Positions 1 to 64,000 are shown, counted from the stretch's first letter. The stretch: DNA of 64,000 bases from an uncultured Solirubrobacterales bacterium (GCA_963714635.1 CAVQPM010000005.1:200852-264851); one strand, 5' to 3'. Numbers and translations are program-made. Notes: a model not told the origin generated them from the sequence alone.

Positions 1-246
1 GCTGCGAGATGGTTGGTGCCGCTCGCGCGATCGAGGAGCTGACCGGGTGAGCGACCCGTCAGCTGCAAAGCGCGGAAGTCGCGCTCTTGCTGCCGAGCAG
101 GCTCGGCTTGCCGCTTCTTTCAGACGATTAACAAGCACCGCCGGGCCCTCGACCTGGCCATCGAGGAGGGCTTCGGCGGTAAGCTCGATCCGGCCGAGTG
201 GAGGCGCGCCTTCGAGTCTGCCGAGCCCCATGACGCCAACCGCACG

Positions 247-579
247 ATGGTCGTCACCGGAGATCACTCGGCGGTGCTCAACGGCTATGTCGAGATCCTC
301 AAGGCAAGTGCTGGATCGCGTCTGATCGGTCTGCTCCCACACCGTCGCCCCCACGCCGAACAGACTTTCGAAGCACTCGTTGCTGATGGCGGACTGACCG
401 AAGATCAAGCGGCGCTGCTTAACGAGATCTATGTCTTGGAGGGCAGGCTCGAGCACGCCTCCCCGGATGTCGACGCGGAGGAGGTCCGCGACGCGGTCGA
501 GCGACTACGTCAAGCGCTGCCGGGGTTGATCGAGAGCGCTTGCGTCTGGCTGCGGAGCCACGGCGTCGAGCTTCAGTGA
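247..579 (+). CDS. hypothetical protein; may be the 3' portion of a longer frameshifted gene
   Basis: ORF-track ORF with protein-like Leu/Ala/Glu composition. The same frame stays protein-like back to about nt 115 but has no ATG/GTG/TTG there. A GTG at 47 sits 4 nt after an upstream stop (40-42) but in another frame. Confidence 0.35.
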
Positions 580-707
580 ATTGCAGCGCGGCGCTGGGCG
601 TGCGCGTACAGCGTCTCGGGCGCGATGTCGGCGCCATTCGGCCAGACGATCGTCCCGGCTTCGGCGTCGGCGCGTACACGAGCGAAGTACGCGCCTGGCG
701 GGGGCAT
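573..707 (-). CDS. 44-codon ORF resembling the C-terminal half of DUF2442-family small proteins (possible remnant)
   Basis: My own translation, below the ORF-track cutoff: [44 protein letters not shown]. The GTIxWPNGxDIxPExLY pattern matches the recalled DUF2442 C-terminal signature. An in-frame TGA at 735-737 caps the ORF. Confidence 0.3.
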
Positions 708-751
708 TCGTTCGCTAGTGGTTCGAGTCCGTCGTCAAAGCGCGCGAGTGT

Positions 752-1357
752 TCAGTCCGTGACGCCTGCGAGCAGCGCGGCTATGTCGAGATCGTGCACT
801 CCGGCCAGCGGCGAGGGGACGATGCTTCCCTCTCGGTAGATGTCGCAATGCGCGTAGCCGTGCGGGCCGGGTTGCGTGCGGATCTCGACGGCTCTACCAG
901 GCACGTCCACCACCCAGTAGGTGGGGATGCCGGCCCGTGCGTACAGCTTGGCCTTCACGTTGCGGTCGATCATGTGCGAGCTGACGGCGACCTCTATCGC
1001 GAGCAGGGCGGTGGTGGGATGGTGCTTTGGTGAGGGCTCCTGCGCGAACACGGCGAGGTCGGGCTCCGGCTCTGCGTTCGGCGGGACTTCGATCGACGAC
1101 TGCACCTGCATCCACCATCTCGGCGCTGCGGCGAAATGGCGCATCAGCCTGGCCACAACTGCGTTATGTGCCGGCGACAGCGGGCTCATCTCGACGATCA
1201 GCCCTTCCAGCAGCTCGACCCGCTGACCCTCGAGTGCGCCGCAGGCGACCATCCGGTTGTACGTGTCGACGTCGATCCGGTGGACGGGAAGCGTGGTTGC
1301 GGGCTCCACGGCCATTGGCTCATCGTACCGCCCGGCCAGGGGCGGCTTTAGCCGCAA
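752..1357 (-). CDS. Uma2-family (DUF820) PD-(D/E)XK endonuclease-like protein
   Basis: ELLEGLIVEMSPLSPAHN ... EPDLAVF ... LLAIEVAVSS..DRNVKAKLYARAGIPTYWVVD matches the Uma2 family layout. Alternative start ATG at 1315. Confidence 0.8.
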   Translation of the reverse strand: MRLKPPLAGRYDEPMAVEPATTLPVHRIDVDTYNRMVACGALEGQRVELLEGLIVEMSPLSPAHNAVVARLMRHFAAAPRWWMQVQSSIEVPPNAEPEPDLAVFAQEPSPKHHPTTALLAIEVAVSSHMIDRNVKAKLYARAGIPTYWVVDVPGRAVEIRTQPGPHGYAHCDIYREGSIVPSPLAGVHDLDIAALLAGVTD

Positions 1358-1494
1358 TGGTCGCGAACACGCGATTGGTCGGCGGCGATTCCGCTGTCGC
1401 GTACGAGATGAGCCTGACGGGCATCTCCTCCTTATCCGCCCACTCGCACAGCGTGGGACGTCGCCGCTGCGCCGCGAGTGTCAGGGATCAGCGC

Positions 1495-1911
1495 TCAGGC
1501 TTCGAGCAAGAGCGTCACGGGCCCATCGTTGACGAGCTCGACCTCCATGTGGGCGCCGAAGACGCCGCGCTTGGCGCCGGCTCGCTCGCAGAAGCGCTCG
1601 TACAGCGGCTCGGCGTGCTCGGGGCGCGCGGCGGCGAGATAGCTGGGTCGGTTGCCTTTGCTCGTGTCGCCGTAGAGCGTGAACTGACTCACGCACAGGA
1701 CTTCGCGCTCGTCGAGCGGCTCGTTCATGCGTCCCTGCTCGTCACTGAAGATGCGCAGCGCGCGCACCTTTTCGGCGAGGCGGTCCGCCTGCGCCGGGAC
1801 GTCGTCGTGGGTTATGCCGAGCAGTACGAGCAAGCCCGGGCCGATCGATGAGATCTCGGCTCCATCGACGCGCACGCTTGCTCGGCTGACCCTCTGTACG
1901 AGTGCTCTCAT
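1495..1911 (-). CDS. dtd: D-aminoacyl-tRNA deacylase
   Basis: [11 protein letters not shown] ... LLVLLGI ... [16 protein letters not shown], 138 aa. Typical Dtd length and motifs. Confidence 0.93.
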
Positions 1912-2118
1912 CTCACATCGCGCTCCTGCGCTGTTGTGCAGCCCATGGAGCTGGACGAGCTCTAAGTCGGCCCGTCATCGAATGGTGGTGACCATAGGCG
2001 CACGAGTAGCGCTCGAGTGGAGTGCGGCGACTCCTTTGGGACATCTGACTGCGCGCGTCCGCGCGGACGGGCATACTCACGCCCCTTCTCCAATGCGAAA
2101 GCCCCACAAAGGACGAAC

Positions 2119-2550
2119 ATGACGCGCATCCGCCGCTACTCGACACCGCTTGCCGCCGTGGCCATGACTGCGGCATTGTGCCTCACCTCTGCGTCCGCGG
2201 CCGGAGCGGCGCCTGGAGCGCTCCAGGAGGGACTCGCGTCATGCGCCGCTTCTCAGGCGCTGGGGACCACCTGCGAGTCTGCGTTGGCCGCGACTCACAG
2301 CTCCAAGAAGAGCTCGAAAGCCGGTAAGAAAAGCAAGCACGGCACATCCCACAAGGGCAAGACCAACGGCAAAGGCCACAAGCCCAAGCACAAGACCGCC
2401 GGCAAGAAGGTCAAAGCCAAGCTGCACAACAAGCACCGCACTAAGAAGCGGAGCAAAAAAGAAGGCGAAGAAGAAGAAGAACAGGAAGAAGGCGAAGAAG
2501 GCGAAGAAGGCGAAGCCGAAGCAGGCGAAGAAGCGGCCGCCGGGGAATAG
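2119..2550 (+). CDS. secreted low-complexity protein with a Lys/His-rich basic block followed by a poly-Glu acidic tail
   Basis: ATG at 2119 gives a signal-peptide-like N-terminus (MTRIRRYSTPLAAVAMTAALCLTSASAAGA). A K/H/S-rich stretch follows, then the EGEEEEEQEEGEEGEEGEAEAGEE tail. Confidence 0.5.
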   Translation: MTRIRRYSTPLAAVAMTAALCLTSASAAGAAPGALQEGLASCAASQALGTTCESALAATHSSKKSSKAGKKSKHGTSHKGKTNGKGHKPKHKTAGKKVKAKLHNKHRTKKRSKKEGEEEEEQEEGEEGEEGEAEAGEEAAAGE

Positions 2551-2636
2551 TCCCCACTAAGGGCCTACAACAGCAACCAGCTCGACTCCTCGTTCTGCTC
2601 AGGCTCCTGCTGGGCGCCCCGAGCCGGCTGACGCGC

Positions 2637-3626
2637 TCACACTGCCCTTAGCACCGCCGCCGCGTGCTCGGGCGCGACGATGTTGAGGTTCACTCCGGTG
2701 GACAGCTCGAGTCCCGCCAAATGTGTTAATCGCGGCACGATGTCGATCCTCCAGCAGAAGTGATCGGCCCCGCGCGGGGCTGTTCTCACCCACATGTTCA
2801 GAGGTGGGTTGCAACCGAAGTGTCGCTTGTAGCGGCACAGCCCGTCGTGCAGCAGCCCCGCTCCGAGGGGGCCGTCCTCCTCGAAGCGCATCCGCGGCCG
2901 GCGCGGGGCGAGCATGAGCTGGAAGGGGAAGCGTGAGGCGTATGGCGCGATCAGGACGGCCTCGTCGTCGACGGCCACGACGCGCTCGCCCCTCCGGACC
3001 TCCTCGGCTACGAGGTCCTCGAGCAAGTCGCGGCCCATGGTTCGCGTCGCGTGGGCGCCGTAGCGCTCGCGCTCGCGCGCCACGTCGGCGGGCACGAAGT
3101 CGAGCGCATACAGCTGCGCGTGGGTGTGCTCCAGCGAGGCGCCCCCCTCGCGGCGCTCGTTGACGATCAGCTGCACGTAGGCGCAGTCCTCGCTTTCGCT
3201 GTGGAAGCGCATGCGCTCGCGCCACACCTCCATCGCGTCCGCGACGCGCTCTAGCGGGAGGTCCGCGAGCGACAGCACCGGCTCGGGGGCGTTGACGATC
3301 ACCTCGTGCGCGCCCTTCGCCGCGCGCGCGCTGAACAGGTCGGCCTGGGCGTCGGGCGCCGGCGTCGGGCTGTCGGACGAAAGTGCTGGGTACAGGTTCG
3401 GCACGACCCTCACCGTCCACCCAGGTGTGTTCGGCTCACCACCGTGCGGCCTCACCGCGTACAGCTCGGCAGGCGTGCGGTCCTCGTGCCCCTCGGCAAA
3501 CGGGTCCCTGTCCACGTCGATCGGCTGCGGCGGCTCACAGCGTGGCTCGCCATTCGGGCGCTTGGAGCGCTCGCCGGCGATGATCACCTTGGCGCCGCTG
3601 AGGGCGTCCACCCTGACCTCAGGCAT
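2637..3626 (-). CDS. galT: galactose-1-phosphate uridylyltransferase family protein (HIT superfamily)
   Basis: GalT-like length (329 aa) and the HxHxQ active-site motif (HTHAQLYALDFVP). Overlaps the upstream redoxin gene by 8 nt. Confidence 0.82.
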   Translation of the reverse strand: MPEVRVDALSGAKVIIAGERSKRPNGEPRCEPPQPIDVDRDPFAEGHEDRTPAELYAVRPHGGEPNTPGWTVRVVPNLYPALSSDSPTPAPDAQADLFSARAAKGAHEVIVNAPEPVLSLADLPLERVADAMEVWRERMRFHSESEDCAYVQLIVNERREGGASLEHTHAQLYALDFVPADVARERERYGAHATRTMGRDLLEDLVAEEVRRGERVVAVDDEAVLIAPYASRFPFQLMLAPRRPRMRFEEDGPLGAGLLHDGLCRYKRHFGCNPPLNMWVRTAPRGADHFCWRIDIVPRLTHLAGLELSTGVNLNIVAPEHAAAVLRAV

Positions 3627-4239
3627 TGAGCGCGTACCGCTTGATGTCTTCTTCGAGCTTTTGGAGGCTCGGGTACTGGCCCTGGTGGATGTAGCTCAGC
3701 TTGCCGTCCCTTGCCAAAAAGACGGTCACAGGCGTAAACGACGAGTCGGTGATCCTCTCGCCGAGGACGCCGCTCCTGTCGTACCAGCTGGGGTAGCTGA
3801 CAGGGTGCGCGCGCAAAAAGGCGACGGGGTCCGCGCGGCTGGAGTCGCCCGAATCGAGCCCGATGAACGCGACCCGGCGGCCGAACCGCGCGGAGGCGTG
3901 CGCGAATGCGCCGAACTCCTCACGGCAGGGGACGCACCAGGATGCCCACTTGTTGATCACGACGGGATAGCCCTTCAGGGACGCAAGCCGCATATCGAGC
4001 GTCTTCGCGCCGCCGCCGAGCAGCTCGCCCGTCCGCTCGTGCAGCGCGGCAAGCGCAGGCGGCGAGCCCGCGAGCAACGCCGCGGTCTCGGCACGCGTCA
4101 GACCGGCGGTCGAAGCTGTGGTTGAGCTCGTGGGGCTCCTGCGGCCCGCCAGTTGCGCCAGGCCGACGGCTACCACCACCAGCAGCGCCATGGCTCCGAG
4201 GGTGAGGATAAGGCGGCCGGGGGTCAGGCGGCGCGTCAT
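3619..4239 (-). CDS. membrane-anchored TlpA/ResA-like thioredoxin-fold thiol-disulfide oxidoreductase
   Basis: N-terminal TM helix (LILTLGAMALLVVVAVGLA) and a WCVPC redox motif (INKWASWCVPCREEF). Start trimmed to ATG 4239. Confidence 0.8.
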   Translation of the reverse strand: MTRRLTPGRLILTLGAMALLVVVAVGLAQLAGRRSPTSSTTASTAGLTRAETAALLAGSPPALAALHERTGELLGGGAKTLDMRLASLKGYPVVINKWASWCVPCREEFGAFAHASARFGRRVAFIGLDSGDSSRADPVAFLRAHPVSYPSWYDRSGVLGERITDSSFTPVTVFLARDGKLSYIHQGQYPSLQKLEEDIKRYALNA

Positions 4240-4512
4240 GTCGCGATGAGTGTCGAGGGGAGCATGGATCGTGGGATGCGATGCACGGGCGCGGTTGTGC
4301 GGTGACTTGGGGGCGGCCGATCGCGGACCGGCCGGACGGCTTCGCCTGTGCCGGGCCGGGCACTTCAATCCGCCCGCCATGTGCTATATCCTGAAGGCAC
4401 ACAGTACCGGGGTCCATTACAAGCACCCCGAGCCCTCACCGGCACCACGCCGGTTACACGAGTCGGGCCGAAGCAAGTCTGCGACGGCTACATCTCGAAG
4501 CCCAGAGCCTCT

Positions 4513-7263
4513 ATGGCCGAGTCCACTGCAGTGGCCCTCGCGGCCGCGTCCATTCCGAGTTCCGCCGATATCGCCCGAGCGGAGAAGTTCGTGCGTGAGC
4601 GCTTCCTGCACGAGGGCGAGGACGCTGCGGTCGCGCTCGCCAAGGGCACGCCCCGCAGGCGGGCGCTCGATCAGGCGCTCGCGGAGATAGGGGAGGGCGC
4701 CAAGCACCCATCGACCGCGTGGCGGCGCGACTTCTCGCTGCTGCTCGGGCTCGAGCGGGTGCTATCCGAGGACGAGCCCAAGCTGGCGGATGGGACCGTG
4801 CTCTCGGCCCACCAGGTCGACGCGTTGTCCGGCACGCTCACCGCCCTTCTGGCGGAGGCGCAGAGAGCGGCCGCCAACGGAAACGGGCGCGCCGCCGCGC
4901 TCGCCGCGGCCGACCTGCTCGCCTCGGCGCCCATCCTCGGCCCCGACGGGGACGGCCATCCCGCCGAGCCACCCGACGACGCCGGCGCCGCTGGGATCTT
5001 GGTCGAGGGGGAGCTCGAGGAGGCGGAGCCCGATGCCGAGGAGGACGAGGACTTCGAGGAGGGCGTCGAGGAGGATGAGGATCTCGGCCCCGTGGAGCGA
5101 GCCGCGCCGGAGGAGGACGAGGACGAGGACGAGGAGGACTTCGATGACGTCCTCGAGAGCGAGCCCGAGCCGGAGCCGGAGGAGGAGCTCGAGGAGGAGT
5201 CCGAGGAGGAGCCCCGGGACTGGGTCGAAGAGGACGAGGAGGAGACGCTCGCCGATCAGCCCGAGGACCCAAACGCCGCCAAGCGCTTCTGGTTCGAGCA
5301 CGCCACCGGGGCCGGCAAGACGGTCGCTGCACTCGGATTCGTCGAGGCCTCCCAGACGGGCGGCATCCTGATCCTCACGCACAGGCGCAACCTCGTGGAC
5401 CAGTTCCACGGCGAGCTGCGCGAGCGCGGCTATCAGAAGCGCATCTCGCGCCCGCTCTACGTCGGCGAGGACTCGCCCAGGGGTCCGGTCACCGTCGAGA
5501 CCTATCAGTGGTTCGTGCGCAACGCCGGGCGCATCTCCAGCGCCTACACGATCGTCATCTGCGACGAGGCCCATACCGCGCTCGGCGAGAAGACCAGCGG
5601 CGCGATCAGGGCCTGGACCGGGCCGATCTTCATCGGAATGACCGCCACGGGCGCGCTCATAGCCAGGCACGTCACCGACCTGTTCCCAACGCAGACCTCA
5701 CGCTTCGATCTCGCTCAGGCCGCGCGCCGCGGCGTGATCGCGCCGCTTCGGTGCGTGCGCATCTCCCCCGGCGTGGGCGTGCGCACGATCGCCAACGTGC
5801 CCCTGCGCCGCGGCGAGGTGGACACCGAGTTCGACCAGGACCAGCTCGCCGAGCTGCTCGACCAGCAGCCGTTCAACATGGCCGCCGCCAACCTCTACAA
5901 GACGCGCTTCAACGGCGTTCCCGGCGTGGTGTACGCCGCCGGCGTCCGCCACGCCTACAACCTCGCCGAAGCGTTCCGCGCCGAAGGCATCAAGGCGATG
6001 GGCGTCTCCGGCGAGACCCCCAAGCGCGAGCTCGCCCAGATCCTCGCGCGCTACGAGCGCGGCGACATCGACGTGCTGATCAACGCCCAGCTGCTCGCCG
6101 AGGGCTGGAACAGCCCGCGGGCGACCGTCTGCGTGCACCTCGCCCCCACCGCTTCCAAGCGCATCTACCAGCAGCGGGTAGGACGCGTGACCCGCCGCCA
6201 TCCCGGAAAGGAGGCGGGTCTCGTCGTCGACTTCGTGCATCCCGCCACCAAGAACGACGATCCGGTCGTCACTCTCCACTCTCTGCTCGATCGCGACGTC
6301 TATCGTGGCGGGGCGATCGTCGTCGGTCCCGTGCGCCGCGGACGGGGGCGGCGGATGCGCGTCGAGCGGCGCGTGTTGCCCGTGTGCGCCGAGCAGGAGC
6401 GGCGCATCGAAGTGTTCGAGCGCGAGCTGTGGCGGATCGCCGTCGAGAACCTCGACTACGGCGAGCAGCACGTGTGGGCGGCCCTGGCGGGCGCGCGGGT
6501 CAACCACAACGGCTGGCGCCGAGCGCGCGCGATGCTCCACTTCGATCGCACCGGGGAGCTCAAGAGCCGCTTCTTGATCACGACGGTGCAGCGCAACAAG
6601 AGCTCGCAGCTGCGGCTGAAGGCGCTCGCGGAGATCGCGGCGCTGCGCGATCCCGATGCGTTCGACACAGCGATCGACATTGCCGGCGCGTGGCCGCGCG
6701 AGGAGCGGCGCGAGGCCGCCAAGATCATGCTGAGAGCGCTCGTCGAGCGACGCATCGGCCGCCGCGACCAGGCCAATGCCTGGATATGGCGCCTTGCCGA
6801 GTACACCCGCGATGTGCACGAGGAGTACGCCGTGCAGCGCTGGCCTGAGACCAAGCGTCTGCTGGGCCTGCTCGTCAACTCCGCCGGTGGGGCGCACGCT
6901 CGCAACGCGCGCCGCCTCGTCCACGCCGCGCGCAAGCAGGATCGGCGCCTTGCCGCCGCGTTGCTCGCCGCGGCGCTTGCGCACACGCCCGAGGCGGAGG
7001 AGGTCCTGCGCGGCGCTCGCACGCGCATGGCGCGCAAGCCCCCCGCGCTCGCCCGCGAGCTGCTGCGCAACTTCCCCAAGCGCCGCAACCGCGGTCAGCG
7101 CAAGCGGCGCGGGCCACGGCGCTCCGAGGAGCAGGTGCGCAGCAACGTCGAGGGCGCGGTCGAGCAGGTGATCGTGCAGGCCGACCTCGAGGGAGCGGCC
7201 AGCGTCCCCGAGCGGTCAGACATCAACGGAGCGGCGAGCTCTGACGTCGCCTCAGACGCCTGA
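4513..7263 (+). CDS. superfamily-2 DEAD/DEAH-box helicase with a hyper-acidic insertion and a long Arg-rich helical C-terminal region
   Basis: Walker A HATGAGKT, DEAH-type VICDEAHTA, and motif VI-like QQRVGRVTRR. About 90 aa of nearly pure D/E lies upstream of motif I. Start trimmed to ATG 4513. Confidence 0.85.
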   Translation: MAESTAVALAAASIPSSADIARAEKFVRERFLHEGEDAAVALAKGTPRRRALDQALAEIGEGAKHPSTAWRRDFSLLLGLERVLSEDEPKLADGTVLSAHQVDALSGTLTALLAEAQRAAANGNGRAAALAAADLLASAPILGPDGDGHPAEPPDDAGAAGILVEGELEEAEPDAEEDEDFEEGVEEDEDLGPVERAAPEEDEDEDEEDFDDVLESEPEPEPEEELEEESEEEPRDWVEEDEEETLADQPEDPNAAKRFWFEHATGAGKTVAALGFVEASQTGGILILTHRRNLVDQFHGELRERGYQKRISRPLYVGEDSPRGPVTVETYQWFVRNAGRISSAYTIVICDEAHTALGEKTSGAIRAWTGPIFIGMTATGALIARHVTDLFPTQTSRFDLAQAARRGVIAPLRCVRISPGVGVRTIANVPLRRGEVDTEFDQDQLAELLDQQPFNMAAANLYKTRFNGVPGVVYAAGVRHAYNLAEAFRAEGIKAMGVSGETPKRELAQILARYERGDIDVLINAQLLAEGWNSPRATVCVHLAPTASKRIYQQRVGRVTRRHPGKEAGLVVDFVHPATKNDDPVVTLHSLLDRDVYRGGAIVVGPVRRGRGRRMRVERRVLPVCAEQERRIEVFERELWRIAVENLDYGEQHVWAALAGARVNHNGWRRARAMLHFDRTGELKSRFLITTVQRNKSSQLRLKALAEIAALRDPDAFDTAIDIAGAWPREERREAAKIMLRALVERRIGRRDQANAWIWRLAEYTRDVHEEYAVQRWPETKRLLGLLVNSAGGAHARNARRLVHAARKQDRRLAAALLAAALAHTPEAEEVLRGARTRMARKPPALARELLRNFPKRRNRGQRKRRGPRRSEEQVRSNVEGAVEQVIVQADLEGAASVPERSDINGAASSDVASDA

Positions 7264-7965
7264 GGAGCTCACCCTCAGGTGAACCTCACCGGCGTTGAGC
7301 GCCAAGACGGTCCCATCGGACCGGCGCGCCAGCAAACATCCCCACCTGTCGATCCCTTCGGCTACGCCCTCGCCGCCATCCCAAGAGATGGCGCGGCCCA
7401 GCAGCGCGTCCTTCGCTCGCCAAGCGCCGAGCACCGTCTCGGGCGATTGATCGAGGCGCCGGCTCAGGGCTGCGAGAAACCGGCCCATGATCGGCTCGAT
7501 CTGCTCAGCGCCCAGCTCGAGGCTGGCGGCTCGAGTCCGTAGCTCGGCCGGGAGATCCTCCAGGTGTACCGCTACGTTCAGGCCGATGCCCAGCACGGCC
7601 CATCGCTCCTGAGGGCGGGCCTCGACGAGGATGCCGCCCAGCTTGGCGAGCGTCCGTGCGAGGAGGATGTCGTTCGGCCACTTGATCACGGCGCCATCGA
7701 TCGTGTCGCATACGGCTAGGGCCGCGGCCAGCGATAGGAGCTCGGGCGGGTCCCTCAAGACGAGCGACATGAGCAGCGCGCTTGCGGGTGGGGCGGACCA
7801 CGTGCGGCCGTGGCGCCCCCGCCCGGCGGTCTGCTCGCAAGCGGTCACGAGCGTGCCATGGGGAGCGCCCCCCATTGCCAGCTCGCGCGCGCGATCGTTC
7901 GTGGAGGTGGTCGTGCGCAGATGCAGGCGGGGACGCCCGAGGACCGCAACCGTTGCTTCTGTCAC
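7252..7965 (-). CDS. birA: biotin--[acetyl-CoA-carboxylase] ligase, short class I type (no N-terminal HTH)
   Basis: GRGRHGRTWSAPP and KWPNDILL motifs. At 237 aa there is no room for a DNA-binding domain. Confidence 0.88.
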   Translation of the reverse strand: MTEATVAVLGRPRLHLRTTTSTNDRARELAMGGAPHGTLVTACEQTAGRGRHGRTWSAPPASALLMSLVLRDPPELLSLAAALAVCDTIDGAVIKWPNDILLARTLAKLGGILVEARPQERWAVLGIGLNVAVHLEDLPAELRTRAASLELGAEQIEPIMGRFLAALSRRLDQSPETVLGAWRAKDALLGRAISWDGGEGVAEGIDRWGCLLARRSDGTVLALNAGEVHLRVSSSGV

Positions 7966-8038
7966 GCGGCCTTTCTCTCTGTCGACGACCCTGAGGGGTC
8001 CACGGGTAGGCGACCAGCGACTATATCCATTTTGAGAG

Positions 8039-8079
8039 GACTACTATTATAACTACATATAGTTACTACTATAGTAGTC
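8039..8079. promoter_or_regulatory. nested palindromes built from ACTAC/GTAGT half-sites inside an AT-rich island (about 8025-8109) upstream of birA
   Basis: GACTACTAT (8039-8047) pairs with ATAGTAGTC (8071-8079). Inner AACTA-CATA-TAGTT at 8051-8064. Perfect 14-bp palindrome ACTACTATAGTAGT at 8065-8078. Confidence 0.4.
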
Positions 8080-8109
8080 AAAAAGAAAAACATATACCCC
8101 TGGATGCCT

Positions 8110-9675
8110 TTATCTTTCTCGTGAGCTCGCGAGCGCGGCGGCGTCGGCGAGCAGCGCATCGATCAGGCCGTCGATGTCATGGCGTTGCGCCTCGACGTGC
8201 GGCTCCAAGCCGTGCTCGCGCAGGGTGGCGCTCGTCACGGGGCCGATCGAGACGATGCGCGTGCTCGGCGACAGCAGCACCGAGCCCTGCCCCTCCGCGC
8301 CGGTCACCTGCAAGAAGTAGCGCACCGTCGAGGACGAGGTGAACGTGATGTAGTCGGCCTCACACGCGCCTTTGAGAGCGCTCTCGGACAGGGGCTCGGC
8401 AATCGTCTCGTACAGCGCCAGCACGTCCACCTCCACGCCGCGCGCGCGCAGCGCGTCGGGAAGCACGTCGCGGGCCTCGCTCGCGCGCGCGACGAGCGCG
8501 CGGCGGATCTCCACGTCCGCAAGCGCCTCGACGAGCGACTCCGCGACGAAACGCTCCGGCACGATGTCCGCCTCGATCCCGTGCGCGGCCAGCGCTCGAG
8601 CGGTGCCCGGGCCGATTACGGCCAGGCGCGCGCCCGCGAGAGCGCGCGCATCGAGCCCAGCGGCGGCCAGTCGCTCGAAGAGGGCGTCCACCCCGTTGGG
8701 GCTCGTCAGGCAGATCAGGTCATATGGAGCGGGATCGATTGGCGGCCCGGGCAGGGCGCGCGCACGGATGACCGGGGCCTGCACGACGGTGGCGCCCAGC
8801 TCCTCCAGCCGGCGCGCGAGCGCGCTCGCCTGGGAGCGTGCGCGCGTGACGGCCACGACGCGACCAGCCAGCGGAAGCGCCTCCAGCCAATCGAGGCGGT
8901 CCGCCAGCTCGGCGACCGCTCCGACGACGGTGATCGCGGGCGCCTCAATCTGCTCGCGGCGCGCGACCTCGGCGATCGTCGCGAGTGTGCCCCTAACCGT
9001 GCGCTGGTCCTGGAACGTGCCGCGCTGCACGACCGCGACGGGCTGCGAGGCGGCCCGTCCGGCGCCGATCAGCGACTCGGCGATCCGCTCCAGCTGGCGC
9101 ACGCCCATATAGAACACGAGTGTGCCCGGGAAGGCGGCGAGCGCGGGCCAGTCCAGGCCGAACTCCTCCTTGGTCGGGGCCTTACCCGCCTGCGCCCCGT
9201 CGTGGGGTGTGCCCATGTGGGTACGGCCGGTGACGAACGCCACGGCCGTCGCGAGACCCCGGTGCGTGACGGGGATGCCGGCGTACGCTGGCGCAGCCAC
9301 GCCGGCGGTCACGCCGGGCACGACCTCGAACGGGATGCCGGCCTCGCGCAGCGCCAGCGCCTCCTCGCCGCCGCGGCCGAACACGAACGGGTCGCCGCCC
9401 TTCAGCCGTACAACCTCGCGGCCCGCCAGAGCGCGCTCGACCATCAGCGCCTGCGTCTGCTCCTGGGGCACCGAGTGGCCGCCGCCCTGCTTGCCGGCGA
9501 ACAGCAGCTCCGCGTTCTCTCTCGCGCCGTCGAGCGCGCCAAGCGGGATCAGGCGGTCATACAGGATCGTGTCGGCCCGCGCGATCAGCTCGAGCGCGCG
9601 CACGGTCAGCAAACCAGGGTCGCCCGGGCCGGCCCCCACGAGATACACACGGCCGGGCGCGGGAGCGTCGCTCAT
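8110..9675 (-). CDS. cobA-hemD: bifunctional uroporphyrinogen-III C-methyltransferase / uroporphyrinogen-III synthase
   Basis: N-terminal SUMT signature VYLVGAGPGDPGLLTVRA...ADTILYDRL. The C-terminal half is HemD-like. Overlaps hemC by 4 nt. Confidence 0.9.
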   Translation of the reverse strand: MSDAPAPGRVYLVGAGPGDPGLLTVRALELIARADTILYDRLIPLGALDGARENAELLFAGKQGGGHSVPQEQTQALMVERALAGREVVRLKGGDPFVFGRGGEEALALREAGIPFEVVPGVTAGVAAPAYAGIPVTHRGLATAVAFVTGRTHMGTPHDGAQAGKAPTKEEFGLDWPALAAFPGTLVFYMGVRQLERIAESLIGAGRAASQPVAVVQRGTFQDQRTVRGTLATIAEVARREQIEAPAITVVGAVAELADRLDWLEALPLAGRVVAVTRARSQASALARRLEELGATVVQAPVIRARALPGPPIDPAPYDLICLTSPNGVDALFERLAAAGLDARALAGARLAVIGPGTARALAAHGIEADIVPERFVAESLVEALADVEIRRALVARASEARDVLPDALRARGVEVDVLALYETIAEPLSESALKGACEADYITFTSSSTVRYFLQVTGAEGQGSVLLSPSTRIVSIGPVTSATLREHGLEPHVEAQRHDIDGLIDALLADAAALASSRER

Positions 9676-10628
9676 GGCTCATCCTCCCCGTCTGCTCGAC
9701 GCCGGCCGGATACGATCGCGGCGGAACGGTCCTCTGCGCTCCCGGCGGCGAGCATCTCCGCGGCGCCCACCGCCAGCAGACGCTCGGCGACCTCGCGACC
9801 CAGCGCCTCGGGCTCCTCGCCGGAGCGCTCGTCGGCGATCCACGCAGAGCCGTCGGCCAGGCCGATCCAGGCGCGCAGATCGATGCGGCCGCCTGCGACG
9901 CGGGCGTGCGCGCCGAGCGCGGTGTGGCAGTCGGCGCCGAGCGCGCGCACGAGCGCGCGCTCGGCCGCCAGGGCGGTTTCGGTGTCGCGGTCGCGCAATG
10001 GCGCCACGGCTGCCGCCACCGGCTCCTCGCCGGCGCGGGCCTGCAGCGCGAGCGTCCCCTGTCCCGCCGCAGGTACCAACTCGTCCAGCGCCGCACCCGT
10101 GTCGCGGCCGAGCCTCTGAAGGCCGGCGCGCGCGAGCACGATCGCGTCGAAAACCCCTTCGGCGAGCCGCCGCAGGCGCGTGTCGACGTTGCCGCGCAGC
10201 TCCACGATCTCCAAATCCTCGCGCAGCGCCCTCAACTGCGCCGTGCGCCGCAGGCTGCTCGTGCCCACGCGCGCGCTCGGCGGCAGCGCCGCGAGCGAGC
10301 CCGCGCCGCAGAGCGCGTCGCGCGCGTCGGCCCGCGCCGGGGAGGCGATCAGCTCGAGGCCGTCGGCGGTCTCGGCGGGGACGTCCTTGGCGGAGTGCAC
10401 GGCCAGGTCGATCGTGCCGTCGAGCAGCGCCCGCTCGATCGCGTCCACCCAGCGGGCCTTCTCGCCGGAGCTCTCGCCCCGGTCCCCGCTGGTGCTCACC
10501 ACGACGATCTCCGGCTCGGCGACTTCTCTGCCGCCCTGTCTGTCGCCGGCCCCGCCCTGCACGATCATCCCGGCGACGAGCCGTGCCTGGGCGAGCGCGA
10601 GCGCGCTGCCGCGCGTCCCGATCCGCAT
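9672..10628 (-). CDS. hemC: hydroxymethylbilane synthase (porphobilinogen deaminase)
   Basis: MRIGTRGSALALAQA N-terminus, GNVDTRLRRL, 318 aa. Confidence 0.93.
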   Translation of the reverse strand: MRIGTRGSALALAQARLVAGMIVQGGAGDRQGGREVAEPEIVVVSTSGDRGESSGEKARWVDAIERALLDGTIDLAVHSAKDVPAETADGLELIASPARADARDALCGAGSLAALPPSARVGTSSLRRTAQLRALREDLEIVELRGNVDTRLRRLAEGVFDAIVLARAGLQRLGRDTGAALDELVPAAGQGTLALQARAGEEPVAAAVAPLRDRDTETALAAERALVRALGADCHTALGAHARVAGGRIDLRAWIGLADGSAWIADERSGEEPEALGREVAERLLAVGAAEMLAAGSAEDRSAAIVSGRRRADGEDEP

Positions 10629-10656
10629 CTGCTCAGCGCCTCCTAGAGGGCCCTAG

Positions 10657-10772
10657 ATGCCCGATTTCGTTTTCACGGATTCAGTGGTCGTATGCAGTGA
10701 AATGGCGTCCGGTCCGGGAGTGTCGATCTGGCCCGCTTAACCAGAGCAGTCAATTGTGCCAGACGCCTGCGT
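10657..10772 (-). mobile_element. solo terminal fragment of an IS982-family element related to the intact copy at 17938-18960
   Basis: By eye about three-quarters nucleotide identity to the 17938-18055 end of the intact IS. This includes CTAGATG..GATT..CGTT at the tip, TCAGTGGTCGTA, TCGATCTGGCC and TTGTGCCAGA.GCCTGCG. The encoded transposase C-terminus is degenerate, with an internal stop. Confidence 0.65.
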
Positions 10773-10923
10773 GTCCGTGGTTTTCACGCGGCCCAGCCAG
10801 TAGATCCCACCGTTGGACGCGGCACGCACCCCGCATAGGGTCCCCGTTATGAAGGGATCGTCGCAGTTGCCGCCTCAGCTCGGACCCGCCGCGCGGTCGG
10901 CCCGCGAAGAGCGGGATGAGCGG

Positions 10924-11982
10924 ATGGAGATGCACGACTTCGACGAGGCGCCGTTCACGATTGCCTGGGAGGTGACGCGCGCGTGCGCCTACGCGTGCGC
11001 GCACTGCCGCGCCGACGCGCAGCCCAAGCGCGACCCGCGCGAGCTCGACGCCGAGGAGGGGATGCGCCTGATCGACATGCTCGCCGGCTTCGGCACGCGC
11101 CCGATCCTCGTGCTGACGGGCGGCGATCCGCTGATGCGCCGCGATCTGTTCGAGCTCGCGCGCTACGCCGACGAAAGCGGACTGCGGGTGTCGCTGACGC
11201 CGACCGCCACGGCGCTGCCGACGCGCGAGCGGATGCGCGAAGCCCGCGAGGCGGGCATCCGCAGAGTGGCGTTCAGTTTGGACGCCGCCGACCCGGAGGT
11301 GCACGACCGCTTCCGGGGCTTCAACGGCTCGTTCGAACGCACGTTCAAAGGCATCGAGAACGCGCTCGCCGAGGGTCTGTCGATCCAGGTCAACACGACG
11401 ATGTGTGCGCACAACGCCGACCAGTTCGAGAAGCTCGTGCCGCTGCTCGAAGAGATCGAGGTCGTGCAGTGGTCGGTCTTCTTCCTCGTCCCCGTCGGTC
11501 GCGGCGCGCAGTTGGAGATGCTCACCGCCGAGGAGCACGAGAAGGTGCTCGGCCGGCTGTTTGAGCTGACCGGGCAGGTCGGCTTCGACATCAAGGCGAC
11601 CGCGTCGCCGCACTACCGGCGGATTGTGCGTCAGCACTCCGGCCCCACGGCGGGCGCGGGCTTCCACTTCGCCGACGGCCTGGACCGTCCGGAGCACGCG
11701 AAGGGCGTGAACGACGGCCGCGGCTTCATGTTCGTCTCCCACATCGGCGAGGTCATGCCCTCCGGCTTCCTGCCGATCTCGGCGGGCAACGTGCGTGAGC
11801 AGGACCCCGTCACGATCTACCGCGACTCGCCCCTCTTCCGCGAGCTGCGCGACCCCGAAGCGCTCAAGGGCAAGTGCGCCCGCTGCGAGTTCCGCGAGAT
11901 CTGCGGCGGCAGCCGCGCGCGCGCCTACGCGGTCACCGGCGACCACCTCGCCTCCGACCCGAGCTGCGTCTATCAGCCGTAA
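10924..11982 (+). CDS. radical SAM/SPASM-domain protein, AhbD/NirJ-like
   Basis: CX3CX2C cluster in IAWEVTRACAYACAHCRADA. C-terminal Cys-rich SPASM-like CARCEFREICGGSRARAY...DPSC. Embedded among heme genes. Start uncertain (10813, 10849 or 10924). Confidence 0.8.
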   Translation: MEMHDFDEAPFTIAWEVTRACAYACAHCRADAQPKRDPRELDAEEGMRLIDMLAGFGTRPILVLTGGDPLMRRDLFELARYADESGLRVSLTPTATALPTRERMREAREAGIRRVAFSLDAADPEVHDRFRGFNGSFERTFKGIENALAEGLSIQVNTTMCAHNADQFEKLVPLLEEIEVVQWSVFFLVPVGRGAQLEMLTAEEHEKVLGRLFELTGQVGFDIKATASPHYRRIVRQHSGPTAGAGFHFADGLDRPEHAKGVNDGRGFMFVSHIGEVMPSGFLPISAGNVREQDPVTIYRDSPLFRELRDPEALKGKCARCEFREICGGSRARAYAVTGDHLASDPSCVYQP

Positions 11983-12953
11983 GGGCGCACCCGGCTCGCC
12001 GCCGTAGTCCAAGTCAGCGACGCGAGCGTCACCAGCGCCAGCCACGTCGCCGAGGCGAAGGAGGAGTGCACAACCTCGGTCGCGGTGGTGTCGGTGACGC
12101 CGATGATGAGGAAGCCGAGAACCGCTTGGGCGACGAACATGATGCACACAGCGATCGCCGTCCACATGATCGGCGGCGAGTCCGCGCGATCCCGGTAGCT
12201 GCGCGCGAGCACCCACAGCGCGAGCACGAGCAGCGCCCCGGCCCAAACGCGGTGGATCAGGGCGATCGCAACGAGGTGGTTGAAGGTCGGCAGCAGCGAG
12301 CCGTTGCAGAGCGGGAACCCGTGGCCGCAGACGGTGTTGGAGCCCGCGTTGGCCTGCGTCGAGCCCGCCAGGAGCAGGCCGAAGGTGAGCGCGACGAACC
12401 ATGCGGTGAGCCGCGAGAACGAGTCGCGCGGCGGCCGCTCGGAGTCCGGGAAGGCGAGTCGCACGGCCACGAGCGCGATCGACCACACCAACAGCGCCGC
12501 CGCGCCGAAGTGGGCGACCACGGTCCAGGCGACGTTGCTGAGCAGCACCGTCACGCCGCCCAGCACGACCTGGAGCGCGAGCATCGCGAGCATCCAGGCC
12601 GCCGGCCGAGTCAGCCGCCGCTCGCGGCGGTAGTCGCGGAACACCATCAGCGCGAGGCCGACCACCGCGACGACGAGGATCGTCGCCAGCCACCGATGGG
12701 CCTCCTCGATCAGGGCGTGGTTGCCCCCCGCGACGAGTTTGCCGTGGCACGCGGGCCAATCGGGGCAGCCGAGCCCCGATTCGGAGGCACGCACAAATGC
12801 GCCGAGCGTCATCATCGCCCACCCGACCAGCGCGGTCCCCGCCGCCCATATCGCGAGGCGCCGTCTCGTCACAGCGGCGAGCAGTCCACCGCCCCGATGA
12901 GCAGCCGCGGCGGCGGCATCGCTCGCGGCGGCCTGTGCGAGATCGTCCGTCAT
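11973..12953 (-). CDS. ctaA: heme A synthase (COX15/CtaA family)
   Basis: Polytopic membrane protein with GLGCPDWPACHG and a second Cys pair (CGHGFPLCNG). Confidence 0.88.
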   Translation of the reverse strand: MTDDLAQAAASDAAAAAAHRGGGLLAAVTRRRLAIWAAGTALVGWAMMTLGAFVRASESGLGCPDWPACHGKLVAGGNHALIEEAHRWLATILVVAVVGLALMVFRDYRRERRLTRPAAWMLAMLALQVVLGGVTVLLSNVAWTVVAHFGAAALLVWSIALVAVRLAFPDSERPPRDSFSRLTAWFVALTFGLLLAGSTQANAGSNTVCGHGFPLCNGSLLPTFNHLVAIALIHRVWAGALLVLALWVLARSYRDRADSPPIMWTAIAVCIMFVAQAVLGFLIIGVTDTTATEVVHSSFASATWLALVTLASLTWTTAASRVRPYG

Positions 12954-12963
12954 CGCCGCCGGA

Positions 12964-14421
12964 TCAGCACGGGGCCGCCTGCCGCTCTACGTCTTCGGGT
13001 GAGCGGCTCAGCGCGACGAGCACGCCGTCGGCCGCGGCCTGGCCGTCGCGTATGCAGGCCGCCACGCCGACGCCTCGGTACGCGGCGCCGCAGAGGCTCA
13101 CCCCCGGAAGCCCGACCAGCGCCGCGTCAATGCGCGCGATGCGCTCCAGATGGCCCACCGTGTACTGCGGCAGCGCTCGCTCGAAGCGGAACACCTTCGC
13201 CTCCAGCGGCGCCGCGTGGATGCCCATGGCCTGCGCGAGATCCGCGCGCGCCGAGCCGATCAACTGCTCGTCGTCGAGGTCGAGCGCAGCGCCGTCGCCG
13301 GCGTGGCCGGCGGAGCACTTCAACAGCGCCGTGTCGCCCGCGAGGTGCGACCACTTCGCCGAAGACCACGTGCAGGCGGTGATCGTGTGCCCGCGGTTGC
13401 GCTGCACGAGAAAGCCGCTCCCGGCCGGCCGGCTGTCGAACGCCTCGATCGGATAGGAGAGCGCGATCGTCGCCACCGACGCGTAGGAGATCCCTTCGAG
13501 CTGCTCTGCCGCCGCCGGGCAGGCTTCGGCGAGGATGGCCGCCGCGGCGAAGGCCGGCACGGCCAGGATCACGTGGTCGGCGTCGAGACTCTCGCCGTCG
13601 GCCAGTGTGAGGCGCGCGCCGCCGTCGGGCAGCGGGGAGAGGCCCTGCGGCGCAGTCCGCGTCCGGCACTCGACGCGCGCCTGCCGCTCGCGCAGCGTCC
13701 GCACCAGCCCCCCGAGGCCGCCGCTGAGCGTCAGGAATGTCGGCCCCATCGGAGCCCGCGGCGATACCTCCGAGAGCGCGCGCAGTCCGCGCAAGAGGCT
13801 CCGCCGCTTGCGCAGCGCGGCCTCGAGCTGGGGAGCGGCCGCGCGCACGCTGAGCTCGTCGCAGTTGCCCGCGTGGATACCGCCGAGCAACGGGTCGATC
13901 AGCCGCTCGAGCACCTCATCGCCCAGCCGGCCGCGCACGAGCGCTCCGATCGAGACGTCGCGCTTCGGCCGGCGGGCGGGCACGATCAGGTCCAGGCCGG
14001 CGCGGGCGAGGCCCACCGGCGAGAGGATGCCGGAGCCGATCAGCGCCCGCGAGCCGTCGGGCACGCCGGACATCAGCCGCGGCGGCAGCGCGTGCAGACG
14101 GTCGGTCCACACGTACGGCTGGTCCTCGGCGGGCGCCACGAGATCGTGCTCGAGCCCGAGCTCGTGACAGAGCTCGAGCACCCCGGGCACGCGCGCGAGC
14201 AGCGCCTCGGCCCCGACGTCGAGCGGACGTCCGGCGAACTCCTCGGTGCGAATGTTGCCACCGATGCGCTCGCTCGCCTCCAGCAGCACGATCCGCGGCC
14301 CCGCGGAGCTCGCGCCGCCGGTTGCGCGGTGCATGCCGTCCAGACGGTCGGCGGCGGCGAGGCCGGCGATCCCGCCCCCGACGATCGCGACCAACGGCCG
14401 CTCGCTCATCGCCGCGAGCAC
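12964..14421 (-). CDS. hemY: protoporphyrinogen/coproporphyrinogen III oxidase (HemY/CgoX, FAD-dependent)
   Basis: FAD-binding VAIVGGGIAGLAAA, 485 aa, sits between hemH and ctaA. Confidence 0.88.
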   Translation of the reverse strand: MLAAMSERPLVAIVGGGIAGLAAADRLDGMHRATGGASSAGPRIVLLEASERIGGNIRTEEFAGRPLDVGAEALLARVPGVLELCHELGLEHDLVAPAEDQPYVWTDRLHALPPRLMSGVPDGSRALIGSGILSPVGLARAGLDLIVPARRPKRDVSIGALVRGRLGDEVLERLIDPLLGGIHAGNCDELSVRAAAPQLEAALRKRRSLLRGLRALSEVSPRAPMGPTFLTLSGGLGGLVRTLRERQARVECRTRTAPQGLSPLPDGGARLTLADGESLDADHVILAVPAFAAAAILAEACPAAAEQLEGISYASVATIALSYPIEAFDSRPAGSGFLVQRNRGHTITACTWSSAKWSHLAGDTALLKCSAGHAGDGAALDLDDEQLIGSARADLAQAMGIHAAPLEAKVFRFERALPQYTVGHLERIARIDAALVGLPGVSLCGAAYRGVGVAACIRDGQAAADGVLVALSRSPEDVERQAAPC

Positions 14422-14428
14422 GTCCGGC

Positions 14429-15367
14429 TCATGCCGTGACCTGCTCCCGAGCCAGCCTGTCGAGGACGACGCCCGCGAGCGCGTCCAACAGGCGCGTGTC
14501 GGTGTTCGGTGAGGCGGTTCGGGCGAAGGCGATTCCCAGCTCCCGCGCGCGCTCGACCGCTTCGACGTCGAGGTCGTAGAGGATCTCGAGGTGGTCGGCG
14601 ACGAAGCCCGCGGGGCACACCACGACGGCGCTCGCGCCGGAGGCGGCCAGATCGTTCATCGCTTCCAGGACGTCGGGGCCGATCCACGGCTCCGACGTGC
14701 GCCCCGCGCTCTGCCACGCCACCGACCAGCGCTCAAGGCCGGTGCATGAGGCCACCGCGGCGGCGGTCTCGCGCAGCTGCGCTGGGTAGGGATCGTCCTC
14801 GGCGAGGATCCGCTTGGGGAGGCTGTGGGCGGTGAAGAGGACGTGCACCCGCTCCTTGGCCTCCGGGGGCAGCGTTCGCAGCGCGTCCTCCAGCGCCGTG
14901 GAGAGGAAGTCCAGATAGCCGGGCGCGAGGTGCCACGAGGGCACGACCGAGACTGCGGGCCGCCCGGCCGCGGCACCCGCCGCGGCCTGCGCCCGCTCGG
15001 TGTACTCGCCGACGCTCATCCGCGAATAGTGCGGCGCGAGCACCAGCCCGACGATCCGCCGAGCGCCGCCGGTCGCCAGTTCGGCGACGGTGTCCTCGAT
15101 GAAGGGGCTCGCGTGCTTCATCCCCAGCGCGGCCCGGATGTCGGGGCGGCCCGCTTCGGTGAGCGCCCGTTCGATCCCTGCCACCTGCGCGCGCGTCAGC
15201 TCCAGCAGCGGCGAGCGGCCGCCGATCGCCTCATAGCGCCCGCGCAGCTCGGCGAGCAGCTCGGGGGTGGGGGGCCGCCCGCGGCGGATGTGGGTGTAGT
15301 AGGCCTCAAGCTGGTCGGGTCCCTCGGGGGTCCCGTAGGCCATCACCAAGACGGCGGTCTCGCTCAT
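14429..15367 (-). CDS. hemH: ferrochelatase / coproporphyrin ferrochelatase
   Basis: AVLVMAYGTP N-terminus, LFTAHSLP, and the FVADHLEILYDLD motif. Confidence 0.9.
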   Translation of the reverse strand: MSETAVLVMAYGTPEGPDQLEAYYTHIRRGRPPTPELLAELRGRYEAIGGRSPLLELTRAQVAGIERALTEAGRPDIRAALGMKHASPFIEDTVAELATGGARRIVGLVLAPHYSRMSVGEYTERAQAAAGAAAGRPAVSVVPSWHLAPGYLDFLSTALEDALRTLPPEAKERVHVLFTAHSLPKRILAEDDPYPAQLRETAAAVASCTGLERWSVAWQSAGRTSEPWIGPDVLEAMNDLAASGASAVVVCPAGFVADHLEILYDLDVEAVERARELGIAFARTASPNTDTRLLDALAGVVLDRLAREQVTA

Positions 15368-15486
15368 CGGTCTGCCTCTCTCGGGGGTTGATGCTGCTTG
15401 TAGCCCCGCCTCGCCGGCCGGTCAAACTCGCCCATCGTTCCACGTTGCTCACCGTCCCGCCTCGCCGGCCGGTCAAACTCGTTCAT
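15364..15486 (-). CDS. candidate 40-codon ORF with an internal duplication, overlapped ATGA-style with both hemE and hemH
   Basis: MNEFDRPARRDGEQRGTMGEFDRPARRGYKQHQPPREADR. Its ATG overlaps the hemE TGA (15483-15486) and its TGA overlaps the hemH ATG (15364-15367). A 26-bp perfect direct repeat lies at 15405-15430 and 15456-15481. Confidence 0.3.
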   Translation of the reverse strand: MNEFDRPARRDGEQRGTMGEFDRPARRGYKQHQPPREADR

Positions 15487-16550
15487 CGCTCTGCCTCTCG
15501 CGGAGCCGCGCGGTGGGCATGGACGAGCTCCACGATGTGCGTCAGCACGCCCGGGTCGGTCTCGGGCGCGACGCCGTGGCCGAGGTTGAAGACATAGCCG
15601 CGCTCGGGCGCCCCGGCGAGCACTGCGGCGACCTCGGCCTCCAACACCGGGAGCGGCGTGAGCGGGGCGACCGGATCGAGGTTGCCCTGCAGCGCGGTCC
15701 CGGCGGGCAGACGCTCCAAGCCTTCCTGGAGCGGTATGCGCCAGTCGAGGCCCACGGCGTCCGGGCCGGCGGAGCCGATCGGCTCGAGCAGGTGGCCGGT
15801 ACCGAGGCCGAAGTAGATGCGCGGCACCCCCAGGGCGGCGAGCCCGTCGAACAGACGTCGCACGACCGGCAGCACGTGCGCCTCGTAGTGGCGTGCCGAG
15901 AGCGACCCGATCCAGCTGTCGAACACCTGCACCGCCTGCGCTCCAGCCTGGACCTGCGCGGCGAGCGAGGCCAGCGCGACGTCGGCGAGGTACTCGAGCA
16001 GTGCGCGCCAGGTGGGGGGATCGGTGAGCATCAGGGCCTTCGCGCGGGCCTGCGTCTTGGACGGGCCGCCCTCGACCAGGTAGCTGGCGAGTGTGAAGGG
16101 CCCGCCGGCGAAGCCGATCAGCGGCACGCTCAGTTCCGCGCACGTCAGGCGCACGGCCTCCGCCAGCCACGGCGCGTCGGCGGCCGGCTCAAACGGGCGC
16201 AGTCGCCTCAGATCGCGGGCGGTGCGCACCGGCGTGGCGATCACGGGACCGACGCCGGGACGGATGTCGACGCCTATGCCGATCGCCTCCAGCGGCGTCA
16301 CGATGTCCGAGAAGAGGATCGCGGCGTCGACGCCGTGGCGGCGCACCGGCTGCAGCGTGACCTCGGCGGTGAGCTCCGGCGAGTGCGTGATCTCCAGCAG
16401 CGTGGCGCGCTCGCGGACGGCGCGATACTCCGGCAGCGAGCGCCCCGCCTGGCGCATGAACCAGACGGGGATGCGCTCCACCGGCTCTCCACGCAGGGCG
16501 CGGAGCAGCGGCGCGTCATTCAAGCGTCCGGGGTCCTCGCCCACGGCCAT
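15483..16550 (-). CDS. hemE: uroporphyrinogen decarboxylase
   Basis: NDAPLLRALRGEPVERIPVWFMRQAGRSLPEY matches the HemE N-terminal signature. Start trimmed to ATG 16550. Confidence 0.92.
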   Translation of the reverse strand: MAVGEDPGRLNDAPLLRALRGEPVERIPVWFMRQAGRSLPEYRAVRERATLLEITHSPELTAEVTLQPVRRHGVDAAILFSDIVTPLEAIGIGVDIRPGVGPVIATPVRTARDLRRLRPFEPAADAPWLAEAVRLTCAELSVPLIGFAGGPFTLASYLVEGGPSKTQARAKALMLTDPPTWRALLEYLADVALASLAAQVQAGAQAVQVFDSWIGSLSARHYEAHVLPVVRRLFDGLAALGVPRIYFGLGTGHLLEPIGSAGPDAVGLDWRIPLQEGLERLPAGTALQGNLDPVAPLTPLPVLEAEVAAVLAGAPERGYVFNLGHGVAPETDPGVLTHIVELVHAHRAAPREAER

Positions 16551-16638
16551 CGTCGCAAGCGTCTCGCTCGGCACGTCGTTGACCCTAAAAGCACACGCGA
16601 ATCTCCGCAAGCGGAAAAGCCGCGCACAAGACCGTAAT

Positions 16639-16663
16639 CACTACGGAGCAACTCTCCGTAGTG
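16639..16663. promoter_or_regulatory. perfect 10-bp inverted repeat in the hemE / MFS divergent intergenic region
   Basis: CACTACGGAG-caact-CTCCGTAGTG. It lies 27 nt upstream of the MFS GTG and 89 nt upstream of the hemE ATG. Confidence 0.35.
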
Positions 16664-16689
16664 CTCATCGACAACTACTGTATCCATTC

Positions 16690-17937
16690 GTGAGCCCTCA
16701 CTGCGACAGTCGCTCCTCAGGGTCGGCCACCAGGGCCAGCCGCTCGGCGTGGCTGCGGTTGGCGGCCTTTACCGGAGCGGCCGCCGTCCTTCAGATGGAC
16801 GGTACGCTGATCACGGTGGCGCTCCCCTCGGCTGGACGCGCACTGGGAATGAATGCCCACTTTCAGGGGCTTGTGCTCGCGTCGTACTTCATCGTCTATG
16901 CGCTCACGCTGTGGCCGGGCGGAATGCTCGTCGATAGCTCCGGCTCGCGTCGTGTCGCCCTGAGTGGGCTGTTCGTCTTCGGAGCCGGCGCGTGTGCGGG
17001 AGCGCTGGCCGTGGGTCCCGGAGTGCTGCTGCTATCGCGGATCGTTCAGGGAGCGGGCGCCGGGTTGGTCAGTCCGGCGGCGCTCGCTGGGGCGGTCAGC
17101 GGTTTCCCCGCTGAGCGACGTGGTACCGCGCTGGGCATCTGGGGCGCTGGATCGGGTACGGCGAATCTGATCGGCCCGTTGCTGGGAGGTGGGCTGACCG
17201 TGCTGATTGGTTGGCGGGCGGTCTGGTGGGCGCTGGTGCCGCTCGCGGTGCTCTCCGCCACCGCCGTCTACCGGCTGATGCCCGTGATGGCGCATCAGCA
17301 GAAGCCCAGAACGGCCGACGTCCGTGTGCGCAGCCGGGTGCTCGCGGCGGCAACGCTGGTGGCGGCTCTCACGTTTGCCGTGATGATCGGTTCGTTCTTC
17401 CTGGCTGAGCAGTATCTGCAGGTGGCGGCCGGTTATTCGGCGCTGGGCGCCGCCGCGGCTTTGATCGTGGTCGCACTGCTTGTGGCGCTCGCAGCCCCGT
17501 TTTCCGGCAGGCTGGCAGATGTTCGTGGCGATCGGCTTCCGGCGGTGCTCGGATTCGGGTGCGCTGGTCTGGCCCTCCTGGTGCTCGGCATCCCGGGAGT
17601 GCCGCTCGATGGCCTGGTCTCGCTGTCTTTGCTGCTGCCGGTCGGATTTGGTCTCGGGCTGCTGTTCGCGCCGACGTCCAGAGCCGCTCTGAACTCGATT
17701 CCCGTCACAGCTCACGGGCGGGTGTCCGCCGTCCTGTCGGCCGGCCGGCTGATCGGAGCGGCCGTTGGCGCCGGCGTCGCCGGACTCGCGCTCGACGGCG
17801 CGGTGACCGCGACCAATGTGCACCACGCTCTGCTGGTCGCCGCGGCTCTCTGCCTGCTGATGGGGATCCCGGCGGCCGCTGGACTGAGCGCCCGCCGGGT
17901 AGACACCCCGCAGCTCACCGCCGCAGACTACAGCTAG
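16690..17937 (+). CDS. MFS transporter
   Basis: About 12 predicted TM helices. MFS-like LQMDGTLITVALP, GMLVDSSGSRRV and RIVQGAGAG motifs. Start set to in-frame GTG 16690, since the longer ORF overlaps hemE antisense. Confidence 0.85.
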   Translation: MSPHCDSRSSGSATRASRSAWLRLAAFTGAAAVLQMDGTLITVALPSAGRALGMNAHFQGLVLASYFIVYALTLWPGGMLVDSSGSRRVALSGLFVFGAGACAGALAVGPGVLLLSRIVQGAGAGLVSPAALAGAVSGFPAERRGTALGIWGAGSGTANLIGPLLGGGLTVLIGWRAVWWALVPLAVLSATAVYRLMPVMAHQQKPRTADVRVRSRVLAAATLVAALTFAVMIGSFFLAEQYLQVAAGYSALGAAAALIVVALLVALAAPFSGRLADVRGDRLPAVLGFGCAGLALLVLGIPGVPLDGLVSLSLLLPVGFGLGLLFAPTSRAALNSIPVTAHGRVSAVLSAGRLIGAAVGAGVAGLALDGAVTATNVHHALLVAAALCLLMGIPAAAGLSARRVDTPQLTAADYS

Positions 17938-18960
17938 ATGATTGATTCCGTTGGGGTGGGGTTCAGTGGTCGTAGGCGGTGAGGCTGCGGCTGGGCGTAT
18001 CGATCTGGCCGGTTTCCCAGAGCTTGTAGTTGTGCCAGATGCCTGCGGCGAGGGCGAGCAGGCGCTGAGCGACGCGGGTCATGAGGCCGGGCATGGTGTG
18101 CGCGCCGTGCTGCTCGAGGGAAAGCTGGCCCTTGAGGGTGTCGATGATCGACTCGACCCATTGGCGGATGCCGCCGAGTTTGCCGAACCGTGGCTTCTCT
18201 CCCTTGCGGTCGGGGCGCACGAAGATCGCGCCGAGCTCAGCCATCAGCGCCTCAAAGTCCACGCCGGCGAAACCCTTGTCCGCGACCACGGTATAGCCCT
18301 CCAGCTCCACGCGGCGCAGCATCTCTGCGGCGACCTCGCGCTCGGGGACGTTCGCGGCTGCAAGCTCGAACGCGATCGGCATCCCGTCGGAGGCGCACAG
18401 CAGATACAGCCGGAACCCCCAGAAGTAGCGGGAATGGCTGGCGCAATACCCGTAGGCGGCATACCCGGCGAACTCCGAGCGCTTGACGGTCTCCCGGGAG
18501 GCTGCGCAGGGCACCGGGGTGGAGTCCAGCAGCCGTATGCCGTCGCACCACGACGGGCTGGAGAACGCGATCACGTTCAGCAGCGTGACGATCTGCGGCG
18601 CGAGCGCACGCATCCGCTTGTTGTACCCGGGCTGCTTGGGCAGATACGGGAACAGGTGCCCCAGCCTGCACATCGCGAAGCGCAGAAACCGCCGCTCGCT
18701 GGGGCAGTCCAGCAGCACCTGAGCAGCGGCGAGGCACACCAACTCGGCATCGGTGATCCGCGGGTTGCGTCTTGCACGCGGACGACGCGGCAGGATTTCA
18801 TCGGCCAGCACGTAAAGTGCCGTCAAGAGGGTGTCGAGATCGGCGGTCACGCGTCCCCACCTTTCGTGGTCGACGTTGGACAGAGCAACGCCGACCTTCG
18901 ACACCCTTGTTATGTCTCCTCGACCGCGTCCCGGCGCCCACCCGGAACGGAATCAATCAT
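17938..18960 (-). mobile_element. intact IS982-family insertion sequence
   Basis: Perfect terminal inverted repeats ATGATTGATTCCGTT (17938-17952) and AACGGAATCAATCAT (18946-18960). Both are flanked by CTAG (17934-17937 and 18961-18964). Single transposase ORF inside. Confidence 0.9.
17963..18904 (-). CDS. IS982-family DDE transposase
   Basis: 313 aa. TDAELVCLAAAQ..., GYCASHSRYFWGFRLYLL and VADKGFAG motifs typical of IS982/DDE_Tnp_1. Confidence 0.9.
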   Translation of the reverse strand: MSKVGVALSNVDHERWGRVTADLDTLLTALYVLADEILPRRPRARRNPRITDAELVCLAAAQVLLDCPSERRFLRFAMCRLGHLFPYLPKQPGYNKRMRALAPQIVTLLNVIAFSSPSWCDGIRLLDSTPVPCAASRETVKRSEFAGYAAYGYCASHSRYFWGFRLYLLCASDGMPIAFELAAANVPEREVAAEMLRRVELEGYTVVADKGFAGVDFEALMAELGAIFVRPDRKGEKPRFGKLGGIRQWVESIIDTLKGQLSLEQHGAHTMPGLMTRVAQRLLALAAGIWHNYKLWETGQIDTPSRSLTAYDH

Positions 18961-19124
18961 CTAGGGTCTGCGGGTAGGCCCGGCCGGCCATCTCGGGGTC
19001 ACGCGCCGACGGTTCCAGCCGCCCCTCCGGTAGAATATTATGCCGAATGGCACAGCCGGCTTTATGGTCGGCTGGTTGGGTGTCGAGACCTACGGCAACC
19101 CACGGAGCCAAGGAGCGAAGGAAG

Positions 19125-20567
19125 GTGGACCTCTCAGAAGGCAAGGAGGCGGCAGTTCCCCGCGAGACCAGGCGACAGAGCACCGGGACCAGCAAGAGGC
19201 CGGTGACTCTCCGTCACCTGAAGGTTGTCGGCGTCGTCTTGCCGGTGCTCTTCATCGTCGCGCTCGAGCTGATCCGGTTGGCTTTCATCGAGAAGGGCTT
19301 CGCCGACTACAGCCCTCACATCGTCCTTGCGGCGGTCACCGTCGTCGCCGTCATCGGCTTCTCCTTCGTCATGTTCCACTTCATCGCCCGCGCCCAGGCC
19401 GAGACGGCGCAGGTCGTGACCGACCTGCGCCGAAGGCAGCGGGAGGGCCACGCCTTCTACGACGTGCTGCTTCGCATCTCCAACCAGGACCCGCTCGCGG
19501 ACATCCTCGCCGCCGTCGCCACGCACAGCAGCGACCTGCTGGCGAGCGATCACGCGGCCGTCTGCCTCAACAAACCGACGGCCCGAGCGGTCGAGCTCGA
19601 CGCGGCGCCGACGGGGACGACCCCCCTGCGGGATGGGGTCGCCATCCTGCCCGGCGCTGACGGATCCTACGATCTCTGCGATCTCCGCCACGTGCGCTCC
19701 CTGCGCTCGTCCCCGAAGCTCAAGGAGAGCCTGCAGGTCGACGTGCAGAGCGGGGACAGGGCGTTTGGCGAGCTTTGGATCGGCCGCGAGTCGGCGGTCC
19801 CCTTCGATGAGCGCGACCTGGAGTTCCTGAGGACCTTCTCCGGCTTTGCCTCGATCGCCGTGACCAGCGCCCGAGTGCGCGAGAGCGAACGCCAGGGCGC
19901 GATCCTCGCCGAGCGGGAGCGGCTCGCGCGCGAGCTGCACGACAGCCTTGCGCAGGTTCTCGGAGCGGTGCACCTGCGGCTGCGCGGGCTCGCCGCGCGC
20001 GAAGATGCCGTCGCGCCCGCGATCGCGCTCGAGCTGATCGGCCTTGCGGACGTCTGCGAGGAGGGCTACGGCGATGCCCGCGGGGCGATCCTCGACTTGC
20101 ACGAATCGAGCCGGGTCGACCGCAACCTGCTCGACAGCCTGCGCGCCTACCTGGACAAGTACAGCAAGCAGTGCGGGATCGCGACGTCGCTGAAGGCGCG
20201 TCTCGAGCACGACCTCGTCCTGCCACCGCGCAGCGAGGTTCAGATCATCAGGGTCGTCCAGGAGGCGCTCACCAACGTGCGCAAGCACTCGGGCGCACGG
20301 GCGGCGAGGGTCTGCGTGACCGCGGCCAACGGCACTGTCAGCTTCGTCGTCGAGGACGACGGCTGCGGCTTCGACGTAACCGGGGAGCAGTTCGAGCCGG
20401 GCGGGTTCGGGCTGCACTCGATGCGCGAGCGGATGGAGATGATCGGCGGCACGCTGCTGACCGATTCCGCGGCAGGGCGCGGCACCCGCGTCGTCGCCGA
20501 GCTTTCCAGCGCCCCCGCGAGCGCCCCCGCACAGGTGCCGATCCCCTCGACGATCCCCTTACGCTGA
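19125..20567 (+). CDS. membrane sensor histidine kinase (2 TM, GAF, HisKA_3, HATPase_c)
   Basis: ERERLARELHDSLAQVLGAV H-box. A GAF-like region lies before it and a G-box (GGFGLHSMRERMEMIGG) after it. Start set to GTG 19125, preceded by AAGGAG. Confidence 0.85.
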   Translation: MDLSEGKEAAVPRETRRQSTGTSKRPVTLRHLKVVGVVLPVLFIVALELIRLAFIEKGFADYSPHIVLAAVTVVAVIGFSFVMFHFIARAQAETAQVVTDLRRRQREGHAFYDVLLRISNQDPLADILAAVATHSSDLLASDHAAVCLNKPTARAVELDAAPTGTTPLRDGVAILPGADGSYDLCDLRHVRSLRSSPKLKESLQVDVQSGDRAFGELWIGRESAVPFDERDLEFLRTFSGFASIAVTSARVRESERQGAILAERERLARELHDSLAQVLGAVHLRLRGLAAREDAVAPAIALELIGLADVCEEGYGDARGAILDLHESSRVDRNLLDSLRAYLDKYSKQCGIATSLKARLEHDLVLPPRSEVQIIRVVQEALTNVRKHSGARAARVCVTAANGTVSFVVEDDGCGFDVTGEQFEPGGFGLHSMRERMEMIGGTLLTDSAAGRGTRVVAELSSAPASAPAQVPIPSTIPLR

Positions 20568-20568
20568 T

Positions 20569-21255
20569 ATGGCGGACCCGGCCAGCCCGATCCGCATCCT
20601 GCTCGTCGACGACACGGCCCTCTTCCGCACCGCGATCGGGGAGCTCATCAACAGTGAGAGCGGCCTGGAGGTCGTCGGCGAAGCCGAGAACGGCCTGGAG
20701 GCGGTCGAGAAGGCGCGTGCGCTGTCCCCCGACGTCGTCGTCATGGACATCGAGATGCCGGTCATGGACGGGGTCCAGGCGGCGCGCCTCATCGCCGAAC
20801 AAGCGCCGAACGTCAGGGTCGTCATGCTGACGGTGTCCGAGTCGGATGACCACCTCTTCGACGCGATCCGGTTCGGCGCGCAGGGGTACCTGCTGAAGAA
20901 CCTCCGCCCGGCGGAGCTCTTCTCCCTCATCAGGGCCGTGATGCGCGACGAATCCCCTCTCTCTCCGGCCATCGCGAAGCGCCTGCTTGGTCAGATCCGC
21001 GACGGCGCCTCGCTGACGAGCATGCCGGCCCCACAGCCCGAGAGGCCGGCGCTCACGCGGCGCGAGCTGGAGGTCCTGCAGCTGGTGGCGGACGGCATCA
21101 GCAACAAGGAGATCGCCACGAGCCTCTTCATCACTGAGGGGACGGTGAAGAACCACATCCACAACGCGCTGGAGAAGCTCCAGCTCGAGAACCGCACGCA
21201 GGCCGCCGCCTACATCGTCCGTCAGGGCCTGGGGCGAAGCCCCGGCAGCGGCTGA
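20569..21255 (+). CDS. NarL/LuxR-family response regulator
   Basis: Receiver domain (ILLVDD...VVVMDIEMPVMDG) plus a LuxR HTH (LTRRELEVLQLVADGISNKEIA). Starts 1 nt after the kinase stop. Confidence 0.92.
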   Translation: MADPASPIRILLVDDTALFRTAIGELINSESGLEVVGEAENGLEAVEKARALSPDVVVMDIEMPVMDGVQAARLIAEQAPNVRVVMLTVSESDDHLFDAIRFGAQGYLLKNLRPAELFSLIRAVMRDESPLSPAIAKRLLGQIRDGASLTSMPAPQPERPALTRRELEVLQLVADGISNKEIATSLFITEGTVKNHIHNALEKLQLENRTQAAAYIVRQGLGRSPGSG

Positions 21256-21327
21256 CAGGCCCCTCTGTACCGAAAATCTACCTCCGGGCGGATTGATTCG
21301 CGCGGTTCGGGGGGTGAAAATCTCGGC

Positions 21328-22239
21328 ATGCGCGAGCAGACCCTCGATCGGTTGATCCGGGCGGGCCTGAAGGCTGCCGTGGTCGGGGTCGCCCTCGTGG
21401 CGGTCATCTACTTCCTCGACCGGCCCCACAATGGCCCCTCGCTCGTGGACAGGCAGATCGCGGCCGGCGAACAGGCGGTCCGTGCCAGCCCGGCCAACGT
21501 CGGGCTGCGGCTGGCGCTCGCCGAAGCCTACCGGGCCGCGCACAGGCAGGACGGCGCCCTCGAACAGTACAGCGCGGTGCTCGAGGTCAAGCCGAACCAG
21601 GTCGCGCTGCTCGGGCGCGGCGAAATCCTATCCGAAAGAGGAGACCTCCCCGCGGCGCGCAAGTCGTTCGAACAGACGATCGGCAAGACCGGCAGCGGCG
21701 AATTCGACCGTGTCAATCCGCAGATCGAGAGCGCCTACTACGGCTTGAGCTCGGTGATGCTCAGACAGCACCAGCCCAGCAAAGCCATGCACGAACTCAA
21801 GAAGGCCCTGGACATCGAACCGACGGATGCCGACGCCTGGTATCTGATGGGGACGGCCGCGATCGAGTCCGGCGCCTACGACCGGGCCGAGAAGGCGCTT
21901 CGCCAAGCGGTGCTGTACGTGCCGACCGGCTGGTGCGCGCCCTACCAGCAGCTTTCGAACGCCTACCGAGCCCAGCACCGCACGCCAGAGCTCCAGTACG
22001 CGGAAGCGATGGTGGAGCTCTGCGAAAAGAGGCCGGCGGACGCGGCACTTCTGTTGAAGCGCCTCACCTCGGGTCCGGCCGCCGTCGACGCGATGCTCGG
22101 GCTTGGGATGGCCGCCGAGGCTCAGTCACAGCGCGCGAGCGCCGTCCGCTGGTACAGGAAGGCACTGGCCGCCGACCCTCAGAACTTCAACGCGCTCAGC
22201 GGTCTGGCCCGGCTCGGCGTCCCCACGGGAGGCCAGTGA
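21328..22239 (+). CDS. membrane-anchored TPR-repeat protein
   Basis: N-terminal TM helix (AAVVGVALVAVIYFL) followed by several TPR-like Ala/Tyr/Leu repeats. Confidence 0.75.
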   Translation: MREQTLDRLIRAGLKAAVVGVALVAVIYFLDRPHNGPSLVDRQIAAGEQAVRASPANVGLRLALAEAYRAAHRQDGALEQYSAVLEVKPNQVALLGRGEILSERGDLPAARKSFEQTIGKTGSGEFDRVNPQIESAYYGLSSVMLRQHQPSKAMHELKKALDIEPTDADAWYLMGTAAIESGAYDRAEKALRQAVLYVPTGWCAPYQQLSNAYRAQHRTPELQYAEAMVELCEKRPADAALLLKRLTSGPAAVDAMLGLGMAAEAQSQRASAVRWYRKALAADPQNFNALSGLARLGVPTGGQ

Positions 22240-22240
22240 G

Positions 22241-23302
22241 ATGGCGCCCGCGGACGAGGTCTTCCCGCTTCCCGGTGAGCCATTGCTGGACCGCGGCGCC
22301 GGCGGCCCGGCCGAGCGGCTCGCGGCGGAGGAGCGCAAGCGCCGGCGGCGCAAGATCGCCGCGCTGGCGGCGATCCTCACGGTGCTCGCCATCATCATCT
22401 TCCTCATCATCCGCGCGCTTTCCGGCAGCAGCGCCCTGCCGAGCATCCCCTCGGAACTGCCGCACCACGTCTCCGACATCTACGGGACCGTCCAGCCGAT
22501 GGGCGTGGCGGTCAGCCCGTCCGGCGGGCGGATCTACGTGACCGAAAGCGAAGGGCCCCGTCTCGTGCGTGTCTACGACAGTTCAGGGCGCCAGCTAGGC
22601 GCCCTGAAGCCGCCCGGTCGCAATGGAGCGTGGCGCCTGCCGGTCTACGTGGCGGTCAGCCCGCGAACGGAAGACGTCTACGTGTCAGACCGGCTGCGCG
22701 AAGACGTCGACGTCTACTCGCCGAGCGGCTCCTATCTGCGCTCGCTGCGGCCCACGGGAAGCCTCGCGAAGGGCGCGAAGCCGCTCGGGCTGGCGTTCGG
22801 CCCCGGCGGTGAGCTCTACATGACCGACATCGGCGGGGCCAGGCGGGATCACCGCATCCTCGCCTTCGGCGCCTCCGGCACGGCGCCGGAGCGCAGGATC
22901 GGATCCCCGGGCGCGTTCTGGTTCCCCAACGGGCTCGCGCTCGACGGGAAGGGCGACCTGTACGTCGCCGACAGCGACAACGGCCGGCTGGCGATCTTCG
23001 ACCCGGCAGGCACGCTCGTCAGCACGATCGCGCGCGGGGTCGGAGAAGGGGACCTCGGCCTGCCGCGCGGAGTGGCGATCGACGGCGACCGCCTGTTCGT
23101 CGTCGACACGACCGCCCATGCCGTCAAGGTCTATCGCCTCCCCGACAAGGCGACGGAAGTCCCCAGATACGTCGGATCGTTCGGCGGGGAAGGAATCGGC
23201 GACGGGCAGTTCCAGTACCCGAACGGGATCGCGATAGATCGCAGCGGGCGGATATACGTCACCGACCGTGAGAACGGCCGCGTCCAAGTCTGGGAATACT
23301 GA
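22241..23302 (+). CDS. membrane-anchored NHL-repeat beta-propeller protein
   Basis: TM anchor (IAALAAILTVLAIIIFLII). Repeated P.GVAV...G.IYV.D....RV..YD-type NHL blades, about 6. ATG 22241 has GGGAGG upstream. Confidence 0.8.
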   Translation: MAPADEVFPLPGEPLLDRGAGGPAERLAAEERKRRRRKIAALAAILTVLAIIIFLIIRALSGSSALPSIPSELPHHVSDIYGTVQPMGVAVSPSGGRIYVTESEGPRLVRVYDSSGRQLGALKPPGRNGAWRLPVYVAVSPRTEDVYVSDRLREDVDVYSPSGSYLRSLRPTGSLAKGAKPLGLAFGPGGELYMTDIGGARRDHRILAFGASGTAPERRIGSPGAFWFPNGLALDGKGDLYVADSDNGRLAIFDPAGTLVSTIARGVGEGDLGLPRGVAIDGDRLFVVDTTAHAVKVYRLPDKATEVPRYVGSFGGEGIGDGQFQYPNGIAIDRSGRIYVTDRENGRVQVWEY

Positions 23303-23339
23303 GGGCCGGAAGCGGCGCCGGCGCAAGGAGACACTGCGG

Positions 23340-24314
23340 GTGAGAGCGGCAGCGATTTTCGTGGCAGGCTGCGCCATATCGCTGGCCGTGTGTTTCGCCG
23401 TGCCCGCCGCGGCCGACAACGGCCCGCACATGAAGGGCCAGGGGCTCACCCCGGATACCTGTGCGATCTGCCACCGGGCTCACACCGCCCAGGCTCCCCA
23501 TCTGCTCAGAGAGCCTGAGACAGAGCTCTGCGACAGCTGCCACGGCGCCGCCGCGGCCGGTGCGAGCACCGATGTGGTGGACGGCATCGGCTATTCGAAC
23601 ACCGCGCACGCCGGCACGCCGGGGGCGCTGCGCGGCGGCGGCTTCAAGTACGCGCTGATCGACTCCGCCTCCGCTTCGGGCCAGCAGAGCGGGGGGTCGG
23701 ACCCCGGCGGCGTCGTCCCGGCGCTCGCCACCGGCGCTCCGGTCACCTCCACCCACCTGCTCGACCCTTCGAGCGAGACCGCCTGGGGCGCCGGCCCGAT
23801 CAGCGCCGAAGTCGACTATGGCACGGGCATCTCGCTGAACTGCGGCTCCTGCCATGACCCGCACGGCAACGGCATGTACCGGATCTTGCGGCCGATCCCG
23901 ACGGAATCGGCCGCGACCACGCCCGTTGAAATCCCCGAACCCGCGGGAATGAAGGGCGACGAATCGAAGCACGTCTACACGACGACCAACTACTGGGACG
24001 TCACGGACGAATACGCGCCCGATCTGATCGCCAACATCTCGGCCTGGTGCGCCACCTGCCACACGCGCTATCTCAGCGACACCTCCTACACCGCAAGCGG
24101 CGACGCCGTCTTCACCCACCGCCATCTCTCCAACGGGACGGCGCAGGGCTCGCCGAGCTGCATCCAGTGCCACGTCGCCCACGGCTCGAACGCGAGCGTG
24201 CAAGAAGCCGGCGCGATGGAAGTGCACAGCCCGCAGGCCGTGCCCGCGCCCCCCGGCAGCCGGCTGCTGCGGATCGACGACAAAGGCACCTGCAAGATGT
24301 GCCACGCCGAATGA
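23340..24314 (+). CDS. secreted hexaheme c-type cytochrome (doubled-CXXCH family), paralog A
   Basis: Six CXXCH motifs: CAICH, CDSCH, CGSCH, CATCH, CIQCH, CKMCH. Signal peptide ends AAA/DNGPH. GTG 23340 has AAGGAG 9 nt upstream. The ORF-track start 23268 would overlap the NHL gene. Confidence 0.85.
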   Translation: MRAAAIFVAGCAISLAVCFAVPAAADNGPHMKGQGLTPDTCAICHRAHTAQAPHLLREPETELCDSCHGAAAAGASTDVVDGIGYSNTAHAGTPGALRGGGFKYALIDSASASGQQSGGSDPGGVVPALATGAPVTSTHLLDPSSETAWGAGPISAEVDYGTGISLNCGSCHDPHGNGMYRILRPIPTESAATTPVEIPEPAGMKGDESKHVYTTTNYWDVTDEYAPDLIANISAWCATCHTRYLSDTSYTASGDAVFTHRHLSNGTAQGSPSCIQCHVAHGSNASVQEAGAMEVHSPQAVPAPPGSRLLRIDDKGTCKMCHAE

Positions 24315-24519
24315 CGGCGCTGCTCCCGTCGGCGCGCCCGCGCAACCGGCGAGCGGCACAGGGCCCCGTGTATCCTCCGGGCCATGCGGCCAGGCGCCCC
24401 GCCGGTCCGCCTCTACCCAAGACATACCGCCCGGCGGATTGCGCTCGACCGCGCAAGACGGGTTAATCCGCGTCGATGGTTACTACACGCGAGCTGGCCC
24501 TTGCCCAGGAGGTCGACTG

Positions 24520-25641
24520 ATGAGACGATTGGTGCTGCGCCCGATGGGATTGGTGCTGCCCCCGATGGTCGGTTGCGTCCTGTGGCTGCTTGCCGGCGCG
24601 TCCCCCGCCCTGGCGGACGCCGGCCCGCACATGAAGGGCCAGGGACTCACCCCGGACACCTGCGCGGCCTGCCACCGGGCCCACACCGGCCAGGCCCCCT
24701 ATCTGCTGAAGGAAAAGCAGGAACAGCTCTGCTTCACCTGCCATGGCTCCTCGGCCAGCGGCTCCGCCCTCGACGTCAAGGACGGCGTCGGCTATTCCGA
24801 AGAAGGCCATCAAGGCACAGCGGAAGCCCTGCGCGGCGGCGGCTTCAAGTACGCCCTGATCAACACGGGCGAAGAAGGGGTTGTAAAGGTGACGGGCGCA
24901 GAAGGCTCGCACGGTATCCCGACGGTCGAAGCGACCATCAAGACGCTGCCGGCATCGGAACTCCGGCCGGCGACCTCGTCCCACTCGGTCAACGAATCGA
25001 CCCAGACGGCCTGGGGCGGCGGTCCGATCAGCTCAACTGCAAGCTACGGCACCGCAATGAACCTGACCTGCGGCGCCTGCCACGACCCGCACGGAAACGG
25101 ACACTACCGGATCCTGAGGCCCATCCCGGTCGGATCGAGCACGGAAAAGGAAAAGGGCAAAGGCGTGGAAATCCCCGACGAACCGAAACCCCACGTCTAC
25201 ACGACGACCAACTACTGGGCAACCTGGAGCGAAAAGGACCCGGAATTCGAGTTCAAGATCTCCGAATGGTGCGCCACCTGCCACACGCGCCTGCTCGACG
25301 GCAGCAAAAGCGCCACGACCAGCAGCACTGACGCGGTGTTCACCTACCGCCACCGCACCAACTACACGCTGGAAGAATGGGAAAAATCTCCTCCGAAACT
25401 GGGTTCCGGAGGAGGGTACTCCGGCGCCAAGCCGAGCTGCATCCAGTGCCACGTCGCACACGGCACGGACGCCACAATGGGCGAACACTCGGAATCGGTC
25501 ACCCTGCCCGGACAGACGACAAACCCGTCCAGGGAAATCGAACGAGTCAAGGGCTCCGGCAATGTGACAGAAATCTCCGAAGACAGCTACCTGTTGAGGC
25601 TCAACAACAGGGGCGTCTGCGAGACCTGCCACAACAAGTAG
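24520..25641 (+). CDS. secreted hexaheme c-type cytochrome (doubled-CXXCH family), paralog B
   Basis: Six CXXCH motifs: CAACH, CFTCH, CGACH, CATCH, CIQCH, CETCH. Signal peptide ends ALA/DAGPH. AGGAGG lies upstream of ATG 24520. Confidence 0.85.
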   Translation: MRRLVLRPMGLVLPPMVGCVLWLLAGASPALADAGPHMKGQGLTPDTCAACHRAHTGQAPYLLKEKQEQLCFTCHGSSASGSALDVKDGVGYSEEGHQGTAEALRGGGFKYALINTGEEGVVKVTGAEGSHGIPTVEATIKTLPASELRPATSSHSVNESTQTAWGGGPISSTASYGTAMNLTCGACHDPHGNGHYRILRPIPVGSSTEKEKGKGVEIPDEPKPHVYTTTNYWATWSEKDPEFEFKISEWCATCHTRLLDGSKSATTSSTDAVFTYRHRTNYTLEEWEKSPPKLGSGGGYSGAKPSCIQCHVAHGTDATMGEHSESVTLPGQTTNPSREIERVKGSGNVTEISEDSYLLRLNNRGVCETCHNK

Positions 25642-25655
25642 TAGCCGCCGATTTG

Positions 25656-25700
25656 GAGCTCGCCCCCGGCGGCTGTCACCCGCCCGCCGGGGGCGAGCTC
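25656..25700 (+). terminator. strong GC hairpin downstream of cytochrome paralog B (putative operon boundary)
   Basis: Perfect 17-bp stem, GAGCTCGCCCCCGGCGG (25656-25672) with CCGCCGGGGGCGAGCTC (25684-25700), and an 11-nt loop. Followed by TATATGTGA, so only a weak T tract. Confidence 0.55.
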
Positions 25701-26006
25701 TATATGTGATCGCAGCTGTCTCTCCAGCGGAGGCATCGGGTTGCTTTGCTCCTCCACGACGGCGCCCATCGCCCTGGACGCGATTGGCGAGGGTGGGCGC
25801 CCTCGGCGGACGCCCTCGGCTATGCCGCGTCCAAGCCTGTCTGACGGATACAGGCGCGGGTGTATCGCTTGGATGATCGGCCCGGCTCACCTCTACCGGA
25901 AACATGCCAGCCGGCGGGTTGCGCGTGAAAAGGCTGCGCTCGAAACTGTCCAAGGTTGATTAATTCATCAGCCCCCGGAAAGAGAGCAGACGAAAGGGCC
26001 GACACC

Positions 26007-26813
26007 ATGACGCGCTCCGCAAGACCGAGACTACGCGCAAGGGCCGGCCGGCGCGATTCCCTCCGCCGCCTTGGGCTCACACCCGAGGCGGGCGCTGAGG
26101 ACGTGCAGAGAGCGCACGCGGAGCTGCTGAGCTTCCTTCAGGGCGCGCCGGAGGGTGTGCGCCGCTGGGCCAAAGAGGAGATCGCCACGGCCGACGACGC
26201 GTACAGGGCGCTATCGGATCCGGCCGACATGAGGGCGGCGCGCCGCAGCTCGCCGTTGAGGCGAATCGCCACCGGGACACTCGCTCTCGCCGTAACCGCC
26301 GGTGTTGTCGTCGGCGTCTACGACATGGGAGGCAGTCAGGGAGCGGCGAAGCCCCAGGCGTCCGGGACGGCCCGACCGCAAGGCCTCACCCCCAGCGAGC
26401 AGGCACGCGTCGCCCAGTTGATGAGCGAAGTCAAGGCGTCCCCGAGGGACGTCTCGGCGATGATCGAGCTCGGCAACATCTTCTTCGAAGCCCGCAGCTA
26501 CAGCAGCGCCCGCGACTGGATGAAGCGGGCCGTCGCGGTGGAACCACGGAACTCGGCGGCGCGCCTGCCGCTCGGCGCGGCGGAGTTCAACACCGGCGAC
26601 ATCGCCGGCGCCCGGCGCGACTGGCTCCGCGTCGTCGCGGCCGACCCGAAGAGCGTCGAAGCGTACTACGACCTCGGCTTCCTGTACGTGAGCAGGGAAC
26701 CGGCCGACATGGCGGATGCGAAGAAGATGTGGGCCAAGGTCGTCGCGCTGGCTCCCAACTCCGCCCTGGCCAAGACGGTCGCCACGCACATCAAGAGCTT
26801 GGAAAAGAAATGA
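26007..26813 (+). CDS. membrane-anchored TPR protein, CcmI/NrfG-like putative apocytochrome chaperone with a degenerate J-like N-terminus
   Basis: N-terminal LGLTPEAGAEDVQRAHAELLSFL (J-domain-like, no HPD), a central TM helix, and C-terminal TPRs. Its stop overlaps the ccdA ATG (ATGA). Confidence 0.6.
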   Translation: MTRSARPRLRARAGRRDSLRRLGLTPEAGAEDVQRAHAELLSFLQGAPEGVRRWAKEEIATADDAYRALSDPADMRAARRSSPLRRIATGTLALAVTAGVVVGVYDMGGSQGAAKPQASGTARPQGLTPSEQARVAQLMSEVKASPRDVSAMIELGNIFFEARSYSSARDWMKRAVAVEPRNSAARLPLGAAEFNTGDIAGARRDWLRVVAADPKSVEAYYDLGFLYVSREPADMADAKKMWAKVVALAPNSALAKTVATHIKSLEKK

Positions 26814-27568
26814 ACGAGGTCGGCATCCCAGTCGCCTTCTTGGCGGGGATCATCTCCTTCGCGTCGCCGTGCTGTTTGCCGCTCGTTCCCGGCTACGTCA
26901 GCTACATGGTCACCACCCGCGACGGCAGCCAGGCGGCGTCGCGTCGTGTCGCCTTCTTGCACGCACTCGCCTTCGTGGCCGGCTTCTCGGTCGTCTTCAT
27001 CGCGATCTGGGCGTCGGTCGGGCTGATCGGCTACGTCTTCCGCGACTACGCCGGGCTGTTGCGGCAGCTGGGCGGGGCGGTCCTCGTCTTCATGGGCCTG
27101 CACGTCGCCGGCCTCATCAGCATCCCGGCGCTCTACCGCGAGAAGCGCCTGCCGATGGGCGGCTTCGCCGGCGACGCCCGCGCCGGCGCCTCGGATCGCT
27201 CGGGAGGGGGAGATGGCGCCCTCAGCGCCCCCGGGTATGGGCGCTCGGCCCTGCTCGGCGTCATCTTCTCGGCTGGCTGGACGCCCTGCATCGGCCCGAT
27301 CCTCGGCGGGATCATCGGCCTCGCCTCGGTCGGCGCGAGTGTCGCTCGGGGCACCGTCCTGCTGCTCGTCTACGCGATCGGGCTGGGCATCCCGTTCATC
27401 CTCGTCGCGCTCGGCGTCACCGCGGTCAGCGACAGGCTCGGCTGGCTGCGCAGGCACAACACCGCGGTCGGCGTCCTGACCGGGGCGATGCTCATCGGGA
27501 TCGGCTTCTTGATGATCACCAACACCTTCGGGCGGCTGTCCGGCTCGCTCCCCCTGATCGAAACGTGA
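26810..27568 (+). CDS. ccdA: cytochrome c biogenesis thiol-reductant transporter CcdA (DsbD family)
   Basis: FLAGIISFASPCCLPLVPGY and a second conserved WTPCIGPILG motif. Polytopic. Confidence 0.88.
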   Translation: MNEVGIPVAFLAGIISFASPCCLPLVPGYVSYMVTTRDGSQAASRRVAFLHALAFVAGFSVVFIAIWASVGLIGYVFRDYAGLLRQLGGAVLVFMGLHVAGLISIPALYREKRLPMGGFAGDARAGASDRSGGGDGALSAPGYGRSALLGVIFSAGWTPCIGPILGGIIGLASVGASVARGTVLLLVYAIGLGIPFILVALGVTAVSDRLGWLRRHNTAVGVLTGAMLIGIGFLMITNTFGRLSGSLPLIET

Positions 27569-27576
27569 GCGGCGAG

Positions 27577-29055
27577 ATGAGCCAGACCATCAGCGCAGCC
27601 CCACGTCCCGGGACCCCCGTCTCGGCAGGTGCCGAGGTTCGCCGTCCCGCCACGCCGCCGCACGTCTGGGTCTTCCGCCAGCTGACCTCGATGCGGGTGG
27701 CGCTGGTGCTGCTGCTCGTGCTGGGCCTGCTCACCCTGGCGGGCACGCTTCTCAGCCAAGCTCCCGATGCTGTGGCGGGCAACCAGGCGGCCTACAGCGA
27801 GTGGCTCAACATGGTCCGCCCGAAGTACGGGGGCTGGACCTCGGTCCTGAGCACGCTCGGGCTCTTCTCGGTGTTCTCCTCGATCTGGTTCAGGGGGACG
27901 CTGCTGCTGCTGTCGGCCAGCTTGATCATGTGCTCGCTGCGCCGCTCTCCCGGCCTGTGGAGGACGGCGGCCAGGCCGCGGATGGTCATGACAAAGGCCT
28001 TCTTCGAGCGTGCGCCCCACAGGGCGATGGTCCCCTCGCAGCAGGATCCCGGCGCCGCCCTCGTCGCGCTGCGCGCCGGCTTTCGCAAGAACCGCTTCCA
28101 CGTCGCAACCGCGACAGACGGCGAGGACGTCCACGTCTGCGCCGACCGCTTTCGCTGGGCGCCCCTCGGCAGGATCCTCATCCACATGAGCTTCGTCCTC
28201 ATCCTCGCCGGCGCTCTGCTCACGGCGACGGGCGGCTTCCGGGACGAATCGCTCGTCGTTCCGATCGGCGACAGGGTGAACGTGGGACATGGCACCGGCC
28301 TGGCGGTCGAAGCGAAGTCGTTCGCCGACTCCTACTATCAGAGCGGCGCTCCCCGTAACTACGAGAGCCAGCTCGTCCTCTATGAGGGCGGCGCTCGCGT
28401 GAGGACGCAGGAAGATCGCGTCAACCACCCGGTGCGCTACGACGGCGTCACCTTCTACCAGTCCTTCTTCGGGCCCGCCGTGGAGATGCGGGCGAGGATG
28501 AGTGACGGCCGCGTCGTGTTCAACCAGGGCGTGGCACAGCAGTACTCCTCGCAGAACGAAAAGGAGCGCATCGGCCGCTTCGCGCTCCCGCAGCAGGGCC
28601 TGACGGTCTTCGTGGTCTCACCGGCCTCTGGGGAAGCAGACCCGGGAATCCCTGTCGGCGAGACGCGGCTCGAAGTCTATAGGAACACGAGCGAGACGCC
28701 GGTCGGGATCCAGCTTCTCTCGCCGGGCAGGCCGGCGACGATCGGCGGCGTCGCCTTCACGTTCGTGCGCGAACTCGAGTTCACGGGCCTGATCGTCGCT
28801 CACGATCCGGGGTCGACCATCGTCTGGATCGGCTCGGCGCTCTTGATTCTCGGCCTGGTCATGGTCTTCTACTTCCACCACCTGCGTGTCAGAGCCGTGA
28901 TCCGCCCCGGGGCGGGCGGCAGCGAGATCGCCGTCGCCACGATCGAGCGCCGCGACGAGGGCTCCGCGGCTCAGTTCGAGCGTCTCGTCGAAGACATAAG
29001 GCGTGCCGTGAGTCGCGGCGCGCAACCTCACAGAGGAGCCGGAGCCAATGCTTGA
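27577..29055 (+). CDS. resB: System II cytochrome c biogenesis protein ResB/Ccs1
   Basis: FRQLTSMRVALVLLLVLGLLTLAGTLLSQ N-terminus, a large extracytoplasmic domain, and a C-terminal TM. Overlaps resC by 8 nt. Confidence 0.85.
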   Translation: MSQTISAAPRPGTPVSAGAEVRRPATPPHVWVFRQLTSMRVALVLLLVLGLLTLAGTLLSQAPDAVAGNQAAYSEWLNMVRPKYGGWTSVLSTLGLFSVFSSIWFRGTLLLLSASLIMCSLRRSPGLWRTAARPRMVMTKAFFERAPHRAMVPSQQDPGAALVALRAGFRKNRFHVATATDGEDVHVCADRFRWAPLGRILIHMSFVLILAGALLTATGGFRDESLVVPIGDRVNVGHGTGLAVEAKSFADSYYQSGAPRNYESQLVLYEGGARVRTQEDRVNHPVRYDGVTFYQSFFGPAVEMRARMSDGRVVFNQGVAQQYSSQNEKERIGRFALPQQGLTVFVVSPASGEADPGIPVGETRLEVYRNTSETPVGIQLLSPGRPATIGGVAFTFVRELEFTGLIVAHDPGSTIVWIGSALLILGLVMVFYFHHLRVRAVIRPGAGGSEIAVATIERRDEGSAAQFERLVEDIRRAVSRGAQPHRGAGANA

Positions 29056-29926
29056 GCTATCCCAGTACTGCGTCTTCGCCGCCACCGTCGCGGTGGGCGT
29101 GGCGCTGATCTCCTACGTCGCGGCCTTCGCGTCCAGCCGCATCGGCCGGGCTCGCGCGGCGCTCGTGGTCGAGGGCGTGGACGGGCAGGTGAGCACCGCA
29201 GCTCCTGCCGACGCTACGAGCGCCGGCGCCGTCTTCGGCACGATGACGGCATGGCTGGCGCTCGCCTTCCTCTCCGCGGCGCTCGCCTTCCGCTGGGGAG
29301 CGACCGGACACGGCCCGTTCGCCAACATGTACGAGTTCTCGGTCGCCTTCGCCTGGGGCGCCCTGGTCATCAACGCCTACTTCATACGGCGCTATCGCCA
29401 ATGGGCTCTCAGCGCGATCGTGCTTCCGATCGCGCTGGGGATGCTCCTGTATGCGACGACGGTTCCGAGCACGGCCGAGCCGCTCGTCCCGGCGCTTCAG
29501 AACAACCTGCTGCTGACGGTTCACGTGGCCACCGCGGTGATCGCGTACGGAGCCTTCGCGGTCGGCTTCGCGGCGGCGCTCCTCTATCTGGTCCAAAGCG
29601 CCGGCCAGCGGCGGCACCTGCCCAACCGTGGGCTGATGGACGACCTCTCCTACAGAGCGACCCGGATCGGCTTTCCGTTCCTGACCGCGACGATCGTCCT
29701 GGGCGCCGTCTGGGCCGACATCGCCTGGGGCAAATACTGGAGCTGGGACCCCAAGGAGTCCGCCTCGCTGGTCACCTGGATCGCCTGCCTGGCCTACCTG
29801 CACGCCCGCAGCGCACGCGGCTGGCGCGGCCGGCGAGCGGCGCTGCTGCTCATGCTCGTCTTCGCGGCGACCCTCTTCTGCTACTTCGGGAACCTCTTCT
29901 TCGGGGGCCTGCACAGCTATGGCTAG
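29048..29926 (+). CDS. resC: System II cytochrome c assembly protein CcsA/ResC
   Basis: Trp-rich heme-handling motif WGKYWSWDPKE. Polytopic, with conserved His residues. Confidence 0.9.
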   Translation: MLELSQYCVFAATVAVGVALISYVAAFASSRIGRARAALVVEGVDGQVSTAAPADATSAGAVFGTMTAWLALAFLSAALAFRWGATGHGPFANMYEFSVAFAWGALVINAYFIRRYRQWALSAIVLPIALGMLLYATTVPSTAEPLVPALQNNLLLTVHVATAVIAYGAFAVGFAAALLYLVQSAGQRRHLPNRGLMDDLSYRATRIGFPFLTATIVLGAVWADIAWGKYWSWDPKESASLVTWIACLAYLHARSARGWRGRRAALLLMLVFAATLFCYFGNLFFGGLHSYG

Positions 29927-30518
29927 CCGGCGGGGCCGGCTCAGCCGGCTCAGAACGCTCCTGGTGACGGGCATGACCGCCGCCGTCATCCTGGCGGTCG
30001 CCTACCTGGCGGATCGGCCGGCGTCGGGCGGCAGCTTCACGTCGGTCCTCGTCTCGGGTGTCGCCGCGGGCCCGGCGCCGGAAGTCGGAAAGCCGGCCCC
30101 CAACTTCAGCGCCACGACGATCGAAGGCGCGAAGGTCACGCTGAAGAGCCTCCGGGGCCATCCGGTCTGGCTCACCTTCGGAGCCCCCTGGTGCCAGCCG
30201 TGCAGGGCGGAGAACCCGGACGTCGAGGCTGCCTACGAGAAGCGCCGCGCGCAGGGCCTGGAGGTCCTGGCGGTCTTCGTCCAGGACAGCAGGTCGGACA
30301 TCGAGGAATACGCCAAGCGGACGGGCCTGACGTATCCAAAGGTCGACGACTCCAGCGGCCGGATCGCATCCAGCTACCGAATCGTGGGGATCCCATCCCA
30401 CTTCTTCATCGACAGCTCCGGGATCGTGCGGGAGATCAGAATCTCCTCTCTGAACCCGTCGACGATTGACGAAAACCTCGGGGAGATCGGAGTCGATGTT
30501 GCCGGACCTGAAAGGTGA
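29919..30518 (+). CDS. resA: membrane-anchored thioredoxin-like ResA/TlpA
   Basis: TM anchor plus the FGAPWCQPCRAE redox motif. Confidence 0.85.
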   Translation: MASRRGRLSRLRTLLVTGMTAAVILAVAYLADRPASGGSFTSVLVSGVAAGPAPEVGKPAPNFSATTIEGAKVTLKSLRGHPVWLTFGAPWCQPCRAENPDVEAAYEKRRAQGLEVLAVFVQDSRSDIEEYAKRTGLTYPKVDDSSGRIASSYRIVGIPSHFFIDSSGIVREIRISSLNPSTIDENLGEIGVDVAGPER

Positions 30519-32154
30519 GCCGGATGACGCATCGGGCGAGTCCGCGCGCGAGCGCAGCCGCCGGTTCGGCGCAGCCGCGGGCAGTCACCGCGCCGGCGGC
30601 GCCCGCCACGGTCGACTGGGCGCAGCCGCGGTCCCTCGCCGCATCGGCGAGCTCGTCGCTCGGCGCATCCGGCCGCCGCGCAGCGGGCGTGGCTTTGCCG
30701 TCTCGCTGCTCGCCGTGGGGGGGCTCTGCGGGGTGGCGGCGATCGGCGGCAGCGCCTTCCAGGCGTTCAGTGAGACCGAAGGCTTCTGCTCGCGATGTCA
30801 CACGATGGCCCCGGAGGCGGCCGCGCACAAGCTGTCGGTCCACCGCGACGTCGCCTGCGGCGAGTGTCATGTCGCGCCGGGCATGGTCGGCTTGGTCAAG
30901 TCGAAGCTGCGAGGGGCGACTCAGGTGCTCGATCTGGTCGCCGGCACCTACCCGAAACCGATCCCGCCGCCGGACCCCAGCCTGCTTCCGCCCCCGGAAA
31001 AGACGTGCATGAAATGTCACCCCCTGAACACCATCACCGGTGAAGACGGACAGATAAAGCTCATACTGCACCACACCTACCGCGAAGACGAAGCGAACAC
31101 GCGCGAAACGGTCGCCGTCATGGTCCGTCCGTACCGTCTCGGGGAAGGGGCGGCGAGCCGCGGCGCGCACTGGCACGTCGAAGTGAAGATGGAATACGCG
31201 AGCCCCGAAAAGGACTCCCAGAAGATCAATTGGATTCGAGTCACCTACAAGGACGGCCACACCGAAGAATGGGTCGCCCGCTCGCAGGTCGGCGTCTCGA
31301 GCGACGTACGACCGGACGTCGGCCGTCTGACGCGGACCGATTCGGTACGCCAGGTGACGTGCATCACTTGCCACAATCGCGTCGGCCACGAATTCCCGCT
31401 TCCCGGCGAAGTGATCGACAGCGCAATCGCGGCAGGCAAGATCAGCCAGTCCCTGCCCTATATAAAGCGTGAAGGGGTCGAGCTCCTCGGCAAGCGCTAC
31501 CGATCGACCGGGGAAGCGGACAAGGCGATCGAAGGCATCCGCGGATACTACGCGGCGAAGTACCCGCTGCTCTCGAGAACCCGTGGACGGGAAGTCAACC
31601 GTGCTGTCGATCAGCTCAAGCAGATCTACCCGCTCGTCGCCGACCCCGCCATGAACGAGATCTCGGCCGACTACCCGAACAACCTCGGCCACCAGTCGGG
31701 CCCCGGCTGCCTGCGCTGTCACGATGGCTCCCATTTCAAGGTCGGCCCCGAAGGTCGCCTCCTGAACGCGACGATCCCCTGGGAATGCACGACGTGCCAC
31801 ACCTTCCCGCAGACCGGCAGAACGGTCTCCAGCCTGTCTGTACTGAATCCGCCCCCCGACCACCAGTCCAAGCTGTGGGTCTTCGAACACGCGCACAACC
31901 CCGCGGCCCTCGAACCAGGTATCGCGAAGAACAGCTTCTGCGCGAACTGCCACTCCTCCGGCGCGGAGAAGGTGAACCACGAAGAAATGCTCTACCACCA
32001 CCCGCAGGTGATCGAAAAGGCCAGTCTCCAGGCGTGCGGGTACTGCCACCGGGAAGCCTTCTGTGCCAGGTGCCACAAACAACCGGTCCTCGGCTCGAGC
32101 GTGTTCGACGGCCCGGGCAACGCGGCGCTCCTGAGCGACACGGGGCGAAAATGA
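30496..32154 (+). CDS. membrane-anchored nine-heme NapC/NirT-family cytochrome c (putative quinol dehydrogenase with extended C-terminal heme domain)
   Basis: TM helix (FAVSLLAVGGLCGVAAIGG), then the NapC/NirT-type start FCSRCHTM...SVHRDVACGECH. Nine CXXCH in total: CSRCH, CGECH, CMKCH, CITCH, CLRCH, CTTCH, CANCH, CGYCH, CARCH. Confidence 0.85.
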   Translation: MLPDLKGEPDDASGESARERSRRFGAAAGSHRAGGARHGRLGAAAVPRRIGELVARRIRPPRSGRGFAVSLLAVGGLCGVAAIGGSAFQAFSETEGFCSRCHTMAPEAAAHKLSVHRDVACGECHVAPGMVGLVKSKLRGATQVLDLVAGTYPKPIPPPDPSLLPPPEKTCMKCHPLNTITGEDGQIKLILHHTYREDEANTRETVAVMVRPYRLGEGAASRGAHWHVEVKMEYASPEKDSQKINWIRVTYKDGHTEEWVARSQVGVSSDVRPDVGRLTRTDSVRQVTCITCHNRVGHEFPLPGEVIDSAIAAGKISQSLPYIKREGVELLGKRYRSTGEADKAIEGIRGYYAAKYPLLSRTRGREVNRAVDQLKQIYPLVADPAMNEISADYPNNLGHQSGPGCLRCHDGSHFKVGPEGRLLNATIPWECTTCHTFPQTGRTVSSLSVLNPPPDHQSKLWVFEHAHNPAALEPGIAKNSFCANCHSSGAEKVNHEEMLYHHPQVIEKASLQACGYCHREAFCARCHKQPVLGSSVFDGPGNAALLSDTGRK

Positions 32155-33572
32155 CGAATACGCCGCAGACGTCGGTTCATGAGGAGTGGCTGACGCTGCA
32201 CGAGGCCTGCTCGCTCATCGGCGTGTCGCCGGCCACGCTGCGCCGCTGGAGCAACAACGGGGACATCAGCACATTCACGACGCCCGGAGGCCACCGTCGT
32301 TATGCCAGGTCGGCGATTCTCGCCCTCCTGCCGGCGCCGAGGGCGGTGTCCCCTGCCACACCCCCTGCCGCACCCTCCGCAGCGTCCTCGGCCGCGGCCG
32401 ACCCGCGCGCCGGAACCGGCGCGCCCCTCTCCTCCCTGCTGGCCCTCGTCGCCCAGGCGCGCCGGGTTTCGACCGCGGCGCGCGAGGCGTTCGCGACCGA
32501 GCTGGACGCGCTCGAGCGCAGCGAGGCGGCGATCGTCGTCCACACCTGCCATCGGGTCGAGCTGTACGTCGCTCTCGAGGGGTTCGGAGAGCGGCCGCTT
32601 CCGGACCTGCCGCCGGGAGCGCAGCGTTTCGAGGGGATCGAGGCGGCACGGCACCTCGTCTCGGTCGCCTGCGGGCTGGACAGCGCGGTGCTCTGCGAGA
32701 ACCAGGTCCTCCACCAGCTCCGCGAGACCCTCACCCGGCGCCGCGCCGAGCATCCGCTGGACCCGACCCTCGATCGGCTCTTCCAGGTCGCGCTCCAGGC
32801 GGGCCGGCGCGCTCGCAGCCGGTTCGGCGGCTCGACGCGATCGCTGGCCGACGTCGCGCTCGAGTGGGTGGAAGAGCGGGCCGGAGCGCCCGAGGGGCAG
32901 CGAATCCTCGTCGTCGGGGCGGGCGTCATGGGGCGCCTCGCCGCGCTTGCCGCGGCCAGGAGGGGGGCCGAGGTGATCGTCATGAGCAGGACCGGCGAGC
33001 GAGCCGCCGCTCTCGCACGCGAGGTGGGCGGACGGGCGATCCCGTTCGAGGGCGAGGGCGCCGTGCCGCGCCTCGCCGGCGCGATCGTGGCGCTCCGCGG
33101 CAGCTGGCCGCTCGCCGGCGAGGATGCCCGCAAGCTCGCCGAGAGCGGCGCGATCGTCGTTGACATGTCCTCGCCGGCGGCCGTCCCGGATGCGCTCCAG
33201 GCCGCGCTCGGCGACCGCCTCGTCTCGGCTGACGACCTCGCCCGGGGAGAGGACGTCGAGCTGACCGACCGGCTCCGCGGCCAGCTCGAGAAGCTCGCGG
33301 CCGAATCCGTCGAGTCGTACTTCCGGTGGCTGGGCTCGCGCAACGTCGTGCCGGCGCTCCAGGCGATCGGCCAAGCCGCGGACGAGCAGCGCCGCGGCGA
33401 GCTGGACTGGCTGTTTCGCCGTCTGCCCGGCCTCGCCGAAAAGGAGCGCTCGCTGATCGAGCAGATGAGTCACCGGCTGGTGGCGGACATCCTGCACGCG
33501 CCGCGATCGGCGCTCAACGCGGATGACGGCGGTCAGCTCGCGCAGGCCGCCCGAGAGCTCTTCGGAACGTGA
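32151..33572 (+). CDS. MerR/excisionase-type HTH domain fused to a full-length glutamyl-tRNA reductase (HemA) paralog
   Basis: N-terminus WLTLHEACSLIGVSPATLRRWSNNGDISTFTTPGGHRRY, then a Pro/Ala linker. GluTR-like domains follow: VVHTCHRVELYV (compare VISTCNRTEVYL in hemA at 34885-36264), GLDSAVLCENQVLHQL, Rossmann ILVVGAGVMG, and a dimerisation tail. The ATG overlaps the NapC-like stop (ATGA). Confidence 0.8.
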   Translation: MTNTPQTSVHEEWLTLHEACSLIGVSPATLRRWSNNGDISTFTTPGGHRRYARSAILALLPAPRAVSPATPPAAPSAASSAAADPRAGTGAPLSSLLALVAQARRVSTAAREAFATELDALERSEAAIVVHTCHRVELYVALEGFGERPLPDLPPGAQRFEGIEAARHLVSVACGLDSAVLCENQVLHQLRETLTRRRAEHPLDPTLDRLFQVALQAGRRARSRFGGSTRSLADVALEWVEERAGAPEGQRILVVGAGVMGRLAALAAARRGAEVIVMSRTGERAAALAREVGGRAIPFEGEGAVPRLAGAIVALRGSWPLAGEDARKLAESGAIVVDMSSPAAVPDALQAALGDRLVSADDLARGEDVELTDRLRGQLEKLAAESVESYFRWLGSRNVVPALQAIGQAADEQRRGELDWLFRRLPGLAEKERSLIEQMSHRLVADILHAPRSALNADDGGQLAQAARELFGT

Positions 33573-33579
33573 GCTCGAC

Positions 33580-34884
33580 ATGCGGTTCTCCTCGGAGAGC
33601 GTAATACCGGTTCGCCCAAGGATGGCCGGAGCTCGGTCTTGGATGCCGCGGCCGCCGCGTGTGCCGCGAGGGACGCGTGTGCCGCGGTGGCTGTGGGTCC
33701 TCGGCCCGGGGTTGATGGTGATGTTCGCCGACACCGACGCGGGCAGCGTGATCACGGCTTCCCAGTCGGGCGCGAGATGGGGCTACCGGCTGCTGGCGCT
33801 GCAGGTGCTGCTCGTACCCGTGCTTTACCTGGTCATGGAGCTGACAGTTCGGTTGGGGATCGCGACTGGCAAGGGACATGCGCAGCTGATCCGTGAGCGC
33901 TTCGGCCGCCGCTGGGCGCTCATATCGGTCGGCACTCTGGCGGTGAGCGCGCTCGGCGCGTTGGTGACGGAGTTCGCGGGGGTCGCCGGGGTCGGGGAGA
34001 TGTTCGGGATCTCGCCGGCGCTGACCGTGTTGCCGGCAGCGGCGCTGCTGGTGGGGTTGGTCGTCTCGGGCGGCTACCGGCAGGTGGAGGTGGTCGGGAT
34101 CTGCCTGGGACTGTTCGAGCTCGCCTTCGTCGTGGCGGCGGTGCTCGCCCACCCGAGCGCACACGCGCTCGCCACGGGGATCGCCAGCCAGCCGCTCGGC
34201 CAGCCCGGCTATCTGACGCTCATCGCGGCGAACGTCGGGGCGGTCGTGATGCCGTGGATGCTCTTCTACCAGCAGGGCGCCGTGATAGAGAAGGGCCTGA
34301 CCGCGCGCGATCTGCGCCCGGCGCGGATCGACACTGCGGCCGGCGTGCTGCTCACGCAGCTGATCATGGGCGCGGTGCTGGTGGTGACCGCGGCGAGCTT
34401 CCACGGTCGCGCCGGGGGCTCGCTACAGAGCGTCGGGGCGATCGCCGGAGCGCTCGCGCCGCTGCTCGGCGGCTCGACGAGTCGCATCGTGCTCGCGTGC
34501 GGGATGCTCGGAGCCGCGCTGGTCGCGAGCATCGTCGTCTCGCTCGCGGCCGCCTGGGCGATCACCGAGACCGCGGGGCGGCCGCGCAGCCTGAGCGACG
34601 GTTGGCGCCGCGCGCCACACTTCTACGGCCTCTACGCGGGCGCCGTCGCGTGCGGCGCGGTGCTCGTGCTCGCCAGCCACTCGCTCGTACGGCTCGCGAT
34701 CAACGTCGAGGTCCTCAACGCCCTGCTGCTGCCGCTCGTGCTGGGCATGCTCGTCCTGCTCGCCCACCGGGTGCTGCCCGCACCACACGCGCTGCGGCGC
34801 GGCCACCGCGCCGCCGTCAGCTTCGCGGCGATCGCCGTCGCACTGGTCGGGCTCATCTGGCTGGGCTTTGCGTTCGGACTCTGA
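33580..34884 (+). CDS. mntH: Nramp-family divalent metal (Mn2+/Fe2+) transporter
   Basis: GPGLMVMFADTDAGSVITASQSGA and the MELTVRLGIATGK motif. Polytopic. Start uncertain (33580, 33622 and others). Confidence 0.88.
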   Translation: MRFSSESVIPVRPRMAGARSWMPRPPRVPRGTRVPRWLWVLGPGLMVMFADTDAGSVITASQSGARWGYRLLALQVLLVPVLYLVMELTVRLGIATGKGHAQLIRERFGRRWALISVGTLAVSALGALVTEFAGVAGVGEMFGISPALTVLPAAALLVGLVVSGGYRQVEVVGICLGLFELAFVVAAVLAHPSAHALATGIASQPLGQPGYLTLIAANVGAVVMPWMLFYQQGAVIEKGLTARDLRPARIDTAAGVLLTQLIMGAVLVVTAASFHGRAGGSLQSVGAIAGALAPLLGGSTSRIVLACGMLGAALVASIVVSLAAAWAITETAGRPRSLSDGWRRAPHFYGLYAGAVACGAVLVLASHSLVRLAINVEVLNALLLPLVLGMLVLLAHRVLPAPHALRRGHRAAVSFAAIAVALVGLIWLGFAFGL

Positions 34885-36264
34885 TCAGGAGCCCTTGCGG
34901 GCGCTCTCGATCGAGCGCACCTCTGCCAGCTTGGCCTCTCCCTCGCCGGCCGGCTCCTCGCGTGCGCCAGTGTGGTCGCCGTCCTCGCCGAGGCCGAACA
35001 GCTCGCGCACGAGCTGCAGGCTCGCGTGGCCGCGCTCGGCCGAGAAGCTGCGCAGGCGGATCGTCGGCTCGTGCAGCAGGCGGTTGATCACCGCTCGCGC
35101 GACGAGCTCGACACGTGCGAGGTCGCGCTCGGAGGCCGACTCCCAGCGGCCGGCGTTCTCGGCGAGCACCTGCTCGACGAGCGCGTCGGCGTGCTCGCGC
35201 AGGGCGGATACCGTGGGCAGCGTCTCGAGCTGGCCGAGCCAGCGTGCGAAGCGGCGGATCTCCTCCTCGACGATCTCCTCGGCCTGCGGGACGACCTCGG
35301 CGCGCGCGCCGAGGTTGCGCGCGACGACAGACTGGAGGTCGTCGATGTCATACAGCGTGACTCCGTCGAGATCGCCGCAGCGCGAGTCGATGTCGCGCGG
35401 GACCGCGATGTCGATCAACAGCAACGGCCGTCCGCTCCGCTCCGCCATCACCAGCTCGAGCTCCTCGCTGCCGAGGATCGGGTGGGGAGAGGAGGTCGAG
35501 GCGAGCACGATGTCCGCGTGCAACAGCTGGTCTGGGAGGCCGTCGAGCCCGACGACCGAGCCGCCGAAGCGCTGGGCGAGGCTGAGCGCGCGGTCGGCGT
35601 GGCGGTTGGCGACGAAGATCGTGCCGGCGCCCTGGTCGGCGAGCGCCCGGGCGGTCAGCTCGCTCGTCTCGCCGGCGCCGATGATCACCACGTGGCGCTC
35701 ACGCAGACCGCCGAGCACGTCCTGGGCGAGGTCCACCGCCACCGAGGGCACGCTCACGCGAGAGGACCCGATCCCCGTCTCCGAGCGCACGCGCTTGCCC
35801 GTCGTGAGCGCCGCCGCGAACAGGCGGTTGGAGAGGGGCCCGGTGGTCCCCGCGCGCATCGCCCCCTCGAATGCGCGCTTGACCTGGCCCTGGATCTCGG
35901 CCTCGCCGACGATCATCGACTCCAGCCCCGCCGTGACTCGGTAGAGCTGGCGCGCCGCGTCGCAGTTGCGCGGCGAGTAGATCTCCTGTGCGAGCTCGGT
36001 GGGACGGATGCCCGCGCGCCGCGCGAGCATGCCGAGCACGTCCGCCTCCGCCTGCACCGGGTCGCCGACGACGAGGTACACCTCGGTGCGGTTGCACGTC
36101 GAGATCACGATCGCCTCGTGCGCGTGCGGGCTGTGGATGACGTCGTTCGCGAACTCGACCGCCTGCGATTCGGTGAACGCGAGGCGCTCGCGTAGCGCGA
36201 CGGGCGCCGTCTTGTGAGAGATGCCGAGTGCGAGCAGCTCGCTTGCCCGCCTGCCCCCAGTCAT
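34885..36264 (-). CDS. hemA: glutamyl-tRNA reductase (canonical)
   Basis: LLALGISHKTAPVALRE, the catalytic STCNRTEVY, GEAEIQGQVK, and Rossmann VVIIGAGETS. Confidence 0.93.
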   Translation of the reverse strand: MTGGRRASELLALGISHKTAPVALRERLAFTESQAVEFANDVIHSPHAHEAIVISTCNRTEVYLVVGDPVQAEADVLGMLARRAGIRPTELAQEIYSPRNCDAARQLYRVTAGLESMIVGEAEIQGQVKRAFEGAMRAGTTGPLSNRLFAAALTTGKRVRSETGIGSSRVSVPSVAVDLAQDVLGGLRERHVVIIGAGETSELTARALADQGAGTIFVANRHADRALSLAQRFGGSVVGLDGLPDQLLHADIVLASTSSPHPILGSEELELVMAERSGRPLLLIDIAVPRDIDSRCGDLDGVTLYDIDDLQSVVARNLGARAEVVPQAEEIVEEEIRRFARWLGQLETLPTVSALREHADALVEQVLAENAGRWESASERDLARVELVARAVINRLLHEPTIRLRSFSAERGHASLQLVRELFGLGEDGDHTGAREEPAGEGEAKLAEVRSIESARKGS

Positions 36265-36298
36265 TGGGGGTGCCCTATGGGTATGCCCTTCAGGGTGC

Positions 36299-36484
36299 TC
36301 ATACGAGCTCCCGCTCTCTGTCCTCGTCGGCGCTGCGCTCCTGCAGTTCCAGCAGCCGACGTTCCACGCGGCCGAGGCGCACCGCCATGATCACCACGTA
36401 GATGAGCACCAGCGCGAAGACGACTATGTAGGCCGCCGCCACATAGCCGTCGTTGGATGGGAGTGTGCTCGCGAGCGGGGTCAT
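36299..36484 (-). CDS. ccmD: CcmD-like small single-TM heme exporter subunit
   Basis: 61 aa with one TM helix (YVAAAYIVVFALVLIYVVIMA). Its ATG overlaps the ccmC stop (ATGA), and its position after ccmC fits. Confidence 0.55.
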   Translation of the reverse strand: MTPLASTLPSNDGYVAAAYIVVFALVLIYVVIMAVRLGRVERRLLELQERSADEDRERELV

Positions 36485-37161
36485 CGGAAACCGAGTGTGC
36501 GGGAGCGGACTTTCAAGAGTATGCGCGTGCGCTTGGCCGCCAGCTCATAGGAGCAGAGCGTCGCGAACAGCAATGCCATCGCCGCGAGCGAGACCAGGAA
36601 GGTGAGGGCCATCGAGGACGGCAGGTTCGAGGTGGCGCCGAGCACGCGCGGGTGAACATAGGAGGCGGAGAGACGGACGGCGATGAAGTTGAGCGGCACG
36701 AACGCGCCCGCCGTGATCGCGAACACCGATGCATAGCGCCCCTGGCGCTCGGGATCCTCGATGGCGAAGCGAAGCGGCTGGTAGGTGGCGTACAGAAGGA
36801 ACACGATCAGGAACGAGACGAGCGTCGGCTCGTCCCACACCCACCAGTGCCCCCACGATGCGCGCGCCCAGATCGAGCCGGTGAGCAGCACGGCGACGCC
36901 GAAGATGAGGCTCATGTGGATCGCCACATAGGAGCGCAGGTCCCAGCGCTGATCGCCGGTGCGCAGGTGCGCGATGGCGAGCAGGCCGCCGATCACGAAG
37001 CCGCACAGCGCGACGATCGCCAGGGGGACATGCAGGTAGAAGATCTTCTGGAGGAAGCCCTGGTCGGCTTCGATGGGGGCGTAGAAGAAGACGAGCGACA
37101 GCGACACGCAGAACGCGAGCACGGTCGATATGGAGAGCGCGCGGAGCGAGGGGGTGCGCAT
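36481..37161 (-). CDS. ccmC: heme exporter protein CcmC
   Basis: Trp-rich motif WARASWGHWWVWDEPT. Polytopic, 226 aa. Confidence 0.9.
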   Translation of the reverse strand: MRTPSLRALSISTVLAFCVSLSLVFFYAPIEADQGFLQKIFYLHVPLAIVALCGFVIGGLLAIAHLRTGDQRWDLRSYVAIHMSLIFGVAVLLTGSIWARASWGHWWVWDEPTLVSFLIVFLLYATYQPLRFAIEDPERQGRYASVFAITAGAFVPLNFIAVRLSASYVHPRVLGATSNLPSSMALTFLVSLAAMALLFATLCSYELAAKRTRILLKVRSRTLGFR

Positions 37162-37170
37162 CGTTTGCCT

Positions 37171-37836
37171 TCAGTCCTCCAGGAGGAAGTCGAATACGGC
37201 GTAGGCGATGAGCCCGAAAACGAGATCATAGAGCGCGAGCGTCGCAATCCAGCGCAGCGCGGGACCGCCTGGATGGGTGCTCGCCAGCAGCGGAGCGCTC
37301 GCGCGGGCGCAGCCGATCACGATCGGCACGAGCAACGGCAGCGCCAGCAGCGGACCGAGCAGGTCGCGCGCGCGCGTGCGAACGGCCAGCGCGGCCACGA
37401 GCGTGCCGATCGTCGCCACGCCGAGGTCCCCGAGCGCGAGCGGGGCCAGCAGGCCCGGGAGCGCCTGGCCGAGCGGGGGGCCGAGCAAGAGCAGGCCGAA
37501 CGCCGGCACGGCGACGAGCTCGAGCACGAGCAGGTAGCAGAGCAGCGCGAGCGCCTTGGCAAACAGCAGCGCGGTGCGATCGACCGGCGCGAGCAAGAAG
37601 CCGTCAAAGCCGCCCTGATCGGCGTCGGCGACGAACAGGCGGTTGATGCCGAGCATCGCCGCGAACAGCAGCGTCACCCACAGGATGCCCGCCGCCTCCT
37701 GGCCGCTCACCGTGTTCTGGTTGAGCGCGAAGTGGAACACGACGAACGTCGTGACGGCGAACAGGGCCATGCCGGGGACGGACTCCAGCGTGCGCATCTC
37801 GACGAGCAGCTCCTTGCGCACCAGCGCACGTACCAC
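37171..37836 (-). CDS. ccmB: heme exporter permease CcmB
   Basis: Polytopic CcmB-like sequence. GTG 37836 gives the typical 221-aa length (VVRALVRKELLVEMRTLES...). The ORF-track start at 37953 would read through three palindromes. Confidence 0.8.
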   Translation of the reverse strand: MVRALVRKELLVEMRTLESVPGMALFAVTTFVVFHFALNQNTVSGQEAAGILWVTLLFAAMLGINRLFVADADQGGFDGFLLAPVDRTALLFAKALALLCYLLVLELVAVPAFGLLLLGPPLGQALPGLLAPLALGDLGVATIGTLVAALAVRTRARDLLGPLLALPLLVPIVIGCARASAPLLASTHPGGPALRWIATLALYDLVFGLIAYAVFDFLLED

Positions 37837-37846
37837 CTTTGCTGTT

Positions 37847-37918
37847 CCGACCGGTACATGTACCGGTCGGCCCGACGGCGCATGCGCCGTCGGGGACAAC
37901 GCCGCATGCGGCGTTGTC
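37847..37918. repeat. three abutting 24-bp perfect palindromes, each centred on CATG, in the ccmA-ccmB spacer
   Basis: CCGACCGGTACATGTACCGGTCGG (37847-37870), CCCGACGGCGCATGCGCCGTCGGG (37871-37894) and GACAACGCCGCATGCGGCGTTGTC (37895-37918). I verified each by hand as its own reverse complement. Confidence 0.9.
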
Positions 37919-37949
37919 GTCCCCGAGGATGTGGATGTCTTGGACGCGC

Positions 37950-38681
37950 TCACCGGTACAGCCCTGCCACGTCGTCTGGGTCGATGCTGTCGGCGCCACC
38001 CAGCAATGCCACGCGCCCGCCGCGCAGGCCGAGCACCACGTCCGCCTCGGCCAGTCCCCGCAGCGGGTCGTGGCTTGTGAGCACGCGTGTGCGGCCGCTG
38101 TCCACGCCGATCAGCGGCTCCACCAGCTCGATGGCGGCCGGGTCGAGGTTGGCGTAGGGCTCGTCGAGCAGCAGCAGCTCCGGATCGTGGAGCGTCGCGC
38201 GGGCGACCGCCACGCGCTGGACCATTCCTCGCGAGAGCGTCCTCACGGGCTCATCGGCGCGCTCGATCATCGCGACCGCCCGCAGCCGCTCCTCGACGCG
38301 CTGCGGCGTCACGCCGTGCAGCTGCGCGTGGTAGCGCAGGTTCTCGCGGGCGGTCAGCTCCCTGTAGAGCAGCGGCTCGTGGCCCAGCAGGCCGATCCGG
38401 CCGCGCGTCCGCCACGCGTCGCGTGGCAGCTCCTCGCCGAGCACCCTCACGCGGCCAGCGTGGGGCCGCAGCAGCGTCGCCAAAACTCGCAGCAGCGTCG
38501 TCTTGCCGGCGCCGTTGGGGCCGAACACGACGAGCGTCCGGCCGCCCGCGAGGGTCAAAGAAACGCCGGCCAGCGCCGCTCGTTCGCCGTAGTTGCGCCG
38601 CAGGGCGTCCAGCTCGACCGCCGGTCCGCTCTCGACGGCGACTCCGGTCGGGGCCTCGGCGTGGACTTCGAGGTCCGCCAT
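37950..38681 (-). CDS. ccmA: heme exporter ABC ATPase CcmA
   Basis: Walker A GPNGAGKTTLLRVLA, ABC signature LSRGMVQRVAVA, and Walker B LLLLDEP. Confidence 0.85.
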   Translation of the reverse strand: MADLEVHAEAPTGVAVESGPAVELDALRRNYGERAALAGVSLTLAGGRTLVVFGPNGAGKTTLLRVLATLLRPHAGRVRVLGEELPRDAWRTRGRIGLLGHEPLLYRELTARENLRYHAQLHGVTPQRVEERLRAVAMIERADEPVRTLSRGMVQRVAVARATLHDPELLLLDEPYANLDPAAIELVEPLIGVDSGRTRVLTSHDPLRGLAEADVVLGLRGGRVALLGGADSIDPDDVAGLYR

Positions 38682-38698
38682 CGCCAGCGCTCAGACGC

Positions 38699-39388
38699 TC
38701 AGACCGGGGATAGGCGCTGCTCGTACTCGCCGCGCGCGCGCGCGATCAGCTCGCGAACGGCCGATTCGCCTGTGCCCTTCGGGGTACGGCCGTCGCGCAG
38801 CAGCGCCACCGGGTCGGGCTCGCCGTTCACGATCGACTCGAAGAAGACCTTGCGGTCCTGATAGGTGGGCAGCGTCGCCTTCGCCCAGCCGCGCGCCTCG
38901 TTCAAGAGGACCGCGAGCTGCGCATACGGCTCCCCGAAGGCCTCTGCCACTTCGCGCTTGATGCGCTTGGCAAGCGCCGGCGAGGCGCCGGCCGTTGAGA
39001 TCGCGATCGCGAGCGGGCCCGTCCTCACGATCGCCGGCAGGATGAAGTTGCACAGCGGCGGCACATCGACGACGTTGACGAGCATCGCCCTGCGCTCCGC
39101 GTCCTCGTACACCGCGATGTTCACGTCCGTCTCCGAGGTGGCGGCGATCGCCATGAACACGCCCTCCAGATCACTCGGCCCGCCATAGGCGCGCCGCTCC
39201 CACCGAATCGACCCCTCCGCCGCGTAGCGCTCGAGCTGCGGGTGCGCCTCGGGCGCTATCAGCGTGAGGAGTCCATCGCACGCGAGCAGGCCCTCGACCT
39301 TCTCGAGGCCCACATCGCCTCCCCCTACGACCACGCAGCGCCGGCCGCTCAGCTTCAGGCAGGCGATGTAGAACGGCGTTGAGAGCAT
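38699..39388 (-). CDS. sirC: precorrin-2 dehydrogenase / sirohydrochlorin ferrochelatase (siroheme synthase N-terminal type)
   Basis: Rossmann [15 protein letters not shown] and CysG-N/Met8-like layout. Start trimmed to ATG 39388. Confidence 0.78.
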
Positions 39389-39635
39389 GTCCGCCACGCA
39401 GCTCTGGTCGCAGATCCCCCTGCGCAGCTGGCAGACGCACTCCTTTCCTGTATAGGCCTGGGCGGGCATTGCCTAAGGGTAGCCCCAGCGCGCGGCTGCG
39501 GTCCGCCGTACGTGGTTTTCTCGGATGAATCCTTCGATTGCTTCAAGTTTTACGAAAGGGTGCCGAAAAGGTGTGTCGAACATGTCAATCGTGAGTCAAC
39601 TGCGGCTCTCGTCTCCGCGATAGGGGGATCCAACC

Positions 39636-41288
39636 GTGCATAGGGTCATAGGGTTTCGGGTCATAAGGCTTCTTGGTGGGCTATCGCTGGCGCTGGCCAT
39701 CGTCGTCGGTGTGAGCGCGTGCGGCAGCTCCACGCCGGGGGGCGGCACGGTCACCGTGCTCATGGGCACCGCCCCCGACTCGCTCGATCCCGGGCTGGGA
39801 GCCACCACGCAATCGATGGAGGCGACCTGGCTTGCCTACACGGGCCTCGTCACCTACGCGCACGCAAACGGCGAAGCGGGCACGAAGCTGATCCCCGGCG
39901 CGGCCGAAAGCCTGCCGACAGTCTCACCGGACGGCAAGACCTACACGTTCAAGCTGCGCCCGGGCCTCGTCTACTCCAACGGCACGCTCGTGCGCGCGTC
40001 GGACTTCGCGCATACGGTCGAGCGCACGATCAAGCTGAACTGGGGCAACAAGGGAATGCTGACCGAACACATCGCCGGCGCCGAAGCCTTCGACAAGGGC
40101 AAGGCCTCCTCGATCTCGGGCATCAAGACCGACAACGCCACCGGCACGATCACGGTCACGCTGACAGAACCCTACGGCCCGTTCCTCAACGTGCTTGCGC
40201 TTCCCGCGGCGGGCCTCGTCCCGAGCAGCGCCTCCATGCACGCCCAGAGCACCAACCCGCCGCCAGGTGTGGGGCCTTATGAGATCAAGAACGTAGTGCC
40301 CAACCGCTCGTTCGAGCTCGTGCGCAACCCCAACTGGCAGGCGCACGCGATCGAAGGCATCCCGAGCGGCCGCGTCGACGTGAACGTGAGGATCGTCTCC
40401 GACAACCAGTCCGAGGCCGAGCAGGTGCTGACCAACAGCGCAGACGTGTTCGACTACAACGACACGATTCCGCCGACGCTGCTGTCAAAGGTGCAGTCGC
40501 AGGCGGCGGGCCGCTACGCCAAGGAGCCCACCGTCTCGGGCGAGTTCTTCTTCCTGAACGTCAAATCCAAGCCGTTCTCGAGCGCGCTGGTGCGCCAAGC
40601 GGTCAACTATGCGCTCGATCGGCGCGCGCTGGATCGCCTCGACAGCGGCATGCTCCAGCCGGCCTGCTACTTCCTGCCGACGGGCATGCCCGGCCACCCG
40701 AGCGCGCCCTGCCCGTATGGCGATCCCAACGCAGCGCCGAACCTCGCCAAGGCCAAGGAACTGGTCAAGCAGTCCGGCATGGCCGGCACGCCCGTCACCG
40801 TCTGGGGAGGCGCCCGCCCGCCGCACCGGGAATTCGTCGACTACTACGCGAGCGTGCTGAACGCGGTCGGGCTGAAAGCGTCCGAGAAGATCGTCGCCGA
40901 CGCCCAGTACTACTCGACGATCGGCAACCTCTCCAACAACGCCCAGACAGGCTGGGCATCGTTCAGCCAGGACTTCCCCAACCCGAGCGACTTCTACCAG
41001 CTGCTCGACGCGCACTCGATCATGCCGCAGGAAAACCACAACCCCAGCCAGGTCAACGATCCGCACATCCAGAGCGAAATCGAATCGCTTTCGCCCGTGC
41101 CCTCCTCAAAGCTCGGCACGGTCGTGGGCCGCTGGCAGGCGCTCGACGAGTACACCGCCAAGCAGGCCTACCTCGCCGAGTTCGGCTATGACGAGGCGCC
41201 CAAGCTCACCTCCAGCCGCATCGACTTCGGCGCCTTCGTCTTCCATCCGGTCTATGGAAACGATTGGAGCACGCTCCAGCTGAAGTGA
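39636..41288 (+). CDS. ABC transporter substrate-binding protein, family 5 (peptide/nickel type)
   Basis: Lipoprotein-like signal (LALAIVVGVSACGS) and SBP_bac_5-like length and motifs. Confidence 0.88.
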   Translation: MHRVIGFRVIRLLGGLSLALAIVVGVSACGSSTPGGGTVTVLMGTAPDSLDPGLGATTQSMEATWLAYTGLVTYAHANGEAGTKLIPGAAESLPTVSPDGKTYTFKLRPGLVYSNGTLVRASDFAHTVERTIKLNWGNKGMLTEHIAGAEAFDKGKASSISGIKTDNATGTITVTLTEPYGPFLNVLALPAAGLVPSSASMHAQSTNPPPGVGPYEIKNVVPNRSFELVRNPNWQAHAIEGIPSGRVDVNVRIVSDNQSEAEQVLTNSADVFDYNDTIPPTLLSKVQSQAAGRYAKEPTVSGEFFFLNVKSKPFSSALVRQAVNYALDRRALDRLDSGMLQPACYFLPTGMPGHPSAPCPYGDPNAAPNLAKAKELVKQSGMAGTPVTVWGGARPPHREFVDYYASVLNAVGLKASEKIVADAQYYSTIGNLSNNAQTGWASFSQDFPNPSDFYQLLDAHSIMPQENHNPSQVNDPHIQSEIESLSPVPSSKLGTVVGRWQALDEYTAKQAYLAEFGYDEAPKLTSSRIDFGAFVFHPVYGNDWSTLQLK

Positions 41289-41430
41289 GGGCGCTCGTCC
41301 AGCGGCGCCAGCCGCCACCCGCGATGCTCGACGTGCAACCAGCACGCCTGCGCTCGCGTGCGTCGTCTGGCATCCACTGGGCCGATCGCCCTGGCTCCAA
41401 CACGACCGGCGCGGCGACGATGATTAGCGT

Positions 41431-42396
41431 GTGAAGGCTGTCGCGCACAATCGGGCTGCGCTCGCCTTCGGCGCGCTGTTCGTCGTGATCGTCGGGCTGT
41501 GCCTGCTCGCGCCGGTCTATGCCCACGACGTCGCCCACACGGGCCCCAACGACAATCACATAACCGACACGGTCAGGGTCGGGGGCACCCTGAAGGGCAC
41601 AAGCAAAACCGTCGACGTCGTCTCCCCGACGGGCGTGCCGATCGGGCCGACCTGGAAAGGGCGGTTCCTGCTCGGCGCGGACTCAAACGGCCGTGACGTG
41701 GCCGTGCGGCTGCTCTACGGCGGGCGCAACTCGATCGAGGTGGGGGCGGTGGCGACGCTCATCACGATGGCGCTCGCCGTCCTGCTCGGCACGCTCGCCG
41801 GCTACACGCGCGGCCTGACCGACGGCGTGCTCTCGCGCCTGTTCGACCTCGTCTGGGCCTACCCGGCCGTGCTGCTCGGCGTGGCGCTCGGCGTAGCGCT
41901 CGCCGTCGGCGGGCTCGACCTCGGCGTCGTGACGCTGCGCTCAGGCTCGCTCATGTTGCCGGCGCTCGTGATCGGGGTCGTGTTCTTCCCCTATGTCGCC
42001 AAGCCGCTGCGCGCCCAGGCGCTGTCCTTGCGCGAGCGCGAGTTCGTCGATGCCGCGCGGATCGAGACCCCGCCCACGCTGTTCGGGCCGGCGCGGATCA
42101 TGCTGGGCGAGATCGTCCCCAACCTCGCCTCGAGCATCGTCGTGTTCGTGCCGCTCATGTTCGCGAGCGCGATCCTGCTGGAGGCCGGCCTGTCCTATCT
42201 GGGGGCGGGCGTTCAGGCGCCCGACCCCTCATGGGGCACGATGATCGCCGACGGCATCCGCCTGATCCCGGGCGCCGTCCATCTCGTGCTCGCTCCGGGC
42301 GTGATGCTCGTGCTGTGCGTTCTCTCGGTCAACGTGTTCGCCGAGGGGCTGCGCGACGCGCTCGACCCGCGCGCCGCCATACGGAGGCGGCTGTAG
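41431..42396 (+). CDS. ABC peptide/nickel transporter permease (DppC/OppC-like)
   Basis: BPD_transp_1 EAA-type region (SLREREFVDAAR). Polytopic. Confidence 0.88.
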   Translation: MKAVAHNRAALAFGALFVVIVGLCLLAPVYAHDVAHTGPNDNHITDTVRVGGTLKGTSKTVDVVSPTGVPIGPTWKGRFLLGADSNGRDVAVRLLYGGRNSIEVGAVATLITMALAVLLGTLAGYTRGLTDGVLSRLFDLVWAYPAVLLGVALGVALAVGGLDLGVVTLRSGSLMLPALVIGVVFFPYVAKPLRAQALSLREREFVDAARIETPPTLFGPARIMLGEIVPNLASSIVVFVPLMFASAILLEAGLSYLGAGVQAPDPSWGTMIADGIRLIPGAVHLVLAPGVMLVLCVLSVNVFAEGLRDALDPRAAIRRRL

Positions 42397-43344
42397 ATGG
42401 TCCCGTTTCTGCTGCGCCGCCTGCTCTCGCTCGTGGCGGTCCTGTTCGCGATCACCGTCCTCACGTTCCTCATCTTCCAGGCGATCCCGAACGGCGACCC
42501 GGCGCTGCGCATGGCGGGACGCTCGGCGAGTCCCCAGGAGGTTCAGGACATACGCAGGCAGTGGGGCTTCGATCAGCCGATCTACGTCCAGTATCTGAAG
42601 ACGATGCAGAAGATCCTCGACGGCAGCGTCGTCTCCTACGCGCAGCAGATCAACGTCGAGCAGGAGATAGCCAGGGATCTGCCGGCGACGATCTCACTCG
42701 CGCTGGGCGCGGGCATCATCTGGCTCGTGCTCGGCGTGCTGGCCGGACTCTTGAGCGCCGTGCACGCCGGCAGGCCGCTCGACCGGGCGCTCGGCGCGCT
42801 CGCGCTCCTCGGTCTCTCCACGCCCGTGTTCCTGCTGGGCGCGGTGATGCTCTACTACCTCGGCTACAGGCTCGGCCTGCTTCCGCTCGAAGGGTACGTC
42901 CCGCTGACGAGCGATCCCTGGGGCTGGTTCACGCACATGCTCATGCCCTGGATTTGCCTGTCGGTCGTCTCGATCGGCGTCTACTCGCGCGTCTTGCGCT
43001 CCAACCTGCTCGACACGATGGGCGAGGACTATGTGCGAACCGCCCGCGCCAAGGGCCTGTCCGAGCGGCGCGTCCTCACGCGCCATGTGCTGCGCAACTC
43101 GCTCGCGGGCATCCTCGCCCTGTGGGGCCTCGACTTCGCGTGGGTGATCGGCGGCGGCGCGATCCTCGTCGAGTCGATCTTCAACCTCGGCGGGGTCGGC
43201 CAGTACGCGGCGCAGTCGATCGAGCGCCTCGATGTGCCGCCGGTGATGGTGATCACGATGCTCGTCGCCTGCGCCGTCGTCGTGGTGAGCGCGATCGTCG
43301 ACATCGCGAACGCTGCGCTCGACCCGCGGGTGAGGCTGTCGTGA
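42397..43344 (+). CDS. ABC peptide/nickel transporter permease (DppB/OppB-like)
   Basis: MVPFLLRRLLSLVAVLFAITVLTFLIF N-terminus typical of DppB, and DYVRTARAKGLSERRV. Confidence 0.9.
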   Translation: MVPFLLRRLLSLVAVLFAITVLTFLIFQAIPNGDPALRMAGRSASPQEVQDIRRQWGFDQPIYVQYLKTMQKILDGSVVSYAQQINVEQEIARDLPATISLALGAGIIWLVLGVLAGLLSAVHAGRPLDRALGALALLGLSTPVFLLGAVMLYYLGYRLGLLPLEGYVPLTSDPWGWFTHMLMPWICLSVVSIGVYSRVLRSNLLDTMGEDYVRTARAKGLSERRVLTRHVLRNSLAGILALWGLDFAWVIGGGAILVESIFNLGGVGQYAAQSIERLDVPPVMVITMLVACAVVVVSAIVDIANAALDPRVRLS

Positions 43345-45077
43345 GCGTCTTGGGGGGGCAACCCGACCGGCTGCGACCCGATCGATCCGACGGCGCCCTC
43401 AACGGCACAGGCGATCCCCTGCTCGACGTGCGTGAGTTGCGCGTGCGCTTCGAGACTCCCTCCGGCCCGCTGCCGGCCGTGGACGGGGTGTCGTTCCAGC
43501 TGCGCGCGAAAGAGGTGCTCGCGATCGTCGGCGAGTCGGGCTCCGGAAAGTCGGTGACGGCGATGTCGCTGGTCGGGCTGACCCGCGGCCCGAACGTCCA
43601 CATCGAGGGCACGGCCCTGCTCGACGGGGCAGGCGAGCTGATCGGCGCCTCCGAGGGCGCCCTGCGACGCGTGAGGGGCGCGCAGATCGCGATGGTCTTC
43701 CAGGACCCGATGTCCTCGCTGAACCCGGTGATGCGCGTCGGCGAGCAGATCGCCGAGCAGATCCTCGCCCATGACCCGCTCTGCTCCCGGCGCGCGGCGC
43801 TCGAGCGCGCCGGCGAGCTGATGGAGCGCGTCCAGATCCCCGACGCCCGCCGCCGGTCGCGCTCCTATCCCCATGAGCTGTCCGGGGGCATGCGCCAGCG
43901 CGTGATGATCGCGATGGCGCTCTCGCTCGGCCCCAAGGTCCTGCTCGCGGACGAGCCCACGACCGCGCTCGACGTCACGATCCAGGCGCAGATCCTGGCG
44001 CAGCTCGAGCGGGTGCGCGAGGAAGAGGACATGGGCATCGTGCTGATCACCCACGACTTCGCGGTGGTCGCGAGCATCGCCGAGCGGATCGCGGTTATGA
44101 GAGCCGGCCGCATCGTCGAGCAGGGGACCGCGCAGCAGATCCTGCACGAGCCCGAGCACGACTACACACGCGCGCTGCTCGCGGCGCTCGAGCCCCCTCG
44201 CGCCAAGCGGGCTCCCCGCACCGCAGGGGAGCCGCTCGTCGAGGTGCGCGAGCTGGAGGTGCGCTTCGGAGCTACACGCGTCCGGCGCGGCGCCTCCTCG
44301 CCGGGTCACGCGCCGCTCCTCAGTGTTTCCGAGAAGCAGCGCGCCGGCGTGGTCGCGCTCGACGGCGTGTCGTTGACGCTTCGCGCCGGCGAGACGCTCG
44401 CTGTGGTGGGGGAGTCGGGCTCGGGCAAGACGACCCTGATCCGCTCGATCGCGCGGCTTCTGCAGCCGACCGGCGGGACCGTCTCCTTCGCGGGCGCCGA
44501 TGTCACGAAGGCTCGCGGACGCTCCCTGCGCCCCCTGCGCGAGGGGCTGGGGATGGTCTTCCAGGACCCCCAGTCCTCGCTGAACCCGAGACGGCGAGTC
44601 GGCGAGACGCTGCGACGAGCGCTGCGCGCCCGCGGGTGCTCGCGCTCGCAGGCGGGCCCGCGCGCCGCGGCGCTGCTCGAGCAGGTCGGCCTGTCCGCGG
44701 CTCACGCCGAGCGCTATCCCCACGAGCTCTCCGGCGGGGAGCGCCAGCGCGTGGCGATCGCGCGCGCGCTCGCGGGCCGGCCGCGGCTGGTGCTGCTCGA
44801 CGAGCCGGTCTCCTCGCTTGACGCGTCGTTGCGACGCGGGGTGATCGATCTGCTCAGCGATCTTCAGGAGCGGCTCGCCTGCGCCTACGTGCTCGTCTCA
44901 CACGACCTGGCGATGGTCGCGAGCGTGGCCGACCGCGTGGCGGTCATGCACCGGGGGAAGATCGTCGAGCTCGCGCGTGCGCAGGAACTGTTCGAGCGTC
45001 CCCGCCACCCCTACACGCGCGAGCTGCTGGCCGCCAGCCCCACGCTGCCGCTCGTCGCCCAATCTGGACTGTCATGA
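43341..45077 (+). CDS. fused double ABC ATPase (DppD-DppF-like)
   Basis: Two Walker A motifs (GESGSGKS and GESGSGKT), two LSGG signatures, and two Walker B motifs. The GTG overlaps the permease stop (GTGA). Confidence 0.9.
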
Positions 45078-45131
45078 GGGCGTGAGCCGCGCGTCCAGAC
45101 GCGGGGCGGCGAAGCTGCTCATAATGGTCGA

Positions 45132-46664
45132 GTGGAGCCAGGGACGGTGACACCGTTCGCCTCGATCGTCACGGACATCCAGAACTGGGCCTACCAGTGG
45201 TCGAGCGTCGTGATGATCCTGTTCTTCGCCGCGCTCATCTACCTGATGTGGCGCACGCTGAAAGTGATGCCGCGGGTCAAGCCGCAGCAGATCAAGCCCG
45301 CCTCCAGCCAGTCCATCGGCTGGGAGGACATCGCCGGCGTGGACGAGGCGAAGGCGGAGCTGCAGGAGATCGTCGAGTTTCTGCGCGACCCCAAGCAGTT
45401 CGAGAAGCTTGGCGCGAAGGTGCCCAAGGGGATCCTCCTGCACGGGCCTCCCGGCACCGGCAAGACGCTGCTCGCCAAGGCGGTGGCGCACGAGTCCGGC
45501 GCGCAGTTCTTCGCCCAGTCGGCGGCCGCCTTCGTCGAGATGTTCGCGGGCCTCGGCGCGGCGCGCATCAGACGCCTGTTCGCAATCGCGCGCAAGCACG
45601 AGCCGGCGATCATTTTCATCGACGAGCTCGACGCCGTGGGCGGCCGCCGCGGTGCCGACTTCTCCGGTGAGAAGGACCAGACGCTCAACCAGCTGCTGGT
45701 TGAGATGGACGGCTTCTCCACGAGCGGGCGTCTCGTCGTGATCGCCGCGTCCAATTTGCTCGAGAAGCTCGACCCCGCGCTCCTGAGGCCCGGTCGCTTC
45801 GACCGCCAGATCTTCGTCGCCCCGCCCGACGTGAAGGGCAGGCGCGGAGTGCTCGACGTGCACACGCGCTCCAAGCCGCTCGAGCGCGTGGATCTCGGTC
45901 TGGTGGCGGCCCAGACGAGCGGCCTGACCGGCGCCGATCTGGCGAACATCTGCAACGAGGCGGCCATCTTCGCGGCGCGGCGCGGCGCGAAGAGCATCAC
46001 AAACGCGGACTTCGACCACGCCCTGGAGCGGGTGATCGCGGGCGTCCAGTCCCACCGTGTTCTGAACAGCCACGAGCGGCGCGTCGTCGCCTTCCACGAG
46101 GCGGGCCACGCATTGTGCGGCGAGCTGCTCCCCTCCGTCGATCGGGTGCACAGGATCTCGATCGTGCCGCGCGGCCGAGCGCTCGGCTACACGCTGAACC
46201 TGCCCGCCGAGGACCGCTATCTGAAGACGCGCGAGGAGCTGCTCGACTACATGACCGTGCTGCTCGGCGGGCGCGTCGCCGAGCAGATCGTGTTCGGCGC
46301 GATCACGACGGGCGCCTCGGACGACCTGCGGCGGGTCGCGGACATCGCGCACTCGATGGTCCACGACTACGCGATGGGCAACGACGCGGGACGCGCCCCC
46401 GACGGCAACGTTCAGCTGTCGGAGGCCACGCTTCGAATGCGCGACGAGGAGCGCAGGGACCTCATCGAGGAGGCACACAGGGCGGCCCGGCGGATGATCG
46501 CCTCCCATCGCCTCCAGCTCGATGCGCTCGCTGATGAGCTGCTCTCCAACGAGGTGCTCGACCGCGACGCGATCGAGCGCATCATGGACGGCGTGCCGCG
46601 CCTGGAGCGCCGGCCGGGAATCGGCCTGAGGGTCGTGGCGGCGGCGACCACCGAGGACTCGTAG
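45132..46664 (+). CDS. ftsH: FtsH-like AAA+ zinc metalloprotease, short form with a single N-terminal TM
   Basis: GPPGTGKTLLAKAVA, IIFIDELDAV, SRH region, and the HEAGHAL zinc motif. Only one TM and no periplasmic loop; 510 aa. Confidence 0.85.
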   Translation: MEPGTVTPFASIVTDIQNWAYQWSSVVMILFFAALIYLMWRTLKVMPRVKPQQIKPASSQSIGWEDIAGVDEAKAELQEIVEFLRDPKQFEKLGAKVPKGILLHGPPGTGKTLLAKAVAHESGAQFFAQSAAAFVEMFAGLGAARIRRLFAIARKHEPAIIFIDELDAVGGRRGADFSGEKDQTLNQLLVEMDGFSTSGRLVVIAASNLLEKLDPALLRPGRFDRQIFVAPPDVKGRRGVLDVHTRSKPLERVDLGLVAAQTSGLTGADLANICNEAAIFAARRGAKSITNADFDHALERVIAGVQSHRVLNSHERRVVAFHEAGHALCGELLPSVDRVHRISIVPRGRALGYTLNLPAEDRYLKTREELLDYMTVLLGGRVAEQIVFGAITTGASDDLRRVADIAHSMVHDYAMGNDAGRAPDGNVQLSEATLRMRDEERRDLIEEAHRAARRMIASHRLQLDALADELLSNEVLDRDAIERIMDGVPRLERRPGIGLRVVAAATTEDS

Positions 46665-46674
46665 ACTCCCGGGA

Positions 46675-47085
46675 GTGTTCGACCGCATCGACCACATAGG
46701 CGTCGCCGTCGAGGACATCGAGGAGGCGCTTTTGCTCTACAGGGACGCCTTCGGAATGGATGTCGCTCATCGCGAGATCGTGGAGGAGCAGGGCGTCGAG
46801 GCGGTGCTGCTGGACGTCGGCGAGAACCACGTCGAGCTGCTCGCCCCGCTCGGGCCGGACACACCCGTCGGCAAGTTCCTTGCCAAGAGAGGCCCCGGAT
46901 TGCACCACGTCGCCTATCAGGTGTCCGACATCGACGCCACGCTCGAGGCGCTCAAGGCAGCCGGACTGCCCCTGATCGACGAGCGGCCTCGCGTCGGGAT
47001 CCGCGGCTCGCTCGTCGCGTTCCTTCACCCCAAGGGCAGCGGGGCGGTGCTGACCGAGATCGTGCAGCCGGCGGAAGGCCACTGA
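46675..47085 (+). CDS. mce: methylmalonyl-CoA epimerase (VOC/glyoxalase fold)
   Basis: IDHIGVAVEDIEEALLLY, GPGLHHVAYQV, and about 135 aa. Confidence 0.78.
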   Translation: MFDRIDHIGVAVEDIEEALLLYRDAFGMDVAHREIVEEQGVEAVLLDVGENHVELLAPLGPDTPVGKFLAKRGPGLHHVAYQVSDIDATLEALKAAGLPLIDERPRVGIRGSLVAFLHPKGSGAVLTEIVQPAEGH

Positions 47086-47122
47086 TGGGCGCCGCGCCGG
47101 GCACAATCATGCGGGAGAGTCA

Positions 47123-47344
47123 TTGATGCCGTTGCACCACAGGCGCGTGAGCGTCGGCTTCCAGGGCGGCCAGGTGCTCGCCCTGCGCGTCACCGAAGAG
47201 CAGCTCGAAGCGCTGCAGCGGGCGCTCGGCAGCGGCGGCTGGCACGAGCTCGACACCGAGGAAGGGCCGGTGCGGCTCGATCTCGGACAGGTCGTCTATG
47301 TGCGGTCGGAGTTCAACGACCGCGGCGTCGGCTTCGGGGCCTGA
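47123..47344 (+). CDS. small conserved-looking hypothetical protein (DUF3107-like pattern)
   Basis: 73-aa ORF with clean coding composition. The family assignment comes from weak recalled similarity only. Confidence 0.45.
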   Translation: MMPLHHRRVSVGFQGGQVLALRVTEEQLEALQRALGSGGWHELDTEEGPVRLDLGQVVYVRSEFNDRGVGFGA

Positions 47345-47458
47345 GGGTTATATATGTTTTTTGCGCGGAGCACCATAGTGACTACATTTTGTAGCTCCTA
47401 TGGTCGCAGTAGCGCGAATTTGATGTCCACCCGCGCGTCTTGACGCGTATCTCGACCG

Positions 47459-47947
47459 ATGCTTCTCGACGAGCGGCTGCTGCGCCTCGCGCGCACACGG
47501 GGGCATACGCCCGAGCGCGAGCGGGCGGTGGCCAGGTTCTCGCGGATGGGCGAGCACTGCGCGATCTGGCTTGCGCTCGGGCTCGGGGGATCGCTGCTCA
47601 GCCGGCCCGCCGTGCGCCGTGCGCAATGGCGCAGGGCGACCGCCGTCGTAGGGTCCACCTACATGGCCAACACGGCTCTCAAGCTGATCGTCCGCCGCGG
47701 CCGCCCCGAGATCGAGGGACTGCCGCCGCTTGCGAGCACGCCCACACGACTCAGCTTCCCGAGCGCCCACTCCTCGACCTCGTTCGCGGCGGCGCTCGCC
47801 TACAGTCGACTCGGCATGCCCGCCCCTCCGCTGTTCGCGCTCGCCGCGGGCCTGGCGCTCTCGAGGCTGTACCTCGGCGTTCACTACCCATCTGACGTGG
47901 CGGCCGGCGCGCTGCTCGGAACGGCGATCGCGGCGGCCGCCTCATGA
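47459..47947 (+). CDS. PAP2-family membrane phosphatase
   Basis: KLIVRRGRP ... SFPSAHSS ... SRLYLGVHYPSDV, the three PAP2 motifs. Confidence 0.82.
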   Translation: MLLDERLLRLARTRGHTPERERAVARFSRMGEHCAIWLALGLGGSLLSRPAVRRAQWRRATAVVGSTYMANTALKLIVRRGRPEIEGLPPLASTPTRLSFPSAHSSTSFAAALAYSRLGMPAPPLFALAAGLALSRLYLGVHYPSDVAAGALLGTAIAAAAS

Positions 47948-49029
47948 GCACGCGCATCGGGATCGTCGGTCTGCCCAACGCGGGCAAGTCATCGCTGTTC
48001 AACGCGCTCACGAAGGCCGGCGCCGAGGCCGCCAACTATCCCTTCACGACGATCGAGCCGAACGTGGCGGTCGTGCCGGTGCACGACGAGCGTCTCGTCG
48101 AGGTCGCGCGCACCGTGAGAGCGTCGGAGATCGTGTGGGACACGATCGACTTCCACGACATCGCCGGCCTCGTGGCGGGCGCCCACAAAGGCGAGGGTCT
48201 CGGCAACCGCTTCCTCGCCAACATCCGCGAGACCGACGCGATCGTGCACGTCGTGAGAGCCCACACCGACGAGAGCGTCGTGCACCCCGAGGGCCGGGTC
48301 GACCCGCTGGCCGACATCGAGACGATCGAGACCGAGCTCGTGCTCGCCGACCTCGAGCAGGCCGAGCGGCGCGTCGATCGCGTAGCCAAGCAGGCCAAGA
48401 GCGGCGATCGCTCCGCGATCGCACAGGAGGCATGGCTGCGAGAGGTGATCGCCGAGCTGCAGGCGGGCAGGCCGGCGCGCGGAGTGCCGGCGCCCGAGGA
48501 TGCGCCGCACGCGCTGCGCGACCTCGGCGCGCTGACCGCCAAGCCGGTGCTGTTCGTAGCCAACGTGGACGAGGGCTCCGAGGATGTGCCGGCGGTCATC
48601 GCCGAGCACGCCGCCGCACATGGAGCGGGCGTGGTGGCGATCTCATCCCGCATCGAGTCCGAGCTGGCCGAGCTCGAGGAGGAAGAAGCGGCGCTGATGC
48701 GCGCGGAGCTGGGCGTGGCCGAATCCGGCTTGCAGCGCATCGTCCACGGCGCCTTCTCGCTGCTGCGCCTGATCGCCTTCTTCACGGCCGGCGAGGCCAA
48801 GCCGGCCCAATCGTGGCATCTGCGCGACGGCCTCACCGCCTGGCACGCCGCCGGGGAGATTCACACCGACATCCAGAAGGGCTTCGTGCGCGCCGAGGTG
48901 GTCGGCTGGAGAGAGCTCGTCGACGCCGGCGGCTACGCGGGCGCGCGCGAGCGCGGAACCCTGCGCCTGGAGGGTCGCGATTACGTGATGTGTGATGGGG
49001 ACGTAATCACAATCAAGTTCACGCCCTAG
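47944..49029 (+). CDS. ychF: ribosome-binding ATPase YchF
   Basis: IGIVGLPNAGKSSLFNALT, DIAGLV.GA..GEGLGN.FL, and a C-terminal TGS-like domain. Confidence 0.93.
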   Translation: MSTRIGIVGLPNAGKSSLFNALTKAGAEAANYPFTTIEPNVAVVPVHDERLVEVARTVRASEIVWDTIDFHDIAGLVAGAHKGEGLGNRFLANIRETDAIVHVVRAHTDESVVHPEGRVDPLADIETIETELVLADLEQAERRVDRVAKQAKSGDRSAIAQEAWLREVIAELQAGRPARGVPAPEDAPHALRDLGALTAKPVLFVANVDEGSEDVPAVIAEHAAAHGAGVVAISSRIESELAELEEEEAALMRAELGVAESGLQRIVHGAFSLLRLIAFFTAGEAKPAQSWHLRDGLTAWHAAGEIHTDIQKGFVRAEVVGWRELVDAGGYAGARERGTLRLEGRDYVMCDGDVITIKFTP

Positions 49030-49928
49030 GGGGCTCGGGAGATGAGGCGCTCGGCTAGGCGGTTCATCCCGAATTCACGGGCCTTCTCCGCGCCGGCCGC
49101 GAAGTCCGTCTCTCGGTCCGGGGGTCGCTCGACGTCGATCTCCATGAGTGTCGCAACCTGCTTGAACGTGCGCAGCAGATCGGCGTTCTCGCTGAGCGCC
49201 GTTGCCAGACGCGGGCGCAGCTCGGGGGGGCCGTTCGTGCCCTCTCCCAGCGCCGCGCACTGCCGCTCAGCGGCTTCGAGCAGTTGCTCGAGCGTGTCGT
49301 GTGCGCTCAGCAGCTCCGCCGCCGTCTTTGCTCCGATCCCCGGAGCCCCCGGCAGGCCGTCGGATGGATCCCCGCGCAGCGCGATGAAGTCCGGCACGCG
49401 ATCAGGCGCCACGCCGTAGCGCTCGCGCACCTGCCGTGGACCGACCTCGACGAAGCGCCCTTTCTCCATCCCCAGCACGATCACTCGCTCATCGACCGCC
49501 TGGTAGAGGTCGCGGTCGGCCGTCAGCAGCAGCGCGCCACCTCCCGCCCGCGACTCGGCGTGTGCGAGCGAGCCCATGGCGTCATCGGCCTCCAGGTCCC
49601 GGGCATCGAACACGCTCCACCCGAAGCTCTCGAGCAGCTCCGGCGCCCGCCTCCACTGCTCGCTCAGCTCGTCCGGCATCGGGTCGCGGTGGGCGTGATA
49701 GGGCGGATACAGCTCCACGCGGTAGCGCGCCTGCTCGGCGCCGAAACAGGCGGCGACAGCTCGAGGAGAGCGCTCCTCGATCGCCGCGATCAGCGCGTTG
49801 ACCGTTCCGAGCAAGGCGTTCACCGGCCGGCCGCGCTCGTCGGAGATCGACTTCGGCAGCGCGAAGAACGAGCGGTACAGCAGCCAGGGAACATCGGCGA
49901 TCAACAGTGGGCCCGCCATCCGAGGCAC
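49026..49928 (-). CDS. 5'-3' exonuclease / flap endonuclease (PIN-like plus H3TH)
   Basis: LLIADVPWLLYRSFFAL, EADD, and GIGAKTAAELL (H3TH). Confidence 0.85.
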   Translation of the reverse strand: MPRMAGPLLIADVPWLLYRSFFALPKSISDERGRPVNALLGTVNALIAAIEERSPRAVAACFGAEQARYRVELYPPYHAHRDPMPDELSEQWRRAPELLESFGWSVFDARDLEADDAMGSLAHAESRAGGGALLLTADRDLYQAVDERVIVLGMEKGRFVEVGPRQVRERYGVAPDRVPDFIALRGDPSDGLPGAPGIGAKTAAELLSAHDTLEQLLEAAERQCAALGEGTNGPPELRPRLATALSENADLLRTFKQVATLMEIDVERPPDRETDFAAGAEKAREFGMNRLAERLISRAP

Positions 49929-49968
49929 AGTATGTCGAGGCCGAAAGGCGCCGCCGGCGCACAGCCGC

Positions 49969-50937
49969 TTAGCGCACGCTGAAGAACGCCCACGTCGAGT
50001 AGAGGTTCAACCGCGCCGCCAGTTCCGGCCCGCTCACGAGCGTGCGGCCTTTCGAGCCGAGCACGTAGGCGGAGACGATCCGCGGGGAGCTGCCTCTCGC
50101 AAGCACGTCGATGCCCCGGAACGCGCCCTGCACCAGCCCCTTCAGATCGCGCGCGGCGGCGGGGAAGGCGATCGTCTTCGTCCAGCGGTGCAACGGCCCG
50201 CCGTCGTAGGAGTCGAGCACTCCGAGCAGCCAGGGCTCGGGCGCGGAGCCTGGGAACGCGTTCTGCGAGCTCTCGGTCTGACCGCCGGAGCTGGCGAAGA
50301 AGTACGTGATCGCCGGGCTGCCGTTGTAGGTGACGATCTGCCCCGCGGTGGACTGCACCGCCGCATTCGTCTGTGGTGTTTCCGCCTTCTTGCCGCGATA
50401 CACCTGGGAGCGGGTGTCGCTGTACACGTCGAACCTCGACCCGCCTGAGTGGGCGGTAATCGCGTATGTGCGGCTCGCCACCGCCTGCGCCTGCAGCGCC
50501 GCCATCGGCCAGTCCGCGGACACCTCGGCCGCGATCACTCCGCGCACGTAGGTTTCGAGCGGGATGCGATGCACCTTGCCGTGCATCAGCACGCGCACGA
50601 TCGTCCCCGCGGGCGCGGTTCCGAGCGCCGTCCCGGTGTAGTAGTGGGCGAGGATCGCTTCATACGACCAACCGTGTTCGGCATATCCGAGCGCTCCCTC
50701 CTGGCTCATGCCGACTCCGTGCCCGTCTCCCGCTCCGGAGATCACGAGCTTCTTGTGGGCGGCCGAGTCCGATGCCGGTGCGATCGGGGGGGCCGGCGTC
50801 CCCGTCGCTTCCGAGGCGGGCGCCGGAGTTCCTCCACCGTCCGACGACGACGCCGCCGCCGGCGAAGGCGCCGCCGACGTGCCCAGCCAGAGCGCCGCGA
50901 GCGCGGCGATCGCGATGCGCTTGGTCGATGACTGCAT
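49969..50937 (-). CDS. SpoIID/LytB-domain secreted protein
   Basis: Signal peptide, GHGVGMSQEGA, EVSADWPMAALQAQAVASRTYA, and YFFASSGGQTE. Start trimmed to ATG 50937. Confidence 0.85.
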   Translation of the reverse strand: MQSSTKRIAIAALAALWLGTSAAPSPAAASSSDGGGTPAPASEATGTPAPPIAPASDSAAHKKLVISGAGDGHGVGMSQEGALGYAEHGWSYEAILAHYYTGTALGTAPAGTIVRVLMHGKVHRIPLETYVRGVIAAEVSADWPMAALQAQAVASRTYAITAHSGGSRFDVYSDTRSQVYRGKKAETPQTNAAVQSTAGQIVTYNGSPAITYFFASSGGQTESSQNAFPGSAPEPWLLGVLDSYDGGPLHRWTKTIAFPAAARDLKGLVQGAFRGIDVLARGSSPRIVSAYVLGSKGRTLVSGPELAARLNLYSTWAFFSVR

Positions 50938-51036
50938 GTCCCTCGAATCGGAAATATGTCCATCGAGCATGAGTCGTGCAAGTCTGTGCTTGCAGCACAT
51001 GCGTCCGGCAAGGTTTAAAGCCCCGAGCTGAAAGGA

Positions 51037-52518
51037 GTGGGCATGGCCATCGCAAGCGAGGAGCAGGCGGTCCTCGACGAGGTCCCCACGGGCCTCTACA
51101 TCGGGGGACAGTGGCGCGCCGCGGGCGCCGCGGCGACGCTCGCCGTCGAGGACCCGGCGACCGGCGAGACCCTCGTCGAGGTCGCCGACGCGACACCCGA
51201 GGACGCGCTTGCGGCGCTGGGCGCCGCTGCCGATGCGCAGGGCGACTGGGCCCGGACCGCGCCGCGCGAGCGGGGCGAGATCCTGCGCCGCGCCTACGGG
51301 CTCCTGATCGCCGACGTCGACCGGCTGGCGCTGCTCATGACGCTCGAGATGGGCAAGGCGCTGGCCGAGTCGCGCGCGGAGATCCTCTATGCGGCGGAGT
51401 TCCTGCGCTGGTTCTCCGAGGAGGCGGTGCGCATTCACGGCCGCTACATGGCAAACCCGAGCGGTTCCGGCCGGATCCTCACGATGCGCGGTCCCGTCGG
51501 CCCGTGCGTGTTCGTGACCCCGTGGAACTTCCCCACCGCGATGGGCACGCGCAAGATCGCGCCCGCGATAGCGGCCGGGTGCACGATGGTCGTCAAGCCC
51601 GCCCAGCAGACGCCCCTGTCGATGCTCGCGCTCGCGCGCGTCCTCGAGCAGGCCGGTCTGCCCGCGGGCGTGCTCAACGTGGTCACGACGAAGCGCTCGG
51701 GGGCGATCGTCGAGCCGCTGTTGAAGGACGCGCGCACGCGCAAGCTGTCGTTCACGGGATCCACCGAGGTCGGCCGCAAGCTGATGGAGCAATCCGCCGA
51801 GCAGGTGCTGCGCGTCTCGATGGAGCTCGGGGGCAACGCGCCGTTCCTGGTGTTCGAGGACGCCGACCTCGACGCGGCGATCGAGGGGGCCCTGATTGCC
51901 AAGCTGCGCAATGTCGGGGAGGCGTGCACCGCCGCCAACCGCTTCCACGTTCACGAGTCGATCGCCGATGAGTTCGCGCGCAGGCTCACCGAGCGCATGA
52001 GCGCTCTGAAGGTCGGGCGCGGAACCGAGCCGGACGTGGACATAGGGCCGCTGATCGACGAGCGTCAGCGCTCGACCGTCGCCGAGCTGGTTGACGATGC
52101 GGCCGGCGCCGGCGCGCGAGTGCTGCTCGGCGGCGAGCCGATGTCGGGGCCCGCCCACCCCGGCTACTTCTTCGCCCCCACCGTCCTCGCGGACGTTCCG
52201 CCCCAGGCGAGGCTGCTCCGCGAGGAGATCTTCGGGCCGGTCGCCGCGGTCGCGAGCTTCTCGAGCGAAGCGCAGGCGCTCGAGGCGGCCAATGCAACGG
52301 AGTACGGGCTCGTCGCCTACCTGTACACGCGCGACCTGTCCCGGGCGCTGCGCGTCTCGGAGGGACTTCAGACCGGAATGGTGGGGGTCAACCAGGGCAT
52401 GGTCTCCAACCCCGCCGCCCCCTTCGGGGGCGTCAAGCAGTCAGGCTTCGGCCGCGAGGGGGGCTTCGAGGGGATCGAGGAGTACCTCGACACGAAGTAC
52501 GTCGCGCTGGCTGTTTGA
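51037..52518 (+). CDS. gabD: NAD(P)-dependent succinate-semialdehyde dehydrogenase (ALDH family)
   Basis: ALDH motifs FTGSTEVGR, ELGGNAP and GEACTAANR; 493 aa. Confidence 0.85.
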   Translation: MGMAIASEEQAVLDEVPTGLYIGGQWRAAGAAATLAVEDPATGETLVEVADATPEDALAALGAAADAQGDWARTAPRERGEILRRAYGLLIADVDRLALLMTLEMGKALAESRAEILYAAEFLRWFSEEAVRIHGRYMANPSGSGRILTMRGPVGPCVFVTPWNFPTAMGTRKIAPAIAAGCTMVVKPAQQTPLSMLALARVLEQAGLPAGVLNVVTTKRSGAIVEPLLKDARTRKLSFTGSTEVGRKLMEQSAEQVLRVSMELGGNAPFLVFEDADLDAAIEGALIAKLRNVGEACTAANRFHVHESIADEFARRLTERMSALKVGRGTEPDVDIGPLIDERQRSTVAELVDDAAGAGARVLLGGEPMSGPAHPGYFFAPTVLADVPPQARLLREEIFGPVAAVASFSSEAQALEAANATEYGLVAYLYTRDLSRALRVSEGLQTGMVGVNQGMVSNPAAPFGGVKQSGFGREGGFEGIEEYLDTKYVALAV

Positions 52519-52621
52519 GGCCCAAGCTTCGACCCGATTTCGCGTAGCTCGTCTCCTTTGGCTCAAGTGGAGGCTTGTTTTGGCCGAATAGACGATCACC
52601 GGACGAACGGAGAGCTTTTCA

Positions 52622-53932
52622 GTGCGAGGGATCGGCCATGTCGGCTTTCAGCGTGCCTCCCCGAACGGGGTGAGGCTCGCCCATGGCCTCGAACGCTCCC
52701 CCACGCCACTTCCGCCGGTGCAGGAGTCCCCCGCGGCACGCCGCCTGACCGCGCTGATCGGCGGCGGGCCCGCAAACGGAAGCTCGAGCTCGGGGCAGCC
52801 GACACCTTCCACGCCCCCGAACAACCGGCGCCCGCGCCGGGGGCTGTTTCTCCGCTGGGCGCCGGTGCTCGCCCTGCCCATGCTCGGGGCGATCGGAGCG
52901 CTCGTCGCGGGCGGCCCCGCGCCGACGGCCGCCGGCGTGCTCGTGCTCGTCGCCGTCGCCTGCCTGTCGGGCTGGCGCCTTGGCGAGGATCGCCGCAGGG
53001 CTCTCCAGCGAGAGGTCGACGAACGCAACGATGATCTTCGCCGGGCGCTCTCCGAGCTCGAGATAGCTCAGGCCGAGACGGTGCGCCGCCTCTCGATGGC
53101 GGTCGAGTTTCGCGATGAGGACACGGGCGCGCACATCGAGCGCATCGGGCGCTTCGCGACGCTGCTCGCCGAGCACGTCGGCATGAGCGCCGAGTTCTGC
53201 CGGCGCATCAGGCACGCCGCGCCGCTGCACGACGTCGGCAAGGTGGCGATCCCCGACTCGATCCTGCTCAAGCCCGGGCCGCTCACGGCCGAAGAGCGCG
53301 CGATCGTCGAGACCCACGCCGAGGAGGGTCATCGCCTGCTGCGCGGCTCCTCCTCCTCGATCCTCGACATGGCGGCGACGATCGCCCTGTCCCACCACGA
53401 GCGCTGGGACGGCAACGGCTACCCGCGCGGGCTGGCCGGCGAGGAGATTCCGATCGAGGGGCGGATCGTCGCGATCGCCGACGTGTTCGACGCGCTGACG
53501 AGCGACCGCATCTATCGCGAGGCGTTTCCCGTCGAGCGGGCGACCGCGATGATGCGTGACCAGTCGGGCCTTCAGTTCGACCCGGTGCTCCTGAAGGCCT
53601 TCATGGAGGTGCTCGGCAGCTCGGGAGCCGATGCGCGCATGAGGGCGCGCAGCGATCGTCACGCGCTGCTCGCCAGCGTGTTCGATGCCTACACGCAGGC
53701 GATCCGGCGTGGCGACGCCGAGGCGGCGGAGGGGGCCATCGCCGCGGCGATCGAGGACGGGATCGAGCCGGCCATCCTGCGCGGCGAGGTGATCGCCCCC
53801 GCGATGAGCCGCATCGGCGAGCTGTGGGAGACCGGCGAGATCGACGCCGATGCGGAGAGGCTGGCGAGCAGCATCACCAGGCGAGTGCTGGCCACGATGA
53901 ACCGCTACATGCTCGCGCACGGCGAGCAGTAG
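52622..53932 (+). CDS. membrane-associated HD-GYP phosphodiesterase with a C-terminal B12-binding-cap-like helical domain
   Basis: HDVGKVAIPD ... HHERWDGNGYP (HD-GYP). C-terminal FDAYTQAIRRGDAEAAEGAIAAAIEDGIEPAILRGEVIAPAMSRIGELWETGEI resembles the B12-binding_2 cap. Start uncertain (GTG 52622 or ATG 52880). Confidence 0.78.
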   Translation: MRGIGHVGFQRASPNGVRLAHGLERSPTPLPPVQESPAARRLTALIGGGPANGSSSSGQPTPSTPPNNRRPRRGLFLRWAPVLALPMLGAIGALVAGGPAPTAAGVLVLVAVACLSGWRLGEDRRRALQREVDERNDDLRRALSELEIAQAETVRRLSMAVEFRDEDTGAHIERIGRFATLLAEHVGMSAEFCRRIRHAAPLHDVGKVAIPDSILLKPGPLTAEERAIVETHAEEGHRLLRGSSSSILDMAATIALSHHERWDGNGYPRGLAGEEIPIEGRIVAIADVFDALTSDRIYREAFPVERATAMMRDQSGLQFDPVLLKAFMEVLGSSGADARMRARSDRHALLASVFDAYTQAIRRGDAEAAEGAIAAAIEDGIEPAILRGEVIAPAMSRIGELWETGEIDADAERLASSITRRVLATMNRYMLAHGEQ

Positions 53933-54007
53933 CCCGCCGAGCCTCTCCGGCTCGCTCTCCTCGCCGCCGGGTTGCACGGCCCGCCCGGTCGAGCGCGAAG
54001 CCTCCGC

Positions 54008-54967
54008 ATGAGCGCTCCCGCTAGATTCCCCGCGATGCCGGGACGAGCGATAGTGACGGGCGGCGCGGGCTTCATCGGCTCGCACGTCGTCGACGCGTTG
54101 CTGCAGAGCGGCCATCAGGTGACGGTCATCGACGATCTCTCCAGCGGAAGACGCGCCAACGTGTCCTCGCAGGCGCGTCTGTGTGAGCTCGACATCGTCG
54201 ATCGAGCCGCGCTCGAGAAGGTCTTCGACGAGGTGCGGCCCGCCGCCGTCTACCACCTGGCGGCGCAGGCGAGCGTCACCGCGTCCGTCTCCGACCCGGC
54301 GCGCGACTGCGCCGTGAACGTGCTCGGGACTCTGAACGTCGTGGATGCGGCGACCAGGCTGGGCGCCCCGGTGGTGTTCACCTCGACGGGGGGCGCCCTC
54401 TACGGCGACGACGCCCCGCTGCCCACGTCCGAGGAGCGCATACCGGCCCCGCTCGCCCCCTACGGCGCATCGAAGTGGGCGGCCGAGGCGTATGTGAACA
54501 CGTGGTCGCTCTCGTCCGGCGTGCCCCACGCGGTGTGCCGTCTCGGCAACGTGTACGGGCCGCGCCAGAGCCCCCACGGCGAGGCGGGGGTCGTGGCGAT
54601 CTTCTCAGACCATCTGCACGAGGGACGCCCCCCGAAGATGTTCGGCCACGGCACGCCCACGCGCGACTACATCTACGTCGGGGACGTCGTCTCCGCGCTG
54701 ATGGCGGCCAGCGGCAGGCGCGGCACGTTCAACATCGCCACCGGCGTCGAGACGGACGTGAAGACGCTGTGGGAGGTGCTGAAGGCCGCCGCCGGGTCGG
54801 ACGTGGAGCCCACGCTCGCCGATCTGAGGCCGGGAGAGCTGAAACGTTCATGCCTCGACTGCTCGAGGGCGCAAGACGAGCTCGGCTGGCGGGCGAGCGT
54901 GGCGGTGGAGGACGGCTTGAAGCGCACATACGAGGCGCTCATCGAGGAATTCGCGCGGGCGAGCTGA
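54008..54967 (+). CDS. NAD-dependent sugar epimerase/dehydratase (GalE-like SDR)
   Basis: VTGGAGFIGSH, and the YGASK catalytic motif. Alternative start 54035. Confidence 0.88.
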   Translation: MSAPARFPAMPGRAIVTGGAGFIGSHVVDALLQSGHQVTVIDDLSSGRRANVSSQARLCELDIVDRAALEKVFDEVRPAAVYHLAAQASVTASVSDPARDCAVNVLGTLNVVDAATRLGAPVVFTSTGGALYGDDAPLPTSEERIPAPLAPYGASKWAAEAYVNTWSLSSGVPHAVCRLGNVYGPRQSPHGEAGVVAIFSDHLHEGRPPKMFGHGTPTRDYIYVGDVVSALMAASGRRGTFNIATGVETDVKTLWEVLKAAAGSDVEPTLADLRPGELKRSCLDCSRAQDELGWRASVAVEDGLKRTYEALIEEFARAS

Positions 54968-55029
54968 CCGGCGGCGAGCGGGCGATTTGGCCCGCGCGGT
55001 TGGGAACACGGCTCAGGCGGCTGAGCTGC

Positions 55030-56415
55030 TCACTTCGTTCGAGCCCGCACGACGACGCGCGCGCCGCGCGCGGGGATCATCGTGACGTTGCGGTGCTGGG
55101 CGTGCTCTGGCTCGGGCCGGTCGGCTTCCAGGTCGAGCCGCCGTGTCATCGCCTCGAGCACGACCCGCTGCTCTGCCATCGCGAGCGCCGCGCCGAGACA
55201 GCGGCGGGTGCCGCCGCCGAACGGTATCCACTCATAAGTGCCCGGAGTCCGGTCGAGCCAGCGCTCCGGGCGGAACGCGAACGGCTCCGGGTAGAGGTCC
55301 TCCCGATGGTGGAGCAGCAGGATGCTGATGCTGACTCCCTGGCCCGCGGGCACGACGTAGTCGCCGAGTCGCCACGGCACGGCTACCCGCCGGCCGATGA
55401 TCGGGATCACCGGGCGTGAGCGCATGCCCTCGACGATCGCCGCCTCGACATGCTCCTCGGCCTGCGTCTCTGAGCGCACGGCGTCGCGCAGGCGCTCATA
55501 GGCGGCGGGTGTGCGCACGAGCCGCTCCCACGTCCAGGCGAGCGAGTTCGCGGTCGTCTCGAAGCCGGCGAGCACGAGCGTCAAGAGCTCGTCGCGCAGC
55601 TCATCGTCGGTCATCTGCTCGCCGTCCTCGCTCCTTGCGCGCAGCAGGAGCGAGAGGATGTCGCCGCGCTCCTCCAGATCGGCGGCTGCTCGCCGCTTGG
55701 CGATCAAGGGGTATGTGGCGCGGTCGAGCAGCTTCACCGCTTGGCGCATCAGTCCACGGGGCTCCTCGCGCCCGAGGTTCGTGAGTTCAGAGAACAGCGC
55801 CAGCGGCGACGTCGAGGTGTTCGCGAGCTGCGTGACGGTTGCGCGCAGCCGATGCTCAGCGCTCCCTCGCGCAGCAGCGCCGTCGATGCCGAAGATGCCC
55901 GACATGATCACCTCGAGCGTGATCGCCTGCATCTTCGGCGCGAGCGCGAAGGGACGCCCCACCGGCCAGCGGTCGAGCTCGCGTTCGGCGACGTCGCGGA
56001 TCATCTCGGTGTAGCGCTCGATCGCCTCGCCGTGGAACGGTGGGAGCAGCAGCCGGCGCTGGCGCAGATGGTTCGGTTCGTTGGCGGTCAGCACCGAGTT
56101 CGGGCCCACGATCGGCCGCAACGGGGACTCGGCTGTCAGTGACGGCACCAGCTCGGGCTTGGCGGTGAACAGCGAGCGCGCGTGGTCCGGATGATCGGTA
56201 ACGACGGTTCCTCCGGGGATCACGACGAAGCGCAGCATGAAGGTGCCGCCGAGCTCGCGCCGGGCGCGGAACACGAGCTGGATCTGACGCTGAGCGAACC
56301 GCAGCGTCTGCGCCATCCGAGGGAGCGGGATCTCCGGAGGGAGGTTCAGCGGCTCGGCCGGGTCCGCGGGGCCGGCCGGGGAGGGTGGGATTTCTGTCTG
56401 GGTCAGCGTGGGCAT
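55030..56415 (-). CDS. cytochrome P450
   Basis: Heme-binding loop FGGGTRRCLGAALA, the ExxR motif (ETLR-type region), and the AGFETT I-helix. Confidence 0.9.
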   Translation of the reverse strand: MPTLTQTEIPPSPAGPADPAEPLNLPPEIPLPRMAQTLRFAQRQIQLVFRARRELGGTFMLRFVVIPGGTVVTDHPDHARSLFTAKPELVPSLTAESPLRPIVGPNSVLTANEPNHLRQRRLLLPPFHGEAIERYTEMIRDVAERELDRWPVGRPFALAPKMQAITLEVIMSGIFGIDGAAARGSAEHRLRATVTQLANTSTSPLALFSELTNLGREEPRGLMRQAVKLLDRATYPLIAKRRAAADLEERGDILSLLLRARSEDGEQMTDDELRDELLTLVLAGFETTANSLAWTWERLVRTPAAYERLRDAVRSETQAEEHVEAAIVEGMRSRPVIPIIGRRVAVPWRLGDYVVPAGQGVSISILLLHHREDLYPEPFAFRPERWLDRTPGTYEWIPFGGGTRRCLGAALAMAEQRVVLEAMTRRLDLEADRPEPEHAQHRNVTMIPARGARVVVRARTK

Positions 56416-56509
56416 GCCCAGGGAATGTAGTGCTCAAGAACCGCGAGCAGCTCTGCGCGCCGCAGTCGCGCTCGACTCAATACCGCCTATGAGCAGGCAA
56501 TAGACCGCA

Positions 56510-56582
56510 TGGCCAGACCCAGATTCGAACTGGGGACACCACGATTTTCAGTCGTGTGCTCTACCAACTGAGCTATCTGGCC
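56510..56582 (-). tRNA. tRNA-Phe (GAA)
   Basis: Hand-folded cloverleaf: acceptor GGCCAGA/TCTGGCC, D-arm GCTC-AGTTGGTA-GAGC, anticodon arm CACGA-CTGAAAA-TCGTG, T-arm CCCAG-TTCGAAT-CTGGG, discriminator A. No encoded CCA. Confidence 0.9.
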
Positions 56583-56666
56583 GCAGGGTTCTGATCGTAT
56601 CGATTCGCTGGGCGACATCGACTCGATCGTCGGACGTTCTTGGGTCCTCACCCGCCAATCCGCGGC

Positions 56667-56780
56667 GTGAGGTTGCTGCTGGACGAGATGTGGACGCCGA
56701 CGATCGCGCTCCAACTGCGCAAGCGCGACTTCGACGTGACCTCCGGTGCATGCGGGTCGTTATGGCTGGCCCGCATGTAG
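56667..56780 (+). pseudogene. truncated DUF5615/PIN-like toxin N-terminal remnant
   Basis: VRLLLDEMWTPTIALQLRKRDFDVT... matches the recalled LLDENLxPxLAxxLRxxGHDV start of DUF5615 proteins. It stops after 37 codons. Confidence 0.3.
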
Positions 56781-56806
56781 TTCGTTTCGCGCTACAGTAC
56801 CAGCGT

Positions 56807-57055
56807 ATGGCAGCTGCGCATCCACTCTCATTGCGGCTCGGTCGCGAGGGCATCGATGCGCTCGACGAGATCGCTCGCCAGCGTGGTGTGAGCCGTGCCG
56901 AGGCGGCGCGACAGGCAATCACCGAGACCGCGCGGCGCGAGCGCCGACTCAGCGGCCTGGCGGCCGAGGCCAGGAGGCTCATGGAAGACGAGCGCTACGT
57001 GCAGGAGGCGCGTGAGGTCGCCGAGTTGATGGAGCAGCTGCGTGGTCCGTGGTGA
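56807..57055 (+). CDS. ribbon-helix-helix (CopG/MazE-like) antitoxin
   Basis: LSLRLGREGIDALDEIARQRGVSRAEAARQAI is an RHH pattern. Overlaps the downstream mazF-like gene by 14 nt. Confidence 0.65.
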   Translation: MAAAHPLSLRLGREGIDALDEIARQRGVSRAEAARQAITETARRERRLSGLAAEARRLMEDERYVQEAREVAELMEQLRGPW

Positions 57056-57359
57056 CGTGCACGAGATCACATTGCCGCGCCGGCGCGGCCACGTGCAGCA
57101 TGGACGTCGCTATGCGGTGATCGTCCAGGCAGACGATCTGTTGTCGTTGTCGACCGCAGTCGTATGCCCTACATCATCTGCCGTCTTCGCCGCCAGCTTT
57201 CATCCGCAGATCACACTGCTTGGCAAGCCGACGCAAGTCCTTTGCGAGATGGTCGGCGCCGTCGATGCGCGGGCGCTTGGCAAGCATGTCGACCATCTGA
57301 CCCTCAATGAGATGCGCGATGTCGAGGACGCCCTGGCGCTCGTGCTCGATCTGCGCTGA
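57042..57359 (+). CDS. mazF: MazF/PemK-family type II toxin (endoribonuclease)
   Basis: RGDVHEITLP....GHVQHGRRYAVIVQAD ... VVCPTSS. PemK-like layout, 105 aa. Confidence 0.8.
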   Translation: MVRGDVHEITLPRRRGHVQHGRRYAVIVQADDLLSLSTAVVCPTSSAVFAASFHPQITLLGKPTQVLCEMVGAVDARALGKHVDHLTLNEMRDVEDALALVLDLR

Positions 57360-57449
57360 GCGGGCTAACGACGAATTCGACAGCGGCACATTGGGAAGCC
57401 TGCGCGTCGCATTGAGCCGGGTCGCTTGATCGACCGGACGCGGCCTTCC

Positions 57450-58316
57450 CTACGGCCGTGACACCCCAACCCGATGCCCGAGCACCCGCCCGCTCGGCAG
57501 CTGCACATACGTCTCGGAGACGTCGTTGCGGTGGTTTGACTCCCGCAGGTGATTGTCGGGATCGGCGATCTGGACGTAGGCGAAGCGGCCGTGCAGCCCG
57601 GTCACGTCGATCCACTGTTCGGGGTACTCGTAGGGATAGATGTCCGACCAGCCGACGGACGTGCCGAGCACGTCGCGCTTGATGTACGGGCTCTGGCTGC
57701 ACCCGGGATATACGAACGCTCTCGGCGAGTCTCGCGAGGGGAAGGTGCGGAGCAGATCGCGCAGGCAGTAGTCGACCTTGGGGCCGGTGCGTATGAGATT
57801 GATCGCGTGCAGATGCGCGTCCACCGACCACAGCTGAAAGGCGGCGGCGTGCCGCAGCTTCCAGTAGCTGAGGTTTTCGACGGTCGGATTTTCGTAGCGG
57901 TAGCCCGGGATGTACTTGTAGATCAGTTTGGCCGCCGTCCTGAACAGGTGCGCTTTGCCGTGGCGGCCGTAGACCGCCTGGTAGACGACTGTGCCGTACC
58001 GGCCCGTGCGATGCGCCCGCAGCTCGAGCGGACCGCTGCCGTGGTTGTTGATCGAGCTCGCCGCCCGCAGCAGGACGCGCCCGTGAATCGTCGTGCGGTC
58101 GATGTGAAGATCGAACGGGGCCGACATGATCAAATCGGGGCAGCGCAGGCGCACCGGGCAGCTCGGTGCGCTCGGCGGTTCCGGCGGCGCCGTGCCCCCT
58201 GCCGGCTGTCCGGTGGCGCCCGCGAGGCCCGTCGAGAGGCATAGGGCGAGCGCGAGCAGTGAGGCGCTCACAGCGCCGGCGCGGCGGCGAGACTTTGACC
58301 CGGCGGTGGAAACCAT
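57450..58316 (-). CDS. secreted lysyl-oxidase-like domain protein
   Basis: Signal peptide. RVLLRAASSINNHGSGPL, PKVDYCLRD and GWSDIYPYEYPEQWIDVTG align by eye with recalled human LOX segments RVLLRFPQRVKNQGTSDF, HKASFCLED and GCYDTYGADIDCQWIDITD. Confidence 0.5.
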   Translation of the reverse strand: MVSTAGSKSRRRAGAVSASLLALALCLSTGLAGATGQPAGGTAPPEPPSAPSCPVRLRCPDLIMSAPFDLHIDRTTIHGRVLLRAASSINNHGSGPLELRAHRTGRYGTVVYQAVYGRHGKAHLFRTAAKLIYKYIPGYRYENPTVENLSYWKLRHAAAFQLWSVDAHLHAINLIRTGPKVDYCLRDLLRTFPSRDSPRAFVYPGCSQSPYIKRDVLGTSVGWSDIYPYEYPEQWIDVTGLHGRFAYVQIADPDNHLRESNHRNDVSETYVQLPSGRVLGHRVGVSRP

Positions 58317-58339
58317 GCTCGAATAGCATTGCGCCTCCC

Positions 58340-59647
58340 GTGGCGCGCGTGCTTGTAGCCGATCTCAAATCCCAGCTTGACCAGACGGTCACGCTGCGTG
58401 GTTGGGTTCATGCGATCCGCGACCAGAAGCGGGTGCAGTTCTTGGTCATGCGCGACGAGACGGGGCTCGTCCAGCTCGTGCACTCCAGGGACGGGGAGCA
58501 GGACGAGCTGAGCGAGCGGATCTCCTCTCTCACGCCCGAGTCCGCGATCTCGATCACGGGGCTTGTCGTTGCCGATGAGCGCGTCAAGCTCGGCGGGCTG
58601 GAGGTGCAGCTGCACAGTCTTTCGGTCGACTCCCCCGCCGAGCCGGAACTGCCGGTGACCGTCGAGTCCTCGCTCGACAAGCGCATCGACTGGCGCTATA
58701 TCGACCTGCGCCGGCCCGACAGGCGTCTGATCTTCGAGGTGCAGAGCACCGTGGAGCACGCCATGCGCGAGCACTGGCGCAGAGAGGGATTCATCGAGAT
58801 CCACACCCCCAAGCTGATGGGCTCGGCGAGCGAGTCGGGCGCCGAGCTGTTCAAGGTCGACTACTTCGACGGCAACGCCTATCTCGCCCAGTCGCCCCAG
58901 TTCTACAAGCAGATGGCGATGGCCGGCGGCTTCGGCAAGGTGTTCGAGATCGGCCCGGTCTTCAGGGCCAACCCGTCGTTCACCTCACGCCACGACACCG
59001 AGTTCACGAGCGTCGATGTGGAGATCTCCTGGATCGACTCCCACGAGGACGTGATGGCCTTCGAGGAGCGCTGGCTTGCGGACGTGCTCGGCGTCGTTGC
59101 GCGCGAGCACGGCGAGCGGATCGCGCAGACGTTCGGCACGGAGGTGAGCGTGCCCGAGCTGCCCTTCCCGCGGATGACACTCGAAGAGGCCAAGGACCTG
59201 CTGCGCGCCCACGATCACGAGCCGCCCGGGCCGGGCGACGACCTCGATCCTCCGAGCGAGCGCGAGCTGTCGGCAATCGTCAAGCGCACGCTCGGCAGCG
59301 AGTTCGTGTTCGTCACCGACTACCCCACCACGGTCAGGCCCTTCTACCACATGCGCCATCCCGATCGGCCCGACCTGACGAGGAGCTTCGATCTGCTCTG
59401 GCGCGGGATCGAGCTGACGACCGGCGCGCAGCGCGAGCACCGCTACGAGCAGCTACTCGCCCAGGCGCGCGAGAAGGACGTCGAGATCGCCTCGATCGGC
59501 TACTACCTCGACTTCTTCCGCTACGGCGCCCCGCCTCACGGCGGCTTCGGCTTCGGGCTGACCCGCCTGCTCATGCAGATGCTCGGTCAGGACAACGTGC
59601 GCGAGGTCACGTTCCTGTATCGAGGGCCGAACCGGCTGGCGCCGTAG
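58340..59647 (+). CDS. aspS: aspartate--tRNA ligase, archaeal/type 2 short form
   Basis: OB-fold start VTLRGWVHAIRDQKRVQFLVMRD. Class II motifs FRAN..FTSRHDTEF and GAPPHGGFGFGLTRL. Start set to GTG 58340. Confidence 0.9.
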   Translation: MARVLVADLKSQLDQTVTLRGWVHAIRDQKRVQFLVMRDETGLVQLVHSRDGEQDELSERISSLTPESAISITGLVVADERVKLGGLEVQLHSLSVDSPAEPELPVTVESSLDKRIDWRYIDLRRPDRRLIFEVQSTVEHAMREHWRREGFIEIHTPKLMGSASESGAELFKVDYFDGNAYLAQSPQFYKQMAMAGGFGKVFEIGPVFRANPSFTSRHDTEFTSVDVEISWIDSHEDVMAFEERWLADVLGVVAREHGERIAQTFGTEVSVPELPFPRMTLEEAKDLLRAHDHEPPGPGDDLDPPSERELSAIVKRTLGSEFVFVTDYPTTVRPFYHMRHPDRPDLTRSFDLLWRGIELTTGAQREHRYEQLLAQAREKDVEIASIGYYLDFFRYGAPPHGGFGFGLTRLLMQMLGQDNVREVTFLYRGPNRLAP

Positions 59648-61538
59648 CGCTCAACAGGTTTGCCCGTCTGCGGGCAGCTCGTACGGCCGCGGTGAGCGTT
59701 TCGATGTCATAGGCGCCGTGGTGGCGGCGGCCGTTGATGAAGAAGCTCGGCGTGCCGGACACTCCGCTCGCGTCCGCGCTCGCCACGTCCTCGGCCACGC
59801 GCGGGTAGTGCACGTGGTGGCGAAGCTCCTCCAGGAAGCGCTCCCCGTCCAGGCCGAGATCCTGCGCGTGGCGCCTCAGGTCCGGCGGGTCGAGCGCGTC
59901 CTGGTTGGCCAGCAGCGTGTCGTACATCTCCCAGAACGCGCCCTGCTCGGCGGCGGCCTCCGAGGCCTCGGCCGCGAGCTGCGCTTGCATGTGGACGTCG
60001 CCGAGCGGCAAATGGCGCCACACGTAGCGCAGCTCATCGCCGAAAGACACCATCAGCTCGCGCACGACGGACTCCGCACGGCCGCAGTAGGGGCACTCGA
60101 AATCGCCGTACTCCACGAGCGTCACCGGAGCGTCGTGCGGCCCGCGAATGTGGTCGCGCGCAGGGTCCACGTCGTCGGCGAGGTCCAGTATCTCGCCGGC
60201 CGTGCCCGCGATCTGGCGGGCCCGAACGCGCGCCGGCAGCCGCTTCACGACCGCGAACACGCACCATGCCAGCAGCGGCGCCACCACCGCCGCTGCCAGT
60301 ACGCCCAGCTTCGCCTCCTCCAGGCGCCGGCCGCTGAAGGCGAGGCTCGAGATCAGCAGCGACACCGTGAACCCGATGCCCGCCACCGCGCCCGCGCCGG
60401 CGATCAGCGGCCGGCTCAACGCCGGTCGCCCTCCGCGCAGCACCGGTTGCGCCGCAAGCCAGGTGGCGCCGAATATCCCGAGCGGCTTGCCCGCCACATA
60501 CGCGACCAGGATGCCGATCGTGACCGGGGAGGCGATCGCGTCGCCGAGCAGGCCGCCGCTGAGGTGAACACCCGCGTTGGCGAGCGCGAACAGCGGCACG
60601 AACACGTAGCTTGTCCACGGGTGCAGTGCGTACTGCAGGCGCTCGTTCGGCGAGATCGCCGACAGCACTCCCCGCTGCGCCGAGCGCGCCAGCCCCGCGG
60701 TCGGCTGCTCGCGAAAGGAGCGCGTCAGCGCGGTCGCCCGCTCCAGGTCCTCCCGCGAGGGCGGATAGGCGCTGGTCGCCAGGCCGACCGCCAAGCCCGC
60801 GATCACAGGGTCCACACCGGATTCCAGCAACGCCACCCACAACGCCACGCCCACCACCACGGAGAGCCGGCGTCGCCAGGATGCGGGCGCGTAGCGCAGC
60901 GCGAGCAACAGCCCGAACAATCCGATCGCCACGGCCAGCGCAACCGGGGAGATGTGCCCGGCGTAGGCGGTCGCGATCACCACCAGCGCGCCGAGGTCGT
61001 CCACGACGGCGAGCGTCAGCAAAAACACTCTCAGCCGCGTCGCGCTGCGCGGAGCGATCAGCGCGAGCGCGCCCAGCGCGAACGCGGTGTCGGTCGACAT
61101 CGCGGCGCCCCAGCCGTTTGCGCCGGGACCGCCGGCGTTGAAGGCCAGATAGACGGCGACGGGAACGGCCATCCCGCCGATCGCCGCCACCACCGGGATC
61201 GCCAGCCGCCGGCGCTCGCGCAGCTCGCCCATGTCGAGCTCGCGCTTTGCCTCGAGCCCAACCACGAGGAAGAAGAACGTCATCAGCCCCTCGTTCACCC
61301 ACCTTCGCAGCTCCATCGAGATCCCGCCGCCGCCGATCCTGATCGACAGGGTCGTGCTCCACAGCGACTCATAGGAGTGCGACGACGGCCAGTTCGCCCA
61401 GATGAGCGCAGCGATCGTCGCCCCCAGCAGCGCCATCGCGCTGCCCGTCTCCGTGCTCAGGAAGTCACGAACCGGCGCCGCGAGATTCCGCGCCCAGGCC
61501 GTTCGGCCGCTGAACGACGTTGCTCGCGCCTGCGCCAT
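59607..61538 (-). CDS. nhaA: NhaA Na+/H+ antiporter fused to a C-terminal DsbA-like thioredoxin domain
   Basis: NhaA signature FFFLVVGLEAKRELDMGEL, polytopic. C-terminal YGDFECPYCGRAE (DsbA-type CxxC). The 3' end overlaps aspS by 41 nt, convergent. Confidence 0.88.
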   Translation of the reverse strand: MAQARATSFSGRTAWARNLAAPVRDFLSTETGSAMALLGATIAALIWANWPSSHSYESLWSTTLSIRIGGGGISMELRRWVNEGLMTFFFLVVGLEAKRELDMGELRERRRLAIPVVAAIGGMAVPVAVYLAFNAGGPGANGWGAAMSTDTAFALGALALIAPRSATRLRVFLLTLAVVDDLGALVVIATAYAGHISPVALAVAIGLFGLLLALRYAPASWRRRLSVVVGVALWVALLESGVDPVIAGLAVGLATSAYPPSREDLERATALTRSFREQPTAGLARSAQRGVLSAISPNERLQYALHPWTSYVFVPLFALANAGVHLSGGLLGDAIASPVTIGILVAYVAGKPLGIFGATWLAAQPVLRGGRPALSRPLIAGAGAVAGIGFTVSLLISSLAFSGRRLEEAKLGVLAAAVVAPLLAWCVFAVVKRLPARVRARQIAGTAGEILDLADDVDPARDHIRGPHDAPVTLVEYGDFECPYCGRAESVVRELMVSFGDELRYVWRHLPLGDVHMQAQLAAEASEAAAEQGAFWEMYDTLLANQDALDPPDLRRHAQDLGLDGERFLEELRHHVHYPRVAEDVASADASGVSGTPSFFINGRRHHGAYDIETLTAAVRAARRRANLLSATAPAGSALDTGT

Positions 61539-61566
61539 ATCCTCGCGATTATCGCGCTACGCGCCT

Positions 61567-61895
61567 GTCACCCCACCCTTCGTCTGCCCTTCGACCACAT
61601 GCGCCACGAAGACCGCCCACACTTGACCAAGAGCTTCGATCTGCTCTGGCGTCGCATCGAGATCACAACGGGCGCCCAGCGGGAGCACCGCTATGCGCAG
61701 TTGCTCGCCCAAGCGCACGACAAGAACGTCGACACTGGCCCCATCCAGTACTACCTGGACTTCTTCCGCTTCGGCGCTCCGCCGCACGGGGGCTTTGGCT
61801 TCGGCCTGACGCGTCTTCTGATGCGGATGCTTGGCCAAGACAACGTCCGCGAGGTCACGTTCCTGTATCGGGGGCCAAACCGCCCGAAGCCGTAG
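61567..61895 (+). pseudogene. orphan diverged copy of the aspS 3' end (last ~105 codons)
   Basis: Encodes ...HMRHEDRPHLTKSFDLLWRRIEITTGAQREHRYAQLLAQAHDKNV...GAPPHGGFGFGLTRLLMRMLGQDNVREVTFLYRGPNRPKP, colinear with aspS 59312-59647. No upstream catalytic core. Confidence 0.85.
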
Positions 61896-62104
61896 GGGCC
61901 TACCGGGACAGACCCTCGCCGGCGATCGCCGGCCGCGCCGCGCCGATCCGCGGCCGGGGTGGATTGTTTCCCGCGTGGTCCTCACCGGAGACGATCGAGG
62001 TCTCGCGCCCGCTTGGGGCTCCGCGTCGCCGGTGGCGCAACCCGCGGGCCGCGTCGATGGCCCTTTCTCGCGCTAAGAGGAGCTGAAGGCTCCGAGATTG
62101 CTCC

Positions 62105-62953
62105 CTACGCGGCAAGGGCCGTCTCCATGCAGTCCTCGCACTGCTCGAGTCCCTCCAGCTCGATTTCAAGCGGTGCGTGGTTGGATGGGCGACGACCTTG
62201 CCGGTAGGCGTGCTTCACCTCGCAGCGGGCTATGTGTTCGGCGAGGCGGCTGCTTGCCAGCGCGAGGTCGATGCGCAGACCGTAGTCGCGCGCATAGTGC
62301 CCATCGCGCTGGTCCCAGCACGTGTAGCCGCTGTCATCGGGGTGTAGATGGCGGTACACGTCGACCAGCTCGCCGTCGCTCAGGATCTTGCGCAGATCCT
62401 CGCGCTCGGCGGGTCTGGTCTGGTATGTGTCTTCGAGCCAGGTCGGCTCGTAGACGTCGCGGTCCGAGGGGGCCACATTGAAGTCTCCCGCGATCAGCAG
62501 CGGGTGATAGTGCTCGCGGCAGGCTTGATGTGCCACCGCCTCCAGGAACGCGAGCTTGCCCGAGTCGTCGATCTCTTCGCGCGTCGGCCCCGCGGGCACA
62601 TATACCGATCCGATCGTGAGGCCCTCACAGGTCGTCTCCAGCCAGCGCCCCTGGGCGAGGTCGTGGCAATTGTCGAGCGACATGCAGCGCCGGCTGACGC
62701 GATGGTCCGAGCGCACGAGAATCGCGACGCCGCCGTGATGGCGTCCGGGGCTGTGCTGCGCGCGGTAGCCGAGGTCTTCCAGGCGCTTGTGCGGGAAGTG
62801 GCGATAGGGGCAGCGCGTCTCCTGCAGACATACGAGATCGGGGCGCTCCCTGCGCAACATCTCTGCGATGCGCGGCATCCGTGCGCGAATGCCGTTGACG
62901 TTCCAGCTGATGACCCTGAGCCTGTTCGAGTTGTTCCTGGCGCTTGTCGTCAT
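62105..62953 (-). CDS. xthA: exodeoxyribonuclease III (AP endonuclease, EEP fold)
   Basis: LRVISWNVNGIRAR ... DLVCLQETR ... GDFNVAP ... SNHAPL. Start trimmed to ATG 62953. Confidence 0.9.
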   Translation of the reverse strand: MTTSARNNSNRLRVISWNVNGIRARMPRIAEMLRRERPDLVCLQETRCPYRHFPHKRLEDLGYRAQHSPGRHHGGVAILVRSDHRVSRRCMSLDNCHDLAQGRWLETTCEGLTIGSVYVPAGPTREEIDDSGKLAFLEAVAHQACREHYHPLLIAGDFNVAPSDRDVYEPTWLEDTYQTRPAEREDLRKILSDGELVDVYRHLHPDDSGYTCWDQRDGHYARDYGLRIDLALASSRLAEHIARCEVKHAYRQGRRPSNHAPLEIELEGLEQCEDCMETALAA

Positions 62954-63172
62954 CTTCTCCCGATCCCGTGTCCTGGAGGTGACCCTCCGTGGAAAACAGC
63001 CTCTACACAAATCCGGAAACTACGTCCTACACAACTTGGAGCTTAGGGGGGTCGGAGAGAAACGTCTAGGGGCCGGATGTCCAAATCGGCGGACGACCGC
63101 TTGGACATCGCGGAGCGACAGGCGCCGGCGCCGCTGTCGCGTACCGTCCGCAGCGGGCTCTACCTTGAGGCC

Positions 63173-64000
63173 ATGCTCGTGAACGGGCTCACAGACGGTG
63201 TGGAGATCGACCAGGTGCTTCTGGTTCGCGCGGCGGAGCGCAGGGCGCGCCGCGACGGCGGCGACTACCTGCGCCTGCAGCTCGGCGATCGCACCGGCGC
63301 GGTCGTCGCGATGGTGTGGGAGGACCTCGTTGAGATCGAGCGCCTGGCCCCGCCGGGTACCCCGGTGCATGTGAGTGGTCGCTATACGGTCCACCCTCGC
63401 TTTGGACCACAGATAAACCTTCGCTGTCTTTCCGAGGCTGCTCCTGGCAGCTTTGCGCTGGACGATCTGCTCGATGGTCCTCCCCGCGCGCCCGAGCAGA
63501 TGGAGGCCGATCTGCGCGAGCTGATCTCCACCGTCAGGGAGCCGCATCTAGCCGTTCTGCTGGAGCACGTGTTCGGCGAGCGCTCGGAGCTGTGGGCCGG
63601 CTACAGGGTCGCGCCGGCCGCCAAGTACTACCACCAGGCCTATCGCCATGGGCTGCTAGAGCACTGTCTGGGCGTCGCCCAGGGGGTGAGCGCCATATCC
63701 GCCACGTTCCCCGGCATCGACCGCGACGTGGCCGTGACGGGCGCGCTGCTGCACGACATAGGGAAGCTCGAGGCCTACACCGACGATCCCCAGAGCATCG
63801 ACATGACAGATCTCGGCAAGCTGCACGGCGAGATTCCGCTCGGTTACTACCGCATAAGGCGCGCGATCGAGGACATCGACGGCTTCCCGCAAGAGCTTGC
63901 TTGGGCTGTCCTGCACATCATCCTCTCCCATCACGGCTCGCTCGAGCACGGCAGTCCCGTCGTGCCGTGCACGCGGGAGGCGACGCTCGTACACATGATC
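63173..64000 (+). CDS. OB-fold plus HD-domain 3'-5' exoribonuclease, YhaM-like (partial, runs off window end)
   Basis: My own translation, not in the ORF track because it is open at the window edge: MLVNGLTDGVEIDQVLLVRAAERR...YLRLQLGDRTGAVVAMVWE (OB), then HQAYRHGLLEHCLGV ... GALLHDIGK ... LSHHG (HD). Confidence 0.78.
   Translation, partial: MLVNGLTDGVEIDQVLLVRAAERRARRDGGDYLRLQLGDRTGAVVAMVWEDLVEIERLAPPGTPVHVSGRYTVHPRFGPQINLRCLSEAAPGSFALDDLLDGPPRAPEQMEADLRELISTVREPHLAVLLEHVFGERSELWAGYRVAPAAKYYHQAYRHGLLEHCLGVAQGVSAISATFPGIDRDVAVTGALLHDIGKLEAYTDDPQSIDMTDLGKLHGEIPLGYYRIRRAIEDIDGFPQELAWAVLHIILSHHGSLEHGSPVVPCTREATLVHMI

Follow-up and report, generated by a model that had tools for sequence, protein, structure and literature searches.

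The window (the whole 64-kb stretch of DNA analysed) carries a gene cluster that probably encodes an extracytoplasmic electron-transfer chain of the monoderm type; we put the probability of this reading at roughly 65%. An ImcH-like cytochrome is paired with secreted hexaheme cytochromes distantly related to OmcS, the nanowire protein of Geobacter, and hence respiratory electrons most likely cross the Gram-positive envelope. The cluster is real and widely conserved in soil Actinomycetota and Chloroflexota. Its parts belong to known kinds of EET proteins, and the closest analogues are already described.

Fourteen open reading frames, all on the plus strand, span positions 19125–34884. Together with one hairpin they are arranged as follows:

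19125–20567, plus strand: sensor histidine kinase (HisKA_3 and HATPase; Shine-Dalgarno AAGGAG)
20569–21255, plus strand: NarL/LuxR-type response regulator (Response_reg 98 bits, GerE 73 bits)
21328–22239, plus strand: TPR1, predicted to have one N-terminal TM helix and extracytoplasmic TPR repeats (Pfam, TM prediction)
22241–23302, plus strand: NHL beta-propeller, membrane-anchored by one TM helix (NHL 121 bits)
23340–24314, plus strand: HexA, secreted hexaheme c-type cytochrome (6 CXXCH, Paired_CXXCH_1)
24520–25641, plus strand: HexB, paralogous hexaheme cytochrome with insertions relative to HexA (6 CXXCH, Paired_CXXCH_1)
25651–25705, plus strand: GC-rich hairpin (arms 25651–25672 and 25684–25705, 22 nt, 91% complementary)
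26007–26813, plus strand: TPR2, predicted to have a cytoplasmic N-terminus followed by one TM helix, with the TPR repeats extracytoplasmic (Pfam, TM prediction)
26810–27568, plus strand: CcdA, thiol-reductant transporter (DsbD_TM, PF02683; Cys in PCC and TPC motifs)
27565–29055, plus strand: ResB/CcsB-type System II heme-handling protein (PF05140, 239 bits)
29048–29926, plus strand: ResC/CcsA-type System II protein, called CcsB here (TIGR03144, 217 bits, cut-off 187.6)
29919–30518, plus strand: ResA/TlpA-like membrane-anchored thiol-disulfide oxidoreductase (AhpC-TSA, Redoxin; WCQPC)
30496–32154, plus strand: nine-heme ImcH-like cytochrome with a single TM helix and a NapC/NirT/NrfH-type N-terminus (9 CXXCH), the anchor
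32151–33572, plus strand: HTH (BldC/MerR/excisionase-type) fused to a divergent GluTR paralog (Pfam/NCBIfam)
33580–34884, plus strand: Nramp/MntH transporter (Nramp 221 bits; alternative start 33523)

All fourteen genes carry the domains ascribed to them in the original prediction and are packed with short gaps or overlaps as it had described; the NarL-type regulator has a receiver and a GerE domain. The starts of the NHL protein (22241), HexA (23340), HexB (24520), CcsB (29048), the nine-heme cytochrome (30496) and HTH-GluTR (32151) coincide exactly with public NCBI/ENA gene calls. Alternative starts exist for the kinase (ATG 19047) and TPR2 (TTG 25956), and ResB starts at GTG 27565 or ATG 27577. 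Intergenic distances are 1, 72, 1, 37, 205 and 314 nt from the kinase to TPR2, the last becoming 365 nt if TPR2 begins at ATG 26007, and −4, about −4 to 8, −8, −8, −23 and −4 nt from TPR2 to HTH-GluTR. CXXCH sites number 6 + 6 + 9, which gives the 21 c-heme sites foreseen. The hairpin lies within the HexB–TPR2 gap, 3′ of the second hexaheme gene, and its arms bear out the strength claimed for it; it has no T-run, and the terminator scan of the window therefore does not call it. It is a possible terminator or attenuator, and together with the 314-nt gap it may split the cluster into two transcripts.

On the minus strand, hemD/cobA, hemC, ctaA, hemY, hemH and hemE lie upstream, with an MFS gene and a DDE transposase (17963–18952) between hemE and the kinase; canonical hemA (34885–36264) and a HemX-like gene lie downstream, likewise on the minus strand. 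The proposed location between two heme operons thus holds for the window, but not as a general trait, the closest relatives (L001, L004, L006) being the only others that show it. The kinase has two TM helices separated by a loop of about 15 aa. Its designation as a histidine kinase stands, while the GAF domain attributed to it is marginal and just under cut-off (21.0 vs 22.4 bits). The expected fusion of an HTH to a HemA paralog was found, as was its coupling to the nine-heme gene by an ATGA overlap (32151–32154). This protein shares 31% identity with the canonical HemA and contains all three GluTR Pfam domains, with NCBIfam scores under the cut-offs (174.8 vs 429 and 154.8 vs 209.55); the TCxR motif with the catalytic Cys is kept (TCHR), but GEAEIQGQ has changed and a stretch of some 15 residues is lacking. 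Beyond the Solirubrobacterales loci, where it is conserved, HTH-GluTR occurs in a few others. The assignment of mntH to the second unit is doubtful: its orientation is reversed in two relatives (L002, L003), which makes it a neighbour and not part of the operon.

For synteny comparison, 78 related loci were fetched, grouped as 17 from Solirubrobacterales/Thermoleophilia, 30 from other Actinomycetota, among them the cultured Intrasporangium calvum (L046), and 29 from Chloroflexota. The recurring order is kinase, response regulator, TPR, NHL, hexaheme(s), TPR, ccdA, resB, ccsB, resA, multiheme anchor. Since this arrangement has been kept in two phyla, with the two-component, NHL, TPR and System II genes included, it goes beyond chance. 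Hexaheme genes co-occur with NHL in 68/71 cases (directly upstream), with TPR1 in 63/66 (upstream of the NHL–hexaheme pair), with the regulator in 51 of 55 loci and with the kinase in 47 of 52; the corresponding counts are 46/51 for TPR2, 42/50 for CcdA, 41/49 for ResB and 26/31 for the anchor. In other taxa a heptaheme of 450–1370 aa occupies the HexB slot, and that of I. calvum has an MtrC-like domain. The hexaheme family has 275 relatives in species-representative genomes and forms 360 clusters at 50% identity (E <= 1e-30), contradicting for this family the premise that multiheme conduits are rare in Actinomycetota-type organisms. To call the system undescribed was also too strong. Among published ImcH homologs there is already the I. 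calvum ortholog of the anchor (PMC6295460), the hexahemes have remote OmcS kin, an analogous pathway is proposed for Thermincola (PMC7911101), and cell-wall multiheme cytochromes were noted in a Solirubrobacterales MAG in 2019 (PMC6344600).

All four System II components (CcdA, ResA, ResB, CcsA) are present with signature motifs, among them the W-rich WGKYWSWD of the ResC/CcsA-type protein, so that the predicted ccdA, resB, resC and resA are confirmed by Pfam, NCBIfam and motifs. TPR2, a possible apocytochrome chaperone, has the repeats expected of a CcmI/NrfG-like protein, but its TPR_CcmH_CycH match is weak and below the cut-off (28.5 vs 42 bits). The description of the maturation system as dedicated finds no support; in two loci (L017, L023) the genes for TPR2 and the anchor adjoin each other, and ccs genes are missing from the cluster. 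A plausible reading, though clearly behind the preferred one, is that TPR2-ccdA-resB-ccsB-resA constitutes a housekeeping cytochrome c maturation locus beside which the multiheme genes merely accreted; there would then be no dedicated system at all. Any actinomycete with cytochrome c, for example that of bc1, needs System II, and the 64-kb window contains no second resB or ccsB. The two loci without ccs genes point in the same direction, as do the hairpin and 314-nt gap between the units and the flanking heme operons, a setting that recalls many Actinomycetota. However, TPR2-ccdA-resB-ccsB-resA-anchor follows the hexahemes in about 82–90% of loci with enough flank, in both phyla; the heme-operon flank is confined to the three relatives named above; and the order is unlike the mycobacterial one, which is resA-ccdA-resB-ccsA.

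HexA and HexB are 51–53% identical, and signal-peptide cleavage of HexA is predicted at AAA|DNGPH. Six CXXCH motifs occur in 110/118 members of the family, which has six further His that are invariant or at least 90% conserved (H14, H32, H123, H159, H246, H265). With six distal His for six hemes, all hemes of the hexahemes would be bis-His ligated. Searched against PDB, the family profile gave strong matches only to MtrA (paired-CXXCH motif), OmcS and OmcE, and the OmcS E-value fell as the profile became more diverse (9e-4, 1.8e-5, 4.7e-6; second to the MtrA motif match). An OmcS-like protein from Geomonas, taken at full length, is matched at E = 3.8e-6; hemes 3–6 are colinear in the two, and each stops right after heme 6. 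Conversely, an OmcS-family HMM run against 580 window ORFs matched only HexB (best) and HexA, a reciprocal result that is weak (E = 0.03–0.05 at PDB-size Z); hhalign aligned only 21–23 columns. As for the OmcS fold (6EF8), the AF2 model of HexA, built without hemes (pLDDT 83.5, pTM 0.84), had OmcS as its sole Foldseek match in PDB (E = 0.043, TM 0.19/0.15). With regard to filaments built by inter-subunit His ligation, as in OmcS, the His of CHxxH after heme 1, at least 90% conserved, stands at the position of OmcS His16, but as part of the generic paired-CXXCH motif it does not discriminate. Taken as sequence comparisons, these data suggest that HexA and HexB are remote OmcS relatives, with homology that is weak but specific. 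OmcS and OmcT of Geobacter are likewise tandem paralogous all-bis-His hexahemes, share the motifs CxSCHDPHG..YR, WCAxCHT and CxxCHxAH in the same order, and end with a C-terminal CxxCH followed by only 2–3 residues before the stop. The similarity remains remote, at about 300 mature residues here vs 407 in OmcS. Unlike Geobacter, the actinomycetotal host lacks an outer membrane that would have to be crossed.

The neighbouring NHL gene adds to this likeness. In two Geobacterales-type loci (L079, L080) an NHL gene lies directly upstream of an OmcS-type gene, as in the window, and the window protein is 28–29% identical to those NHL proteins (E = 1e-6 to 8e-9), which suggests a weak but specific homology with the NHL of the Geobacterales NHL–OmcS pair. 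An omcS-companion (osc) cluster has been described in Geobacter (Shen et al. 2025), here as far as it is recounted in PMC13194489. Downstream of omcS, L080 encodes a YncE-like propeller (OscD-like), a GNA1162-like lipoprotein and a PPIase (OscH-like). Among the 14 window genes, Pfam detected no YncE-like propeller, channel-type component, GNA1162-like lipoprotein or PPIase; compared with the osc genes so recounted, the window has TM-anchored TPR proteins instead of the YncE/GNA1162/PPIase genes. We regard it as tentative, and on balance doubtful, that the OmcS-like hexahemes polymerise on a membrane-anchored NHL/TPR platform into a heme wire spanning or exceeding the peptidoglycan, a proposal that covers Solirubrobacterales, Micrococcales-type actinomycetes and Chloroflexota.

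At the membrane, the predicted nine-CXXCH cytochrome with a NapC/NirT-type start was recovered with one TM helix and a Cytochrom_NNT match above cut-off (36.8 vs 24.1 bits). It matches the NrfH structure 2j7a (E = 9e-9), while NCBIfam matches to NrfH, TorC and NapC are all far under their cut-offs. Its I. calvum ortholog (L046:19101–20777), 41% identical, occupies the same cluster position and has heme positions that match WP_013492697.1, listed as an ImcH homolog (PMC6295460 Table S3). Heme offsets are 0, 23, 73, 191, 307 and 333 in the window anchor, 0, 23, 73, 191, 307 and 332 in the I. calvum homolog, and 0, 24, 73, 183, 300 and 320 in ImcH homologs (PMC6295460). The likeness to ImcH (GSU3259 family) thus lies in the NapC/NirT-like start and the spacing of the first six heme motifs. 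ImcH differs in having three N-terminal TM helices rather than one, an atypical CX3CH that the window anchor lacks, and seven heme motifs (1 CX3CH + 6 CXXCH) vs nine CXXCH in the window and ten in I. calvum; a single TM helix is also found in the homologs of I. calvum and Anaerolinea thermophila (PMC6295460). We consider the anchor a candidate menaquinol dehydrogenase. The original prediction of an extracytoplasmic multiheme module anchored on the quinol side is supported.

Based on this dataset, we hypothesize the following route for the preferred reading. On the outer side of the membrane, the nine-heme cytochrome and the menaquinone pool would exchange electrons, which the hemes of the cytochrome would pass to secreted HexA and HexB. 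The hexahemes lack an anchor of their own in most lineages and would probably be retained, oriented or assembled by membrane-anchored TPR1 and NHL; they would hand electrons to an external acceptor or take them in from an external donor. TPR2-CcdA-ResB-CcsB-ResA would attach the 21 hemes, HTH-GluTR would probably tie the module to heme supply or heme sensing, and the kinase with its NarL-type regulator would switch it on. A terminal reductase is not evident in the window.

The same hardware could run inward: Fe(II), Mn(II), reduced humics or a partner cell would donate electrons to the quinone pool or to an oxidase. Hemes that are all bis-His would be reversible relays, the hosts are mostly aerobic soil lineages as judged from record titles, and a Mn/Fe transporter gene adjoins the cluster. 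However, quinol oxidation is the only role in which ImcH is implicated to date (PMC6295460), a Cyc2- or MtoA-type oxidase is absent, and mntH is not operonic in relatives, so that we hold inward transfer to be unlikely. Electron supply to a conventional extracytoplasmic enzyme (Nrf-, Hao-, Otr- or sulfite-reductase-like) appears highly improbable: the anchor N-terminus does match NrfH, TorC and NapC models and I. calvum is known for DNRA, but the NCBIfam scores of these matches are far below cut-off, the three window cytochromes contain no CXXCK or other catalytic-heme motif, the hexahemes conserve six distal His for six hemes, and a catalytic subunit gene is absent from the window cluster and was not noticed in related loci.

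The closest whole-system analogue of the extracytoplasmic chain is the EET pathway of Thermincola potens and T. ferriacetica (ImdcA, PdcA, CwcA, OcwA), for which a transfer of electrons through the peptidoglycan by membrane multiheme ImdcA and OmcS-like hexaheme CwcA has been proposed (PMC7911101). In both systems the host is monoderm, a NapC/NirT-like multiheme is anchored in the membrane on the quinol side, and a bis-His hexaheme with remote OmcS homology is proposed to bridge the wall, HexA being likened to CwcA by description. The window anchor aligns with ImdcA at 25% identity over the TM helix and first three hemes (E = 1e-8), but it is ImcH-like with nine hemes and not an ImdcA ortholog; the window holds no counterpart of PdcA or OcwA, and its cluster integrates ccs genes, a two-component system and a GluTR paralog. 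In the Gram-positive iron reducer Dethiobacter alkaliphilus, multihemes, a CymA-like quinol oxidase, NHL/TPR proteins and regulators also share one cluster, and a role for the repeat proteins in assembling or orienting complexes has been proposed (PMC10376724). Compared by description only, its cytochrome families and gene order are different.

Solirubrobacterales, Intrasporangiaceae-type actinomycetes and Chloroflexota are abundant in soil, sludge and the subsurface. One conserved cluster with relatives of both ImcH and OmcS offers a genetic handle on electron passage across the Gram-positive wall, and its genes would make a marker set for metagenome surveys. Since the cluster is present in cultured I. 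calvum, the hypothesis is directly testable. If the heme-wire proposal were true, cytochrome-nanowire respiration would not be special to Geobacter but an ancient trait shared by Terrabacteria and Desulfuromonadia, and one that is common in oxic-anoxic soil habitats.

Fourteen consecutive open reading frames on the + strand, running from 19047/19125 to 34884 in a window of about 70% G+C, form the gene cluster that the original prediction had observed, and this observation is confirmed. Six of the gene models are identical, residue for residue, to public NCBI/ENA gene calls (marked "public call" in the list).

Selected features of the cluster and its borders
within 16700-18952, + strand: MFS transporter gene, between hemE and the kinase gene
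17963-18952, - strand: DDE transposase gene, between hemE and the kinase gene
22241-23302, + strand: NHL propeller protein (public call)
23340-24314, + strand: HexA, hexaheme cytochrome (public call)
24520-25641, + strand: HexB, hexaheme cytochrome (public call)
29048-29926, + strand: CcsB (public call)
30496-32154, + strand: nine-heme protein, the anchor (public call)
32151-33572, + strand: HTH-GluTR (public call)
34885-37170, - strand: canonical hemA, then a 229-aa Cytochrom_C_asm (CcsA-like) gene, outside the cluster

Pfam and NCBIfam recover all domains named before, although two labels were too strong: the GAF domain of the kinase is marginal (21.0 bits vs a cut-off of 22.4), and the "CcmI/NrfG-like" match of TPR2 is sub-threshold (28.5 bits vs 42). 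The total of 21 c-heme motifs is correct (6 + 6 + 9 in three cytochromes). According to hydropathy, TPR1, NHL, ResA and the nine-heme protein have one N-terminal helix each, the helix of TPR2 is preceded by about 100 cytoplasmic residues, and the N-termini of HexA and HexB are signal-peptide-like. The hairpin is present as well (arms 25651-25672 and 25684-25705, 22 nt, 91% complementary); it has no T-tract and is located in a gap of 314 nt, the largest of the cluster. No RNA elements were found in the cluster gaps, and no sigma-70-like promoter was found. Within the cluster, G+C is lowest in the region of HexB (24000-26000; 0.656), where the GC skew is negative, and HexB does not pass the GC3/GC2 coding filter.

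Both flanks of the cluster carry heme-biosynthesis genes on the opposite strand. The stretch with the MFS transporter and the DDE transposase (16700-18952) looks like a local insertion, because hemE directly adjoins the kinase gene in two related loci (L001, L004). Elsewhere in the window, a second membrane-type redoxin/TlpA-like gene (3619-4383, - strand) lies beside a helicase gene, far from the cluster and unlinked to other ccs genes. The region 52592-56582, encoding an HD-domain protein with a B12-binding_2 domain, an epimerase and a cytochrome P450, and a tRNA-Phe (56510-56582, - strand) are unrelated to the cluster.

Relatives of HexA are abundant. A word-indexed search places at least 1491 proteins in the family, an exhaustive search of 50% identity clusters yields 360, 1054 and 2257 clusters at E <= 1e-30, 1e-10 and 1e-3, respectively, and a scan with one genome per species yields 275 relatives. 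For comparison, 78 loci were retained, and the 14 window proteins were placed on them by tblastn. Judged by their record titles, Solirubrobacterales/Thermoleophilia contribute 17 loci, other Actinomycetota 30 (Intrasporangium calvum, Intrasporangium sp., Dermatophilaceae, Kineosporiaceae and Propionibacteriaceae-type MAGs) and Chloroflexota 29 (Chloroflexia, Limnocylindrales, Anaerolineaceae, Dehalococcoidia); two are unclassified. Across these loci the genes repeatedly follow the order HK-RR-TPR1-NHL-Hex(1-3 copies)-...-TPR2-CcdA-ResB-CcsB-ResA-anchor. Counted among loci with enough flank, NHL lies directly upstream of Hex in 68 of 71, and the other components are present as follows: TPR1 63/66, RR 51/55, HK 47/52, TPR2 46/51, CcdA 42/50, ResB 41/49, CcsB 25/32, ResA 26/31, and anchor 26/31.

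Against this comparison, the original interpretation stands in part. A "dedicated" System II maturation is not supported, as TPR2 adjoins the anchor gene with no ccs genes between them in L017 and L023. A significance of the position between heme operons finds no support, this flank being common only to L001, L004 and L006, nor does membership of mntH, its orientation being inverted in L002 and L003. Neither does rarity hold for a large family spread over two phyla.

The N-terminus of the nine-heme anchor is NapC/NirT/NrfH-like (Cytochrom_NNT, 36.8 bits; NrfH 2j7a, E = 9e-9). Its ortholog in I. calvum (L046:19101-20777) has 41% identity, one TM helix, and CXXCH sites at 106, 129, 179, 297, 413, 438, and further on. 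This pattern matches WP_013492697.1, listed by Zhong and Shi as an ImcH homolog with one TM helix and heme sites at 104, 127, 177, 295, 411, 436, and further on (PMC6295460 Table S3). ImcH homologs of Gram-negative bacteria display the same spacing of the first six motifs (offsets from the first motif 0, 24, 73, 183, 300, 320; window anchor 0, 23, 73, 191, 307, 333). Unlike ImcH proper, the window protein has one helix instead of three, lacks CX3CH, and carries nine CXXCH motifs as compared to a total of seven heme motifs (one CX3CH and six CXXCH). Over its TM helix and first three hemes, it also shares 25% identity with Thermincola ImdcA (E = 1e-8).

HexA-family profiles of rising diversity were run against all PDB sequences. 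E-values improve with diversity, from 9e-4 (OmcS) and 0.07 (OmcE) with 16 sequences (profile A1), via 1.8e-5 and 4.1e-5 with 53 (A2), to 4.7e-6 and 5.7e-6 with 112 (A5). Besides MtrA, which is matched through the paired-CXXCH motif only, these two nanowire cytochromes are the only strong matches; none of the many further multiheme structures in the PDB ranks above them in this search. Compared with a full-length six-heme protein of Geomonas agri that is OmcS-like (L079:772-2109), the Hex profile gives a single alignment (E = 3.8e-6) that spans hemes 3, 4, 5 and 6. Both proteins end a few residues past heme 6 and have in common the motifs LxCxSCHDPHG..YR, (S)xWCAxCHT and CxxCHxAH. In the reverse direction, an HMM of 26 OmcS-family proteins finds HexB and HexA as sole matches among 580 window ORFs, at a weak E = 0.03-0.05 (Z = 177,635). 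Alignment of both families by hhalign yields one short motif block of 21-23 columns, which is no proof of global homology. An AF2 model of HexA is unusable with a 16-sequence alignment (pLDDT 34) and reaches pLDDT 83.5 and pTM 0.84 with 112 diverse sequences; its sole PDB match is OmcS (E = 0.043, TM 0.19/0.15), scores that do not establish a common fold. We therefore regard the hexahemes as remote OmcS-like relatives, not as OmcS family in the strict sense.

In two Geobacterales-type loci, L079 (Geomonas agri) and L080 (a metagenome contig), an NHL gene lies immediately upstream of the OmcS-type gene, and the NHL proteins share 28-29% identity with that of the window. The OmcS ortholog of L080 (L080:9705-10960), which a frameshift splits into calls of 73 and 319 aa, starts N-terminally with FHDGGVAKCESCHTMHNS, which resembles the start of the OmcS chain. 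Many database proteins named "OmcS-like" with about 340 aa are likewise without the first two hemes, which can mislead heme counts. Downstream of the OmcS ortholog, L080 encodes a YncE-like propeller, a GNA1162-like lipoprotein and a PPIase, in agreement with the osc cluster as PMC13194489 reports it; all three are absent from the window. For Thermincola CwcA, an OmcS-like hexaheme, polymerization through peptidoglycan was proposed (PMC7911101). That the window hexahemes likewise polymerize on the NHL/TPR platform into a heme wire through or beyond the peptidoglycan appears rather unlikely to us.

Six non-motif histidines (H14, H32, H123, H159, H246 and H265 in trimmed HexA numbering) are invariant or nearly so, which fits six bis-His relay hemes without a catalytic site. 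We reject the reading as a catalytic enzyme, as there is no CXXCK and the distal His set is complete. The mature hexahemes are predicted to begin with DNGPH behind a signal-peptidase I site (AxA|DNGPH), generally in the wider family. Lipidation of HexA at a lipobox-like VAGC (23340-23420) seems unlikely, its Cys being invariant only among close Solirubrobacterales-type relatives and missing from the family at large.

In clusters from outside Solirubrobacterales, the gene following HexA encodes a protein of 450-1370 aa with seven CXXCH (I. calvum L046:11236-13707; about 40 other loci have an equivalent). The I. calvum copy, the one examined, has a signal peptide and, at its C-terminus, a Paired_CXXCH plus MtrC/MtrF-II/IV domain (45 bits vs a cut-off of 30); it also contains a Pro/Thr-rich linker and a beta-rich region. 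This large heptaheme could serve as a wall-spanning or terminal reductase; Solirubrobacterales, including the window, have extra Hex paralogs in its place.

HTH-GluTR joins an excisionase/BldC/MerR-type HTH to a divergent GluTR, with 31% identity to the canonical HemA of the window and the Cys motif kept. The fusion, which is retained in Solirubrobacterales loci at 65-84% identity, could increase the supply of heme or function as a regulator that responds to heme. A hemA-like gene also occurs in the Chloroflexota clusters. The 229-aa Cytochrom_C_asm protein, the second of the CcsA family in the window, resembles a HemX-type partner of hemA operons, not a heme lyase.

Based on this dataset, we hypothesize a monoderm electron conduit, to which we assign a probability of roughly 0.65. 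Electrons would pass from menaquinol via the ImcH-like nine-heme cytochrome to the OmcS-like hexahemes and outward. Since the hexahemes are anchorless in most lineages and genomically almost inseparable from NHL and TPR1, these two TM-anchored proteins are likely retention, scaffold or assembly factors. In L017 and L023, where the ccs genes are absent from the cluster, TPR2 still accompanies the anchor gene; it may serve as an apocytochrome chaperone or form part of the anchor complex. Because the kinase exposes no more than a loop of about 15 residues outside the membrane, its cue probably comes from the membrane or the cytoplasm, perceived through the weak GAF, and is not an external metal. 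Export is mildly favored, as ImcH has been tied only to quinol oxidation.

As a whole system, the Thermincola pathway comes closest, and multiheme clusters with NHL/TPR genes were noted in Dethiobacter (PMC10376724). Earlier literature touches the cluster only in fragments: the ImcH homolog of I. calvum in 2018 (PMC6295460), multiheme cytochromes of the cell wall in a MAG of Solirubrobacterales in 2019 (PMC6344600), and a homolog of OmcS in a MAG of Coriobacteriales in 2020. In the literature we did not find the conserved 12-14-gene cluster of Actinomycetota/Chloroflexota described; the "widespread" claim of Shen et al. (2025) may overlap. The cluster is of interest mainly for its commonness, its spread over two phyla, and its testability in a cultured host, I. 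calvum.

Follow-up and report, generated by a model that had tools for sequence, protein, structure and literature searches.

Why should a soil actinobacterium with a canonical hemA carry a second glutamyl-tRNA reductase (GluTR), and why should this second enzyme follow directly on a multihaem cytochrome gene and begin with a putative DNA-binding domain? The locus lies in a 64,000-nucleotide stretch of DNA from an uncultured Solirubrobacterales bacterium (hereafter the window), in which ORF 32151-33572 is one gene encoding a helix-turn-helix (HTH), then a linker, then a complete three-domain GluTR. A first-pass annotation had described this 473-residue architecture, which is borne out by four Pfam domains above their cutoffs and by an agreeing AlphaFold2 model, and had considered it apparently uncharacterised; the literature that we searched likewise contained no published description of an HTH-GluTR protein. 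The parts of the gene, and the neighbouring hemA, are as follows.

32151..33572, plus strand: HTH-GluTR fusion gene, 473 aa plus stop (ORF, Pfam, homologues, AlphaFold2, Foldseek)
32175..32336, plus strand: BldC-type winged HTH, residues 9-62 (HTH_17, BldC alignment, pLDDT >90)
32337..32426, plus strand: disordered Pro/Ala linker, residues 63-92 (pLDDT <50, fast divergence, variable length)
32427..32825, plus strand: GluTR catalytic domain, residues 93-225, Cys133 codon at 32547-32549 (GlutR_N, 81 bits)
32826..33260, plus strand: NADPH-binding Rossmann domain, residues 226-370 (Shikimate_DH, 39.9 bits)
33261..33569, plus strand: spinal helix and dimerisation domain, residues 371-473 (GlutR_dimer, 66.7 bits)
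34885..36264, minus strand: canonical housekeeping hemA, for comparison only and outside the module (TIGR01035, 409 bits, cutoff 209.55)

The fusion is genuine, and it is conserved. At 32151-32154, its ATG and the TGA of the nine-haem cytochrome gene share the letters ATGA, the coupling originally claimed, and nine CXXCH motifs were counted in that upstream gene. Within the enzyme body, Pfam placed GlutR_N at residues 108-223, Shikimate_DH at 242-364 and GlutR_dimer at 379-472, all above cutoffs. The AlphaFold2 model (mean pLDDT 86.8) scored above 90 for the HTH, below 50 for the linker and high for the enzyme body, with long helices at 373-424, 430-456 and 462-471, and its top Foldseek matches were the GluTR structures 1gpj, 5yjl, 5che and 4n7r (E 2e-18 to 1e-12). 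The HTH is kept in all fused homologues, at 56% to 90% identity. That faulty assembly or gene calling has merged two genes, the enzyme having its own internal start, is extremely improbable: one gene call (P0021, 383 aa) begins past the linker and an 18th fused locus (L063) is split by a frameshift, but the ORF runs unbroken through the window sequence and is in frame and stop-free in 17 independent MAG loci from several projects and different studies, the linker of the window protein contains no Met, and the MT(N/D)T start and the overlap with the cytochrome stop codon are common to homologues.

The N-terminus had been read as a MerR/excisionase-type DNA-binding motif, and both HTH_17 (residues 13-60; 38.1 bits, cutoff 27) and AlphaFold2 gave a MerR/BldC-type fold. 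The window HTH and BldC share 40% identity over 47 residues, and a PDB search matched the former to BldC at 1.8e-6 and 7.1e-6. In a gap-free alignment, the BldC DNA-contact residues Arg30, Trp31, Gly44, His46, Arg47 and Arg48 (PMC5859096) correspond to Arg32, Trp33, Gly46, His48, Arg49 and Arg50 of the fusion protein, with BldC Lys26 and Lys33 replaced by Ala28 and Asn35. BldC of Streptomyces (PDB 6AMA, 6AMK; PMC5859096) thus has the same small MerR-like winged HTH; however, it is a free-standing developmental protein of 68 residues without an attached domain, whereas the fusion attaches its HTH to an enzyme of 380 residues. Among solved structures, the relative of the window HTH with the best score was the N-terminal DNA-binding domain of CtMerR (PDB 8JBS/8JBT; E = 1e-6), which has the TPGGHRRF wing in common with it and no similarity beyond the HTH. 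CtMerR is an adenosylcobalamin-dependent, light-responsive regulator (PMC11796333), in which the same type of HTH serves as the output of a tetrapyrrole-binding module, the partner being a B12-binding photoreceptor module and not an enzyme. Two other classes were considered for the window HTH and rejected: a classical MerR regulator requires a coiled-coil dimerisation helix and an effector region, where here a disordered linker follows the HTH instead, and an excisionase (Xis) requires an adjoining integrase, where every locus, fused or split, has cytochrome c maturation or hem genes as its neighbours. The nearest transposase lies about 13 kb from the fusion gene.

The fused GluTR is apparently functional, judging from the conservation of its residues. 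T132, C133, R135, E137, S178, E183 and Q189 are invariant, and H168 nearly so, in alignments of 19 and 70 sequences; these eight align to 1gpj T47, C48(S), R50, E52, S94, E99, Q105 and, for H168, H84, the roles of the GluTR nucleophilic Cys and glutamate-pocket residues having reportedly been set out by Moser et al. in 2001. G256 and G258 are invariant in both alignments and G261 in the 19-sequence set (nearly so in the 70-sequence set), and the pattern G[AV]GxxG, the NADPH-binding GxGxxG motif, was found in 117 of 120 homologues. The first-pass annotation had noted a retained Cys in an altered context (HTCHRVE); the Cys stands, but the context is no local alteration, since TCHRVE is a signature of the whole lineage (112 of 120 homologues). 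The substrate motif, which had been thought changed, is mostly retained: CENQVLHQLRE departs from the family consensus GE(D/N)Q(V/I)LHQ(L/V)RE by a single G to C, with Glu183 and Gln189 invariant. Among the 83 family proteins with a matchable pattern, the first residue of this motif is G in 62 and C in 21, and 20 of those 21 are fused proteins; in about 20 close relatives, including the window protein, Cys replaces Gly beside the catalytic Glu183. Canonical GluTR (HemA/GtrR; M. kandleri 1GPJ, Arabidopsis 4N7R/5CHE/5YJL) shares with the fusion its three-domain architecture and fold, the Cys nucleophile, the pocket Arg/Glu/His/Ser/Gln and the NADPH motif. The fusion differs in having TCHRVE instead of (S/T)CNR(T/V)E, a replaced N-terminal G-x-S-H-K-T-A-P motif, the extra N-terminal DNA-binding domain, and a score below the cutoff of the NCBIfam hemA equivalog TIGR01035 (154.8 bits, cutoff 209.55).

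The window's canonical HemA scored 409.4 bits with the same model. The 120 matches listed for it are all at least 81% identical, and those that are named are Solirubrobacteraceae, for which reason it looks like the housekeeping copy. The claimed colinearity of the fusion with this hemA, 1.3 kb away, was confirmed (residues 94-472 against 8-424; BLASTP E = 2e-22), with hemA on the minus strand. The further proposal that a HemA duplicate had been recruited as a sensor did not hold, given only 27% identity and the opposite strand: by sequence comparison, the enzyme part is an old, separate TCHRVE lineage of GluTR and no recent copy of the adjacent hemA.

The relatives of this lineage point to the origin of the fusion. 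At 52 loci in Chloroflexota and Actinomycetia MAGs, an ORF for an HTH and a C-terminal domain lies directly upstream of a separate TCHRVE GluTR ORF, often with a 4-bp overlap. These split regulators are about 225 aa long and, in contrast to BldC, join the HTH, which is of the window type, to a helical sensor-like domain of about 150 residues. The modelled HTH of the split regulator superposed on BldC with TM 0.82-0.86 and rmsd 1.0-1.6 A, and the modelled C-domain is a helical bundle resembling RsbR-N or sensor globins, to globins only weakly. In Chloroflexota, the regulator-GluTR pair heads a hemCD-hemB-hemL-hemE-hemH operon; at one locus (L001), the regulator ORF and the start of the GluTR ORF share ATGA, and hemCD, hemB, hemL, hemE and hemH come next. 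In several Chloroflexota, and in Actinomycetia, the pair ends an operon for System II cytochrome c maturation and an NrfH-like multihaem cytochrome. The association of the lineage with hem genes including hemL is present in Chloroflexota and absent from the window and the Dermatophilaceae-type loci. No separate canonical-type hemA was found within 10 kb in 80 scanned loci, though the hem operons there carry hemL, and in the Chloroflexota hem operons with hemL the TCHRVE lineage was the only GluTR-type gene found.

The Solirubrobacterales loci (17-18) lack the sensor domain, and in them HTH and enzyme are fused. The window HTH is 74% identical over 58 residues to a Dermatophilaceae regulator, and the regulator C-domain had no match anywhere in the window. 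As read from these loci, the fusion arose from neighbouring regulator and enzyme genes with loss of the regulator's sensor-like domain. The comparison shows the ancestral state to be a regulator with a BldC-type HTH and a helical domain, then a TCHRVE GluTR, as separate genes; in the Solirubrobacterales state the sensor-like domain is deleted just past a conserved LLPA motif, with a disordered linker joining the HTH to the enzyme. A single protein comprising HTH, C-domain and GluTR also occurs (P0065, P0262). These overlapping genes have fused in several combinations, which suggests that fusing is easy and could be nearly neutral.

The genes around the fusion, and a candidate operator in front of them, were identified as follows.

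25925..25947, minus strand: candidate operator, two tandem 9-10 bp units (ACCTTGGAC-AGTTTCGAGC), from the split-clade matrix; binding putative
25934-25947, minus strand: core of the candidate operator, AGTTTCGAGCGCAG, 60-73 bp upstream of the ATG at 26007 (matrix maximum)
26007..26813, plus strand: TPR/CcmH-like protein, first operon gene (Pfam TPR_16, TPR_CcmH_CycH; same position in all fused loci)
26729..27568, plus strand: CcdA-like thiol-reductant transporter (Pfam DsbD_TM, E = 3e-11)
27570..29055, start approximate, plus strand: ResB/CcsB, System II cytochrome c synthase subunit (Pfam ResB, 237 bits, placed on ORF 26716-29055, residues 326-748)
29048..29926, plus strand: CcsA/ResC (Pfam Cytochrom_C_asm, 153.6 bits)
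29919..30518, plus strand: ResA-like thioredoxin (Pfam AhpC-TSA, Redoxin)
30466..32154, plus strand: nine-haem cytochrome c with NapC/NrfH-like N-terminus (nine CXXCH, Pfam Cytochrom_NNT)
33523..34884, plus strand: Nramp-type divalent metal (Mn/Fe) transporter, directly downstream of the fusion (Pfam Nramp, 220.8 bits)

In L003, L016, L017 and L063, too, the fusion gene is followed by an Nramp gene in the same orientation; L004, L007 and L012 have one close by on the opposite strand.

A matrix derived solely from sites of the split clade, in the 260 nt that precede the separate regulators, reached its maximum for the whole window at 25934-25947 (16.9; next best 12.5). This score alone is unremarkable, with 9.5% of shuffled windows reaching a maximum of 16.9 or more, and no enrichment of short motif patterns was found within the window. 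The equivalent site is the whole-locus maximum in 16 of the 17 fused loci. Among sites outside the training set, four Dermatophilaceae-type loci have the matrix maximum in front of the maturation operon, and in four Chloroflexota loci the site at the maturation-operon promoter is among the two best; the Solirubrobacterales and Dermatophilaceae-type sites are not fully independent, since their promoter blocks look homologous. Short-range spacings between cores in the split clade were 9 bp (four times), 14, 19 and 20 bp, and Actinomycetota promoters have two adjacent motif units, the second of which is weak in the window. In the clearest cases, the tandem 9-10 bp repeats are AT-rich and then C, resembling the BldC pattern AATTNNNN(C). 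No sigma-70-type promoter was recognised. From the matrix results, we infer that 25925-25947, in the promoter region of the operon whose last gene is the fusion, is a candidate operator of the fusion HTH. The first-pass annotation had proposed that cytochrome and maturation gene expression is coupled to tetrapyrrole supply; the route through a HemA duplicate falls, but the link that the matrix makes between the HTH and the 25.9-kb promoter, one of the regions that the annotation had named as targets, fits such coupling.

We conclude, with moderate confidence, that the fusion protein is most likely a bifunctional enzyme and autoregulator, both the enzyme activity and the DNA binding being predicted. 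The enzyme part would still reduce Glu-tRNA to glutamate-1-semialdehyde and thereby add to the pool of haem precursor whenever the cytochrome operon, with its heavy demand for haem, is expressed. The GluTR dimer would hold two flexibly tethered HTH domains, the enzyme body acting as a dimerisation scaffold in place of the lost domain, and the paired HTHs would bind tandem 9-10 bp GATTYGAGC-like direct repeats at their own promoter, head to tail like BldC. In this way the operon would regulate itself, and the functions for cytochrome c maturation, the apocytochrome and the supply of precursor would be expressed in concert.

It is quite unlikely that the protein is just a second GluTR whose HTH is an inert remnant of the fusion, without DNA binding in vivo. 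The ease with which overlapping genes appear to have fused would be consistent with such a remnant, as would the NCBIfam HTH_BldC score (46.8 bits, under the subfamily cutoff of 77). However, non-synonymous divergence is as low in the HTH as in the catalytic domain, while the linker, whose length differs among homologues, drifts at about 2-6 times the rate of the folded domains; the HTH is present in every fused homologue and retains the DNA-contact residues of BldC, and the fused clade conserves a regulator-linked motif at its operon promoter, with no further copy of the regulator seen in the DNA.

Also unlikely is the suggestion of the first-pass annotation taken to its limit, in which the GluTR body has no enzyme function and is only a ligand-binding and dimerising module, canonical hemA supplying all precursor. 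With that apparent housekeeping copy also in the genome, 1.3 kb away, the cell need not rely on the fused copy for catalysis; the score of the fused gene falls short of the hemA equivalog cutoff, the sub-clade has its Gly-to-Cys change next to Glu183, and the absence of the regulator's own sensor-like domain would call for a replacement. Against this, the fused clade conserves all the aligned catalytic and substrate residues and the NADPH motif, evolution of the catalytic and Rossmann domains is as slow as that of the HTH, and the TCHRVE lineage is the sole GluTR-type gene seen in Chloroflexota hem operons. Within a bifunctional protein, the GluTR body may also have taken over the sensor role, such that occupancy by haem, Glu-tRNA or NADPH, or haem-triggered proteolysis, alters operator binding by the HTH pair; we offer this tentatively, as a possibility on the doubtful side.

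PutA, BirA and NadR are bifunctional enzyme-repressors ('trigger enzymes') with an experimentally demonstrated ligand-dependent switch; the DNA-binding fold of PutA is ribbon-helix-helix. Like the fusion, they unite a pathway enzyme and a DNA-binding domain in one polypeptide and target genes of their own pathway, as is predicted for the fusion. They differ from it in their enzymes and DNA-binding folds. In the literature searched, no other enzyme of haem biosynthesis was described with a DNA-binding domain of its own. If the sensor takeover were true, the first committed enzyme of tetrapyrrole synthesis would report pathway status to a cytochrome operon promoter, as a haem trigger enzyme, and the fusion would represent a derived version of a BldC-type regulator, widespread and undescribed, of hem and cytochrome c maturation genes in Chloroflexota and Actinomycetota.

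How bacteria control the first step of haem synthesis is known only in fragments. In Gram-positive bacteria, HemX, HrrSA/ChrSA, DtxR and PerR control the amount of GluTR or the transcription of hemA, often by haem or iron, and a 2024 review found no unifying model (PMC10991733); these regulators, unlike the fusion, include neither a BldC-type HTH protein nor a protein fused to GluTR. The proteins of the lineage described here are named 'helix-turn-helix domain-containing protein' or 'NAD(P)-binding domain-containing protein' at NCBI, and with such under-annotation, reconstructions of the haem pathway in these MAG-only groups could miss their GluTR. The locus points to a further, undescribed regulator, a BldC-type HTH with a sensor-like domain, genetically tied across two phyla to one distinct lineage of GluTR, and its predicted operators precede both the hem operon and the operon for cytochrome c maturation and multihaem cytochrome. 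The fused form provides a compact test case, with a single protein, a single promoter fragment and a defined motif. Such a regulator would explain how organisms with haem-rich cytochromes for respiratory or extracellular electron transfer match haem supply to apocytochrome and maturation capacity.

The open reading frame at 32151-33572 (+) specifies a protein of 473 residues, and its start codon and the TGA stop of the gene before it share the ATGA at 32151-32154. The product of that earlier gene is a cytochrome that has nine CXXCH motifs and an NapC/NrfH-like N-terminus; the coupling described in the first-pass annotation was therefore seen. Pfam placed four domains in the protein:

residues 13-60, HTH_17, 38.1 bits (cutoff 27)
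residues 108-223, GlutR_N, 81 bits (above the curated cutoff)
residues 242-364, Shikimate_DH, 39.9 bits (above the curated cutoff)
residues 379-472, GlutR_dimer, 66.7 bits (above the curated cutoff)

A BLASTP alignment with the window's canonical HemA ran end to end (27% identity, E = 2e-22), in keeping with the colinearity claimed earlier, with the amendment that the canonical gene at 34885-36264 lies on the minus strand. In an AlphaFold2 model from 70 sequences (mean pLDDT 86.8), residues 9-62 form a small winged HTH, and a linker at residues 63-92 separates it from the glutamyl-tRNA reductase (GluTR) body. Both folded parts were modelled with confidence, pLDDT in the linker was below 50, and solved GluTR structures took the top Foldseek ranks. 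Together these results bear out the proposed architecture of an HTH-type head, a linker and a GluTR.

Our analysis of the enzyme part revealed a score of 154.8 bits against the NCBIfam hemA model, below the cutoff of 209.55; the canonical neighbour scored 409. The first-pass annotation had read the surroundings of the nucleophile (HTCHRVE) as altered, yet TCHRVE is common to 112 of the 120 best database homologues. The supposedly changed motif CENQVLHQLRE departs from the family consensus GE(D/N)Q(V/I)LHQ(L/V)RE in a single G-to-C change; of the 83 family proteins with a matchable motif pattern, 21 (20 of them fused proteins) have C at this position and 62 have G. In an alignment with 1gpj, the M. 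kandleri GluTR, T132, C133, R135, E137, H168, S178, E183 and Q189 correspond to T47, C48 (Ser in the crystal), R50, E52, H84, S94, E99 and Q105, whose roles we take to be those described by Moser et al. 2001. Two alignments, one of 19 and one of 70 sequences, showed no or almost no variation at these eight positions or at the NADPH glycines: G256 and G258 were invariant in both, and G261 was invariant among the 19 and nearly so among the 70. The general GluTR mechanism is restated in PMC6399207. These sequence comparisons indicate that the enzyme part belongs to a lineage of its own and that its active site is intact. A GluTR body serving as a sensing or dimerising module without catalysis would accommodate the low hemA score more readily than the conserved pocket, and we regard it as unlikely.

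The HTH aligned with BldC without gaps (40% identity over 47 residues). The DNA-contact residues of BldC, Arg30, Trp31, Gly44, His46, Arg47 and Arg48 (PMC5859096), correspond in this alignment to Arg32, Trp33, Gly46, His48, Arg49 and Arg50 of the fusion protein; BldC mutants with changes equivalent to R32A, H48E and G46E no longer bind DNA. The best-scoring solved relative of the HTH was CtMerR, an adenosylcobalamin photoreceptor-regulator. An excisionase or mobile-element reading of the HTH was ruled out by gene context. The fusion protein resembles GluTRs in structure and key residues and falls below the NCBIfam hemA cutoff; its HTH likewise resembles BldC in structure and residues, falls below the NCBIfam cutoff and does not stand alone as BldC does. 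Because of these departures, we call the protein a divergent GluTR with a BldC-like HTH attached and claim membership of neither equivalog. Non-synonymous divergence among the fused loci (HTH and GluTR in one ORF) was distributed as follows:

HTH, 0.04-0.13
enzyme domains, 0.04-0.18
linker, 0.18-0.66

Values of dN/dS were mostly 0.2-0.7; constraint on synonymous sites, with GC3 at about 90%, inflates them, and relative non-synonymous rates alone were used. Since divergence in the linker exceeds that in the HTH and the enzyme domains, both folded parts are being maintained and the linker drifts. A second GluTR carrying an inert HTH sits poorly with the retained DNA-contact residues and the low divergence of the HTH, and is in our judgement quite unlikely.

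A scan of one genome per species, with gene order assigned by BLAST against labelled reference proteins, yielded 80 loci, all from MAGs. Two arrangements were found:

Solirubrobacterales, 17 loci and one more that is frameshifted: a single ORF for HTH and GluTR, directly after TPR, CcdA, ResB, CcsA, ResA and multihaem cytochrome genes, often with Nramp next
Chloroflexota classes and Dermatophilaceae, Micrococcales and Phycicoccus MAGs, 52 loci: a separate ORF (HTH and a C-domain of about 150 residues) directly upstream of a GluTR ORF

The recurrence of the single ORF at 17 loci leaves a merging of two genes in error barely credible. In L001, a split locus, the regulator and GluTR genes share an ATGA overlap, and the HTH sequence is WLSIHEASAMIGVSPATLRRWSDAGEIEAFTTPGGHRRF in the regulator vs WLTLHEACSLIGVSPATLRRWSNNGDISTFTTPGGHRRY in the window. 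The pair is followed in Chloroflexota by hemCD, hemB, hemL, hemE, hemH and a radical-SAM/SPASM gene, and at six of these loci System II maturation genes and a multihaem cytochrome gene lie directly 5' of it. In the Dermatophilaceae-type loci the pair closes the maturation/cytochrome cluster, with no hem genes after it. None of the 80 loci had a separate canonical-type hemA within 10 kb. When two regulators were searched against the window by tblastn, they matched only the HTH and the following LLPA motif (74% identity over 58 residues), and their C-domain was absent throughout the window. A triple fusion of HTH, sensor-like domain and GluTR (624-625 residues) occurred in three data sets (locus L086 at 2060-3937 and proteins P0065 and P0263), its gene directly 3' of a multihaem cytochrome gene. 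From the split-pair gene orders, the tblastn result and these other fusions, the window gene is two neighbouring genes fused, with the regulator C-domain deleted. The enzyme part, earlier proposed to be a recruited duplicate of the adjacent HemA, instead belongs to the separate TCHRVE lineage and was joined to a neighbouring regulator gene. The neighbour-joining tree does not settle the number of fusion events, since P0067 is basal, yet its gene order is that of the window clade.

In L085 (GCA_040960375.1, 5587-8004), the closest unfused relative, a single ORF of 805 residues joins cytochrome, HTH and sensor-like domain and contains a repeated Pro-rich linker; GluTR comes next, with an ATGA overlap. 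A genuine protein with this membrane topology would be unusual, so the ORF may reflect a lost stop codon or an error. The radical-SAM/SPASM protein that closes the hem operons (L001 15270-16499 and its counterpart in most Chloroflexota loci) has a domain combination reminiscent of AhbD, a hint that the coproporphyrin-dependent pathway may end here in an oxygen-independent step. Relatives of this gene also lie near several fused loci.

The separate regulator had 1656 relatives in the database search, named 'excisionase family DNA binding protein' in IMG, several with a precomputed RsbRD_N match. In its AlphaFold2 model (pLDDT 84.3) a helical bundle comes after the winged HTH. The HTH resembled BldC-DNA complexes (Foldseek TM 0.82-0.86, rmsd 1.0-1.6 A), and the bundle weakly resembled sensor-globin domains (Foldseek probability 0.96, E = 0.2-0.5). 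Because the C-domain has no invariant His and the sensor-globin matches are weak, we make no claim of haem binding for it. Eight loci (L043, L045, L047, L048, L051, L052, L054 and L068) have a second, divergently transcribed regulator paralogue some 400-1000 bp 5' of the matched gene, upstream of the pair.

Tandem repeats precede the separate regulator genes in Chloroflexota, for example GATTTGAGC-GATTTGCGC and GATTTGAGC-GAATTGAGC-AGGTTCGAGC, with short-range core spacings of 9 bp (four times), 14, 19 and 20 bp; this spacing fits the 9-bp direct repeat of BldC, AATTNNNN(C). Reverse-strand copies of the repeat seen before the regulator genes were present in the intergenic region shared with the second paralogue at all seven loci with upstream sequence examined. 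A 14-position matrix was built from 21 instances, every one within 260 nt upstream of split regulators. On both strands of the 64-kb window its maximum was AGTTTCGAGCGCAG at 25934-25947 (-), scoring 16.9 against 12.5 for the next, 60-73 bp upstream of the ATG at 26007 that begins the operon ending in the fusion gene. The equivalent site was the whole-locus maximum in 16 of the 17 fused loci. In Dermatophilaceae-type loci, whose sites lie outside the training set, the matrix peaked just 5' of the maturation operon in the same orientation, and in Chloroflexota loci with a maturation cluster the site there gave one of the two best scores. Two adjacent units can be read on the minus strand of Actinomycetota promoters:

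Dermatophilaceae-type promoters, TATTTGAGC-GATTTGGAGC
L009 promoter, GCTTTGAGTA-GTTTCGAGC
window promoter, ACCTTGGAC-AGTTTCGAGC

The Actinomycetota promoter blocks look homologous to one another. TTYGAGCG and GTTTCGAGCGC (up to 2 mismatches) were as frequent in the window as in shuffled sequence, and 9.5% of shuffled windows reached a score of at least 16.9; the candidate operator at 25934-25947 is consequently one that we infer from position and cross-lineage conservation, not from score. A sigma-70 scan of 25.6-26.1 kb and 30.4-36.6 kb found nothing beyond chance, with no promoter hexamers recognised at the operator region, and the conserved upstream block matched no RNA family in Rfam. Some 70 bp 5' of the candidate operator, an inverted repeat at 25846-25868, GGATACAGGCGCGGGTGTATCGC (GATACA ... 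TGTATC), is kept in the fused loci with matching changes on both arms (for example GGGTATAGGTCGCGACCTATACCC in the fused locus L013), and could either be bound by a second, dimeric regulator or form an RNA hairpin. A weak match to the operator matrix, TGATTCGCGCGGTT at 21294-21307 (11.8, tied about seventh in the window), falls between genes, ahead of the TPR gene that starts at 21328; the first reading had flagged this region too.

Canonical hemA closes a series of four genes on the minus strand, and the remaining three occupy 36481-39469:

38699-39469 (-), SirC-like precorrin-2 dehydrogenase
37171-37953 (-), CcmB
36481-37161 (-), CcmC/HemX-like Cytochrom_C_asm protein

The housekeeping GluTR gene is thus grouped with siroheme and haem-export-type genes. 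All 120 homologues listed for it share at least 81% identity and the named ones are Solirubrobacteraceae, which suggests that it is the housekeeping copy and the fusion gene an accessory one linked to the cytochrome island. A further island is located 5' of the operon:

19047-21255, GAF histidine kinase and LuxR-type response regulator
21328-22239, TPR protein
22103-23302, NHL beta-propeller
23268-24314 and 24439-25641, two paralogous six-haem cytochromes

This island (19047-25641) looks like an extracellular or periplasmic electron-transfer module. Downstream, an Nramp-type Mn/Fe transporter gene (33523-34884), as called, shares about 50 bp with the 3' end of the fusion gene. Several Solirubrobacterales loci also have such a gene next to the fusion gene, and it may link metal supply to the module. 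The window also holds a DDE transposase gene at 17963-18904 (-), about 7 kb upstream of the cytochrome operon, and a tRNA gene at 56510-56582 (-), its sole Rfam match.

PutA, BirA and NadR are bifunctional enzyme-repressors. For HTH-GluTR fusions and MerR-type hem regulators no paper was found in the searchable literature, where the fusion and the regulator-GluTR pair are likewise absent, including from a 2024 review of GluTR regulation (PMC10991733). We consider it reasonably probable that the fusion protein is both an enzyme and an autoregulator. The domain architecture, the origin by fusion of genes, the conserved catalytic and DNA-contact residues and the place of the motif are observed; the predicted parts of this proposal are that the protein catalyses and binds DNA, in which direction it regulates, and whether it responds to a ligand. 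The enzyme part would supply extra glutamate-1-semialdehyde for the haem of the multihaem cytochromes, and the enzyme body would replace the lost regulator domain as a dimerising scaffold. The GluTR dimer would present two tethered HTH domains, and this pair would bind the tandem repeats at the operon promoter, conferring autoregulation. By analogy with PutA, BirA and NadR, the fusion protein would thereby work as enzyme and regulator in one chain.
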